Position numbers and translations under genes: made by a program
The notes under the pieces: generated by a model
What the model was told of the DNA's origin: nothing
What the model saw: only the letters and a program-made list of their open reading frames with translations
The model's database searches: none
NCBI GenBank assembly: GCA_963934675.1
Contig: CAWVZP010000003.1
Coordinates: forward strand, 1-49,490
Length of the DNA stretch: 49,490 nt
Direction: 5' to 3'
Origin: an uncultured Gammaproteobacteria bacterium
GTDB lineage: Bacteria > Pseudomonadota > Gammaproteobacteria > GCA-001735895
Part shown: piece after piece, positions 1-49,490 of the stretch
Layout of the letters: each line of letters opens with the position of its first letter
Position numbering within the stretch: the first letter of the stretch is position 1

Positions 1-2
1 CT

Positions 3-1946
3 ATCTATCTTGCCATTCCACTAGCCTCTTTGTTTGGTGCAATTATTGCTGGGTTTTTTGGTAAGCAAATTGGCCGTAACATAGCTCACTGGGTAACTAT
101 CCTGGGCGTTGGTACTTCGTTTGTTTTAGCCTTAGTTGTCCTCAAGGATGTTGCTTTTGATGGTGCCGCTATTTACAACGAGTCCTTGTATACCTGGATG
201 GTAAGTGACGGTATTCGCTTTGAAATTGGATTTTTGATCGATAGCTTAACGGCAATCATGATGGTGGTTGTTACCAGCGTGTCTTTAATGGTGCATATTT
301 ATACCATTGGCTATATGCATGATGATCCTGGCTACCAACGATTTTTTAGCTACATTTCATTGTTTACTTTTGCAATGTTAATGTTGGTTATGTCGAATAA
401 TTTTCTTCAGCTTTTCTTTGGGTGGGAGGCTGTCGGATTGGTATCTTATTTACTAATAGGCTTTTGGTTTAAAAAAGATACGGCAATATATGCCAACTTA
501 AAGGCTTTCATGGTCAACCGCGTGGGTGACTTTGGCTTTCTGTTGGGTATTGCGGTTATATTGATGTATACCGGTTCTCTTGATTATTATGAAGTATTTA
601 GCAATTCTGGCCGAATGACGTCTGAAACCATGGAAATAATTCCAGGCATAGAATGGTCCGTAATAACACTAGCCTGTATTTTGCTTTTCGTCGGTGCAAT
701 GGGTAAGTCAGCACAGGTACCTTTACACGTTTGGTTGCCCGATTCGATGGAAGGTCCAACGCCTATTTCTGCCCTGATTCACGCTGCTACCATGGTCACT
801 GCCGGTATTTTCATGGTAGCTCGTATGTCGCCTCTATTCGAACTGTCAGAAACTGCTCTGTCGGTTGTAATTGTGATTGGTGCTACTACTGCATTTTTTA
901 TGGGCTTGGTTGGTATTGTTCAAAACGATATTAAACGGGTTGTTGCCTATTCAACATTGTCACAACTGGGATACATGACTGTTGCCTTAGGTGCTTCTGC
1001 CTACTCTGCCGCTATTTTCCATTTAATGACTCATGCTTTTTTTAAGGCATTGTTATTTCTTGCTGCTGGTTCAGTTATTATCGCCATGCATCACGAACAA
1101 GATATTCGTAAGATGGGTGGGCTTAAGAAATATATGCCGATTACCTATTGGGTTTCGCTGATTGGTTCCTTGTCATTGATTGGCTTTCCTGGTTTCTCTG
1201 GTTACTTTTCGAAAGACGCCATTATTTCGGCTGTTCACAACTCAAGTATTCCTGGTGCTGGTTATGCTTATTGGATGGTACTGTTGGGAGTATTTGTAAC
1301 CGCTTTCTACTCCTTCCGAATGTTCTTTCTAGTCTTTCACGGTAAAGAGCGGATGGATAAGCATACCCGAGAGCACTTGCATGAAACCCCCGCCGTTGTT
1401 ACTTTACCGTTAATCTTGCTTGCTATTCCTTCTGCCATTATTGGCTGGTTAGCCATAGACGGCATCCTATTTAGTGGTTTTCTTGATCAACCTATTTTTG
1501 TTTTAAGCGAGCACGATACTATGGCGGCTGTTGCTCAAACATTCCACGGCCCTGCTAGTTTTGTTGTTCATGGTTTCTCTGAACCAGCGGTATACCTTGC
1601 TTTTGCAGGTCTCGCTTCATCATGGTACATCTATCTTAAGAAGCCCTCGATTGCCGAATGGTTTAAAACCACCTTTAGTTTCATCTACAACTTGTTAGAC
1701 CAGAAATATTATTTTGACAAATTCAATGAAACAGTATTTGCAACGACAAGTCGTGGCATTGGGCACGTATTGTTTCGTATCGGCGATGCTTTGATGATCG
1801 ATGGTCTGGTTGTTAACGGCAGTGCTAAGTTTGTTGGCTGGATGTCAGGTGTCGTTCGTCAGGTACAAACGGGTTATCTCAATCATTATGCATTCGCAAT
1901 GATTTCAGGTTTAATTTTACTTCTCGGCTGGGCCATTTTGGGTTAA
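3..1946 (+). CDS. nuoL: NADH-quinone oxidoreductase subunit L (5'-partial; frame is open from the window edge)
   Basis: Hydrophobic antiporter-like subunit with GKSAQVPLHVWLPDSMEGPTPISALIHAATMV; the frame continues upstream of the TTG at 30 (IYLAIPLASL); followed by nuoM and nuoN. Confidence 0.97.
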   Translation: MYLAIPLASLFGAIIAGFFGKQIGRNIAHWVTILGVGTSFVLALVVLKDVAFDGAAIYNESLYTWMVSDGIRFEIGFLIDSLTAIMMVVVTSVSLMVHIYTIGYMHDDPGYQRFFSYISLFTFAMLMLVMSNNFLQLFFGWEAVGLVSYLLIGFWFKKDTAIYANLKAFMVNRVGDFGFLLGIAVILMYTGSLDYYEVFSNSGRMTSETMEIIPGIEWSVITLACILLFVGAMGKSAQVPLHVWLPDSMEGPTPISALIHAATMVTAGIFMVARMSPLFELSETALSVVIVIGATTAFFMGLVGIVQNDIKRVVAYSTLSQLGYMTVALGASAYSAAIFHLMTHAFFKALLFLAAGSVIIAMHHEQDIRKMGGLKKYMPITYWVSLIGSLSLIGFPGFSGYFSKDAIISAVHNSSIPGAGYAYWMVLLGVFVTAFYSFRMFFLVFHGKERMDKHTREHLHETPAVVTLPLILLAIPSAIIGWLAIDGILFSGFLDQPIFVLSEHDTMAAVAQTFHGPASFVVHGFSEPAVYLAFAGLASSWYIYLKKPSIAEWFKTTFSFIYNLLDQKYYFDKFNETVFATTSRGIGHVLFRIGDALMIDGLVVNGSAKFVGWMSGVVRQVQTGYLNHYAFAMISGLILLLGWAILG

Positions 1947-2006
1947 GCCAGTAGGCTAAATTCATAGACCGTCATTCCTATAACCATAAAAGGTAAGTTT
2001 TAAACT

Positions 2007-3524
2007 ATGTACGCTGATTGGCCATTATTAAGCCTCGTTATCTGGACACCTATTATAGGTGGCTTACTGGTATTGTTTGCGGGCGATAAAAAAAATTCAT
2101 CAGGCGCTAAAAAATTAGCTCTATTGATATCGATTGTTACTTTTTTGTTAACTATTCCGCTTTACACTGCATTTAATGCGGATACCCACTTACTCCAGTT
2201 CGTTGAACAACATAGTTGGATACCAGCCTTTAACATTGATTACTTTATCGGCATAGACGGTATCTCAATGCCACTTATTTTGTTGACATCCTTCACCACG
2301 GTCATTGTCATAATCGCTTCCTGGGAATCAATACAGTATCGGGCGTCACAGTACTTAGCTGCTTTCCTGATAATGGAAGGTTTCATGATTGGCACTTTTT
2401 CTTCTCTTGATGCGATCCTGTTTTACATATTCTTTGAAGCCATGTTGATTCCGATGTTTTTAGTGATCGGCGTGTGGGGTGGTGCGAACCGGATTTACGC
2501 AACGCTTAAGTTTTTCATCTATACCTTTGTCGGTTCGGTATTAATGTTGGTGGCGTTAATTTATATGTATAACAAATCAGGTAGTTTTTCTATATTTGAT
2601 TTTCACGCATTGCAATTAGATTTAAACGAACAGATATTCATTTTTCTTGCTTTTTTAATCGCATTTGCAGTCAAAGTACCCATGTGGCCAGTGCATACTT
2701 GGCTGCCTGATGCTCATGTCGAGGCACCAACCGGTGGTTCAGTTATTCTAGCTGCTATTATGTTAAAAATTGGTGGCTATGGTTTTCTTCGATTCAGCCT
2801 CCCAATTACGCCAGATGCAAGCCTAGAATTAGACTGGTTAGTTATTACAATGTCGCTGACCGCTGTTGTTTATATCGGATTTGTTGCTTTGGTTCAGCAA
2901 GACATGAAGAAGCTTATTGCCTATTCTTCTATTGCTCATATGGGATTTGTTACGCTTGGGTTTTTCATAGTATTTCGAATTATAGATAACGGCAATGGAA
3001 CCCAGGGTGCAGCCTTAGCACTTGAAGGTGGCATGGTACAGATGATTTCTCACGGTTTTATATCGGGTGCTATGTTCCTTTGCGTTGGCGTGCTGTATGA
3101 CCGTATGCACAGCCGTCAAATTGTTGATTATGGTGGTGTGGCTAACACCATGCCAATGTTTGCCGGATTTATGGTTTTCTTTGCGATGGCAAATGCAGGC
3201 CTACCTGGTACATCAGGGTTTGTTGGTGAATTCATGGTCATTCTGGCGAGCTTTCAGGCAAACTTTTGGATTGCATTTTTAGCAGCAACAACGTTGATTC
3301 TTGGAGCCGCCTACACCCTGTGGATGGTTAAGCGAGTGATCTTTGGCAATATAGGGAACGACAACGTTAAAGCATTGATCGATATTAATCGCCGTGAGTT
3401 TTTATTCTTGTCGATCCTAGCAGTAGCGGTACTGGCTCTTGGTCTGTGGCCAGATCCTTTAGTTGATGTAATGCATGCCACCATCGATAACTTGTTGAAC
3501 CATATTATGATCTCGAAGATATAA
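2007..3524 (+). CDS. nuoM: NADH-quinone oxidoreductase subunit M
   Basis: AFAVKVPMWPVHTWLPDAHVEAPTGGSVILA motif; operon position. Confidence 0.97.
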   Translation: MYADWPLLSLVIWTPIIGGLLVLFAGDKKNSSGAKKLALLISIVTFLLTIPLYTAFNADTHLLQFVEQHSWIPAFNIDYFIGIDGISMPLILLTSFTTVIVIIASWESIQYRASQYLAAFLIMEGFMIGTFSSLDAILFYIFFEAMLIPMFLVIGVWGGANRIYATLKFFIYTFVGSVLMLVALIYMYNKSGSFSIFDFHALQLDLNEQIFIFLAFLIAFAVKVPMWPVHTWLPDAHVEAPTGGSVILAAIMLKIGGYGFLRFSLPITPDASLELDWLVITMSLTAVVYIGFVALVQQDMKKLIAYSSIAHMGFVTLGFFIVFRIIDNGNGTQGAALALEGGMVQMISHGFISGAMFLCVGVLYDRMHSRQIVDYGGVANTMPMFAGFMVFFAMANAGLPGTSGFVGEFMVILASFQANFWIAFLAATTLILGAAYTLWMVKRVIFGNIGNDNVKALIDINRREFLFLSILAVAVLALGLWPDPLVDVMHATIDNLLNHIMISKI

Positions 3525-3531
3525 GTAACCT

Positions 3532-4980
3532 ATGTCAGAATTCATCCAGCCTAATTTAATTCCCGCAATACCTGAAATGGTATTGCTTGCTTTGACCTGT
3601 TTAATACTTGTGGTTGATCTGTTCTTACCGCAGGAAAGGCGTGGTTTTACCTTATGTCTTACTGTGCTAGCGCTAATAATAACGGCTGCTGCCGTAATTG
3701 CGGTAGCGCCAGTTGATGCAGTTTCAACCTTTGGTGGGTCCTTCATACTGGATCAACTAGCGGTTACATTAAAAGTAGCGATCCTTTTAATTAGTGCTCT
3801 CGTGTTTATTTATTCTCGTGATTATCTTAAAGATCACGATATTTATAAGGGTGAGTATTATGTGCTCGGACTATTTGCTGTGCTTGGGATGATGATTATG
3901 ACTTCAGCTCACAGTTTCTTGTTAGTTTATTTAGGTCTTGAATTACTGTCACTGTCGCTTTACGCCATGATTGCTTTTAACCGGAAGTCTATGCAGGCTT
4001 CTGAGTCAGCAATGAAATACTTTGTACTTGGTGCAATGGCTTCAGGTCTTCTGTTGTACGGTATTTCTATTTTCTACGGCATTACTGGAACGCTCGATCT
4101 TAATCAGTTATCAGATGTTGTTAGGGTTCAATTGACTGAAAATCCGATTGCACTGTCGTTTGCTCTGACTTTTATTATCGTTGGCTTATCATTTAAACTC
4201 GGTGCCGTTCCATTCCACATGTGGCTTCCGGATATTTACCAAGGAGCGCCCACGTCAGTGACGTTGTTTATTGGTACAGCACCTAAAATTGCTGGCTTTG
4301 CAATGGCGATTAGATTGCTAGTTGATGGCCTATCCGATTTGCAATTTGAGTGGTCTCAAATGCTACTAGTGCTGGCAATTGCCTCGATAGCGTTGGGTAA
4401 TGTTGTTGCTATTGTGCAAACCAATTTCAAACGTATGCTGGCTTACTCAACCGTATCTCATGTTGGTTTTATTATGCTCGGGTTGTTGTCTGGCACTGCA
4501 ATTGGCTACTCGGCCTCTATGTTTTATACATTGACCTATGCGATTACGGCATCGGTTGCCTTTGGTGTGTTAATGCTACTGAATCGTGAAGGCTTTGAAG
4601 CTGAAAATATTGTCGACCTGACCGGGCTCAATAATAAAAATCCATGGTACGCAGCGTTGCTCGCGATTGCGCTATTTTCAATGGCTGGGTTACCACCGAC
4701 CGTTGGTTTCTATGCTAAATTAAGTGTGCTTCAGGCCGTTGTTAGTATCGATATGGTTTGGCTTGCCGTTGTTGCTGTATTATTGTCCGTCATCGGTCTC
4801 TTCTACTATTTACGGGTTGTAAAGGCGATGTATTTTGATCCTTCTGATCAAGAGCGTGAGTTAAGTATTAAAGATCCGCTTGATGTGAAGATATTGCTGA
4901 GCTTAAATGGTTTGAGTTTACTTGGGCTTGGTATATTTCCGTCAGGTTTAATGGCTTACTGTATTTTGGCCTTCAACTGA
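3532..4980 (+). CDS. nuoN: NADH-quinone oxidoreductase subunit N
   Basis: ESAMKYFVLGA, FKLGAVPFHMWLPDIYQGAP and KRMLAYS motifs; last gene of the nuo operon. Confidence 0.97.
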   Translation: MSEFIQPNLIPAIPEMVLLALTCLILVVDLFLPQERRGFTLCLTVLALIITAAAVIAVAPVDAVSTFGGSFILDQLAVTLKVAILLISALVFIYSRDYLKDHDIYKGEYYVLGLFAVLGMMIMTSAHSFLLVYLGLELLSLSLYAMIAFNRKSMQASESAMKYFVLGAMASGLLLYGISIFYGITGTLDLNQLSDVVRVQLTENPIALSFALTFIIVGLSFKLGAVPFHMWLPDIYQGAPTSVTLFIGTAPKIAGFAMAIRLLVDGLSDLQFEWSQMLLVLAIASIALGNVVAIVQTNFKRMLAYSTVSHVGFIMLGLLSGTAIGYSASMFYTLTYAITASVAFGVLMLLNREGFEAENIVDLTGLNNKNPWYAALLAIALFSMAGLPPTVGFYAKLSVLQAVVSIDMVWLAVVAVLLSVIGLFYYLRVVKAMYFDPSDQERELSIKDPLDVKILLSLNGLSLLGLGIFPSGLMAYCILAFN

Positions 4981-5073
4981 GCCCTTATAGGCTCACACGA
5001 TAGTTAATTTTTAGTCATTTAATTCAACTTTTTATTTTAAATGAATTACTTACAAAAACTTATCAAAAACCGC

Positions 5074-5102
5074 TTGTAAATAGTAATCAACATGGCTATT
5101 AT
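5074..5102 (+). promoter_or_regulatory. sigma70 promoter of the tRNA-fMet/rimP operon
   Basis: TTGTAA-17 bp-TATTAT followed by GC-rich discriminator GCCGACC, 13 bp before the tRNA. Confidence 0.75.
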
Positions 5103-5115
5103 GCCGACCTTCTGA

Positions 5116-5192
<77 letters not shown>

Positions 5193-5247
5193 AATACACT
5201 GGCTATTGACTATTTAATGTCAGAAAGCAAGTTCATAGTCAGTTATC

Positions 5248-5271
5248 AAAGGCCCTTTATGGGCCTTTTTT
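5248..5271 (+). terminator. Intrinsic terminator/attenuator hairpin in the rimP leader
   Basis: AAAGGCCC-tttat-GGGCCTTTTTT between the tRNA and rimP; resembles the conserved GGGC...GCCC rimP-leader hairpin. Confidence 0.75.
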
Positions 5272-5297
5272 ATTGGTTTAATTTAAGGTCCAGCAAC

Positions 5298-5744
5298 GTG
5301 AAAGATTTATCTGAATTATTCGAACCAGTGGTAGAAGCGATGGGTTATGAATTCGTCGGCGTCGAATTCACTGGTGGTTCTAGTCACGGCACGCTTTGTG
5401 TTTACATTGACCGCGAGCAGGGTGTTGATGTAGATGACTGTGCTTCAATTAGTCATCAGATCAGTGCTATCCTTGATGTAGAAGAGCCTATTCAGCAAGC
5501 GTTTGATTTGCAGGTGTCTTCACCTGGAATTAATCGTCCGCTATTTAAGTTAACTGACTACGATCGCTTCGCTGGTGAGAATGTCAAAATCAAATTAGAT
5601 GTTGGCCTGACTGGAAGAAAAAATTTTAAGGGCACTCTGAAAGGTGTCGTTCAATCAAAGTTTGTTCAGATCGACGTTGATGGTGAATTTTTCGATTTAC
5701 CGTTTTTAGATATTGGTAAAGCGAATTTGATCGGTCGATTTTAA
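5298..5744 (+). CDS. rimP: Ribosome maturation factor RimP
   Basis: LQVSSPGINRPL motif; precedes nusA; start placed at GTG 5298 (after AAGGT) because ATG 5217 lies upstream of the leader hairpin. Confidence 0.95.
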   Translation: MKDLSELFEPVVEAMGYEFVGVEFTGGSSHGTLCVYIDREQGVDVDDCASISHQISAILDVEEPIQQAFDLQVSSPGINRPLFKLTDYDRFAGENVKIKLDVGLTGRKNFKGTLKGVVQSKFVQIDVDGEFFDLPFLDIGKANLIGRF

Positions 5745-5844
5745 ATACACAGATCTTTAAAGTTGTTGGTGAGGTGAGGGTCGCTCTTCACAAATACAGA
5801 TAACAGAATGCAGATTTAAAGTATTCTATATATTGCGAGAAACA

Positions 5845-7353
5845 ATGATGGAAAATAAAGAAATTCTGTTAGTAGCAGATACTGTTTCAAATGAAAAAGG
5901 TGTTGATCGTGAAGTTATTTTCGAAGCGATTGAAGCCGCTTTAGCATCTGCTACTAAAAAGAAGCATGGTCAAGAAATTGAAGTTCGTGTCGAAATCGAT
6001 CGAAAGACGGGTGACTACGATACTTACCGTCGTTGGGAAGTGGTGTTGTCCGGTGATAACGGTCTTGAAGAGCCATTGAGGCAGACTAGTCTTGAAGCTG
6101 CTCAATATGAGCAACCCGACATTGAACTAGGTGAATTTATAGAAGAGCAAATTGACTCTGTAGAATTTGGCCGTATTGCCGCTCAAACAGCGAAGCAAGT
6201 TATTGTCCAAAAAGTTCGTGAGGCTGAACGTCGCAAAGTTATAGATGCTTACATAGAAAAACAAAATAGCTTAGTCATGGGGCAGGTCAAGAGAGTAGAG
6301 CGAGGTAACGTCTATGTTGACCTTGGTGATAATGCCGAGGGTTTTATACCGCGCGAAGAAATGATTCCACGTGAATCTATGCGTCCTGGTGATCGTGTAC
6401 GTGGCTTCTTATATAAAATTGCTTCTGAAGTTCGAGGTCCGCAGCTTTTTATTAGCCGAACAGCACCTGAATTTCTAATGGAATTATTTAAGCTTGAGGT
6501 GCCTGAAGTAGGGCAGGGTTTAATTGAAATTATATCTGCTGCTCGTGATCCGGGTATGCGTGCGAAAATCGCAGTCAAAAGTAACGAGCCAAGAATGGAT
6601 CCAGTCGGCGCTTGTGTTGGTATGCGCGGTTCTCGAGTGCAGTCAGTTTCTAACGAGTTAGCTGGGGAGCGAGTTGATATTATCTTGTGGGATGATAATC
6701 CAGCTCAATTTGCTGTTAACGCAATGTCACCAGCTGAAGTAACCTCGATAGTCATTGATGAAGAGAAACATGCAATGGATATTGCCGTACCCGAAGATAA
6801 GTTATCTCAAGCCATAGGTCGAGGAGGCCAAAACATTAAGCTTGCTAGTCAGCTGACTGGTTGGACTCTAAACGTAATGGACGAAGCCGCTGCGGAAGAA
6901 AAGTCTGAAAGCGAGTCTCGTCAGTTGGTCGAAAGTTTTATGGAGCAACTTGATGTTGACGAAGAAGTTGCGGTTATCTTGGTGCAGGAAGGTTTAACAA
7001 CCATCGACGAAGTAGCCTACATTCCTGAGGCCGAGCTGGTTGAAATTGAAGAGTTTGATGAAGATATCGTTCGTGAACTTCGTGGGCGTGCTCGTGATGC
7101 GTTGTTAACCTTGGCTATTGCCAAAGAAGAAACGGCGGAAGCAGGTGAGCCGCAAGACGATTTGGTGAATATGGAGCTTATGACTGACGAACTAGCACAT
7201 CAGTTGTCTCGACGTGGTATTTGTACGATGGAAGACCTTGCTGAGCAATCAACAGATGAGCTTGAAGAGAACGAAGGCTTAGAGGCTGAGTTCGCGGGTC
7301 AGTTGATTATGAAAGCTCGCGAACCTTGGTTTGCCGAAGACGGCACTAAGTAA
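5845..7353 (+). CDS. nusA: Transcription termination/antitermination factor NusA
   Basis: [40 protein letters not shown], acidic C-terminal repeats; start is ATG 5845 or 5848. Confidence 0.98.
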
Positions 7354-7411
7354 TCTGTAACCAAAGGCTAAGAAAAGTAGCTATCAACCATTTGCATTAG
7401 GACAGATAAAC

Positions 7412-10051
7412 ATGGCAAACGCGACAGCAAAACAACTCTCTGAAGTGATCGGCATTAGTGTCGATAAACTGCTGGACCAATTGAGTGCAGCCGGTGTAAA
7501 CGTTGCGGGTGCGGATGATCCCATCTCCGACGAAGACAAGCTAAAACTGCTTGAGTCTCTTCGAACCAGTCATGGTAAAGCAGAGGAGGGTGGACCCAAG
7601 AAGATTACTTTAAATCGTAAAAGCAAGAGCGAATTAAAAGTGTCTGGTTTAGCGGGTCGTAACTCCACCACTAAAACAATTAATGTTGAGGTTCGTAAAA
7701 AGCGTACCTATGCACGCCCAACGAACGTTGAGCCTAGAACGGAAATTGAAGTTAAAATTGAAGCCGTAGCTGAAGCGCTAATGGTTATTGATGTCGAGGC
7801 AACCCAAAGTGTTGAGCCAGTAGAAGAAATTGTAGAGGTAATTGATCCAGTTGCTTTAGCCGCTGCTAAAGAAGCCGAAGAAGCCGCTGTTCGTGAAGCG
7901 GAAGAAGCTCGGCTAGTTATGGAGATTGAGCATAAGGAAGCTGAAAAGCAGGCCTACTCAAAAAGCCTTAAAGAAGTAGAAGTTGCACAAGAAATAATTA
8001 TTAAAAAAATGGCAGAAGCTGCTGCAGCTTCTGCAGCAGAAGATGCAGCAAAAGCGGCTTTAGCAGAGGCTTCTCGTGCTGCTGCAGCAGCAGTAGCTAA
8101 CGAAGAAAAAAGCGGCAAGCAAGGTAAGCGCGGTGATGATAAGGGCACTCGCTACGGCCGTAAAGAGTTACATGTTAAACCTGGCGGCAAGCAAGGGGCT
8201 GGTGGTCGGAAGCAAAAATTTAAGAAAAGCCGGAGACAGGCTAGCGATCCAAATAACGCGCATGGTTTTGCGATGCCAACCTCACCGATTATTCGTAATG
8301 TCGAAATTTCTGATTCGATGACTGTTGGTGAATTGGCGCAAAAAATGGCAGTCAAAGGTGGTGACGTTGTTAAGGCTCTGATGCAAATGGGCAGTATGTC
8401 TACCATTAATCAAGTTCTTGATGTTGACACGGCCACAATGGTTGTAGAGGAAATGGGTCATAACGTCATTGCTGTTGTAACTGAAGATGACTTTGAAAAG
8501 AAGTTGTTCGAAAATGTTGCTGAAGCCAGTGAAGATATGGTTGCACGGCCTCCGGTTGTTACAATCATGGGTCATGTTGATCACGGTAAAACCTCTCTAC
8601 TGGATTATATTCGCAAGTCTCGAGTTACGTCAGGTGAAGCTGGTGGCATAACCCAGCATATTGGTGCTTATCATGTAGAAACAGATCAAGGCATGATTAC
8701 TTTTCTAGATACGCCTGGACACGCTGCTTTTTCTGCAATGCGTGCTCGTGGTGCCCAGGCGACTGATATTGTCGTATTGGTTGTCGCGGCAGACGATGGT
8801 GTAATGCCACAAACCAGAGAAGCAGTTGACCATGCTCGTGCAGCTAATGTACCGCTTGTTATTGCAGTCAATAAAATGGATAAAGAAAGTGCTGATCCCG
8901 ATCGTGTTAAGAGCGAGCTAGCAGCGTTAGAAGTTATCCCAGAAGATTGGGGCGGAGAAAATATATTTGTTCCTGTCTCAGCAATAACTGGTGAGGGTGT
9001 TGAGCAATTACTTGAATCAATTTTATTGCAGTCTGAATTACTTGAATTGAAAGCAGCGAATTCGGGCAGTGCAAAAGGTATTGTAGTTGAAGCAACTCTT
9101 GATAAAGGACGTGGTCCAGTAGCTACCATCTTGGTCCAGTCTGGTGAGTTAAAGAAAGGTCAGCTGTTACTAGCTGGCACGCAATATGGCCGTGTACGAG
9201 CCATGTATGATGAGTCATCAAAAGCAATTGATTCCGCTGGGCCCTCTATTCCTGTTGTTGTGCTCGGTCTTTCTGGTGTGCCTAGTGCTGGAGACGAGGT
9301 CTTCGTCGTTGAGAATGAACGTAAAGCTAGAGAATTTGCTGAGGCTCGTGAATCTAAGATTCGTGAAGCTAAATTAACTGACCAGCATAAAACCAAATTG
9401 CAAGGCATGTTTGATGCAATGACAGAAGGTGAGATATCTGAAGTCAATGTATTAATTAAGGCTGATGTACAGGGTAGTGCGGAAGCCATTCGCGAAGCAT
9501 TACAAAAACTATCGACTGATGAGGTGCGCGCTAATATTATCAGTTGTGGTGTTGGTGGCTTAAGTGAATCTGATATTAATCTTGCAGCGGCGTCATCTGC
9601 CATGGTGGTCGGTTTTAACGTTCGAGCCGATACTGCTGCAAAACGCGCAGCTGAAAGTGGTGGTGTCGATATTCGTTACTACAGTATTATTTATGAAGTT
9701 ATCGATATTATTAAAGCCGCTATGTCAGGCCTGCTCGCACCCGAAGCACGAGAGAATATTCTTGGTTTGGCGACTGTAAAAGAAGTCTACAGTTCACCTA
9801 AGTTTGGTGACGTTGCTGGATCAATGGTTGTCGATGGTTTTGTTCGTAAAGGTCTACCAATTCGTGTATTGCGTGACAATGTTGTTGTATATGAAGGTGA
9901 GCTCGAGTCATTACGTCGTTTTAAGGATCCTGTTGAAGAAGTCCGAATGGGCACCGAATGTGGTATTGCTGTCAAAAACTACAATGATGTTCGACCTGGT
10001 GATCAAATCGAAGTCTTTGAGCGAGTTGAAATTTCGCGTTCACTTGATTAA
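7412..10051 (+). CDS. infB: Translation initiation factor IF-2
   Basis: [35 protein letters not shown] and NKMD GTPase motifs. Confidence 0.99.
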
Positions 10052-10095
10052 CCGCCTAATTCTTATCTTTAACTTAACTAACGTCGGCCATAGTA

Positions 10096-10464
10096 ATGCC
10101 TAAGGATTATTCTCGTAGCGACAGATTAGCCTCACAGATTCATCGTGAGCTAGCTGGTCTGATTAATAGCAGTGTGAAAGACCCACGGATGTCATCATCG
10201 AGTGTGCTTGAAGTGGTAGTGACTAAAGATTTGTCGCAAGCTAAAGTCTATTTCAGTGTATTGGACCCTGAGGCGTCAGAGGAAACTCTGCTGGCCTTGA
10301 AGCGAGCAAGTGGGTTTTTACAGCGCGAAATTGGACGGGTTTTGAAATCACGCCTAACTCCAAAGCTTGTGTTTGTTTATGATGATACTGATATTCGTGG
10401 TCGTAATATGTCGGAATTAATCGATTCTGCCATCGAAAAAGACAAGGCGAATAATTCCGAATAA
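10096..10464 (+). CDS. rbfA: 30S ribosome-binding factor RbfA
   Basis: RSDRLASQIHRELA, KDPR, DLSQAKVY, PKLVFVYD; synteny. Confidence 0.96.
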   Translation: MPKDYSRSDRLASQIHRELAGLINSSVKDPRMSSSSVLEVVVTKDLSQAKVYFSVLDPEASEETLLALKRASGFLQREIGRVLKSRLTPKLVFVYDDTDIRGRNMSELIDSAIEKDKANNSE

Positions 10465-11390
10465 TGGGTCGAGGTGCGCGTAAACCAGTCGGATTCCGTG
10501 ATGTTGACGGTATTCTTTTGCTAAATAAGCCGCTGGGTATTAGTTCAAATAAAGCCTTGCAGACGGCTCGTTTTTTATTTCAGGCCAATAAAGGCGGACA
10601 TACGGGCAGTCTCGACCCACTCGCTTCTGGCATGTTACCGATTTGTTTTGGCGAAGCAGCTAAATTCTCATCCTATCTACTTGACGCTAGTAAGAGCTAT
10701 CGTGCGATTTGCCATCTTGGTCAAACGACTTCAACAGGTGATGCAGAGGGCGAAATAACGTCTGAATCACCCGTTAATGTGAGCGAGTTTGATATTGCTG
10801 CGGTACTTGAATCTCTCACTGGATCGATTGAACAAATCCCACCTATGTACTCGGCTCTGAAACACCATGGTCAGCCACTTTACCGTCTAGCTAGAAAAGG
10901 TAAAGAAGTTACTCGCTTAGCAAGGCCAATAGAGATTTATAAACTGACCCAGACAAGCTTTAATGGCATCCAGTTGGAAATAGACGTTCATTGCTCTAAA
11001 GGAACTTATATTCGCACTCTTGCGGAAGACATAGGGTCCGCACTTGGTTGTGGTGCGTTTGTTAGTTTACTTGAGCGAAAAGCGGTGCATCCCTATTGGC
11101 AGCAACCTAGTTATACACTCGATTATTTGACCCAATTATCCGAACAAGGTCTCGACGTTATGGATCAATGCTTGCTGCCGGTTAACAGTGCCTTAGCGGA
11201 TCTACACGAGTTAACAATAGACGCTGCCGCGGTTGATTTATTAAAGAATGGTGTGGCAGTTAAAGTTAATAATATGGGACATAGTGATCTATTGAGTTTA
11301 GTGTCAGAAAGTGGCGAATTTATAGGCATTGGAAAAGCTCTGCTAAATGGTTTGATAGCGCCTAAAAGATTAATGAATACAGCAAGATAA
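10464..11390 (+). CDS. truB: tRNA pseudouridine(55) synthase TruB
   Basis: GHTGSLDPLASG with catalytic Asp, QIPPMYSALK, CSKGTYIRTL. Confidence 0.98.
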   Translation: MGRGARKPVGFRDVDGILLLNKPLGISSNKALQTARFLFQANKGGHTGSLDPLASGMLPICFGEAAKFSSYLLDASKSYRAICHLGQTTSTGDAEGEITSESPVNVSEFDIAAVLESLTGSIEQIPPMYSALKHHGQPLYRLARKGKEVTRLARPIEIYKLTQTSFNGIQLEIDVHCSKGTYIRTLAEDIGSALGCGAFVSLLERKAVHPYWQQPSYTLDYLTQLSEQGLDVMDQCLLPVNSALADLHELTIDAAAVDLLKNGVAVKVNNMGHSDLLSLVSESGEFIGIGKALLNGLIAPKRLMNTAR

Positions 11391-11441
11391 ATGTTGTTTT
11401 ATAGGGCTGGAATTTAAACTGGTAGAATTCCGTAAAACCCC

Positions 11442-11470
11442 TTGTTACTACCTGCTCTGCTAGGTAGAAT
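11442..11470 (+). promoter_or_regulatory. sigma70 promoter of rpsO-pnp (plus a second extended -10 TGGTAGAAT at 11420-11428)
   Basis: TTGTTA-17 bp-TAGAAT, 32 bp upstream of the rpsO ATG. Confidence 0.6.
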
Positions 11471-11502
11471 ACCAGCCTTTTCGAGCCTACGAGGTTTTAT
11501 TC

Positions 11503-11772
11503 ATGTCAATGACAGCTGATCAAAAGCGAGAAATCGTTTCTGTGCACCAGCAATCCGAAGGTGATACAGGTTCACCTGAGGTGCAGGTTGCGCTACTTTC
11601 ACATCAAATCAAGCACTTAACTGAACACTTTAAGGAGCATATCCACGACCATCACTCGCGTCGCGGTCTGCTGAAAATGGTTAACCAGCGTCGTAGCTTA
11701 CTGGATTATTTGAAAACAAAAAACCAGAGTCGCTATAGAGATTTGATCGGAAAATTAGGTTTACGTCGTTAG
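11503..11772 (+). CDS. rpsO: 30S ribosomal protein S15
   Basis: [25 protein letters not shown]; 89 aa. Confidence 0.99.
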
Positions 11773-11816
11773 TAATACAATTGCTGAGACTTTGATTAAT
11801 CCTAGAGAGGTAGAAT

Positions 11817-13925
11817 GTGAATCCAATTAAAAAGACATTTCAGTACGGCGTACATGAAGTTACGCTGGAAACCGGTGAGATAGCCCGTCAAGCGGGTGGT
11901 GCTGTTCTTGTCAACATGGCGGATACTATTGTAATGGTAACCGTAGTAGGAATGAAAAAGGCCGACCCGAGTCGACCTTTTTTTCCATTAACAGTTGACT
12001 ACATTGAAAAGACTTATGCCGCTGGTAAGATTCCGGGCGGATTTTTCAAGCGTGAAGGTCGTCCAAGCGAAAAGGAGACTTTAACTTGTCGCCTGATTGA
12101 TCGACCTATCCGACCATTGTTTCCAAAAGGATTCATGAACGAAGTTCAAGTCGTTGCAACTGTTATTTCAATGAACACCGATATCGATCCTGATATTCCA
12201 GCTTTAATTGGTGCTTCTGCAGCCATCTCTATTTCTGGTCTGCCATTCAATGGCCCGATTGGTGCTGCAAGAATTGGTTATAAGGATGGTGAATATATTT
12301 TAAATCCTAGCATCAGCGAATTGGTCGACTCAGATCTTGATTTGGTTGTTGCCGGTACAGACAAAGCGGTATTAATGGTTGAATCTGAAGCCAATCGTTT
12401 GTCAGAAGAAGTTATGTTGGGATCAGTCGTTTATGGTCATGAGCAACTCCAAACTGTGGTTCAGGCAATCAAAGAATTTAGTGCTGAAGTGAATACCACT
12501 CCGTGGGAATGGGCTGCACCAGAAGCAGATTTATCGTTGGCTGATTTAGTCAGCAATCAATCAACAGCTGCTATTACCGAAGCTTATGCTATCGCTGACA
12601 AATTAGATCGTCAGGATAAGTTGTCAGCTGTTCGAAGCGATGCTGTTGCTGCGTTAGTTAGTGACGTAGAAGGTTCACCAAGTGAGTCAGCCGTTCGTGA
12701 AGCTTTTGGCAAACTAGAAAAGAAAATTGTTCGAGACAGAATTATCTCTGGTGAAAGGCGTATTGACGGACGTGATACACGTACCGTTCGCCCGATTGCA
12801 ATCCGCACTGGTTTATTACCACGAACCCACGGCTCAGCTCTTTTCACTCGGGGTGAGACTCAGGCCATTGTGGTAACAACTCTGGGAACGGGTCGTGACG
12901 CTCAAATTATTGACGCAATCGAAGGCACGCGTAAAGAAAATTTTATGATGCACTACAACTTCCCACCATCAAGTGTTGGTGAATGTGGTCGTGTTGGTAC
13001 GCCTAAGCGTCGAGAAATTGGTCACGGTCGTTTAGCCAAACGTGGCGTACAAGCGGTAATGCCATCAGTCGATGATTTTCCTTATGTCATTCGAGTGGTA
13101 GCAGAAATTACTGAATCAAATGGTTCATCATCAATGGCTAGTGTCTGTGGCGCAAGTCTATCTATGATGGATGCAGGTGTACCACTAAAATCACCCGTTG
13201 CCGGCATTGCTATGGGCCTAATTAAAGAAGATGCGGGTTTTGCCGTACTGTCTGATATTTTAGGTGATGAAGATCATCTAGGTGACATGGATTTCAAAGT
13301 AGCGGGCACTACCGATGGCATCACTGCTTTGCAAATGGATATTAAGATCGACGGTATCACTACCGAAATTATGCAAAAAGCCCTTGAGCAAGCTAAAGAT
13401 GGTCGTTTGTTTATCCTTGATGAAATGTCTAAGGTTATTACTCAAGGCCGTGAAGAAATGTCAGAATTTGCGCCACGTTTGGTTACTTTTAAGATTAACC
13501 CAGAAAAAATTCGGGATGTTATTGGTAAAGGTGGATCAACTATCCGCGCCATTACCGAAGAAACGGGTGCTAGCATCGAAATTGACGACGATGGCATAGT
13601 TAAAATTGCATCGGTAGAGAAAGCAGCTGGTGATGAAGCCAGACGCAGAGTCGAGATGGTTATTGCTGAAGTAGAAGTTGGAACTATCTACGAAGGTAAG
13701 GTTGCTAAAATCATGGATTTCGGTGCATTCGTCAACATCTTGCCTGGTAAAGATGGACTGGTCCATATTTCGCAAATTTCTGATGAGCGCGTCGAGAACG
13801 TCAGCGACAAGCTAAAAGAAGGCGACATGGTTAAAGTTAAAGTACTAGAAGTGGATCGTCAGGGTCGAATCCGATTGAGTATGAAAGCCGTTACCGAAGA
13901 TGTTGCAGCCGAGACTCCTGAATAG
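11817..13925 (+). CDS. pnp: Polyribonucleotide nucleotidyltransferase (PNPase)
   Basis: [46 protein letters not shown] and S1 domains; GTG start. Confidence 0.99.
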
Positions 13926-13953
13926 GATCAAATCTGTTTCTTCAAAAATAAGG

Positions 13954-13983
13954 AAAGGGCGCTTCGATTGCGCCCTTTTTTTT
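13954..13983 (+). terminator. Rho-independent terminator after pnp
   Basis: AAAGGGCGC-ttcgatt-GCGCCC followed by 8 T. Confidence 0.9.
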
Positions 13984-14149
13984 GCGGTTAATTAATAATT
14001 AGATTTCGAGTTTTAGTGAACTTTTATGAGGGATCAAAATTCAAGGTTTTAACCTTGGTGCATTAATCGCAGATAGGGTCAGGGTTTTTGTGTGTTTAGA
14101 TGTATAGGGTATTAGTAGAGAGCACTGATGTTAATCAGTCGTTGTTTTC

Positions 14150-14362
14150 CTAAAGTAACTTAAACATAGTGCCACAATAGGGGCACTTCGATTCTCCACC
14201 ATTTTCCTTTACTGGGATATAAACTTTCGGGTGTGAGTTCCATAAGCTAGTGCCTTCGACAGGACAATGAATTGGTAAGTCGCCAGCTTTCACTTCGATA
14301 GCATTTTTTGAGTTTGGTTGAGAATAACCATTTTGATTTGCTGCTGTATCAGGGTTGACCAT
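14150..14362 (-). CDS. Small zinc-finger protein (zf-CHCC-like)
   Basis: HCP...WNSHPKVY...CPYCG Cys/His pattern; usual neighbour downstream of ilvE. Confidence 0.85.
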   Translation of the reverse strand: MVNPDTAANQNGYSQPNSKNAIEVKAGDLPIHCPVEGTSLWNSHPKVYIPVKENGGESKCPYCGTMFKLL

Positions 14363-14370
14363 TCTATTCT

Positions 14371-15297
14371 CTATGGGTTTGTGAAAGTTAATAAGTCGAG
14401 ATGTTTTTCGTTCCGACCATGTACTAAATCAAAGTAATCTTTTTGTAATTGCTCTGTAATTGGGCCTCTACTACCTAAACCAATTGAACGATTGTCAAGT
14501 TCACTAATCGGTGTTACTTCCGCAGCCGTCCCTGTGAAGAAGGCTTCGTCTGCTATATATACTTCATCTCGTGTCAGTCTTTTTTCAACTATTGGGTATC
14601 CAGCATCTTTGGCCAACGTAAAAAGAGTTTTACGGGTAATACCGTTTAAGGCTGAAGTCACCTCTGGCGTGTAGATGACGCCATCACGAATGACAAAAAC
14701 ATTTTCACCACTGCCTTCGGCAACATAGCCTTCGGGATCGAGAAGCAAGGCTTCGTCATAGCCATCTTTTAAAGCTTCGCTCAAAGCCATCATTGAGTTG
14801 ATATACTGACCATTGGCTTTTGCTTTGGTGGCGGCAATATTGACGTGATGACGAGTGTAAGAGGATGTTTTAACACGAATGCCCTTTTCCAGTGCCTCTT
14901 TTCCGAGATAAGCCCCCCATTCCCAGGCGGCTACAATGCAGTGGACAGTTAAATTATCGGCGCGTATGCCCATACCCTCTGAGCCATAAAAACACATAGG
15001 TCGTATATAGGCGCTTTCAAGGTTGTTATCACGCACGGCAGCAATTTGAGCCTGTTTGATTTGCTGCGGAGTATAGGGCATAGCCATATCTAAAATCTTG
15101 CAAGAATCGAACAGACGACGAGTATGTGCTTCTAGTGCAAAAATAGCGGTTCCCTGATCAGTTTTATAGGCCCGAACACCTTCAAAGCAACCCATTCCAT
15201 AATGTAATGTGTGGGTTAATACATGGACGTTAGCTTCTCGCCAAGGAACCATTTCTCCATCAAACCATATAAGACCATCACGATCGGCCATTGACAT
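14371..15297 (-). CDS. ilvE: Branched-chain amino acid aminotransferase
   Basis: HTLHYGMGCFEGVRAY, AKANGQY with PLP lysine, EGSGEN, LNGITR, FFTGTAAE. Confidence 0.97.
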   Translation of the reverse strand: MSMADRDGLIWFDGEMVPWREANVHVLTHTLHYGMGCFEGVRAYKTDQGTAIFALEAHTRRLFDSCKILDMAMPYTPQQIKQAQIAAVRDNNLESAYIRPMCFYGSEGMGIRADNLTVHCIVAAWEWGAYLGKEALEKGIRVKTSSYTRHHVNIAATKAKANGQYINSMMALSEALKDGYDEALLLDPEGYVAEGSGENVFVIRDGVIYTPEVTSALNGITRKTLFTLAKDAGYPIVEKRLTRDEVYIADEAFFTGTAAEVTPISELDNRSIGLGSRGPITEQLQKDYFDLVHGRNEKHLDLLTFTNP

Positions 15298-15316
15298 TGC
15301 GTTTACTCCAAACTGC

Positions 15317-18142
15317 TTAGCTGAAACATTCGTTCCAGCAATTGTTAACGTGTTCGACTGCCGCTGCGATTTTTATGCTAGCGATCTCAGCCGGATTATT
15401 TTGTAGTACGGTCCTATGTAACCAACGATGGTATGTTTCATAAGTAATTACCAGTTTTGACTGTTGACTGGAGATAAGGTTTAACTGAAACAGCTCATTA
15501 ATAATACTAATATTATCAGAATATGCTGAAATGGAGCTAACTTTATTTGCATGCAGTAACGCCCAGTATTGAACCATGAACTCGATATCGACCATACAGC
15601 CTTTGGAATATTTCAAGTTGTAAAAGTGCTCTATTTTTTGTGGTTTGTTCTGATTGATTTTAGCTCTCATCTTGGTGATTTCTTTTTTCAATTTTTGTGG
15701 ATCACGCTCGATGGAAAGAATTTTCTGGCGCATTTCCTGAAAGTTTAATTTGAGTCTTGGGCTTCCGCCGACATGCCTTGCGCGAACCAGCGCCTGGTGT
15801 TCCCAAGTCCAGGCCTTTGTTAGTTGGTATTGAAGATAGGCGTGATCTGATGTGACGAGTAATCCAGAGGCGCCTTCGGGTCTTAGTCGTGAGTCGATCT
15901 CATACAACGTACCGGCACTTGTCAGGATGCTAGTCATCGAAATTATTTTTTGTGCGAGTCGGGAGAAGTAAACGCTATTGTCGAGGCTCTTTTTCCCATT
16001 TGTGATTGAATTACTCGCCGTCGAGTCATGCAGGAAAATTAAATCGAGATCCGACTGATAGTGCATCTCGTTTCCACCCAGCTTGCCGTAACCAATAATT
16101 GCAAAATTTGCTTCTCGAACAACGCCCTCAACAGTACATTGCGGCTGGCCATACTGGTTTTGTAGGGTTGCACTCGCCAACTCATAAACAGCGTGTAACA
16201 CCACTTCGGCGAGTTCTGTTAAATATTGGCAAACGGTTAACGGAGTAATTTGCTCTGACAATTCGGCGATGGCAATGACGATGGTTTGCTCACGCTTAAA
16301 GAGGCGCAAACTATCTAGCTCTAGTTCGGTATCACCGGCCACGTTTTTCAGTTGAATTTGTAGGTTGTTTGCTATCGTTTCTCGGTCGAATTTATCTTCG
16401 TTGTCATCGGGCTGAATTAAGCACTCTAATAAGATGGGATACCGCGCCACTTCCTGAGCGATCCATTCACTGCTATCAAACAGATGAACCAGCTTATTGA
16501 GCAAATGACCGTTTTGGTGGAGTAATTCGAAATAGACGCTACGACCGGCGATTGATGAAAACAGGTTGAGCAGTCTACTGAACAAAGTGAGGTGGTCTTT
16601 AGATTGACTAACTGATTTTAAAAGGTCGGGCAACAGGGCCGAAAATCGTTGTTTCGCTTTTGCCGACATAAACCCCCAGGCTTTCGATGTGAAAAAACCA
16701 GTGAGCTTTAAGTTAATTTCTGCCGTATGGTTCAGCTCATAAGATGCTAGCAATTCAATTTGCTGTTCATCTGATTGTTCTTCACTGAAAACATCTGAAA
16801 AGGTGACTTCCAGCTCGATCGGTGTTTCGCGTTTGAAGAGTTCTGTGAAGTGATAACTAACTTTGGTTCTGTGCTCATCTAGTTTGTTTTGAACTGATAG
16901 CCAGTCTGTCAAATTCAGGGTGTAAGCAATTCGTTGTTGAATTAGTTGATTTTGGGGGCAGCTATGTGATTGCTCGTCGGCCATCATTTGTATTTTGTTT
17001 TCTAACTGGCGTAAGAATACATAAGCTTCGCGTAATTCTTCAATGTTTTCTGAGGGTATGATATTTTGCGTCTGCAAGATGTCGAAACAGGTGAAAATTT
17101 GTTGGCTCTGTAATCGATTATTGCGACCCCCTTTTAATATCTGGAATGCCTGCACAAAGAACTCGATCTCTCGTATGCCACCATTGCCGACTTTAATATT
17201 ATCCTGCATATTTTTCGATCTGGCCTGGCGGTCTATTTGATCTTTGAGGCCTGCTAATCCTTCGAAAACACGATAATCATGATATTTACGAAAGACGAAA
17301 GGTTTTAGAATTGACTGAATGAACAGCTTGTCACTATTACTACCGGTGATTATTCTGGCCTTTACCATGGCATATTGCTCCCACTCTCGACCGTGTAGTT
17401 GGTAGTAGTGTTCCAACGCCAAATGATGGAGTGCGACAGGTCCAGAGCTGCCCCAGGGCCTTAGCCTGAGATCGACACGGTAGACAAAACCATCTTCAGT
17501 CGTGTCGTTCAGAAGTTTAGTAAACAGTCTGACGACGCGGGTAAAAAATTCTTGGTAGGCAAGGTGACCGTAACCTGCCAGATCACCTTCATTGGTGTAA
17601 CTGCAAATCAAATCGATATCGGAGGAAAAGTTTAGTTCTCGCCCTCCTAGTTTTCCCATTGCAATAATGTTGAGTGTTATCGGATTACCATCAGTATCAA
17701 CTGGTTGGCCGTGTTTTGTAACCAGCTGTTTTTCAGCTGCTGCCAGGGCACAGCGAATCATTTGGTCCGCTAAATTACTAAGATGGCGTAAGACGGTCTT
17801 TAGTGGAATGTTGTGGATGACATCGAGATAAATGATTTCGACCAATTTGGCATGACGATGAAGGCGAAGGATTTTTTGAATTTTAGTGATTTCTTGCGCT
17901 TGTTCACAGGCTTTATAGAGTTCAATCTGATTAAGATCGAACTGTTTTAGCTGATGAAGATTGCCTAATAGGGCAGGGGTACGACAGATTTGATTCAGTG
18001 CGTAAGTGCTTGAAATAGCCAGACGTTGAATGTTGTTGTTGAAATGGACTTCGAATGAATTGTTCTGAGCCTGAAGCAATGTTTGTAGTTGCATCCAGGC
18101 ATATTGGTCATCTTTGAGTAAGTGTGAAAGCTTTACAGGCAT
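15317..18142 (-). CDS. glnE: Bifunctional glutamine synthetase adenylyltransferase/adenylyl-removase
   Basis: Two nucleotidyltransferase domains (MGKLGGRELNFSSDIDL...VDLRLRPWG; YGKLGGNEMHYQSDLDL...IDSRLRPEG); ATG 18142 preceded by GGAAGG. Confidence 0.96.
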   Translation of the reverse strand: MPVKLSHLLKDDQYAWMQLQTLLQAQNNSFEVHFNNNIQRLAISSTYALNQICRTPALLGNLHQLKQFDLNQIELYKACEQAQEITKIQKILRLHRHAKLVEIIYLDVIHNIPLKTVLRHLSNLADQMIRCALAAAEKQLVTKHGQPVDTDGNPITLNIIAMGKLGGRELNFSSDIDLICSYTNEGDLAGYGHLAYQEFFTRVVRLFTKLLNDTTEDGFVYRVDLRLRPWGSSGPVALHHLALEHYYQLHGREWEQYAMVKARIITGSNSDKLFIQSILKPFVFRKYHDYRVFEGLAGLKDQIDRQARSKNMQDNIKVGNGGIREIEFFVQAFQILKGGRNNRLQSQQIFTCFDILQTQNIIPSENIEELREAYVFLRQLENKIQMMADEQSHSCPQNQLIQQRIAYTLNLTDWLSVQNKLDEHRTKVSYHFTELFKRETPIELEVTFSDVFSEEQSDEQQIELLASYELNHTAEINLKLTGFFTSKAWGFMSAKAKQRFSALLPDLLKSVSQSKDHLTLFSRLLNLFSSIAGRSVYFELLHQNGHLLNKLVHLFDSSEWIAQEVARYPILLECLIQPDDNEDKFDRETIANNLQIQLKNVAGDTELELDSLRLFKREQTIVIAIAELSEQITPLTVCQYLTELAEVVLHAVYELASATLQNQYGQPQCTVEGVVREANFAIIGYGKLGGNEMHYQSDLDLIFLHDSTASNSITNGKKSLDNSVYFSRLAQKIISMTSILTSAGTLYEIDSRLRPEGASGLLVTSDHAYLQYQLTKAWTWEHQALVRARHVGGSPRLKLNFQEMRQKILSIERDPQKLKKEITKMRAKINQNKPQKIEHFYNLKYSKGCMVDIEFMVQYWALLHANKVSSISAYSDNISIINELFQLNLISSQQSKLVITYETYHRWLHRTVLQNNPAEIASIKIAAAVEHVNNCWNECFS

Positions 18143-18162
18143 TAATTTACCTTCCAATTGTT

Positions 18163-18181
18163 AATGAGAAATATTATCATT
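18163..18181. promoter_or_regulatory. Fur box
   Basis: AATGAGAAATATTATCATT, close to the TGATAATnATTATCA consensus, upstream of an Fe(III) ABC transporter. Confidence 0.8.
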
Positions 18182-18208
18182 TACATTCGTATTCTAATCT
18201 ACTAGAAT
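18180..18208 (+). promoter_or_regulatory. sigma70 promoter of the Fe(III)-binding protein gene
   Basis: TTTACA-17 bp-TAGAAT; the -35 overlaps the Fur box. Confidence 0.7.
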
Positions 18209-18305
18209 AACTTTGTTGTTGGAATTCGGCTCATGGCATTCCTTTTATCAATCCTAATTTATTATTCATTAAAACTTAACTAACCTAAATCGAGAGTTTT
18301 TAAAT

Positions 18306-19328
18306 ATGTACAAGATCAAACTTCCATTGATGGCCAGTGTATTGGCTGTCGTTTTATCCACCAGCGCGCTAGCTGCCGAGGTGAATATTTATTCTGCTCG
18401 CAAAGAGGCTTTGATCAAACCATTGCTTGATAAGTTTAGCGCCGAAACGGGTATCAAAACCAATTTAATTACAGCCAAGGCAGACAAGTTGCTAACGCGC
18501 ATGATTAACGAAGGCCGTAATACCCCTGTGGATCTCTTTATTACCGTCGATGCTGGTCGCTTGCATCGTGCTAAGGAAGCCGACTTGTTACAATCCATCA
18601 ACAATAGCACTATCGAAAAAACGGTGCCTGCCCATCTGCGGGATAGTGATCAATACTGGGTTGGATTGTCTCAACGTGCGCGCGTTATTTTTTATGCAAA
18701 AGATCGAGTGAATCCAGCAGAACTCTCTACTTATGAAGATTTGGCCAATTCAAAATGGCAGAAACGTATTTGTATCCGAGGATCTGGCAATATTTATAAT
18801 CAGTCACTGGTTGCCTCTATGATTGCTGTGAATGGTCAAGCTGAAACTCAAAAGTGGGCGAATGCTTTAGTCGGCAACTTTGCGCGTGATCCTAAAGGTG
18901 GCGATAGAGATCAAATCAAAGCAGCAGCAGCAGGGCAGTGTGATTTGGCTATCGCTAATACTTATTACTATGGCAAAATGTTATCAAGCAAAAAAGATGA
19001 TGGACAAGTTGCAGCGGCTAACAAAATGGGTGTGTTCTGGCCGAACCAATCTGATCGAGGTGTGCATGTGAATATTAGTGGTGCAGGAATCAGTAAGTAT
19101 TCTAAAAACAAAGAGAATGCGATTAAGTTGCTTGAATATCTACTGAGCGACGAAGCCCAGAGCTGGTATGCAAGTGTGAATTATGAGTACCCAGTGAGTC
19201 AGTCGGCAAAGATTAGTGGCTTGGTTGCGCAGTGGGGCGACTTTAAAGCAGATACACTGAACCTATCGAGGTTGGGTCAGTTTAATTCTGATGCGGTTAA
19301 AACAATGGATAAGGCCAGTTGGAAGTAA
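18306..19328 (+). CDS. fbpA: Fe(III) ABC transporter substrate-binding protein (FbpA/FutA/IdiA type)
   Basis: Signal peptide, VNIYSAR, NIYNQSL, GGDRDQI, ANTYYY iron-ligand tyrosines. Confidence 0.93.
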   Translation: MYKIKLPLMASVLAVVLSTSALAAEVNIYSARKEALIKPLLDKFSAETGIKTNLITAKADKLLTRMINEGRNTPVDLFITVDAGRLHRAKEADLLQSINNSTIEKTVPAHLRDSDQYWVGLSQRARVIFYAKDRVNPAELSTYEDLANSKWQKRICIRGSGNIYNQSLVASMIAVNGQAETQKWANALVGNFARDPKGGDRDQIKAAAAGQCDLAIANTYYYGKMLSSKKDDGQVAAANKMGVFWPNQSDRGVHVNISGAGISKYSKNKENAIKLLEYLLSDEAQSWYASVNYEYPVSQSAKISGLVAQWGDFKADTLNLSRLGQFNSDAVKTMDKASWK

Positions 19329-19378
19329 TAATTTTTTAGATGAAGGTATTTATTTTTTGGTGATGGTTAATCAGACCG

Positions 19379-19407
19379 TTGCAACCTATCTGGGTGCGGA
19401 CTATTAT
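19379..19407 (+). promoter_or_regulatory. Putative internal sigma70 promoter for the permease/ATPase genes
   Basis: TTGCAA-17 bp-TATTAT. Confidence 0.5.
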
Positions 19408-19420
19408 CCGCACCCTTTTT
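19392..19420 (+). terminator. Intrinsic terminator between fbpA and fbpB
   Basis: GGGTGCGGA-ctatta-TCCGCACCC-TTTTT: perfect 9-bp stem plus T-tract. Confidence 0.75.
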
Positions 19421-19448
19421 GCGTTTTAGCAATAATGACTTGGTGATT

Positions 19449-21128
19449 ATGGCTTCGAAATCTGTCCATTTATCTCATACGACTTCCTATCGTCGATCAT
19501 GGTTTGATCGATGTTGGCAGCCAGGTATTGTCCTCACCGCACTGATATTCTCGATTCCTATCTTCACTATCGCTGGTTATATTTTTTTACCACCGGGCGA
19601 TATTTGGCAGCACTTGGTTGACACTGTTCTGCTGACTTATTTAATCAACTCAACGTTACTCATGGTTGGCGTTGGATTGGGCACATTATTAATAGGTGTG
19701 AGCTGCGCCTGGTTGACCAGTCTGTGTGAATTTCCAGGCAAAAAACTTTTTGTCTGGTCCTTGTTACTGCCGCTCGCAATGCCTGCCTATATTATTGCGT
19801 ACACTTATACTGGTATGTTTGATTTTGCTGGGCCGGTGCAAACAACGATACGTGACTTAACGGGTTGGGGGTACGGTGATTATTACTTTCCCGAGGTTCG
19901 TTCAATTGGTGGCGCTATTATTATGTTTTCGATGGTACTCTATCCCTATGTTTACTTGATGGCTAGGGCTGCCTTTTTGGAACAATCAGTTTGTGTGATT
20001 GAGGTGAGCCGGACGCTTGGTTGCAATGCTTGGATGAGCTTCTATCGAGTGGCATTGCCGTTGGCGCGGCCGGCTATTGTTGCAGGCTTATCGTTGGCAT
20101 TGATGGAAACTCTGGCTGACTACGGTACGGTGTCTTACTTTGGTTTAGGTGTGTTCACAACAGGTATTTTTAAAGCTTGGTTTGGCCTTGGTGATAGTGG
20201 TGCAGCTGCCAAACTTGCGGCCATTTTATTGTTATTTGTATTTACTCTGGTGATTATCGAAAGAGCGTCACGTAAACGATCGAAGTACCACCATACAACC
20301 AATCGTTATAGCCAGTTACCCCAATATAAGTTGACTGGATTTAAAGCATTGATGGCCTGCCTTGCTTGTTTAATGCCATTACTTTTTGGTTTTTTAGTGC
20401 CCGCTTTTCAGTTGAGCCTGTGGATGCTTGATACCTATTCTGAAATGGTCGACGCCTCGTTTGTTGAATTAACTATTAATACCGTAGCGCTTGGTTTAAG
20501 TGCTGCGGTGTTGGCCGTTGTACTCGCGTTATTTCTCGCTTATGGTAGGCGTATGATCGCTAGTAAGGTGGTTGTTTCATCAATCCGCATTGTCGCAACA
20601 GGTTATGCAATTCCAGGCACCGTAGTGGCTGTCGGCGTGATGATTCCATTTGCTTGGTTCGACAATGCACTTGATAGCTTTATGCGTCAGCAGTTTGATA
20701 TTTCTAGCGGGTTGCTGCTGAGCGGTAGTTTGTTTGCCGTCATGTTTGCTTATCAAGTCCGATTCCTTGCGATTTCAATACAAGCTGTCGAATCTGGGCT
20801 TGGTAAGATACGGCCATCGATGGATGAAGCTGCTCGATCACTCGGGTATAAGCCAACCGATGTTTTATTAAAAATTCACCTGCCTCTGATGAAAGGATCT
20901 GTCTTGACTGCGCTATTAATTGTATTTGTTGACGTCATGAAAGAACTGCCCGCAACGCTCATATTACGCCCGTTTAACTTTAATACACTCGCCATACGCG
21001 CTTACGAGTTAGCCTCGGATGAACGTTTGGCGGACTCATCCAGTGCCGCACTAATGATAGTCGCTGTTGGATTGTTACCTGTTATTCTACTTAGTAAGAG
21101 TATTTCCAGCTCAAGGGTCGGGTCATGA
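19449..21128 (+). CDS. fbpB: Fe(III) ABC transporter permease
   Basis: Two EAA-type loops (IEVSRTLG; MDEAARSLG) and multiple TM helices; ATG 19449 preferred over TTG 19419. Confidence 0.93.
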   Translation: MASKSVHLSHTTSYRRSWFDRCWQPGIVLTALIFSIPIFTIAGYIFLPPGDIWQHLVDTVLLTYLINSTLLMVGVGLGTLLIGVSCAWLTSLCEFPGKKLFVWSLLLPLAMPAYIIAYTYTGMFDFAGPVQTTIRDLTGWGYGDYYFPEVRSIGGAIIMFSMVLYPYVYLMARAAFLEQSVCVIEVSRTLGCNAWMSFYRVALPLARPAIVAGLSLALMETLADYGTVSYFGLGVFTTGIFKAWFGLGDSGAAAKLAAILLLFVFTLVIIERASRKRSKYHHTTNRYSQLPQYKLTGFKALMACLACLMPLLFGFLVPAFQLSLWMLDTYSEMVDASFVELTINTVALGLSAAVLAVVLALFLAYGRRMIASKVVVSSIRIVATGYAIPGTVVAVGVMIPFAWFDNALDSFMRQQFDISSGLLLSGSLFAVMFAYQVRFLAISIQAVESGLGKIRPSMDEAARSLGYKPTDVLLKIHLPLMKGSVLTALLIVFVDVMKELPATLILRPFNFNTLAIRAYELASDERLADSSSAALMIVAVGLLPVILLSKSISSSRVGS

Positions 21129-22201
21129 CGTCGCAACTCAAAATTAAAAATTTAGATGTTTTCTATGGTGATTACCAAGCACTGCATCAACTGTCGTTTA
21201 CCCTTGAACCGGGTAAAATTGGCTGTATGCTGGGTCCAAGTGGGTGTGGAAAAACCACAGTTTTACGTGCCATCGCTGGGTTCGAAGCGGTAACGAGTGG
21301 CAGTATTTTAATTGATCGACGAGAAGTCAGTGCTGCGCGCTTTAGCCTTCCACCAGAGATGCGCAATATCGGCATGGTATTTCAAGACTTTGCGTTATTT
21401 CCGAACATGTCGGTGGCTGATAATATTCGCTTTGGATTGAGGCTATGGAAGCCCAAGGAGCAAAAAATCCGCGTCCAGGAATTGCTCGCGATGATTGGCA
21501 TGCCGGCTTATGGTCAGGCCTTTCCTCACCAATTGTCGGGTGGTCAGCAGCAACGCATTGCTTTGGCTCGTGCGATGGCACCTAAACCCGGCATATTACT
21601 AATGGACGAACCCTTCTCAAGCATGGATGTTGAACTCCGCGAACAGTTGTGCCGTGAAGTCCGAGATATTCTCAATCAGGAAAATATTACAGCAATTTTG
21701 GTCACCCATGATCAATTCGAAGCCTTCGCTATGGCTGACGAAATATGTGTCATGAATGATGGAAAGATAGAGCAACAGGGCTCAGGGTATAATTTGTACC
21801 ACCGACCGAAAAACCGCTTTGTTGCTGATTTTATCGGGCAGGGTGTGATTATTCCTGGCACGGTGAAAGAGGATAATAAAGTCCATACGGAGCTAGGTGT
21901 AATTGCGGGTAATGAGTTAGAGGACAGTCAACCAGGAGATGCTGTAGATGTACTCATCCGTCCGGACGATGTGATTCATGACGACAACTCTGCAGATACA
22001 GCCATTGTTGTTGATAAATCGTTTCGTGGATCTGAATTTCTTTATTATCTGCGCATGGATAGCGGTATTGAAGTATTATGCTTGGCGCCGAGTCACCATG
22101 ATCACCCCATTAACGAGCGAATTGGTATTCAACTCAATGTCGATCATCTTGTTATATTTGATCGAAAACACACGATTGAAAATAAAATCTACTCAGAATA
22201 A
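21125..22201 (+). CDS. fbpC: Fe(III) ABC transporter ATP-binding protein
   Basis: GPSGCGKT Walker A, LSGGQQQR signature, MDEPFS, TOBE-like C-terminus; ATGA overlap with the permease. Confidence 0.92.
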   Translation: MTSQLKIKNLDVFYGDYQALHQLSFTLEPGKIGCMLGPSGCGKTTVLRAIAGFEAVTSGSILIDRREVSAARFSLPPEMRNIGMVFQDFALFPNMSVADNIRFGLRLWKPKEQKIRVQELLAMIGMPAYGQAFPHQLSGGQQQRIALARAMAPKPGILLMDEPFSSMDVELREQLCREVRDILNQENITAILVTHDQFEAFAMADEICVMNDGKIEQQGSGYNLYHRPKNRFVADFIGQGVIIPGTVKEDNKVHTELGVIAGNELEDSQPGDAVDVLIRPDDVIHDDNSADTAIVVDKSFRGSEFLYYLRMDSGIEVLCLAPSHHDHPINERIGIQLNVDHLVIFDRKHTIENKIYSE

Positions 22202-22246
22202 TAACGCAACGTAATACGGCTGAGTACCTCAATAGAGTGATACAAA

Positions 22247-22621
22247 ATGTTAACTAAAATAATTGTCACTCTAGCCGTAATTGTCGGTTGTCTTTGGTTC
22301 GCATCATCGAAGCGCAATCAAGAGTTGCAACCGGTACAAAGAAAAATAGGCAAGAAAGAAAGTGAGAGAAAGCTGCTGCTGACTAGAAGTGCTTTTGCTT
22401 TTATGTTTTTGATGGTACTAGCGGCAGGTGTAATTGTGTTTTACGAATTACAGGACGATTATGAAACCGTCACCGTGCACGTTATTAATTCAGAAACGAA
22501 TGCTCGAACAAGTTACCAAGCGCAGCGTCAGGATGTCACGCAAGATAGTTTTACAACGCTCGAAGGACGTCAGGTTTTTGTGGCAGACATCGAACGTGTA
22601 GAGATGGAATCAACCAAATAA
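22247..22621 (+). CDS. Hypothetical membrane protein (two TM helices plus small soluble domain)
   Basis: 124-aa ORF filling the gap; two hydrophobic segments flank a basic loop. Confidence 0.75.
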   Translation: MLTKIIVTLAVIVGCLWFASSKRNQELQPVQRKIGKKESERKLLLTRSAFAFMFLMVLAAGVIVFYELQDDYETVTVHVINSETNARTSYQAQRQDVTQDSFTTLEGRQVFVADIERVEMESTK

Positions 22622-22623
22622 AG

Positions 22624-22651
22624 ACCACTCGAGCCAAGTTGCTTGAGTGGT
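22624..22651. terminator. Hairpin between convergent genes, probably a bidirectional terminator
   Basis: ACCACTCGAGC-caagtt-GCTTGAGTGGT, 11-bp stem with one wobble; T-tracts are weak. Confidence 0.55.
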
Positions 22652-22659
22652 TCTGATCA

Positions 22660-23295
22660 TTAAATGTGTGCTTTTAAGGCAGCCAACACGGGTCCGAAAT
22701 CAGACGTTTCAACACTCAGTAGCGAACCTTCTTTACGGTAATAGTCAACCAACGGTGCGGTTTGTTCCTCATAGACTTTAAGACGGTTGTCGATAGCTTG
22801 CTGAGTTTCGTCATCACGCTGAACAATATCTCCCCCACAAGCATCACAGGTACCGTCAACTATTGACGGTTTGAATTTGATGTTGAAGATTTCACCACAT
22901 TGAGTGCAGGTTCTCCGAGTGGCTAGGCGTTCCATAATAGTGTCTCTTGGAATGATCAGCTCTAAAACGCAATCAACCTTTTCGCCCATTTTTTTGAGCA
23001 ATACTTTTAAAGCATCTGCTTGCACAATTGTGCGTGGGAAACCATCCAGTAAATAACCTTGTTTGCAATCATCCTCAAGTAAACGTTGTTCCATGATGCC
23101 TATGATTACGTCATCAGTGACCAGGTTGCCAGAGGTCATCGCGGCTTCGACTTTTTTCCCAAGCTCGGTTCCTGCTACGACAGCACGGCGTAAGATATCG
23201 CCCGTCGAAATTTGAACTGAACCATCATACTTATTTAAGGCTTTTGCTATAGTGCCTTTGCCTGCCCCTGGTGGGCCTAGCAGTATTATGTTCAT
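22660..23295 (-). CDS. adk: Adenylate kinase with a four-Cys Zn-type LID
   Basis: LLGPPGAGKGT, ISTGDILR, LLDGFPRT, RDD; LID CTQC...CDAC. Confidence 0.95.
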   Translation of the reverse strand: MNIILLGPPGAGKGTIAKALNKYDGSVQISTGDILRRAVVAGTELGKKVEAAMTSGNLVTDDVIIGIMEQRLLEDDCKQGYLLDGFPRTIVQADALKVLLKKMGEKVDCVLELIIPRDTIMERLATRRTCTQCGEIFNIKFKPSIVDGTCDACGGDIVQRDDETQQAIDNRLKVYEEQTAPLVDYYRKEGSLLSVETSDFGPVLAALKAHI

Positions 23296-23731
23296 AAAGG
23301 TTCCTTAAATAACGTGGATAAAGAATATAGATAAATTATAGGGAGAGTATTGTCCGGTTTTCTAACTTAATGGCAAATTGAAAATGCTAATACTATGAAT
23401 TACTCTATTTTGAAGCGTAATTGAGTCTTGTGGTTGCTCTATCAATGGTGTGAACTCTATTTAATTATTAGTCGTTAGTTTACAAATTAAGCGTTAAACG
23501 ATTTAAGTGTCAGAAAACTGAATCATTTTTTTAGCCATTATGATTGAGGATTAGTGATGATCCCTCATACTTACTGCCTTTATCATGCCCGTTTCGTCAG
23601 ATCTGAATGGGTCAATACGATGAGAAAAGGGTTAAAGAGGTATTTTTTATATGCAGGCTATCGTTATAGCCTGTTGAATTCAGGCCAAATATATCGCACC
23701 TTAGTCCTATTCGGGCGTTACTTAGCCAGAG

Positions 23732-24148
23732 TCATTCACCACTAATGGTGATGAACAGCTGTCGAAGGTGAGGGTGTGTTCGATGCTCCCAGAGATATAT
23801 TCCTTGCCAGGTACCAAGAGCCAACTTGCCAGCTGTTATTGGAATAGTGATGTCAGTCTGCGTCAATACCGAACGTATATGGGCAGCCATATCATCTGGT
23901 CCTTCCTGGTCATGTAAATAGACGGGATCGCCGTCTAAAACAAGCGTGGTAATAAAATTTTCAAGGTCTCGTCTGACGTCGCTATCGGCATTTTCGGTTA
24001 CCATTAACGAAGCGCTAGTGTGTTGAACGAAAGTATGGCAAAGGCCGTCCTTAACACCTGATTGACGAATGAACTGGTTGATCTTAGTAGTGAGTTCTTC
24101 AGTCGAGCGCCCGCGGGTTTGAATGTTTAAGGGATATTGTTTGATCAA
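23732..24148 (-). CDS. yjbQ: YjbQ/UPF0047 family protein (secondary thiamine-phosphate synthase)
   Basis: HTSASL, ENAD, DDMAAHIRS, LGTWQGIYLWEHR. Confidence 0.92.
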   Translation of the reverse strand: MIKQYPLNIQTRGRSTEELTTKINQFIRQSGVKDGLCHTFVQHTSASLMVTENADSDVRRDLENFITTLVLDGDPVYLHDQEGPDDMAAHIRSVLTQTDITIPITAGKLALGTWQGIYLWEHRTHPHLRQLFITISGE

Positions 24149-24153
24149 GTAAT

Positions 24154-25797
24154 CTACACTGTTAGTTGAAGTTTCGGAGAAATGATCGACAGTTTGTTTG
24201 CCGATTTGTTAGCGTTGATTTCAGGTGTCAATATTGTTGGTGCAAGTTGGCCGTCATCCTTCTCAAGATAATCGAGGGTAAAGTGCAGGCCTCGACTTTC
24301 TTTACGTGCTAGAGCGGAGCGAATAATGAGCTCGGCGACGACGACTAGGTTACGTAATTCAAGTAAATCAGCTGATACCTTGTAGTTACCATAGTATTCG
24401 TTAATTTCTCGTTTTAACAATTGGGTTCGATTAAGAGCGCGTTCAAGCCGCTTGTTAGTGCGTACAATACCGACGTAATCCCACATAAACCGACGTAATT
24501 CATCCCAGTTATGCGCTACGACAATATCTTCATCCGAGTCGGTTACCTGAGATTCATCCCAATGGGGCAGTTGAGGTTGCTTGAAATTAGCCGACAAGTT
24601 TTCGCTAATGTGCGCAGCGGTTGAGCGAGCATATACCAAGCATTCAAGCAGTGAGTTACTGGCGAGACGATTTGCGCCATGCAGCCCAGTGTATGAGGCT
24701 TCACCGGCAGCATAAAGGTTCTTCACATTAGTTTGGCCATCTTGATCGATCATGATGCCGCCACAAGTGTAGTGTGCTGCCGGCACTATTGGAATGAGGT
24801 CTTTGGTGATATCAATATCAAATTCTTTACATCGTTGGTATATAGTTGGGAAGTGAGACTTAATAAAAGCACGGTTCTTGTGGCTGATATCAAGATAAAC
24901 ACAGTCAATGCCTAAACGTTTCATTTCATGATCGATTGCGCGTGCAACAATATCTCTGGGTGCCAACTCTGCACGATCGTCAAAGCGATGCATAAATCGT
25001 TCACCGTTTGGAAGTCTCAAAAGTCCACCTTCGCCACGAATGGCTTCAGTGATCAAAAACGACTTAGCTTCAGGGTGATAAAGGCAGGTAGGGTGAAACT
25101 GAATAAACTCCATATTGGCGACTTGACAGCCAGCGCGCCAAGCCATTGCGATGCCGTCACCCGTCGAGCCGTCGGGGTTGCTAGTATATAAGTAAACCTT
25201 GCTCGCGCCACCGGTTGCTAGGATGACCTTTTGCGCGGCAAAAACATTCACATGCTGATCATCAAGATTAAGTGCGTATAGTCCATTGCACTTGTTGTCA
25301 TCACAAATCAGATCGATAGCGACATGGTGGTTAAATATTTTGATGTTGGATTGTTCTAACACATGAGCTTGAAGTGTTTGTTGAAGCGCTTTGCCTGTTG
25401 TATCTGATGCATGAACAACGCGGCGTTTACTATGACCACCCTCTTGTGTCAGGTGATACCCGCTTGAGCTGGCTTCTTGATTTTCTCGAGTAAATGGTAA
25501 CCCTAAATCACTCAACCATTGTATACATTGTTCGCCAGCAGCAGTTGTAAACTCGACAGCAGCTTCATTACACAGTCCGGCACCTGCGACTAAAGTGTCT
25601 GAAGTATGTTCTGCTACGCTATCATCAGCGTCAAGCACTGCGGATATGCCACCCTGAGCCCAATAACTGGCGTAGTGTTCCAAACTATTCTTAGCTAAAA
25701 CGGCAACTGATGTCGTCTTTGGTAAATGTAACGCGGCGGAAAGTCCGGCAGCGCCTGACCCAACGATGACAACATCGAACTTGAACTGCTTACTCAT
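24154..25797 (-). CDS. nadB: L-aspartate oxidase
   Basis: GSGAAG FAD motif, SYWAQGGI, QFHPT, HYTCGG, LHGANRLASNSLLE; divergent from rpoE. Confidence 0.98.
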   Translation of the reverse strand: MSKQFKFDVVIVGSGAAGLSAALHLPKTTSVAVLAKNSLEHYASYWAQGGISAVLDADDSVAEHTSDTLVAGAGLCNEAAVEFTTAAGEQCIQWLSDLGLPFTRENQEASSSGYHLTQEGGHSKRRVVHASDTTGKALQQTLQAHVLEQSNIKIFNHHVAIDLICDDNKCNGLYALNLDDQHVNVFAAQKVILATGGASKVYLYTSNPDGSTGDGIAMAWRAGCQVANMEFIQFHPTCLYHPEAKSFLITEAIRGEGGLLRLPNGERFMHRFDDRAELAPRDIVARAIDHEMKRLGIDCVYLDISHKNRAFIKSHFPTIYQRCKEFDIDITKDLIPIVPAAHYTCGGIMIDQDGQTNVKNLYAAGEASYTGLHGANRLASNSLLECLVYARSTAAHISENLSANFKQPQLPHWDESQVTDSDEDIVVAHNWDELRRFMWDYVGIVRTNKRLERALNRTQLLKREINEYYGNYKVSADLLELRNLVVVAELIIRSALARKESRGLHFTLDYLEKDDGQLAPTILTPEINANKSANKLSIISPKLQLTV

Positions 25798-26178
25798 TAC
25801 ATTACCTATGGTTCTGGTTGGATTGAGATGGCATATGGCTAAATCGTAAACTTCTCACATACAACGGTTTAAGTTTCTCTTGTGATGGATATACATAAGA
25901 CCATAAAATTAAAAAGCAAGATCAACCTGAAATGAGCCATTATATAAAGACGAATAGTCCTTTTTTGAGTTAATACTATGCTCATTTTCAATCTTTTTAC
26001 TGTTTTCGACCCTATTATAGAGTGTCAGTCTCAAATGCTAGAAATAGACAAAAAGACTCTGTTACGGATTAGTAAAAAACACTACACTATGGGTATTAAA
26101 GTTTACAATTCAATCCAGTCAAGAATTGGCTCGTCGAAATTTTCTGCTAATATTAGCCAATAAATGAAAGGATTATCA

Positions 26179-26754
26179 ATGGGTACAAATCTGCTCGATG
26201 CAGAACTAGTCAAGCGTACGCAAGAAGGTGATTCGAAAGCCTTTGATATTTTAGTGCAAAAATACCAGCATAAAGTCATTAATTTGGTTGGAAGATTTGT
26301 GAATGATCATTCTGAATGCCAAGATATCGCACAAGATACTTTTGTTAAGGCTTATCGCGCAATTGGTAACTTTCGTGGAGACAGCCAGTTTTATACTTGG
26401 CTTTATCGTATCGCTGCCAATACAGCCAAAAACTATTTAGCATCAAGATCACGAAAATCGCCGTCTTATACCGTTGAAGTGGAAGATGCTGAGCATTTTG
26501 AAGGTGATTCAGGCTTAAAAGAATACACCACACCTGAAAATTTAATGCTAACGGAAGAGATTAAGCAAACTGTTTTTAAAGCTATTGAAGCATTGCCTGA
26601 AGACTTGAAATCAGCCATTACCTTGAGGGAAATCGAAGGTTTAAGTTATGAAGAAATTGCGGCTGTAATGGATTGTCCAATTGGTACGGTTAGGTCTAGA
26701 ATATTTCGCGCACGAGATGCAATTGATAAGGAACTAAGGCCGCTATTAGAGTGA
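26179..26754 (+). CDS. rpoE: ECF sigma factor RpoE (sigma24/AlgU)
   Basis: FRGDSQFYTWLYRIA, LSYEEIA, CPIGTVRSRIFRAR; ATG 26179 follows AAAGGA (alternative start 26164). Confidence 0.97.
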   Translation: MGTNLLDAELVKRTQEGDSKAFDILVQKYQHKVINLVGRFVNDHSECQDIAQDTFVKAYRAIGNFRGDSQFYTWLYRIAANTAKNYLASRSRKSPSYTVEVEDAEHFEGDSGLKEYTTPENLMLTEEIKQTVFKAIEALPEDLKSAITLREIEGLSYEEIAAVMDCPIGTVRSRIFRARDAIDKELRPLLE

Positions 26755-26798
26755 CTAAGTAGCCAATTAAAATAGAAACAATTTGTAAAGAGAATTTT

Positions 26799-27455
26799 AT
26801 GAATAATGAGAAACAAAAACTGTCTAATTTGCTTGATGAGTATTCATCCGAAGATACCGACCAACAGTCATTAGATGATTTATTAGGCGATGTTAATCAA
26901 CAATATTGTATAAAGCGTTATCAGATGATTGGCCAAGTGATGCGTCACGAGCTGGCTGATCAAATCGATACTGAATTTAGCGAAAATGTAATGAGAAAAA
27001 TTCGTGTTATCAAAACAGATGGTAAGACGATGGTTAGCCAGCAGGCTGTTAATCAAAATAAAGTAAAGACAATTTGGCACTGGGGGTTCCTAAAACCTAT
27101 TGCTGGTATGGCAGTAGCGGCGTCTGTTGCGATTGTTTCGATTACACTTTGGCAGTCGGTGTCGGTCACAACAGGTTCTTCAGTCTCGGGTGAATCAATT
27201 GTTAGTGCCGAACAGAAAAAAATCGATTTGCTTGTGAAGCAACCGATTCAAGCGGCTGTTCCAGCATCAGCCATGCTCGGCAATGCTAGTACAAATTCTA
27301 ATAGTAATAGCGGTATGCATTGGAAAGTAATTAGTGACGCGCCCGCATTAGAGCGAAAGTTAAATGCTTATCTAATTAACCACACAGAATATTCTAAATC
27401 CATACAAGGATTTATTCCCCAGGCGCGAGTTGCCGGATATGGTTCTGAAAAGTAG
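26799..27455 (+). CDS. rseA: Anti-sigma-E factor RseA/MucA
   Basis: LSNLLD and RYQMIGQVMR N-domain, TM AVAASVA, LNAYLINH; follows rpoE. Confidence 0.88.
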   Translation: MNNEKQKLSNLLDEYSSEDTDQQSLDDLLGDVNQQYCIKRYQMIGQVMRHELADQIDTEFSENVMRKIRVIKTDGKTMVSQQAVNQNKVKTIWHWGFLKPIAGMAVAASVAIVSITLWQSVSVTTGSSVSGESIVSAEQKKIDLLVKQPIQAAVPASAMLGNASTNSNSNSGMHWKVISDAPALERKLNAYLINHTEYSKSIQGFIPQARVAGYGSEK

Positions 27456-27507
27456 TTTAGATATATCAATATATGTTTGGTCGCACATTGAGTTAAATGG
27501 CAATTAA

Positions 27508-28482
27508 TTGAAAATTAAATATACCTCTCTAATCCCTTTCTTGATTTTGTTGGTTGTAACCTCAACGGCAAACGCAATGCCTGCCATGGACTGGGTTCAG
27601 AAAATGTCTGAGTCGATGCGAAATTTAAGCTATCAAGGAAACTTTGTATATATGCACGAGAACCAACTCGAAAGCATGTCGATTCTTCATCTCAAAGATG
27701 AATATGGTGAAAAAGAGCGATTACTCTCTTTAAACGGTGAGGCCCGTGAAGTTATTCGCGACAATAAAAATCTCACCTGTATTTGGCCATCAAGCCGAAC
27801 TGTGGTCATCGATTACTCCAAACAGAACCGCTTTTCACCTTTATTCATCCCCGATGATATCGCTAATATTATTTTGTTTTACGATCTATTATTGGCAGGT
27901 AAGGACAGGGTCGCTGGACATAATGCTATTGTGATTCATATCTCTCCAAAAGATCAGCTCAGGTATGGTATTAAATTGTGGATAGCTGAAGAGAGCGGGT
28001 TATTAGTTAAATCAAGTTTGATTAACGAGCTTGGTGAGCCAGTAGAGCAGGTTATGTTTACCAATCTTGAAATACTGCCAGTTAATCATGAGTTAACACT
28101 CGATATTATGCCAGAACTTGATGAAAGCTTTACTATGATTCGTTATCACCAAGGCGAACCCTCCGAAGAGTCTTCGTCTGATATAACTTGGCATTTAAAA
28201 GAAATGCCAGGGGGGTTCCGACAAGAATCAATGTTAAAACGAAAAGTATCAGAAACCGGTTTATATGCACATCAAATGGTATTCACTGATGGGTTAGCTT
28301 CGCTTTCGGTATTTATTGAAAAGCAATCAATGCAGAAACATTGGGGTAATACCTCCATGGGTGCGGTCAATGCTTTTATACGTATTGTTGATGGTTATTC
28401 AATAACAGCCATTGGAGAAGTACCTGCGGTTACCGTTCAAACAGTGGCGGAATCAGTTTTTTATCAAGAGCCTGATAAATAG
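27508..28482 (+). CDS. rseB: Sigma-E regulatory protein RseB/MucB
   Basis: Signal peptide, LSYQGNFVY, RVAG, DQLRYG, FTDGLASLSVFIE, GEVP. Confidence 0.93.
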   Translation: MKIKYTSLIPFLILLVVTSTANAMPAMDWVQKMSESMRNLSYQGNFVYMHENQLESMSILHLKDEYGEKERLLSLNGEAREVIRDNKNLTCIWPSSRTVVIDYSKQNRFSPLFIPDDIANIILFYDLLLAGKDRVAGHNAIVIHISPKDQLRYGIKLWIAEESGLLVKSSLINELGEPVEQVMFTNLEILPVNHELTLDIMPELDESFTMIRYHQGEPSEESSSDITWHLKEMPGGFRQESMLKRKVSETGLYAHQMVFTDGLASLSVFIEKQSMQKHWGNTSMGAVNAFIRIVDGYSITAIGEVPAVTVQTVAESVFYQEPDK

Positions 28483-28512
28483 TATTTATGCTGTTTCGAT
28501 TTAATTATTTTA

Positions 28513-28874
28513 GGACATCTCTAAAAAATTATGCTTTCTGCAGTTACTGTTTCACAAGCTTTCGCTTCTGCAGAATCAGGCTGTTACGCATTTTATACAC
28601 AGATTCTTTACTCGAACGTACCCTTAAATACATGACGGCTCTTGGGAGCTTTTTCTTTGCTACTCCACCTTTGGAGCGCCGAACCGCTGCATCCTTACAG
28701 TCAATTACGTGGTGGCTATTTGGGCTTTGTGGCTTTGCTCTGCGTGCCAGCTGTCGACTGTTGTCTCCACCGCGCTCCGGCTTCTTGAATTTATTGCCAA
28801 GTATGTTGGGTTCCTGCTTTTGGTCCAGGAGCAAAAAAATAGACACTAAAACAACATTCTTGTTAGAACCTCTA
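28513..28874. mobile_element. MITE-like repeat, copy A (between rseB and rseC)
   Basis: Left end GGACATCTCTAAAAA; both ends align with the reverse complement of 40679-41021 (gcaaaaaaatagac-actaaaacaacattcttgttaga vs gcaaaaaaacagaccacgaaaaaatcactatttttaga). Confidence 0.65.
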
Positions 28875-28892
28875 CTAGGATGAGATTTATAA

Positions 28893-29336
28893 ATGATTAA
28901 AGAACAAGCCACAGTCATTGGTCTCTTTGGTAATATTGCCGAAGTGCAAACGAAACGCCAAATTGCTTGTAGCCAATGTGAGGCTGGCCGTGGCTGCGGA
29001 ATTGGGGCAATAGGTCGCTTGCTTGGAAAGCGCAGTAAACCGGTTAAGATTAAAGTCGACCAAGATTTAAAGCTAGGTGACCAAATAGAAATAGGTCTAT
29101 CAGACAAGGCTTTCTTAAGGGCAGGTTTACTGATTTATGGCACGCCACTACTAGGTTTGTTCCTAGGTCTGATGTTGGCTGAGCTTATTAGTCCAAGCTC
29201 TGATTTGATCGCTTTTACGTTTTCCTTTATCGGATTGGTTCTGGGGCTAACTACCTCTGCTAGTGTTGCCAAAACCAATTTTGCTAATCAACTCAATCCT
29301 AAAATTTTAGCCGTTATGAATGAACTTGATGATTAA
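28893..29336 (+). CDS. rseC: RseC/MucC family protein
   Basis: MIKEQATV, CSQCEAGRGCG, LIYGTPL, two C-terminal TM helices. Confidence 0.92.
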   Translation: MIKEQATVIGLFGNIAEVQTKRQIACSQCEAGRGCGIGAIGRLLGKRSKPVKIKVDQDLKLGDQIEIGLSDKAFLRAGLLIYGTPLLGLFLGLMLAELISPSSDLIAFTFSFIGLVLGLTTSASVAKTNFANQLNPKILAVMNELDD

Positions 29337-29348
29337 ATCTTAGTCCAG
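29322..29348 (+). promoter_or_regulatory. Putative sigma-E promoter for mucD/degP
   Basis: GAACTT-16 bp-TCCAG overlapping the rseC stop. Confidence 0.55.
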
Positions 29349-29404
29349 AAAGCAAATGTTTAATAATGACTGTTTAACTAATCACGATTATGGGAATTCC
29401 TACC

Positions 29405-30826
29405 ATGAAACTAAATAATATGTACCCCCTTGTTATGGCTTTTGCTTTGTCTTTAGCGCTGTCATTTTCCGTTCAGGCTGCGTTACCAGAATTTACCAAA
29501 ATTGTCGAAAATTCGAAAAATTCGGTAGTCAACATTAGTACCACCACGAAGGCACCAGAGGTAAGCCCAAGCCAGGCCGTACCTATGCCGAATTTTCCGG
29601 AAGGCTCGCCGCTGGGTGAGCTATTTGAAAAGTTTTTCAATCCGGGTGAAGGCAGCGCACAGAGGCGTGACGCACAGTCTTTAGGCTCTGGTTTTATCAT
29701 CTCTGATGATGGTTTCATTCTGACTAATCATCATGTTGTTGCCGGTGCTGATGAAGTTATTGTTCGACTCGCTAACCGAGATGAATATGTTGCGAGAATT
29801 GTTGGTTCTGATGAAGCATCAGATATAGCAGTATTAAAAGTAGAAGCGACCAACCTCGAAGTTTTAAAGTTAGGTAGTTCAGATGATTTAAAAGTAGGTG
29901 AATGGGTACTTGCGATTGGCTCACCTTTTGGATTTGACCATAGTGTAACCGCCGGTATTGTTAGCGCTAAAGGACGCAGCTTACCTAGCGATAACTATGT
30001 ACCGTTTATCCAGACTGATGTTGCCATTAATCCTGGTAACTCTGGTGGTCCATTGTTTAATTTGGATGGAGAAGTCATTGGCATCAACTCTCAAATCTAC
30101 AGTCGCACAGGCGGTTTTATGGGCTTATCTTTCGCGATTCCAATTGAGCTAGCACTTAACGTAGCCAATCAAATCAAAGACACCGGACAGGTTTCACGCG
30201 GTTGGTTGGGTGTATTAATTCAAGAAGTCACTAGAGAGCTAGCCGAGTCTTTTGGAATGAGCAATCCTCACGGTGCTCTGGTAGCAAAAGTTCTGGATTC
30301 TAGTCCTGCTGCAAAAGCTGGCTTACGAGTGGGTGATGTCATCATTCGCTTCAATGATGAAAAAGTAATTCGTTCGAGCAATCTACCCCCATTGGTTGGG
30401 CGGTCAATTGTTGGGGAAAATTCACAAGTGACTATCATTCGAAATAAAAAAGAAAAGCAAATTAAGGTGATGATTGCTGAACTACCGTCTTCAACTACTC
30501 AGGCTACCTATTCTCCCAAGGCCGAAGACAAGCAGTATGAAAACGTCGCCCTAGGCATGGGCGTTAAAGCCTTGTCAAAAGTGTTACAAAAGCAACTTGA
30601 TATTTCTGCTGGCGTTCAAGTCATCGATATTAACCAAACGGGTGCTGCTCAGGATGCGGGTATTCAAACGGGTGATGTCATCACCATGATTGACAATCAA
30701 GCTGTCGCTTCACTGGAAGACTTTAATAAAATCACAAGTGGGTTGAAATTTGGGAAATCGGTAGCATTACTGGTTCAACGTGCTTCGGGTCCCGTGTTTT
30801 TGGCAATTAGACCAGAAGACTCCTAA
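29405..30826 (+). CDS. mucD: Periplasmic serine endoprotease, DegP/DegQ/MucD family
   Basis: GSGFII, TNHHVV, IQTDVAINPGNSGGPL, two PDZ domains; mucD position after rseC; start 29390 or 29405. Confidence 0.92.
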   Translation: MKLNNMYPLVMAFALSLALSFSVQAALPEFTKIVENSKNSVVNISTTTKAPEVSPSQAVPMPNFPEGSPLGELFEKFFNPGEGSAQRRDAQSLGSGFIISDDGFILTNHHVVAGADEVIVRLANRDEYVARIVGSDEASDIAVLKVEATNLEVLKLGSSDDLKVGEWVLAIGSPFGFDHSVTAGIVSAKGRSLPSDNYVPFIQTDVAINPGNSGGPLFNLDGEVIGINSQIYSRTGGFMGLSFAIPIELALNVANQIKDTGQVSRGWLGVLIQEVTRELAESFGMSNPHGALVAKVLDSSPAAKAGLRVGDVIIRFNDEKVIRSSNLPPLVGRSIVGENSQVTIIRNKKEKQIKVMIAELPSSTTQATYSPKAEDKQYENVALGMGVKALSKVLQKQLDISAGVQVIDINQTGAAQDAGIQTGDVITMIDNQAVASLEDFNKITSGLKFGKSVALLVQRASGPVFLAIRPEDS

Positions 30827-31074
30827 TTCTACTTCAATTTTTTTATCGTGAAAACTGTCACCTTTGCGATGCTATGCGTAAAGCACTGGTGATATTTAAC
30901 CGCGATAATCAGCCATTAACTTGGCTCGAAACTGATATTGATCGTGATAAAAATTTAATAGAACTTTACGACAGTAAGGTCCCCGTTTTATGCTTAGCTG
31001 AGCCAGGCTTAGCTAAGCAAGAGCTTTGTTATTATTTCTTCGATGAGGTCGCTGTGCTAAAGGCGATCAATTAG
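30826..31074 (+). CDS. Glutaredoxin-like protein (DUF836 type)
   Basis: FYRENCHLCDAM...DID...VPVL; the CxxC lies upstream of ATG 30874, so the start is inferred at ATT 30826. Confidence 0.8.
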   Translation: MLLQFFYRENCHLCDAMRKALVIFNRDNQPLTWLETDIDRDKNLIELYDSKVPVLCLAEPGLAKQELCYYFFDEVAVLKAIN

Positions 31075-31373
31075 AGTATTTCTGGCTTAGGTGATTTTAA
31101 CGAGGGCAAAGACCTCCTCAATTTAGCTCTAGTACACCATGGTTTCATGCATTGCTCTAGCGATTGTATTCAAACAAGTATTAACTCGGTGTTACTTAAC
31201 GCTCAAGAAAAACAACTTTGTTAAAGAATTCCTGAAACCTCAATTATAAATCACACTCTTGAACCGAGTTTTCAAAAGTGAATCAGCGTATTTGTCTTCA
31301 TCTGCTGCTGTTTTCACCTTAATAGCTGTTGATTTTGGCTAGTTTGGCGTAGACTTTGCGCTTTTTTAGAGGC
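31075..31373. mobile_element. Degenerate MITE-like repeat, copy B (before lepA)
   Basis: Right end TTTTTTAGAGGC; internal GCATTGCTCTA, ACCGAGT and TTGATTTTG blocks collinear with 40679-41021; TTAG on both flanks (31071-31074, 31374-31377). Confidence 0.45.
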
Positions 31374-31434
31374 TTAGATTTTCATCTTGAAATATGCAGC
31401 CTTAATCATTTAACTTTATGGGAATAATTCATCA

Positions 31435-33231
31435 ATGCGGATGAAAAACATACGTAATTTTTCAATCATTGCGCATATCGATCATGGTAAGTCGACGCTT
31501 GCCGATCGTTTCATTCAGATCTGTGGCGGCCTCAGTGAGCGAGAAATGGGAAGTCAGGTCCTCGATTCAATGGACTTGGAGCGAGAGCGTGGCATCACCA
31601 TCAAGGCGCAATGTGTGTCACTCAAATATGACGCTAAGGATGGTGAAACCTACACCCTGAATTTTATTGACACTCCTGGCCATGTTGATTTTTCTTATGA
31701 AGTATCTAGGTCACTAGCCGCCTGTGAGGGCGCACTGCTGATAGTTGATGCCTCGCAGGGTGTTGAGGCTCAAACGGTCGCAAACTGTTACACCGCGATT
31801 GATCTCAACCTGGAAGTGATTCCGGTACTCAATAAAGTTGATTTACCTGCTGCTGAACCCGATCGAGTAAAACAGGAAATTGAAGACGTTATTGGTCTAG
31901 ATGCTTCTGATGCCATTGAAATTAGCGCGAAAACAGGTATTGGCATTAATCTTTTGTTAGAACAGCTTATTGAGTTAATTCCACCTCCAGCAGGATCTGA
32001 GACGAATAAAACTCAGGCGCTCATTATCGACTCATGGTTTGATAGTTACGTTGGTGTTATTACCCTAGTACGGGTAGTCGAAGGCTGCATTAAGCCAAAA
32101 CAAAAAATTCAAATGATGTCGACTGGGCGAGAATTTTTCGTCGAAAAAGTCGGTATATTCACCCCTAAAAGAAAAAATACAGACAGCTTACAGGCGGGTG
32201 ATGTTGGCTTCATTATATCTGGCATCAAAGATATCGACTCGGCCAAGGTGGGTGATACGATAACGCTCAGTCAAAACCCTGCTGACAGCCCGCTGGCTGA
32301 TTTTAAAGAAGTTCAGCCACGAGTATTTGCCGGATTGTTTCCGATTAGCTCAGATGACTATGAAGATTGCCGCGAAGCCCTTAAAAAATTGAAACTGAAC
32401 GATGCTGCTTTGCACTTCGAACCCGAAACCTCGCAAGCGCTGGGTTTTGGTTTTCGTTGTGGCTTTCTGGGTATGTTACATATGGAAATCGTGCAGGAAC
32501 GGCTGGAGCGCGAATATGATCTTGATTTAATTACGACGGCACCCACAGTCAACTATCAAATTGTGACGACTGCGGGTGATACGATCGAAATACACAATCC
32601 CGCCGACTTGCCGCCCATTAATCAAATTGATCATATTAAAGAACCTATTATTCAGGCGAATATTTTATTACCAGAGGCTTATATTGGTGCTGTTATTACC
32701 CTGTGTATGGAAAAGCGAGGTGTTCAAAAAGACATCCGCTATATGGGAAGCCAAGTGGCGTTAACGTTCGAGATCCCGTTAAGTGAGGTTGTGCTCGACT
32801 TCTTTGACCGATTAAAGTCAGTTAGTAGAGGTTACGCTTCATTTGACTACGAATTATTGCGATTCGATGAAGCGAATTTAGTTAGATTGGATGTATTAAT
32901 CAATACTGAAAAAGTTGACGCACTGTCTTTAATTGTTCATCGCAGTAACGCAGATTATAGAGGCCGAGATCTGGCCGCGAAAATGAAAGAATTAATCCCG
33001 AGACAAATGTTTGACGTCGCAATTCAGTCGGCCATTGGATCAAATATCATAGCTCGAGCTAATGTTAAAGCTCTACGCAAAAACGTGACGGCTAAATGTT
33101 ATGGTGGCGATGTTTCGCGTAAACGAAAGCTATTAGAAAAGCAAAAAGCAGGCAAAAAACGCATGAAGCAAGTCGGTAATGTAGAGATTCCACAAGATGC
33201 ATTCCTGGCCGTGTTAAAAGTTGATAGCTAG
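31435..33231 (+). CDS. lepA: Elongation factor 4 (LepA)
   Basis: [43 protein letters not shown]; start 31435 or 31441. Confidence 0.99.
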
Positions 33232-33294
33232 TAGACCCGCCTAAAAGAACATGCCTAATAGAACACACCTAAAAGAGAAGGAGAGTAGATATTA

Positions 33295-34125
33295 ATGTTT
33301 CATTATGATTTTGAGTTTTTTCTGTTACTAGCTTCAGTAGTCACAGGAATTGTTTGGCTTATCGATAGTTTGTTGTTCTCTTCAAAAAGAACCAAAGATT
33401 CGAATGGAAGGGCCTTTTCTGAGCCGCTCTTACTTGAGTATTCAAAATCATTTTTTCCGGTCTTGCTGGTTGTTTTAATTTTGCGAGGTTTCCTTTTCGA
33501 ACCTTTTCGCATTCCATCTGGCTCAATGATGCCGACGCTGCTAGTCGGTGATTTTATTTTAGTTAATAAATTCAGTTATGGATTAAGGGTACCGGTTATC
33601 CAGACTAGACTGACCGATGGCAATAAACCCAAGCGAGGTGACGTTGCTGTATTTCGTTTCCCACGGGATGAATCGTTGGATTACATTAAACGGGTTATTG
33701 GTCTTCCGGGTGATCATATAGGCTATTACAACCGCCGTTTAAAGATAAATGGGGAGCCATTAGAAACGACACTTGACCGTCAGTATCAAGGTCTTGGTGA
33801 ACTCAATAACATGATTGGAGGCAATGGCTGTGATAAAGTAGGCGCTGACTGTAAGGTTCTTATCGAAAAACAGAATAAGGTTGAGTATACGGTAATGAAT
33901 AATTTACAGGTCAACCACAGTTCAGATGGAGAACTATTGGTGCCAGCAGGACATTATTTTGTCATGGGTGATAATCGAGATCACAGCAGTGACAGTCGTG
34001 TTTGGGGATTTGTTCCCGAAGAAAATTTGGTGGGTAAGGCTGTTATGATCTGGATGCATTGGGATTGGCGCAGCAATGGTAACGGGTTAGACATTTCTAG
34101 AATTGGAACGAGAATCTCCCAGTAG
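33295..34125 (+). CDS. lepB: Signal peptidase I
   Basis: IPSGSMMPTL (Ser), DYIKRVIG (Lys), GDNRDHSSDSR. Confidence 0.97.
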   Translation: MFHYDFEFFLLLASVVTGIVWLIDSLLFSSKRTKDSNGRAFSEPLLLEYSKSFFPVLLVVLILRGFLFEPFRIPSGSMMPTLLVGDFILVNKFSYGLRVPVIQTRLTDGNKPKRGDVAVFRFPRDESLDYIKRVIGLPGDHIGYYNRRLKINGEPLETTLDRQYQGLGELNNMIGGNGCDKVGADCKVLIEKQNKVEYTVMNNLQVNHSSDGELLVPAGHYFVMGDNRDHSSDSRVWGFVPEENLVGKAVMIWMHWDWRSNGNGLDISRIGTRISQ

Positions 34126-34183
34126 TTGTGCGAGATTGTCTTTTTAAGATTGTTTTTCAGACAGTATTATCATGGGAAGGCGA

Positions 34184-34567
34184 ATGAAAAATTTAATTAG
34201 TTCAAAAAACAAACAAAAAGGTTTATCAAGCTTTGGTTGGATAGTCATAGTTGGATTGTTTGCACTATTGATTATCTCTGTCTTAAAAGTTTTTCCAATG
34301 TATTATGAAAATTACAAAGTAAAGGCTGTGTTGGAATCATTGCGGCTAGATAGTGACTTGGATCCGAAGTCAAAGCGCGCGATTTGGGAATCACTCAGCA
34401 AACGACTTTACATACAGGAAGCCCAAACAGTGCAGCGAGAGCATGTGAGTATGTCTCGAAAAGATGATAAAACAACCGTTACTATTGCTTATGAAACAAG
34501 AGATTCATACTTTGGTAACTTATTTATTGGTGCAAAATTTAGTGAATCGGTAGTAATTGAACGGTGA
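34184..34567 (+). CDS. DUF4845 family protein
   Basis: QKG pilin-like N-terminus plus TM helix, YETR..FGNL; usual position between lepB and rnc. Confidence 0.85.
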   Translation: MKNLISSKNKQKGLSSFGWIVIVGLFALLIISVLKVFPMYYENYKVKAVLESLRLDSDLDPKSKRAIWESLSKRLYIQEAQTVQREHVSMSRKDDKTTVTIAYETRDSYFGNLFIGAKFSESVVIER

Positions 34568-35235
34568 GCTTGAATCGACTTCAGTCGACATTAGACTATC
34601 GATTTAAACAGGAAGAATTGCTTAAACAAGCTCTCACCCATCGTAGTTTTTGTCGTGCTGCTAACAATGAGCGGCTTGAGTTTCTAGGTGATAGCGTACT
34701 GAGTTTGGTTATATCTCATCGTATTTATGAGCAACAGCCAAATGCTAGCGAAGGTGATCTGAGTCGCATTCGTGCATCGCTGGTGAATGAAGCCGCACTT
34801 GCTCGGGTAGCGCGTGACATCAATCTAGGCGATTATATATTTCTGGGTGGTGGTGAGCTCAAAAGTGGCGGTTTTCGTCGAGCATCAATATTGTCTGATA
34901 CGATGGAAGCGGTTTTGGGCGCCATTTATCTGGATAGTGACTTTACACAGGTTCAAATAAATATTTTGCACTTATATCGCGAATATTTACAAAATTTACC
35001 AAATCAAGATAGTTTAAAAGACCCAAAGACACGGCTTCAGGAATACTTACAAAGTGAAAAAATTGATATCCCTGAGTATGTTGTAGTGAAAACTATTGGC
35101 AAATCTCATAATCAAACATTTACCTTAATTTGTCGTATTGATTCGTTGAATATTGAAACCAGTGGCATTGGATCTAGTCGTAAAAAAGCTGAGCAAGATG
35201 CCGCAGCAAAAGCCCTCAAAGTATTAAATAAATGA
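34564..35235 (+). CDS. rnc: Ribonuclease III
   Basis: ALTHRS, NERLEFLGDS, DPKTRLQE dsRBD. Confidence 0.98.
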   Translation: MSLNRLQSTLDYRFKQEELLKQALTHRSFCRAANNERLEFLGDSVLSLVISHRIYEQQPNASEGDLSRIRASLVNEAALARVARDINLGDYIFLGGGELKSGGFRRASILSDTMEAVLGAIYLDSDFTQVQINILHLYREYLQNLPNQDSLKDPKTRLQEYLQSEKIDIPEYVVVKTIGKSHNQTFTLICRIDSLNIETSGIGSSRKKAEQDAAAKALKVLNK

Positions 35236-36134
35236 AGCAATCTTTTAAGACAGGTTACGTTGCATTAATTGGAAAGCCTAACACTGGCAAGTCCACCTTG
35301 ATGAATGCCTTGATCGGCGAAAATTTGAGTATTACTGCACCGCGTCCTCAAACGACTCGGCATCAGATTCTTGGCATCAAGACAACTGAAAATTATCAAA
35401 GTATCTTTATCGATACACCTGGCATGCATGATGATAATCATAAGGCTATTCATCGTTACATGAACAGAGCCGCGACCAGTATGTTGCCCGATGCCGATCT
35501 TATTTGCGTATTGCTGGATATCAAACGTTTCAATGGTGATGACGAGAAAGTTCTCCAACGTGTGAGTCAATATAAGAACGTTATTATAATTCTTAATAAA
35601 ATCGATTTACTGAGTAAGCAGGCTTGTTTGCCGGTCATGCAGAAGATAGCGGCGCTGATGCCAGATTGTGAAATTATCCCAATCTCAGCATTACAGAATG
35701 AGAATCTAGATAGGCTTGAGGAGCTAATGATTAGTTACTTGCCACAAGGTGTTCCTCAATTTCCGGCCGATCAGTTAACCGATAAATCAATGCGTTTTAT
35801 TGCTTCTGAAATCATTCGTGAAAAGTTATTTCGGTTATTAACTCAAGAGTTACCTTATTCGATTACGGTGAGTATTGATCACTATAAAGTTGAGCCTGAT
35901 ATTACTCGAATATCATCGACTATATGGGTTGAACGTAAGTCACAAAAACCGATTGTAATCGGAAAAAATGGTAGCTTACTCAAGAAAATTGGGATTCAGG
36001 CACGTACCGATATTCAGCACCTTTTAGATGCCAAAGTTTATCTGCAACTGTGGGTGAAAATCCGTGAAGATTGGGCTGATGACGAGCGTTCATTAGCTGC
36101 ATTTGGTTACACTGATGCTAACGAGAGTTTCTGA
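35232..36134 (+). CDS. era: GTPase Era
   Basis: GKPNTGKS, QTTR, DTPG, NKID, ELPYS, VIGKNG KH domain. Confidence 0.98.
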   Translation: MKQSFKTGYVALIGKPNTGKSTLMNALIGENLSITAPRPQTTRHQILGIKTTENYQSIFIDTPGMHDDNHKAIHRYMNRAATSMLPDADLICVLLDIKRFNGDDEKVLQRVSQYKNVIIILNKIDLLSKQACLPVMQKIAALMPDCEIIPISALQNENLDRLEELMISYLPQGVPQFPADQLTDKSMRFIASEIIREKLFRLLTQELPYSITVSIDHYKVEPDITRISSTIWVERKSQKPIVIGKNGSLLKKIGIQARTDIQHLLDAKVYLQLWVKIREDWADDERSLAAFGYTDANESF

Positions 36135-36807
36135 TCAACCGGCCTACTTGTTACATAGACGTGACTGGCAAAATACTAGTTTAATACTCGACCTACTGAC
36201 CTGCGATTTTGGTCGAGTGAGTGTGTTGGCCAAAGGTGGAAAAAATAGTCGCTCTAAAGCATTTTATCAACCATTCATTCGTTTATCGGTTAGCTGGACT
36301 GGGCGCCATGAGCTGAAAACCCTGATTGATATTGATGGTGTTAGTCTGCCGGTTACAGAGCAACAGTATTTGCCCTTGCTCTATATCAACGAGTTGATTA
36401 GTGTTTTCGTTCCAGTTCACGACCCTAATCTGGAACTGTTTCAATTGTATGAAAGGTTATTACAGAACATTGATCAAAAGGAAGCTGATTTAAGAGAATT
36501 TGAAAAAGAGTTGATGAATTTTCTCGGTTATTTACCTGATACCATGGTTGAGGCTAGAACGAGAATGCCAATTGACGCCCGTCAACACTATCAGTTTTTG
36601 GCAAGTGACGGTTTTGTTATGTGCAACGAAGCAAATAAAAATACCATCAATGGTGCCTCTATTATTGCTTGGAATGAAAAAAATTATGAAAGTCCTGCCG
36701 TCATGCAAATGGCCAAAGCTGTGATGCGTTGTATTATTGATTTCAATTTACATGGAAAAGAATTGAAATCTCGAATTGTTTATCGAAAAATTCAAAATTA
36801 TTTTTAA
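36115..36807 (+). CDS. recO: DNA repair protein RecO
   Basis: AYLLHRR.W..TSLI, GRVSVLAKG, YQPF, LYINEL, LKSR; follows era. Confidence 0.93.
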   Translation: MLTRVSDQPAYLLHRRDWQNTSLILDLLTCDFGRVSVLAKGGKNSRSKAFYQPFIRLSVSWTGRHELKTLIDIDGVSLPVTEQQYLPLLYINELISVFVPVHDPNLELFQLYERLLQNIDQKEADLREFEKELMNFLGYLPDTMVEARTRMPIDARQHYQFLASDGFVMCNEANKNTINGASIIAWNEKNYESPAVMQMAKAVMRCIIDFNLHGKELKSRIVYRKIQNYF

Positions 36808-36859
36808 AGTGTATCCCCACACTAGGTAAATAAGTTTAATTATTTCGAGTCAATCGTCA

Positions 36860-37016
36860 GGGCTGTTCTAGAGATATTTTTCGGGATTGTCTCTCGGCCT
36901 CGAAGCACTTACTGTTGGTTCATCATTACACGGGTGTAACTTATTAGAGCAATGCAGGAGCAATTGCTGAGCGATAAAACAGTCACGAGGAAATACGGCT
37001 ACTTTTAGTGGCGCAC
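36860..37016. mobile_element. Short MITE-like repeat, copy C (between recO and barA)
   Basis: 36931-37020 aligns with the reverse complement of about 40674-40769 (gggtgtaa..attaga.c..tgcaggag.c.attgc.gagcg..aaaacag.cacga..aaat..cta.ttttag); ends GGGCTGTTCTAGAG and CTTTTAGTGGCGCAC-TTAA. Confidence 0.7.
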
Positions 37017-37034
37017 TTAAAGGCTCTTCTATCA

Positions 37035-39776
37035 TTAACTTCTATTATCCATCTCTTTTAGTAACTGCTGGGTTTCGTTTCGAATGTTGTCTAATTCTTC
37101 ATTGACTTCCAATACGATAGCTTGCTGCTGGCTATTTGAACAGGTCGCTATTGACTTTTGCCACGATATAATTTGTTGTTTTAACCGGGGTAGGCTTGTA
37201 TAGCAGGTAGTGCCATGAAGTTTGTGAAGTATTGCAGATAGCCTTTCCCTATCATTTTTTAATGCAGCAGATTTTAACTGTAGTTGTAAGATAGGTACGT
37301 CGCTAATTAAAATATTAAGAATCTTACGCAGGGTGATTTTGTTGTTTTGAGACAGCTTTAACGACTGTTCGAAATCAATTGAAAGCTTTGAGTCATGACT
37401 ATTTTTGGGGAATTCTTGTTCTTGATTTTGTTCTGTTAGGCTATTACTGATGTGACCTGAGCCATCCAAGATACTGCGAAATTTTTCTTCATCAACGGGT
37501 TTGCTAAGATAATAATTGAAACCTAGTTTCAATAATCTTTGTGGCTCGTCATTAAGAATGTTCGCAGTCATCGCGACAATTGGTGTTTGGTCTAGCGGTT
37601 TTGCACTACGCATCATTTTAAGTAATTGTATACCATCAATCTCAGGCATTTGTATATCGAGAACAATGAGGTCGAAGGAGTCTCTTTGGTAAAGGGCCAT
37701 TGCCTCGAGCGCCTTCTCCGCTTCAGAAACCTGGTGACCCCATAGGCCGATTAGCTCGCTGGCCAATTTAAGGTTTATTTGATTATCATCAACCAGCAAA
37801 ACCTTTTTTGAGGTGACGGGTAAGGAGAATATTTGTGAAGCAGTGGCAATTGTAGTACTTTCATTTTTAGGCCTATTAAGTGCCTTTTTTAAATTATCAC
37901 TGTTGATTGTAGTAGAAATAAAATCTAATTCTAAATTCAATTGCGGTCTAATCATCGTTTGGTCGTAATGCATGACGAGCATATGAGTCTGTTCCATAGA
38001 AATATTGGCCAAGATTTCATTCAAATTTAGGTTGAAATGACGCAAATCAATCGCTAAATAATCAATGTGTTTCAAGTTTTTTCGAATATTTGAATTGATT
38101 GATTCGGCACTATCAGACATAGATATTAACATTGACTCGGTGGCAATCTTTGCTCCGTCAAACAGCGACGTGATTTCTTGTAAACAATTGACCCTACTAG
38201 ATAAAATAAGCGCCAATTTATTATTGCTATGATCTAAGAGATCAGTTTCAACAGGAGATGATGTCAATAAAAACGGTAGGCGTACTGAAAATTTGGTACC
38301 AATCCCTAGTTTGCTTTGCATTGATATCTCACCAGCCATTAATCTAATTAGATTTTTACTGATGACGAGCCCTAATCCTGTACCTGTAAAACGTCGGTTT
38401 GTCGACGTGTCAACTTGGCTAAATGCTTGAAATAGATTTTCCTGATCCTTTTTAGATATGCCTATACCGGTATCTTCAACGGTGATTAAAATAGTGACGT
38501 CGGACTCTGTCTGTTGTTCTACCGTCACTCTGACCATTACCTCGCCTTCATCAGTGAACTTGATTGCGTTGCCTATCAGGTTTAGTAGTACTTGTTTAAG
38601 TCTGAGCTTGTCACCCCAAACAAAACGAGGGGTATCGCTATAAATGATCAAAATAAGGTCAATGTTTTTTGACAATACATTTATAAAAAGAAGATCTCTG
38701 GCTTGTTGAATAGTTTCGTAGAGGTCGAAATTGTCATCGACTATCTGAAGTTTTCCCGATTCCATTTTAGAAAAATCTAGAATTTCACTGATGATATCAG
38801 TTAAGTCATTGGTCGATTTAAGGATGATATCTGCGTATCGCTGTTGGGTTGGGTTTAAGTCAGATTGGGACATCAAGTTAATGAAGCCTTTTATGCCATT
38901 GATAGGTGTTCTTATTTCATGACTCATATTAGTCAAAAAAATAGATTTTATTTTGTTGGCATTTTGAGCTTCATCTTTGGCGAATTTGAGTTCGCTATTT
39001 TTACCCTTAAAATCATCAATTACGTCGCTTAATTGTTTCGTGGCGAACAGAACCTTATCATTCAAATCGTTTCTATTGTTTAGTAACGCCTCAGTCATTT
39101 GATTAAATCCTTTCTGCAATTTACCAATTTCATTGCTTTCTAATGACTCAATAGGTTCACCAAGCTGACCATTCTCAACTTTTTTAATATGTTCTAGTAA
39201 TTTGAATATAGGACGAGTAATTCCCCCGCTTATAATCGCACTAAGTATGAGGGCAATAAATAGAATTGAGATGAAAAAAAATATTGAACGATAGAGTATT
39301 TTTTCTTTTTCTTTTTCAAGTTGTTTACGAGAGATATTGAGGTGTACCCAACCAATTATTCGATTTTTTTCGTCGTAGTTGTGATCAGGCTTGAACACAT
39401 CAGGGTCGTGAATACTTTGTGTGATAATGGGTAAACGATAGTAAAAATAATTGGCAGTTTTTTGGGGGTCGTATTCGATCGAAATCGATAATGCAATCGC
39501 CTCACTATTTTCGTCATATACCGATGCGAATATAACCGCATTTGTATTTATAGTTTTGTTAAGTAAGCGTTGAATTTGACCATAATTACCTGAAAGCATA
39601 TTAAATTCAGATGCACCAGCGAGTTGTTTGGCAATAATTTGGCCTTTGCTTTGAAGAAGGTTGTATGCCTGGTCGACATTATTAGTGAAGTGGGTGTAGG
39701 TAAAGAAAACGTCAACTAACAATGCTGGAATCAGTGCGATGAGAAATATTTGATACTTGATACCCAGTTTTTTCAT
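37035..39776 (-). CDS. barA: Hybrid sensor histidine kinase, BarA/GacS type
   Basis: Two TM helices with periplasmic domain, HAMP, FLTNMSHEIRTPING H-box, N/G boxes, degenerate plus intact receiver (LDIQMP), HPt LHKLHG; near cysM/rlmD as gacS is in other gammaproteobacteria. Confidence 0.85.
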   Translation of the reverse strand: MKKLGIKYQIFLIALIPALLVDVFFTYTHFTNNVDQAYNLLQSKGQIIAKQLAGASEFNMLSGNYGQIQRLLNKTINTNAVIFASVYDENSEAIALSISIEYDPQKTANYFYYRLPIITQSIHDPDVFKPDHNYDEKNRIIGWVHLNISRKQLEKEKEKILYRSIFFFISILFIALILSAIISGGITRPIFKLLEHIKKVENGQLGEPIESLESNEIGKLQKGFNQMTEALLNNRNDLNDKVLFATKQLSDVIDDFKGKNSELKFAKDEAQNANKIKSIFLTNMSHEIRTPINGIKGFINLMSQSDLNPTQQRYADIILKSTNDLTDIISEILDFSKMESGKLQIVDDNFDLYETIQQARDLLFINVLSKNIDLILIIYSDTPRFVWGDKLRLKQVLLNLIGNAIKFTDEGEVMVRVTVEQQTESDVTILITVEDTGIGISKKDQENLFQAFSQVDTSTNRRFTGTGLGLVISKNLIRLMAGEISMQSKLGIGTKFSVRLPFLLTSSPVETDLLDHSNNKLALILSSRVNCLQEITSLFDGAKIATESMLISMSDSAESINSNIRKNLKHIDYLAIDLRHFNLNLNEILANISMEQTHMLVMHYDQTMIRPQLNLELDFISTTINSDNLKKALNRPKNESTTIATASQIFSLPVTSKKVLLVDDNQINLKLASELIGLWGHQVSEAEKALEAMALYQRDSFDLIVLDIQMPEIDGIQLLKMMRSAKPLDQTPIVAMTANILNDEPQRLLKLGFNYYLSKPVDEEKFRSILDGSGHISNSLTEQNQEQEFPKNSHDSKLSIDFEQSLKLSQNNKITLRKILNILISDVPILQLQLKSAALKNDRERLSAILHKLHGTTCYTSLPRLKQQIISWQKSIATCSNSQQQAIVLEVNEELDNIRNETQQLLKEMDNRS

Positions 39777-41068
39777 TGTGACAACTCGTTTAATCTGTCG
39801 GTTATTTTTTCTTCATTGGGTAGATTGATGCCGAGCGCACGAGCCACTCTGCTATTTACCTTGATTGAAAAATATTGTGCAAATTGGATGATTGGCTTGG
39901 TTTGCTGGCGCTTAACGATTAAATGTTTGATAACAGATGCTAGTTGCAAACCTATGTCTGAAGGTGATGAAAATATTGAGGCCAGTGCCCCGGCTTTAAC
40001 ATGTGAAGGTGAATAACTGACGATGGGTTTTCTACTGCGATATGATGTTAGCAAAATACCTTTGAGCGTATTACTATTATAGATATTGTCGTCGGGCAGT
40101 AATAAAAAAGCATTATTATTTTTCAACAGTTGCCTGACTGTTGTTAATAAATTGGTCTGTTTCTGAAATTCATATTGTTCAAGTTTGAAGTGAAATTTTT
40201 CGAGTATATCTTGCTGTTTATTGTTTAGCATTAATTTGTCTGAGCTAACGATACCGACCGAACTAGGCTGCAACATCAGAGCAGTGAAAGCTAGATATCG
40301 TGATAATGGTTGGTCGAGTAAAACTAGGCTGTGATGTTTAAGTTTGGCCTGATGTCGTTGCTTTTGATTTAATGTGAGATAAGCGCTGACTATATTTTTA
40401 GTGTCATATCTTCTAGCTATTTCAAGAGCAGCATCAATGCCAAGAGTAATAATGATGTCGCTGGCCTGTATTTTCTGGTGTTGGGTGTTAACGGTATCAG
40501 CGTTAATGACCGTTACTTGGAAAGCGTCACCTAATTCACGACTTAGACTTTGATTAGTTTGTTTAAAGTAAGAATTATCATTGCTCTGGATAACGCTAAT
40601 TTGTACATTGGCTGCCGTGAGTGGCAGTAGTAGGCTCGGGACTACTAATAGCAATCCTAGTAAAAGTGGTTTATTAACGGGTGACTCTAAAAATAGTGAT
40701 TTTTTCGTGGTCTGTTTTTTTGCCGCTCGGCAATAGCTCCTCCTGCAACGTTCTAATTTCTTACACCCCCGTAAAAAGGCACTAATAGAAAGCGCGATGT
40801 GGCGAAACAGGCTGGCATACATGTCACTCATGGCAATAAGTTTAAGGACACCGAGTAAACATCGAGTGGAGAATCTCAATGTACGTGAAGTACATGAGGA
40901 TCGACCGAGCTGGCGCACCAGCACAGAGCTAATGTATATGGATGCTTGGTATATTGATTTTGCATGAACACAAAAATCAGTGAAGCTTGGATTACGGAAA
41001 AATTGCATTTTTAGATATGCCTTTATGTAAAAAGCCAGCCTCCTTGCTGAATTTTTCCTTATTCCCAT
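39773..41068 (-). CDS. Periplasmic ABC-type substrate-binding-like protein (orphan); codons about 16-130 derive from an in-frame repeat insertion
   Basis: Hydrophobic signal h-region PLLLGLLLVVPSLLLPLTAA; LLLPDDNIYN, YSPSHVKAGALASI and VNSRVARALGI resemble ABC_sub_bind-type proteins; ATGA overlap with the kinase. Confidence 0.75.
   Translation of the reverse strand: MGIRKNSARRLAFYIKAYLKMQFFRNPSFTDFCVHAKSIYQASIYISSVLVRQLGRSSCTSRTLRFSTRCLLGVLKLIAMSDMYASLFRHIALSISAFLRGCKKLERCRRSYCRAAKKQTTKKSLFLESPVNKPLLLGLLLVVPSLLLPLTAANVQISVIQSNDNSYFKQTNQSLSRELGDAFQVTVINADTVNTQHQKIQASDIIITLGIDAALEIARRYDTKNIVSAYLTLNQKQRHQAKLKHHSLVLLDQPLSRYLAFTALMLQPSSVGIVSSDKLMLNNKQQDILEKFHFKLEQYEFQKQTNLLTTVRQLLKNNNAFLLLPDDNIYNSNTLKGILLTSYRSRKPIVSYSPSHVKAGALASIFSSPSDIGLQLASVIKHLIVKRQQTKPIIQFAQYFSIKVNSRVARALGINLPNEEKITDRLNELSQ
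40679..41021. mobile_element. MITE-like repeat, copy D (inside the 5' end of the binding-protein ORF)
   Basis: Imperfect TIRs GGGTGACTCTAAAAAT..ATTTTTTC and GAAAAATT..ATTTTTAGATATGCC; internal GGCAATAGCTCCTCCTGCAACGTTCTA and ATGTAC-gtgaa-GTACAT; homologous to copies A-C. Confidence 0.75.
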
Positions 41069-41074
41069 TTTCGA

Positions 41075-43063
41075 TTAAAACCCGCTACTAAGCCTTAAAA
41101 AAAAGATTTTTTCTGCAATGTTTTCTGGCCTGTAATCACTGTATTCTTCAAGTAAGTTTTGTCCAATAATCTCGATCTGTGTGTTACCTTCCTGAGAAAT
41201 GGTGTAAGCGTAACGTAAGTCCAGCTTGTTGAATGCAGGCCGGACTGATGCGCCCTGTATCCATCGCACTTCGTCCAAATAATAATAAGATGTCGAAACA
41301 TGATGTCTGTCACGTAAATGATAACGCATGTGCAGAAATCCTGTTTTCTCCGAAAAGGAAGCCGCATAGGTGGTTACATTCGATTCTACCTCAATCAGAC
41401 TGAGGCCAGTCTGAAATGTCAGTCCGGTAATCGGATGGTAATCGAATGATAGTTCTACACCTGACACTTGGCTTTTGCCACTATTGATATAAGTTTGCAC
41501 GGCCTGATTTATCCCCAAGGTGGCGTGGGGTACCTCGATTTTGGTATTGATGATCTGGTCAGAGATAGTATAAGTGAATAGTTTGATATCACTGCCTATG
41601 CTGGCATGACTCAGTTGACTGCGTAGCCCAATCTCGTAAGAAAGGATATTTTCAGGCTTGATGTTCGGATTACCTAGGTTAAGTAAAATATCGGCCTGAA
41701 CCGGTCCAGCACCCGGCACGGTACCGCTAACGGTGGAAACCGAGTGAGCAGAAACCTCAAAGAAAAGTGGGTTTCGCTTTGCCTTCGAAATGACAAGGCG
41801 TAATGCATGCTCACTAGACATGTTTCGGATTATAGACAATCTGGGTGAATATTCGAGCTCAGTCAAGCTGGAGTTTTCTACCGATGTCCCAAAATCAAGC
41901 AGCCAGTTCTTGTTAATGCGCCACTCAACACCACCGAAAAATCGACCTGTGTTGACATAGTGAGGCTTGTTTTCCTTATCAAGTAAGGGTGACTGAATTC
42001 TGTCATGCCTAAATCCAGCACCATACACCAGTCGCAGGGCTGAAGAGAACTCTTCGGTTAGTATTACCTCAACATCAGTTCTGTCTGACTTTCTACTTTC
42101 GTCGATGAGTGCAACCGCATTAGGAACTGGACCCAAAGCAAATGGGAGTGAATTATATTGATCGGCCACCTCTTGCAAAGTATGCGTCAACTTTAAAATA
42201 GTATTGGTGGTATCGCCAACGGCCTCCCATTGCAAGTTGAAGTAAATATTGGTGGATTCCTGTTCTCGTATTCCATTCCCTACAGATTTGTGGCTACCTG
42301 TACCTGCCGTGCTGTCACTGCCACCCAACTGAAACGTCCAGAACTGATTATGGGCAGAAACCAGGTCAAGACGAAAGTTGGCAGTATTGATTTTTTTACT
42401 GTCGTGGACATTAATAAAGCCCTCATCGTTTCGGGTGCCAGCACTGAGACGCCAGTCTAAATCACCAACATGGTAACCGTGCCGGACATAAGCATCTTTA
42501 ATGTTCGGGTTAGCATTGTCGCTGGCGGTGACTGAATAACGCGCGTCAATATCTTCGGCGGCGTCTCTGGTGATAATATTAATAGTAGCTAAAAAGGCGT
42601 TTGCACCGTAGGTTACTGCGTTTGGGCCACGAATTACTTCAATACGTTCGATATCTTCAATTAATAGCGGTAAGTTTGACCAAGGGATTCCACCAAATGA
42701 AGGGACAAATACTGATCGACCATCAATTAAAACCTGCATTTGACGTTCATATTGTCCACCATTGCCGTGGTAGCTGACGACAGGAGTATTACCATTTAAA
42801 AAGCCCACAATAAAGCCCGGTACCAGGCGAAATAGCTCCGATACGTCACGAACGCCAGAGGCTTCAATAGTGTCCCTATTAATAATACTGACTGTAGCAG
42901 GTGCTTCAAGTAGGGGTTTACTCATGCGTGAAGCGGTTAGTACGAGCGGTCCATCTTCAAAAAAATCTGAACCAGCAGAGGTATTTATGTTTGAACTCCA
43001 TAATGGTGAAGAACAAATCAGCAAAAAAGCACAGTTAATAGTATTAAAATGACGAAAATACAA
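41075..43063 (-). CDS. TonB-dependent outer-membrane receptor
   Basis: Signal peptide, VLTASR TonB-box region, plug (LFRLVPG; IERIEVIRGPNAVTYGANA), beta-strand pattern, NLL, terminal Phe. Confidence 0.92.
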   Translation of the reverse strand: MYFRHFNTINCAFLLICSSPLWSSNINTSAGSDFFEDGPLVLTASRMSKPLLEAPATVSIINRDTIEASGVRDVSELFRLVPGFIVGFLNGNTPVVSYHGNGGQYERQMQVLIDGRSVFVPSFGGIPWSNLPLLIEDIERIEVIRGPNAVTYGANAFLATINIITRDAAEDIDARYSVTASDNANPNIKDAYVRHGYHVGDLDWRLSAGTRNDEGFINVHDSKKINTANFRLDLVSAHNQFWTFQLGGSDSTAGTGSHKSVGNGIREQESTNIYFNLQWEAVGDTTNTILKLTHTLQEVADQYNSLPFALGPVPNAVALIDESRKSDRTDVEVILTEEFSSALRLVYGAGFRHDRIQSPLLDKENKPHYVNTGRFFGGVEWRINKNWLLDFGTSVENSSLTELEYSPRLSIIRNMSSEHALRLVISKAKRNPLFFEVSAHSVSTVSGTVPGAGPVQADILLNLGNPNIKPENILSYEIGLRSQLSHASIGSDIKLFTYTISDQIINTKIEVPHATLGINQAVQTYINSGKSQVSGVELSFDYHPITGLTFQTGLSLIEVESNVTTYAASFSEKTGFLHMRYHLRDRHHVSTSYYYLDEVRWIQGASVRPAFNKLDLRYAYTISQEGNTQIEIIGQNLLEEYSDYRPENIAEKIFFLRLSSGF

Positions 43064-43271
43064 AAGGGATTACTCCGGACCTTCACAGTTAAAAGGAATG
43101 GTAAGCTATTTAGAAAAATAAAATGCCACTAACTCATTAGGGCGAACTATAAATTCAAATGACATTACTAACAAAATCGCGTAGCAAGCGATTCGTCATT
43201 CTAGTAAAATATCGTAGGTTATCATTTATCGATAAGTATCTCATCGCCCGGACTAGACACTTTTAATAATT

Positions 43272-44165
43272 ATGTTTTTAGAAAACACTATAGGAAACAC
43301 TCCACTCGTTACATTGCAGCGAATGTGTGATTCAAGCCGCAACCGAATATCTGTCAAATTGGAAGGCAATAATCCAGCAGGTTCAATTAAAGATAGGGCC
43401 GCTTACAGTATGATAAGGCGCGCAGAACTCCGCGGAGAAATTTCCCCTGGTGACACTCTGGTCGAGGCAACCAGTGGTAATACCGGCATTGCGTTGGCGA
43501 TGGTCGCTGCCACTAAGGGCTATCATATGATCCTGATCACGCCAGACAACATGACCCGTGAGCGACACATTACAATGAGCGCTTACGGTGCCGAGATCAT
43601 ACTAGTAACTAAACAACAAGGCATGGTTGGGGCAAGAGATTTGGCGATCGAGATGCAAGCACAGGGCAAAGCCAAATTACTTGATCAGTTTGCTAATCCT
43701 GATAATCCGCTCGCCCATTTTGAGACAACTGCGCCAGAAATCTGGCAGCAAACCAATCAAACAATCACTCATTTTGTATGTTCAATGGGAACAACGGGTA
43801 CCATTGTTGGGTGTTCGCGTTACTTCAAAAAAGTTGACCCATCAATTCAAATCATTGGTGTTCAACCAGAGGATGGTTCAGTAATTGTCGGTATTCGGCG
43901 CTGGCCTGAAGAATATGTTCCAAAAATTTACGATGCGACTCATGTTGATCGCATTATGGACATATCACAGAGTCAAGCTGAACAAACTGCACGTCAGTTG
44001 GCATCGCAAGAAGGTATTTTTTGTGGCGTGTCTTCAGGTGGTGGTGTTGCTGTTGCTCTGCAAGTTTTACAACAGCTTGAAACTGACAAAGTGACTAATG
44101 CTCATATTGTTGCCATTATTTGTGACCGTGGTGATCGTTATGTTTCATCGAATTTGTTTGAATAG
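43272..44165 (+). CDS. cysM: Cysteine synthase B
   Basis: KLEGNNPAGSIKDR, ATSGNTG, MGTTGT, GIRRWPEEY, CDRGDRY. Confidence 0.96.
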   Translation: MFLENTIGNTPLVTLQRMCDSSRNRISVKLEGNNPAGSIKDRAAYSMIRRAELRGEISPGDTLVEATSGNTGIALAMVAATKGYHMILITPDNMTRERHITMSAYGAEIILVTKQQGMVGARDLAIEMQAQGKAKLLDQFANPDNPLAHFETTAPEIWQQTNQTITHFVCSMGTTGTIVGCSRYFKKVDPSIQIIGVQPEDGSVIVGIRRWPEEYVPKIYDATHVDRIMDISQSQAEQTARQLASQEGIFCGVSSGGGVAVALQVLQQLETDKVTNAHIVAIICDRGDRYVSSNLFE

Positions 44166-44235
44166 GTCATTAGAATCAGCCATCCAATGCTTATTGATAA
44201 GAAGCCATTAATAACAACCCAATAATAATTTAGCT

Positions 44236-45012
44236 ATGAACGTATTAACCTTTAAACTAAAAACGATTCCTGATATTGACGGTTGCCGCAAGCTATACGA
44301 CTTGCATGGATTGTCAGATGATGATGTGGCGCAAGCTGTCTTTCATAAACGACGACAGGAAGCTAACACCGAACTATTACGTCATCACTTGCAAAAAGTA
44401 ATTGGAGTGTCTGCGGTGCTGCGAACAGGCGATCAATTTAAAGTATGGTCGTTGGGTTCAGTCGATTCTAGTGAGGAGGATTTATTACAGCGCTTTTATA
44501 GCGGATTAGCGCGTTATACGCCCATGCTAGTGTCCTGGGGTGGTGCCGGTTTTGATTTGCCAATAACGCACTACCGCTCATTGTTATATCCAGTCAATGC
44601 AGAACAGTACTGGTCTGCAGGGCAGGGCGATAACAGCTTTCAAACTGATAATGTTTTCTGTAAATATCCCGACCGACACACTGATTTGATGGATCTCCTA
44701 TCGGGGTTTCAAGTCAGTGCGAATGCACCCCTAAACGAAATGGCAACGCTTTGTGGTTTTCCTGGCGACACGGGTATAAGCACCAATGAACAAATATGGG
44801 AAAACTATCAAGCTGGCGGGATCGAAGACATTCGTCATGCCTGCGAAACAGAGGTACTGAATACCTATTTGGTATATCTTAATTTACAGCGCAATCGCGG
44901 CATAATTGACCTGGCCCAGTACGAAACTGAATGTCGAATGGTACGTGACAATCTTACTGCATCAGGTCAACCTCACTTAATTACATTCGAAAAAAGCTGG
45001 CTTGACCAGTAG
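44236..45012 (+). CDS. PolB-like 3'-5' exonuclease family protein with degenerate catalytic motifs
   Basis: LVSW.G.GFDLP..HYRSL, RHTDLMD, GFPG, NTYLVYL; usual cysM-exo-rlmD position. Confidence 0.85.
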   Translation: MNVLTFKLKTIPDIDGCRKLYDLHGLSDDDVAQAVFHKRRQEANTELLRHHLQKVIGVSAVLRTGDQFKVWSLGSVDSSEEDLLQRFYSGLARYTPMLVSWGGAGFDLPITHYRSLLYPVNAEQYWSAGQGDNSFQTDNVFCKYPDRHTDLMDLLSGFQVSANAPLNEMATLCGFPGDTGISTNEQIWENYQAGGIEDIRHACETEVLNTYLVYLNLQRNRGIIDLAQYETECRMVRDNLTASGQPHLITFEKSWLDQ

Positions 45013-45037
45013 AGCCTTACCAATGGAGAAAATATAG

Positions 45038-46740
<1,703 letters not shown>

Positions 46741-46778
46741 TCTGACAGAGCTCACTTTTTTAATAAGTGCCTATCCAG

Positions 46779-46805
46779 ACGTCCCCAGTGGGTGCCGGGG
46801 GATGT
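46779..46805. terminator. GC-rich hairpin between convergent P-II and MFS genes
   Basis: ACGTCCCC...GGGGATGT stem with T-rich sequence shortly downstream. Confidence 0.4.
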
Positions 46806-46880
46806 GAGATTTTTGTCTGTTTTTAGTGCTATCGACTTACAGGCTTTCTTTTCGACCTAGATTTAGATAAGTTAATTTTT

Positions 46881-48191
46881 TTACAATCCCCGATTATCGT
46901 CCTGATCGGATAGTTCTTCTGCAGCATCGAGTTGTTCTAGCTCATCGTTGGCAACTGCTTCGGCGTAATCGACTGCGTCGGGAGCATTGTATTCGGCAAT
47001 TGGCGTACCAATCGAACCATAGGCAATGAAAGCAGACTGGTCTTTCACATCCAGACCGGCGCGGGATTGAATCCGAATCATTGTAAAAAGTAGTATCAGG
47101 ACAAATATAGTGGCAATCCCCCAGAAGAAAAATGTCACGTTATAGAAATCCATGAAGAAGGCGACGATAATTGGCCCCGTACTTAAACCGATGCCCGATA
47201 CCATCACCAGGCTACCGCTGGCCCCCACGATTTGACCCGGTTCGAGCCGGTCGTTAGCGTATGCGATACAAATTGAATACATTGGCATAGCCGCACCACC
47301 GAGTAGCAGTATGCTAGCAAAAAACGCAGGACTACCCTTTGGTAACACGATTGCGATCATGCAGGCGGCAATCGCGATGATTGAAATAACTGACATAACG
47401 AGGCGGCGGTTCACTCGATCTGAAATGTAACCAATGGGCCATTGTGTAATTAGGCCGCCTACCAGGAAACAGGCCATAAATATTGAAATTGATTTAACAT
47501 CGCCTAATACAGTACTAGCGTAGATAGCGCCCATTCCAAAAAAAGTGCCGTGGGCCATTCCGGTCAACCCATTACCGATAACCGCCAAAGGCGACGCTTT
47601 ATACAGCTCGATCAACGACATGGTTTGGGAGTAACCGAAAGTGGGTGCAGGTTTAGCCGTTAGTAACATCGGAATCAGGCCAAAGGAAATAATGACCGAA
47701 GTAAGAATGAATAGATCAATCGAACTGGGCTCTGCTAAATTGAGCAAAAATTGACCTGATCCCATTCCCGCTGTCGTTAGAACCATGTAAACCGACAAAA
47801 CCTTGCCACGCGTTTCGTTACTGGCACGATCGTTCAACCAGCTTTCGGTGACGACATAGATTCCGGCAAAACAGATGCCAGTAACAATTCGCATTAATGT
47901 CCAGCCTAGCGGCGTGATATAGACTCCGTGCAACAGGATAGAAATTGAGGCAAGCGAAGCCAGAGCCGAAAAAACTCGAATATGCCCAACCCGTTGAACC
48001 AGATATGGCGCCAGAAATGAACCGATGAAAATGCCAATGAAATAACCCGACATCATGATGCCAGTGGTAAAAGTTGAGAACCCTTCTACACCTGCGCGGA
48101 CACCGAGCAAGGTCCCTTGCAGCCCATTGGCTAGCATCAGGCATGCAATACCGAGCAAAATAGCCCACGATGCCGACAGATCTTTCCACAT
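46881..48191 (-). CDS. MFS transporter (YcaD-like)
   Basis: About 12 TM helices, RVGHIRVF, ESWLN, WPIGYISDRVNRR, AYANDR. Confidence 0.88.
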   Translation of the reverse strand: MWKDLSASWAILLGIACLMLANGLQGTLLGVRAGVEGFSTFTTGIMMSGYFIGIFIGSFLAPYLVQRVGHIRVFSALASLASISILLHGVYITPLGWTLMRIVTGICFAGIYVVTESWLNDRASNETRGKVLSVYMVLTTAGMGSGQFLLNLAEPSSIDLFILTSVIISFGLIPMLLTAKPAPTFGYSQTMSLIELYKASPLAVIGNGLTGMAHGTFFGMGAIYASTVLGDVKSISIFMACFLVGGLITQWPIGYISDRVNRRLVMSVISIIAIAACMIAIVLPKGSPAFFASILLLGGAAMPMYSICIAYANDRLEPGQIVGASGSLVMVSGIGLSTGPIIVAFFMDFYNVTFFFWGIATIFVLILLFTMIRIQSRAGLDVKDQSAFIAYGSIGTPIAEYNAPDAVDYAEAVANDELEQLDAAEELSDQDDNRGL

Positions 48192-48238
48192 AAAATTAAC
48201 TCAATTGAGTGTAGTTGGTTAAAACAGATTATTTGAAC

Positions 48239-48250
48239 TAGACCGTTTGA
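48239..48250. repeat. 12-bp motif TAGACCGTTTGA, copy 1, upstream of the MFS gene
   Basis: Identical to 49437-49448. Confidence 0.5.
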
Positions 48251-48414
48251 AACTGGCTATTTCACAGTCTGTGTCGATCATTCTAAGCGCGCGGATATTA
48301 ATAGTGTTTTTGTCATTTAACAGTTTTAAATGCGACGCATCAAAGTGGATTAAACGTCAGTTGGGCCTTATTGATACTTGGACTTAACTAAAGGAGGTTC
48401 ATATTAAACCAAGT

Positions 48415-49302
48415 TCATATTAAATCAGGGTATGCCATTTCAGTTGCTTGCTGCTCCAAATCCAAAATAGAGTGATATTGACTTAGTTCAACATCAATAA
48501 ACTCAACCAGCCGCAGACATTGCCGATGTTGATCAGGTAATAGAGCTAGTGCTTTATTGAGCATTAAAGTGAGTCGCTTGGGGTCAGTTTTTTTCAGTCT
48601 TGAATTTGGCATAACAAACGGTAATCCACAAGTTTTTACGCTATAGCCAATCGCTTTTACTTGGACTGCAAGCTCCGGCCAGGCATCTGCAATAAGCGCA
48701 AGGCTAACGCTGTCGATAGCAGCGATATCGGCTCGACCTTCACTCACCTCGATCAAACTTTGCCTATGTGAACCGGATTCGATCAAGCGAGTAAAAAAGG
48801 GTTTCCCCTTTCCTTTTTTGTGGGCCAGCGGTGCCAGTGCATGACGAAACACATTCATACCGCTATTTGAATCTCGACCATTGAATGCAGCAACCCCTTG
48901 ATAACTATCGTAAAGTGATTGGATTTCACTATTGATTGAGGCGATAAATATGCTGGAGTAATACCTGACATCGTTGCCAGCAGCATCAGTATCAATATTT
49001 ATATCAGCATTTACATTAAAGATGGGCACGCAGATTGGACTCAGTAAATCTTGTAGGCTTTTCATCAGTGGATAGCCGCAGGTATGACCCATAAATAGAT
49101 AATCATCGCGCAACGTTGTCGCATCCGTATCGAAGCGTAGCGTAGGGTCCAGAATGTCACCGATATCGTTATTGTCTTGGGCCAAACTGTAAAACAGATC
49201 AAACAGTACCCGCCACGCTAGTTTTAAATCATCGGTAAAGGCATACATGCCACAGCTGATGAATGGAGGCGTTGCACGTCGAAGATCGTTAGTTGATGTC
49301 AT
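48415..49302 (-). CDS. PhnD/phosphonate-binding-like protein without a signal peptide
   Basis: HTCGYP, YSSIFI, AAFNGRDSNSG, SGSHRQS, ADIAAIDSV, GLPFV. Confidence 0.8.
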   Translation of the reverse strand: MTSTNDLRRATPPFISCGMYAFTDDLKLAWRVLFDLFYSLAQDNNDIGDILDPTLRFDTDATTLRDDYLFMGHTCGYPLMKSLQDLLSPICVPIFNVNADINIDTDAAGNDVRYYSSIFIASINSEIQSLYDSYQGVAAFNGRDSNSGMNVFRHALAPLAHKKGKGKPFFTRLIESGSHRQSLIEVSEGRADIAAIDSVSLALIADAWPELAVQVKAIGYSVKTCGLPFVMPNSRLKKTDPKRLTLMLNKALALLPDQHRQCLRLVEFIDVELSQYHSILDLEQQATEMAYPDLI

Positions 49303-49436
49303 CAGCTGGTGAGTTTTCCGGTTAGAGGTTGTCGTTTAGAGCAGACAATTTATCGCATCGAAGCCTTTTAAAGCAAGCGTGAGAAAATGTTGTGTTAAAT
49401 CAACAGTGCGGTTTATAAAAAACAACAATTACCATA

Positions 49437-49448
49437 TAGACCGTTTGA
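49437..49448. repeat. 12-bp motif TAGACCGTTTGA, copy 2, upstream of the PhnD-like gene
   Basis: Identical to 48239-48250. Confidence 0.5.
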
Positions 49449-49490
49449 TGCTAAATGCAATATTATCTCAGCAACTAAGCATCTGGTTTT

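Follow-up and report, generated by a model that had tools for sequence, protein, structure and literature searches.

Introduction

Sensor kinases that depend on a periplasmic binding protein (SBP) include LuxP–LuxQ, TorT–TorS, CBP–ChiS and XylFII–LytS (PMC8050422). In these pairs, the kinase gene adjoins that of a periplasmic binding protein which has no part in transport and serves the kinase as its ligand-binding subunit. A term search of the review found no mention of GacS, TonB or PF04392, and "BarA" in authors' names only. The closest described system in layout is PahS/PahP/PahK/PahR, the cell-surface hydrocarbon-sensing system of Cycloclasticus sp. P1 (Wang et al., iScience 2023, PMC10570129; gene table in PMC8547461). 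Its TonB-dependent receptor PahS (Q91_0827), SBP PahP (Q91_0826) and histidine kinase PahK (Q91_0825) have lengths of 687, 318 and 771 aa, respectively, and the cognate regulator, which is encoded elsewhere, carries the annotation GacA. In SPR, CoIP, two-hybrid and FRET measurements, the SBP interacted with the receptor as well as with the kinase, and its role is in signalling rather than nutrition (PMC10570129).

Here, we analysed a stretch of 49,490 nucleotides (the window) from an uncultured gammaproteobacterium (genome 82.7% complete) that is a relative of a gutless-worm symbiont. It encodes a trio of the same order as the Pah genes (receptor, SBP, kinase), of similar sizes, without a transporter and with an unlinked GacA-type regulator; the likeness to the published system (PMC10570129, PMC8547461) is one of layout. 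The kinase of the window is of the full BarA type with an Hpt domain and lies in the rlmD/cysM slot; our class-level set includes kinases of 771–791 aa without Hpt (L183, L164). PahK is said to be without a periplasmic sensor domain (PMC10570129), while the family studied here has sCache_4. The organism is not linked to the degradation of hydrocarbons. None of the loci examined fitted the published length and six pocket residues of PahP. It is by analogy only that the window cassette may function like the Pah system. As with LuxP–LuxQ and the other pairs of the review, a binding protein is encoded beside a kinase, but here it belongs to PF04392, its partner is the sCache_4 domain of a BarA/GacS-type sensor, and upstream there is a dedicated TonB-dependent receptor.

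For this genome alone, the result is an ordinary annotation with a published precedent in Cycloclasticus; the cassette is found in many little-studied bacteria, and its layout has already been published for that genus. What is added to the one published system is a kinase partner that is a BarA/GacS orthologue, a putative co-receptor that follows the sCache_4 module even where the output is c-di-GMP turnover, and a specific, mutable predicted docking motif (Asp126, Phe128). In full-text literature searches, no publication connected this SBP family with GacS/BarA. The input signal of these kinases is a long-standing question, on which the cassette offers a handle because an SBP, being soluble, lends itself to purification and ligand screening.

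Organization of the Locus

The open reading frames of the receptor, SBP and kinase are adjacent and all lie on the minus strand. The receptor (41075..43063) is a protein of 662 aa with a TTG start, a Plug domain and a 22-strand-type barrel. The SBP frame (39773..41068) is 431 aa as read, and the kinase (37035..39776) is 913 aa. The stop codon of the receptor ends at 41075 and the ATG of the SBP starts at 41068, leaving a gap of 6 bp, while the SBP stop and the kinase start share ATGA, an overlap of 4 nt. The close packing described by a sequence-only reading of this DNA was thus found in every detail as read. No ABC ATPase or permease adjoins the trio in the window, whose sole ABC system (18306–22201) has its own SBP of a different family. 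The arrangement is not a chance one, since it was seen again in all 42 related loci, and we conclude that the trio is a real, coherent module.

The Kinase Is a Distant BarA/GacS Orthologue

Many Gammaproteobacteria use GacS/BarA kinases as master switches of secondary metabolism, virulence and biofilm life. The Pfam architecture of the window kinase, a tripartite hybrid sensor kinase, is sCache_4-HAMP-HisKA-HATPase_c-REC-Hpt, with the Hpt match (23.0 bits) just below its cut-off of 24.6. Residues 1–908 aligned to positions 1–919 of the 920 in the NCBIfam BarA model NF008318 with a score of 547.7 bits, the highest among 152 families though short of the equivalog cut-off of 890 bits. The identity to E. 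coli BarA was 29% end to end (E 2e-113). The kinase is the sole full-length match in the genome and is flanked by cysM, an exonuclease gene and rlmD. A GacA-like regulator (262.4 bits against a cut-off of 280) adjoins uvrC, and csrA is present. Together, the full-length alignment, single copy, neighbourhood, GacA-like gene beside uvrC and csrA bear out the earlier assignment to GacS/BarA; the kinase is a distant rather than a close orthologue.

The kinase thus shares its architecture and an end-to-end alignment with those of the BarA/UvrY–CsrB cascade of E. coli and the GacS/GacA–Rsm cascade of Pseudomonas. In E. coli K-12, barA also lies beside rlmD, but its locus has neither a receptor nor an SBP and its sensor loop is without the Phe described below. 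The Rfam scan of the window returned one tRNA and no Csr/Rsm-type small RNA, and the GGA-rich pattern of a Csr-like small RNA was absent from the 227-nt spacer after the kinase (36808–37034).

Conservation of the SBP–Kinase Pair and of the Receptor

In all 42 loci of related species, the SBP gene is followed directly by the kinase gene in a common recO/cysM slot, and the 4-nt overlap is kept in 36 of them, although the related genomes in these and the other counts are not independent. Across the class, the SBP family is carried by 77 of 400 genomes (roughly a fifth), cultured Sulfurivermis and Thauera species among them, so the sequence-only reading, which had taken the arrangement as unusual for barA/gacS, was mistaken on this point: it is common outside the model organisms. 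A homologous sCache_4-HAMP sensor N-terminus lies directly downstream of the SBP in 74 of 80 class-level loci. In most loci this sensor feeds a BarA-type relay; the output is PAS-GGDEF-EAL in five (L132, L139, L140, L155, L171) and GGDEF-EAL in L204–L206. As the sensor module is kept across these outputs, the SBP follows the sensor module and not the output. Meanwhile, no open reading frame with both Walker A and LSGGQ was found in the 42 and 80 loci (122 in all). The neighbourhood survey proposed earlier gave a sensor kinase or GGDEF-EAL protein downstream in 74/80 and, by this signature, an adjacent ABC transporter in 0/122, as for the trio of the window.

The receptor is kept less strictly. 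It is present in 28 of the 42 related loci and absent in 12, in which the gene immediately before the SBP is cysM or that of the exonuclease; the receptor is thus dispensable to the SBP–kinase pair. The expectation that the whole trio would be conserved in relatives held for the pair and only in part for the receptor. In the class-level set, the receptor lies upstream of the SBP in 55 of 80 loci, 53 of which also have the sensor downstream, and by the criteria used it is absent in at least 25.

The Pfam matches of the window receptor comprise a Plug (51–157) and a TonB barrel (204–623), with no N-terminal signalling (STN) extension. Its best NCBIfam match is the TOL_0244 family (NF053590) with 181.8 bits, under the curated cut-off of 645 bits; TOL_0244 is the closest family, yet one to which the receptor does not belong. 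In 20 related loci, the receptors scored 137–247 bits with this model, and 19 of 20 had the same best family, all under the cut-off, indicating that the SBP-adjacent receptors form one clade. The receptor differs from the TonB-dependent transducers of ECF sigma/anti-sigma cell-surface signalling in its missing STN domain, and the rpoE-rseABC genes of the window (26164–29336), on the opposite strand and some 8 kb distant, are the housekeeping set.

Losses were also seen among the relatives. The receptor is fragmented in L076, the SBP is frameshifted in L095 and degenerate in G006, and it has been lost in G022, G016 and G019; four congeners retain the kinase without the SBP. Apparent SBP–sensor fusions in L148, L171, L180 and L196 were rejected as wrong-frame open frames in high-GC genomes. 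REC-GerE regulators upstream of the SBP (L153, L174, L184, L187) were considered as GacA and set aside as not clear orthologues; the only one scanned, that of L174, matched ErdR/NarL-type NCBIfam models best.

The Binding Protein and Its Repeat Insertion

The SBP matched PF04392 (ABC_sub_bind) with 37.8 bits against a cut-off of 25.9, in its C-terminal half only. Its AF2 model (pLDDT 94.3) has a two-lobe type I fold. The top Foldseek matches were the PF04392 proteins CD0873 (6HNI/6HNJ), 3LKV and 3LFT, LuxP and XylFII–LytS were among the structural neighbours, and an atlas search returned PF04392 clusters only.

The homologues of the SBP are 297–317 aa long. The SBP frame of the window exceeds this length by about 120 aa, as it contains an in-frame insertion of 348 nt of dispersed-repeat DNA (40677..41024, minus strand) after codon 15, between the n-region and h-region of the signal peptide; the part homologous to relatives spans 39776–40672. 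Pieces of the insertion, which was delimited by alignment to relatives without it, have matches of 70–100% identity on at least 10 further contigs of this genome. The nearest relative, G017, has a 345-nt copy, and two close database proteins of 431 aa have a frame likewise open through it. No terminal inverted repeats were found in the insertion.

The insertion splits the signal peptide and leaves the mature part intact. Both carriers keep an internal ATG, a Lys/Arg-rich stretch and an intact hydrophobic core, and the true N-terminus may be this ATG near 40830. With such a start, the gap between receptor and SBP in this genome would therefore be about 240 bp and not 6 bp. Given the interrupted signal peptide, export of the SBP is putative in this genome.

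Predicted Docking of the SBP on the Sensor Domain

The sCache_4 match covers kinase residues 36–157. For complex modelling, the SBP was combined with residues 30–160, the periplasmic sensor domain (39297..39689, minus strand). The three runs gave ipSAE values of 0.85, 0.80 and 0.77, shared at least 94% of contacts and had a partner pLDDT of at least 89, while all three controls gave 0.00. The ipSAE mark is reached by 116 of 157 solved complexes versus 2 of 215 mismatched pairs, calibration counts that hold only roughly here, as the complex was predicted from alignments made for this study. The interface that the sequence-only reading had expected between the two proteins was thus predicted (0.80 versus a best control of 0.00). 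In place of the simple hand-over of a ligand that it proposed, the model shows the binding cleft occupied by a kinase loop.

The predicted interface on the SBP is its conserved cleft. According to the interface list and the lowest-error contacts, the model puts into it a sensor loop with a conserved Asp-(Val)-Phe (residues 121–133, with Asp126-Val127-Phe128; 39378..39416, minus strand). The MalG "scoop loop" enters the cleft of maltose-binding protein in MalFGK2 within the transport cycle; a loop of the membrane partner lies in the SBP cleft in both cases, here in a predicted docking on a sensor.

The motif (an aligned Asp126 with Phe or Tyr128) was present in 36 of 36 close-clade sensors with an SBP and in 31 of 57 class-level SBP-linked sensors, the other 26 being without the aligned Asp/Phe pair. 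Overall, it was found in 67 of 93 sensors with an SBP versus 2 of 40 without one, a comparison in which the SBP-linked rows also built the profile used to align the SBP-less controls. Parts of the motif have disappeared in G022, G019 and G016, congeners that lost the SBP, and the window kinase retains the full Asp-Val-Phe-x-Pro-Asp loop. Coupling of the SBP to the periplasmic sensor domain is supported by the 4-nt overlap, by co-occurrence with the sensor whatever its output and by the complex model; the latter suggests that the SBP physically docks on this domain.

Proposed Role of the Cassette

We consider it fairly probable that the trio is one periplasmic sensing cassette feeding the Gac/Csr pathway. 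The outer-membrane receptor would admit or hand over a ligand, probably a hydrophobic or aromatic one, and the transporter-less PF04392 protein would act as the co-receptor, docking on the sCache_4 domain of the BarA/GacS kinase, whose conserved Asp-(Val)-Phe loop would reach into the cleft of the co-receptor. The His-Asp-His relay of the kinase would then signal to the GacA-type regulator encoded elsewhere and to the Gac/Csr pathway. The earlier proposal of signalling rather than transport agrees with the experiments on the same-layout Pah system (PMC10570129) and with the 122 loci free of a transporter.

The cleft filled by a kinase loop would also suit an SBP that belongs to the sensor as a fixed structural part and binds no small molecule, the Phe loop being its sole "ligand" and the receptor a co-inherited or Gac-regulated neighbour. 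The persistence of the pair in the 12 of 42 close loci without a receptor points the same way, as does the SBP monomer model, which is nearer the open form 6HNJ (TMq 0.68) than the closed 6HNI (0.52). We regard such a fixed subunit as unlikely, since the receptors form one clade (19/20) and lie upstream in 55/80 class-level loci, which argues for a shared function, and since the same-layout Pah system shows ligand-dependent changes of affinity (PMC10570129). Transport by a distant partner has its own precedent: the PF04392 members of solved structure have aromatic amino acids as ligands and are usually counted among the components of ABC systems (PMC10443332), and an ABC partner may be encoded far from the SBP, as the host genome has 19 PF02653 permease matches elsewhere. 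The receptor and SBP would then be an uptake pair placed beside gacS for co-regulation only. This is improbable in view of the ABC ATPase signature found in 0/122 loci, the single PF04392 gene of the genome, the kinase overlap kept in 36/42 loci, the loop motif that co-varies with SBP presence and an SBP that tracks the sCache_4-HAMP sensor even with a GGDEF-EAL output.

The insertion could also mean that the cassette is decaying in this genome, SBP export having been disabled so that the kinase works alone as in the SBP-less congeners. The signal peptide is indeed split by the 348 nt, and relatives show decay of the receptor (L076) or SBP (L095, G006) and loss of the SBP (G022, G016, G019). 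Such decay here is nevertheless improbable: the frame is open through the insertion in the window and in the two database proteins of 431 aa, both carriers keep the internal ATG, Lys/Arg-rich stretch and hydrophobic core, the mature SBP is intact and the kinase has its full loop.

Beyond the sensing cassette itself, we tentatively offer a broader and rather doubtful possibility. The periplasmic domain of BarA/GacS may at its root be a docking site for PF04392 proteins, with a tethered Asp-x-Phe loop in the aromatic-ligand pocket. An aromatic or hydrophobic compound admitted by the receptor would join or displace this loop and switch Gac/Csr, or c-di-GMP turnover in the sister sensors, and the GacS/BarA kinases of model organisms would be derived forms that have lost the co-receptor. 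If true, this loss would account for the great difficulty of finding their signal.

Transcripts and Regulatory Sites

Metatranscriptome contigs of 153–556 nt fell on parts of all three genes; being 90–97% alike, they come from relatives. No contig from the two metatranscriptome runs, which contained just 6–7% of the sampled words, reached across a junction between genes by 31 letters, and the material may include carried-over DNA. In the scan for regulatory sites, promoter-like sites were fewer than in shuffled sequences (16 versus 20.7), and terminator-like sites were slightly above them (7 versus 4.5).

Organization of the Receptor, SBP and Kinase Genes

The three ORFs lie head-to-tail on the minus strand and encode a receptor of 662 aa (41075–43063), a PF04392 periplasmic binding protein (SBP) of 431 aa (39773–41068) and a kinase of 913 aa (37035–39776). 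Pfam assigned Plug and TonB barrel domains, with no STN extension, to the receptor, and sCache_4, HAMP, HisKA, HATPase_c and REC domains to the kinase, in which Hpt scored slightly below the cut-off. The receptor and SBP genes are separated by 6 bp, and the SBP stop and kinase start share ATGA. The sole ABC system of the window, at 18306–22201, has its own SBP of a different family. Given this ORF layout, the Pfam assignments and the lone ABC system, the sequence-only reading was correct in describing a co-oriented, tightly packed trio with no adjacent ABC genes.

The trio is flanked by lepA, lepB, a DUF4845 gene, rnc, era and recO on one side, and by cysM, a PolB-type exonuclease gene, rlmD and a P-II gene on the other; otherwise, the window consists of core housekeeping DNA. 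Genes for an MFS transporter and a phosphonate-type (PhnD-like) binding protein, likewise with no ABC partner visible, are located near the window end (46881–49302, minus strand). The only Rfam match of the window is a tRNA gene (5116–5189, plus strand) just 5' of rimP-nusA-infB-rbfA-truB-pnp.

The Kinase Is a BarA/GacS Orthologue

The NCBIfam BarA model spans the full length of the kinase and ranks first among 152 families, with 547.7 bits against a cut-off of 890. No other full-length BarA-type match was found in the genome (assembly 82.7% complete, 359 contigs). E. coli BarA aligns with the kinase end to end (29% identity, E 2e-113), and rlmD adjoins barA in E. coli too. We conclude that the kinase is a BarA/GacS orthologue, as had been proposed. 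Elsewhere in the genome are csrA and, directly upstream of uvrC, a gene whose product resembles GacA/UvrY regulators (262.4 bits against a cut-off of 280).

An In-Frame Insertion in the SBP Gene

The SBP homologues are 297–317 aa long; the frame in the window is longer because of a 348-nt insertion (40677–41024, minus strand), which follows codon 15 in frame and keeps the 431-aa frame open. At least 10 other contigs in this genome contain stretches matching parts of the insert, which is therefore a dispersed repeat. Metatranscriptome contigs showed extra depth and loose ends over 40677–41024, as expected with copies elsewhere. The insertion splits the signal peptide, leaving the charged start on one side and the hydrophobic core on the other. 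G017, the nearest relative, also bears the insert (345 nt), and its ORF no longer includes the original start. In both insertion carriers, the hydrophobic core is intact and is preceded by an internal ATG and a basic stretch, and these elements may act as a replacement signal peptide.

The fold of the mature part was predicted with a pLDDT of 94.3. Among PF04392 proteins, the model is similar to CD0873, 3LKV and 3LFT (a complex with L-Trp in the case of 3LFT), with a match in sequence as well, and it fits the open form best. The ligands in PF04392 structures are given as L-Trp, L-Tyr and L-Phe in a survey paper (PMC10443332).

Conservation in Close Relatives

The SBP is present in 16 of the 24 congeners. 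A contig profile scan yielded 42 species loci, a set overlapping with the congeners; all came from uncultured Gammaproteobacteria records, one of them titled Olavius algarvensis Gamma 3 endosymbiont. The kinase gene directly follows the SBP gene, in the same slot, in 42/42 loci, with the 4-nt overlap in 36. A receptor gene precedes the SBP gene in 28 loci (in fragments in one, L076) and is absent from 12; the other two loci are cut by a contig end. Therefore, the suggested conservation of the trio held in full for the SBP–kinase pair and in part for the receptor: the pair is the core of the cassette, to which a receptor is often, but not necessarily, added. Four congeners (G022, G016, G019 and G012) have the kinase without the SBP; in G012, the contig begins at a receptor remnant abutting the kinase.

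Decay of the cassette was seen as a receptor broken into pieces (L076, 3953–6963), a frameshifted SBP (L095, 4084–5089), a 230-aa SBP remnant (G006; L044, 3328–4020) and, in G012, a receptor fragment joined straight to the kinase start with the SBP missing (L214, 3–137). In L056 (JBLHID010000022.1, 3841–14765), the cysM-receptor-SBP block is tandemly repeated, with a partial second cysM and the kinase after the second SBP only, which is either a true duplication or an assembly artefact. The MAG records of L055 and L056 bear the Bacteroidota names Urechidicola sp. and Polaribacter sp.; the gene order is gammaproteobacterial and the proteins are 75–97% identical to those of the window, and these contigs or bins are probably mislabelled.

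Spread across the Class

The SBP-family profile matched 77 of the 400 sampled genomes and 62 of the 320 genera. A homologous sensor N-terminus lies directly downstream of the SBP in 74 of the 80 fetched loci, a receptor directly upstream in 55, and both together in 53. The six loci without this N-terminus directly downstream comprise a contig end (L128), trmO downstream of the SBP (L157, L178), a sensor upstream of it (L181), a truncated SBP (L191) and a dCache GGDEF-EAL protein (L206). No ORF with ABC ATPase signatures was found in the 42 and 80 loci; thus, the neighbourhood survey proposed earlier found the SBP beside sensors rather than ABC transporters.

Pfam analysis of 58 proteins showed that the downstream partners have sCache_4-HAMP in common and differ in their outputs. 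Most loci encode a BarA-type relay. PAS-hybrid kinases occur in L137 and L151 with sCache_4, and in L165, L168, L169 and L196 with HAMP and no sCache_4 match; PAS-GGDEF-EAL proteins occur in L132, L139, L140, L155 and L171, with no sCache_4 match in L155. A shared sensor with varied outputs indicates that the SBP travels with the sensor module regardless of output, which is classic evidence of a functional link to the sensor.

TOL_0244 was the best NCBIfam family for 19 of 20 SBP-adjacent receptors, all under the cut-off, which makes the receptors one co-inherited clade. The protein naming this family is reported to rise sevenfold on C28 alkane in Thalassolituus (PMC6304351). In L153, L174, L184 and L187, a REC-GerE response regulator replaces the receptor directly 5' of the SBP; the best NCBIfam models for the sole one scanned (L174) are of the ErdR/NarL type, not GacA.

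Predicted SBP–Sensor Docking and the Loop Motif

The mature SBP was modelled with kinase periplasmic residues 30–160 using custom-made alignments of 93 rows. The ipSAE scores were 0.85, 0.80 and 0.77, and all three controls gave 0.00. The calibrated mark is passed by 116/157 solved complexes versus 2/215 mismatched pairs, counts that are approximate here because the alignments were custom-made. At least 94% of the contacts were common to the runs, with a partner pLDDT of at least 89. The predicted interface places kinase residues 119, 121–133 and 139 on the conserved SBP cleft, with the lowest-error contacts at Phe128. The complex prediction proposed earlier thus returned an interface, and the model supports, though does not show, SBP–sensor binding.

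Aligned Asp126 and Phe/Tyr128 were found in 36/36 SBP-linked sensors of the close clade, in 31/57 at the class level and in 2/40 sensors that had no SBP upstream and whose genomes gave no SBP match; related genomes are non-independent in these counts, and the controls were aligned by a profile built from SBP-linked rows. The loop survey tally of 183/400 takes in two unpublished genomes, left out thereafter. The framework residues Pro116, Ile117 and Gly142 are retained across all three groups. The SBP-less congeners have AGVFAP-G, PVVFAPGG or ASAGTA-G, in contrast to S/T-DVF-x-P-D in the SBP carriers, and E. coli BarA lacks Phe at the aligned position. Gln121, Pro122 and Arg125 of the SBP cleft are 97–100% retained with a motif-bearing partner and 69–85% otherwise, although the lower conservation may just mirror greater divergence.

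Published Precedent

Our literature searches returned nothing linking PF04392 to GacS/BarA, and a term search for GacS, TonB and PF04392 had no hits in a 2021 review on SBPs in signalling. In Cycloclasticus sp. P1, a chain signalling polycyclic aromatic hydrocarbons is reported to consist of the receptor PahS (687 aa), the periplasmic SBP PahP (318 aa), the kinase PahK (771 aa) and the regulator PahR, annotated as GacA (PMC10570129). According to surface plasmon resonance (SPR), co-immunoprecipitation, two-hybrid and FRET data, PahP interacts with PahS as well as with PahK, and the hydrocarbon moves it from receptor to kinase (PMC10570129). As described, this system is like the trio in its make-up and has a GacA-annotated regulator. 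However, PahK is described as having no periplasmic sensor domain, whereas Pfam finds sCache_4 in the window kinase family, and the paper, as far as available, does not term PahK a GacS/BarA orthologue (PMC10570129). Therefore, the idea of signalling from receptor through SBP to kinase, offered by the sequence-only reading, was already in print in outline.

The module itself is real and coherent, and it would most likely work in the order of receptor, SBP co-receptor and GacS-type kinase. Beyond the 2023 Pah paper, the analysis adds that the kinase is orthologous to BarA/GacS, that the cassette is widespread, that its output domains are swapped and that there is a predicted Asp-x-Phe docking motif.

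Follow-up and report, generated by a model that had tools for sequence, protein, structure and literature searches.

Mobile repeats of the MITE type lying in frame within genes are already known, and the pertinent parts of the published accounts name the Rickettsia palindromic elements (RPEs), the ERIC/RU elements and the QMITEs (PMC10969869, PMC2759123, PMC5896051). According to the sections of the source dealing with them, RPEs are about 150 bp long, are very often intragenic, encode a conserved peptide in each of their families, and are thought to occupy surface loops of the finished protein (PMC10969869). In Yersinia pestis, the section devoted to YPO1552 describes an RU-2 element that forms the N-terminal end of the short leader of this small hypothetical protein (Delihas 2007, PMC2759123). 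As for Coxiella burnetii, the passages on QMITE1 report an element of 300–400 bp with variable direct repeats of 2–3 nt and about 50 copies, which often overlaps annotated ORFs and carries sigma-70 promoters (PMC5896051). The locus analysed here is a clear example of this known kind of event, i.e., an in-frame intragenic MITE as in the case of the RPEs, and not of a new kind. Full-text literature searches brought up no signal peptide that had existed before and was then split by a MITE, even though published cases may exist.

The window, i.e., the whole stretch of DNA that was analysed (49,490 nucleotides), belongs to an uncultured gammaproteobacterial genus of marine, brine and sea-ice settings. 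At least half of the sampled words of the stretch are found in 13 runs, the whole or a part of it in 19 rows from 15 studies, and the runs holding it are labelled as marine, brine and ice metagenomes. Three adjacent genes on its minus strand are concerned: a TonB-dependent receptor gene (41075–43063; 662 aa, with the Pfam domains Plug and TonB_dep_Rec_b-barrel), a binding-protein ORF (39773–41068; 431 aa), and a hybrid histidine kinase gene (37035–39776; sCache_4, HAMP, HisKA, HATPase_c, receiver and Hpt). The receptor ends in SSGF, as in its orthologues; its stop is separated from the binding-protein ATG by only 6 nt, and the binding-protein stop and the start of the kinase gene share 4 nt. 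So close a spacing gives the three genes the appearance of a single compact operon with the binding protein in the middle.

The ABC-type periplasmic substrate-binding fold of the binding protein (PF04392, ABC_sub_bind) is located in the C-terminal part of the ORF, at residues 287–418 (37.8 bits against a gathering cut-off of 25.9), and the orthologues likewise carry it. The N-terminus of the same ORF shows a basic stretch followed by a stop-free repeat and then by a Leu-rich hydrophobic core with an Ala-Ala end. On the minus strand, codons 1–15 (41024–41068) comprise the ancestral ATG (41066–41068) and the basic n-region, recognised by their homology to the unfilled N-termini of the empty-site alleles of genomes G054 and G071, of the proteins P0004–P0012 and of distant orthologues. 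Codons 131–153 (40610–40677) hold the rest of the signal peptide, i.e., the hydrophobic core and the cleavage-type Ala-Ala end, on the basis of Kyte–Doolittle hydropathy and conservation in the orthologues. Codons 154–431 and the stop (39773–40609) correspond to the mature periplasmic part, identified by the PF04392 match and by the dN/dS analysis. An AlphaFold2 model of the 431-aa protein (10-row alignment) reached a mean pLDDT of 34.5 and was discarded as unusable.

The repeat lies at 40678–41025, its extent being given by the gap against the empty sites, by the alignment of its inverted ends (TIRs) and by the family copies. Aligned to two empty sites, it runs from the second base of codon 15 to the first base of codon 131, i.e., 116 codons or 348 bp. 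An earlier reading of the window (the sequence-only reading) had placed in the signal peptide a repeat of about 343 bp and about 114 codons, preceded by the basic n-region and followed by the core. The copies and the empty sites bear out the arrangement, and a repeat of about that length is present, its size being corrected to the values given above. In G017, the other genome with the insertion, the block measures 345 bp, both lengths being multiples of three. A target duplication of at most 3 bp (CAT in G017) is possible at the insertion site and is included in the 348 bp; no target-site duplication of consistent length was found in the flanks of about a dozen other copies. The ends of the window copy, which had been described as TIR-bounded, do align in inverted orientation over about 23 nt (one of 500 shuffles reaches the score), but only imperfectly; they are cleaner in the copies on contigs C18, C165 and C87, whose scores were reached by none of 500 shuffles.

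Further copies are widespread in the same draft genome: the stretch 40640–41100 matches 12 places, a more sensitive blastn search gave 14 additional matches on 13 other contigs, and for a 16-nt end motif 80 occurrences were counted, the reversed-sequence control giving 20. Aligned to each other, the copies disclose a modular family with common ends and variable inner modules, those with both ends ranging from about 113 to 350 bp. Of 60 other genomes from the genus, 25 contain matches to the 348-bp element, against none of 18 genomes from three sister genera of the family; among the genomes searched, the matches thus point to a repeat family confined to this genus, and its two most conserved modules also match many unrelated metagenome contigs. 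At the 15 places checked in the window genome, the repeat is in frame within a gene at this one only and lies otherwise outside genes. The family itself appears to be undescribed.

The element is shorter than about 600 bp and has no transposase gene, its sole long frame being that of the host gene. Searched against 1.84 billion representative proteins, its peptide matched three small proteins and no transposase, and these three are wholly other copies of the repeat, open in the same frame. The sequence-only reading had considered that the segment might turn out to be a single-copy, conserved protein domain; what was found is a genus-wide repeat. No transposase-sized pair of ends that might represent a parent insertion sequence was detected in the draft genome, which is 83% complete and of a kind in which repeats often stay unassembled; the long-spaced pairs of ends enclose ordinary genes. 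No Rfam family matched 40500–41200 at E ≤ 1, and a structured-RNA reading of the element finds no support, the fold of the region being no more stable than that of shuffled sequences (z = −0.33).

Some other copies deserve mention. A partial second copy, corresponding to the right half of the repeat, is located on the plus strand at 36896–37013 (nhmmer E = 1e-6), just past the end of the kinase gene and in the opposite orientation to the signal-peptide copy; the genes for the binding protein and the kinase thus have a copy on either side. In the same genome (G000), the copy on contig C87 (3948–4197) lies directly upstream of a pseudouridine-synthase-like gene, and its end, together with one flanking base, forms an ATG that opens a 265-codon frame into that gene; a second N-terminal fusion is possible there, though the usual start of the gene follows the element. 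A copy of the repeat end is also present on contig C6 (7462–7500), a few hundred bp downstream of recA (7837–8622). Lastly, the first codons of the binding-protein gene (41050–41072) show 78% complementarity, along 23 nt, with a subterminal part of the element that follows some 45 nt further downstream (40982–41004). The two might pair in the mRNA at the start region, or the complementarity may be due to chance in A/T-rich sequence.

The comparison with relatives bears on the position of the repeat with respect to the coding region. An alignment of orthologues had been proposed as a way to the empty site, which was indeed found in two congeners, G054 and G071, where the parts of the gene that flank the element are matched and adjoin each other directly. 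In the four-way alignment, the receptor stop of both is followed after 6 nt by an ATG, homologous to that at window position 41068, and then by a basic n-region running straight into the core. Mostly the same kind of N-terminus is seen in the unfilled proteins P0004–P0012 (83–67% identical, 305–317 aa), and the distant orthologues L016, L023 and L025 (about 40% identity) start with M-x-G-I a few nt past the receptor stop. It had been conceived that relatives without the repeat might start the gene at another codon; G054, G071 and these three orthologues share instead the homologous ATG. Since the empty-site relatives start at this upstream codon, the repeat can be placed, on the strength of the alignments, within the ancestral signal-peptide coding region and not in an intergenic one. 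The family is present elsewhere in both congeners (15 matches in G054 and 12 in G071), so the empty site is not explained by its absence from these genomes. The filled site is found at the same place in the window genome and in G017, the closest species in the genome set (88% protein identity). As had been noticed from the letters, the ORF offers no ATG or GTG in frame after the repeat has ended and before the hydrophobic core begins; the core itself contains one TTG (codon 139).

The same junctions are carried by independent sequences: a contig of 1889 bp from a run of another study (X2) spans 40400–41300 with two differences, and the insertion recurs in the independent genome G017 and in a JGI metagenome contig, L053, the single locus returned by the metagenome-contig scan. 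The junctions are not an assembly artefact. Two contigs from RNA libraries also fall on the locus, X15 record 2 (40853–41002, eight differences, allele-like) and X16 record 7 (41043–41192, seven differences); DNA carry-over is possible for both, so that they are no evidence of transcription, of its strand or of 5' ends.

Three further observations concern the relatives. The orthologue of G071 (L036, on contig C177, starting at reverse-strand position 1449) is open for 85 codons only, owing to a stop or a frameshift, which may mark a real pseudogene or an assembly error. Genome G054 contains a second match to the binding-protein gene (C22, 14179–14405; 77% identical) about 4 kb from the first, which suggests a tandem paralogous locus. 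P0011 and P0085, close relatives of the proteins of this organism, bear the name Polaribacter sp. in the MAG records of NCBI, all the other relatives being labelled Gammaproteobacteria; they probably derive from mis-binned contigs.

The insertion is present in three lineages, i.e., that of the window (P0001 and L053), that of P0002, and that of G017. In the window lineage (99% identity for P0001 and L053) the whole frame is open, L053 having 431 codons and seven nucleotide differences; P0002, 93% identical, also has 431 aa and a frame open from the ancestral ATG (the clusters of P0001 and P0002 comprise 17 and 8 sequences, respectively). In G017, codon 58 (40895–40897, minus strand), a Ser codon in the window, has become TAA by one substitution, and the sole indel between the elements of the window and G017 is one of 3 nt. 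The sequence-only reading had regarded the gene as unbroken, which holds for two of the three lineages; in the third, the nonsense codon closes the frame that begins at the ancestral ATG. The lengths called for this one gene are diverse (431, 344 and about 314 aa).

The window copy contains no stop in the frame of the gene, against 2–11 stops in each of the other five frames. Stop-free sequences were obtained in only 25 of 20,000 mononucleotide shuffles of 348 nt (mean 6.4 stops), and the open frame is beyond chance for this sequence. Part of this openness may be intrinsic to the repeat family, because 4 of the 30 frames of five other full-length copies are stop-free and so are the small proteins encoded by other copies. 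None of the 20 variants listed in other samples creates a stop.

Selection was assessed by comparing the window with G017 through Nei–Gojobori counts obtained with our own script. In the 278 codons of the mature part, dS is 0.141 and dN 0.055 (dN/dS 0.39); 34 of the 58 changes are non-synonymous, where 78% would be expected (p = 7e-4). No stop or frameshift occurs in these 278 codons in any of the four alleles (window, L053, P0002 and G017), and the comparison with the empty-site relative G054 gives a dN/dS of 0.23–0.26. This pattern indicates that the mature part is under purifying selection and that the gene stayed useful after the insertion. The element (113 codons) has instead a dS of 0.231 and a dN of 0.141 (dN/dS 0.61; 34 of 49 changes non-synonymous, p = 0.14), with values of 0.75–0.79 in the control frames, so that by these counts its peptide is indistinguishable from neutral, with no visible constraint. 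At the nucleotide level, the two genomes are 85% identical along the element and 93% along the mature part. The neighbouring genes have a dN/dS of 0.25 (receptor) and 0.11 (kinase), both below that of the mature part.

Along the same comparison, the synonymous divergence, which is 0.12–0.14 in the receptor and binding-protein genes, reaches 0.53 over the initial 500 codons of the kinase gene (window 37035–39776 against L015, 2406–3905). This step suggests that a recombination event had its boundary close to the point where the binding-protein and kinase genes meet; a more recent exchange between the lineages may have involved the segment with the receptor gene, the binding-protein gene and the element.

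The product encoded by the entire frame would possess the features of a Sec-type leader, in that composition and hydropathy fit, and the core and Ala-Ala end are common to the orthologues. Codons 1–16 have a net charge of +5; the insert contains 21 Lys and Arg against 4 Asp and Glu (net +17) and six Cys, and the 30 residues ahead of the core have a net charge of +8. Within the first 175 residues, strong hydrophobicity on the Kyte–Doolittle scale is limited to residues 134–150. It is known that positive charges tend to stay on the inner side of the membrane (positive-inside rule). The positive charge ahead of the core fits this rule, for which reason the core should keep its N-in/C-out orientation, with the Ala-Ala end accessible to signal peptidase.

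On these grounds, the explanation that we prefer, and to which we would give an even chance, is that translation proceeds through the element and that the resulting long leader is cut at the retained signal-peptidase site. A non-autonomous MITE-like repeat of about 345 bp inserted itself into the coding sequence of the signal peptide and separated the n-region from the core. The block being a multiple of three and free of stops, translation from the ancestral ATG, whose initiation is probably coupled to the receptor stop, would continue through 116 element-encoded residues into the core. The extra residues would act as an oversized, cytoplasm-facing n-region, the core would insert N-in/C-out, and signal peptidase would cut after the Ala-Ala end, leaving the mature protein unchanged. 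An unchanged mature protein would explain how at least three lineages came to tolerate and inherit the insertion. In G017, after the later nonsense mutation, either translation would restart within the element, at one of its own ATGs, or the gene would have been lost recently. The stricter proposal that the 431-residue form is made, and that a leader of 153 residues, three quarters of which are element-encoded, is recognised by Sec and cut off, appears to us plausible, if somewhat short of an even bet.

Several data speak against translation through the element. The mature part is intact in G017 in spite of the stop at codon 58, and for P0003, the same allele as G017 (found on six contigs), the gene was called from a Met further inside; the cell can thus do without translation from the ancestral ATG, at least now. 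Moreover, the element peptide bears no sign of selection on itself, the repeat family has stop-free frames in appreciable number, targeting could suffer from the 133 residues, six of them Cys, that precede the core, and the dN/dS of the mature part exceeds that of both neighbours.

The main rival to read-through is that translation restarts at an ATG within the element, at codons 80/83 or, depending on the allele, at 87/91, producing a leader of about 70 residues, with the upstream frame as a decaying leftover. This possibility, which we consider rather unlikely, would account for the conserved and intact mature part of G017 behind a closed ancestral frame, as well as for the start called in P0003. 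Two candidate starts, the in-frame ATG codons 80 and 83 (40820–40831, minus strand), are kept in all three insertion lineages, although the retention of two ATGs at 7–15% divergence is expected by chance. The dN/dS, which is 0.98 in element codons 17–57 and 0.46 in codons 59–131 (p = 0.06), also points in this direction. However, no Shine–Dalgarno-like motif precedes codons 80/83 on reading the sequence, and a simple consensus scan found no sigma-70-like promoter on the gene strand of the element (one was found in the 3' end of the receptor gene). A restart also gives no reason for 116 stop-free codons whose length is a multiple of three, an openness reached by so few of the shuffles.

It is less probable still, and in our opinion improbable, that the insertion inactivated export or the gene itself, the open frame being the young relic of a slowly decaying pseudogene. 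The nonsense codon of G017 and the dN/dS of the mature part, higher than in the neighbouring genes, would agree with such a decay, and the apparent truncation of the G071 orthologue at 85 aa suggests that members of the genus can lose this gene. Nevertheless, the element has diverged by 15% since the insertion, while the mature part still has all its 278 codons free of stops and frameshifts in four alleles, non-synonymous changes fewer than under neutrality, and a low dN/dS against the empty-site relative. Finally, a merely intergenic repeat with a downstream start, a native single-copy domain and an assembly artefact are refuted: the family is found in frame within a gene only at this one of 15 places, which would suit the first, but the empty-site orthologues use the upstream ATG and no ATG or GTG follows the repeat, the segment is repeated across the genus and missing from the orthologues, and independent contigs and genomes share the junctions.

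If translation does run through the element into a cleaved leader, a cleavable signal peptide would represent a safe landing pad for a selfish repeat in a needed gene, at no cost for the finished protein. A basic, Cys-rich leader fragment of 15 kDa would be released, which could gain a role of its own, e.g., in the timing of export or in the coupling of the three-gene operon.

Few in-frame insertions of mobile repeats have a clear before-and-after record. Here, it consists of the empty sites of congeners, three inheriting lineages, one later nonsense codon and a mature protein under selection. The site, between the charged n-region and the core of a signal peptide, belongs to the part of a secreted protein that is discarded, and it raises a testable question, i.e., how much extra sequence a bacterial Sec leader can carry ahead of its core. 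In addition, a repeat family of an uncultured gammaproteobacterial genus is documented, and the three lengths called for one gene represent a warning for annotation.

In extended signal peptides, such as the ESPR of autotransporters, a long N-terminal extension precedes the n/h/c unit of a Sec leader; it is native, conserved and of about 25 residues, whereas the extension in the window has 116 residues, derives from a mobile element and is not conserved.

As for the mobile elements, QMITE1 and the window element, compared by description, are similar in size, in the short or absent target duplication and in copy number, to judge from the sections of the source that give these traits; a simple scan found no sigma-70 promoter in the window element, unlike what those sections state for QMITE1, and the two hosts differ in lifestyle (PMC5896051). 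The likening to RPEs that the sequence-only reading had made, as an in-frame and coding-compatible insertion, is a fair working comparison. The relevant part of the source describes RPEs as short non-autonomous repeats placed in frame in genes that stay open, and the same can be said of the window element (PMC10969869), which lies within an ancestral coding region, is a multiple of three and has no stop, one of the three lineages having been stopped later. A conserved family peptide and a habitual intragenic placement are instead missing (4 of 30 frames open, 1 of 15 places, near-neutral dN/dS). With respect to RPEs, again compared by description, the window element is longer (about 345 bp), has a modular build and encodes no conserved peptide, and the insert lies in a part of the protein that is expected to be cut off. 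Among the closest known cases is also YPO1552, whose account, in the section dealing with that locus, comes without an empty-site orthologue having the same leader (PMC2759123). In the window, in contrast, a pre-existing and conserved signal peptide has been split by 116 codons, with empty sites preserved in relatives and the insertion inherited by three lineages.
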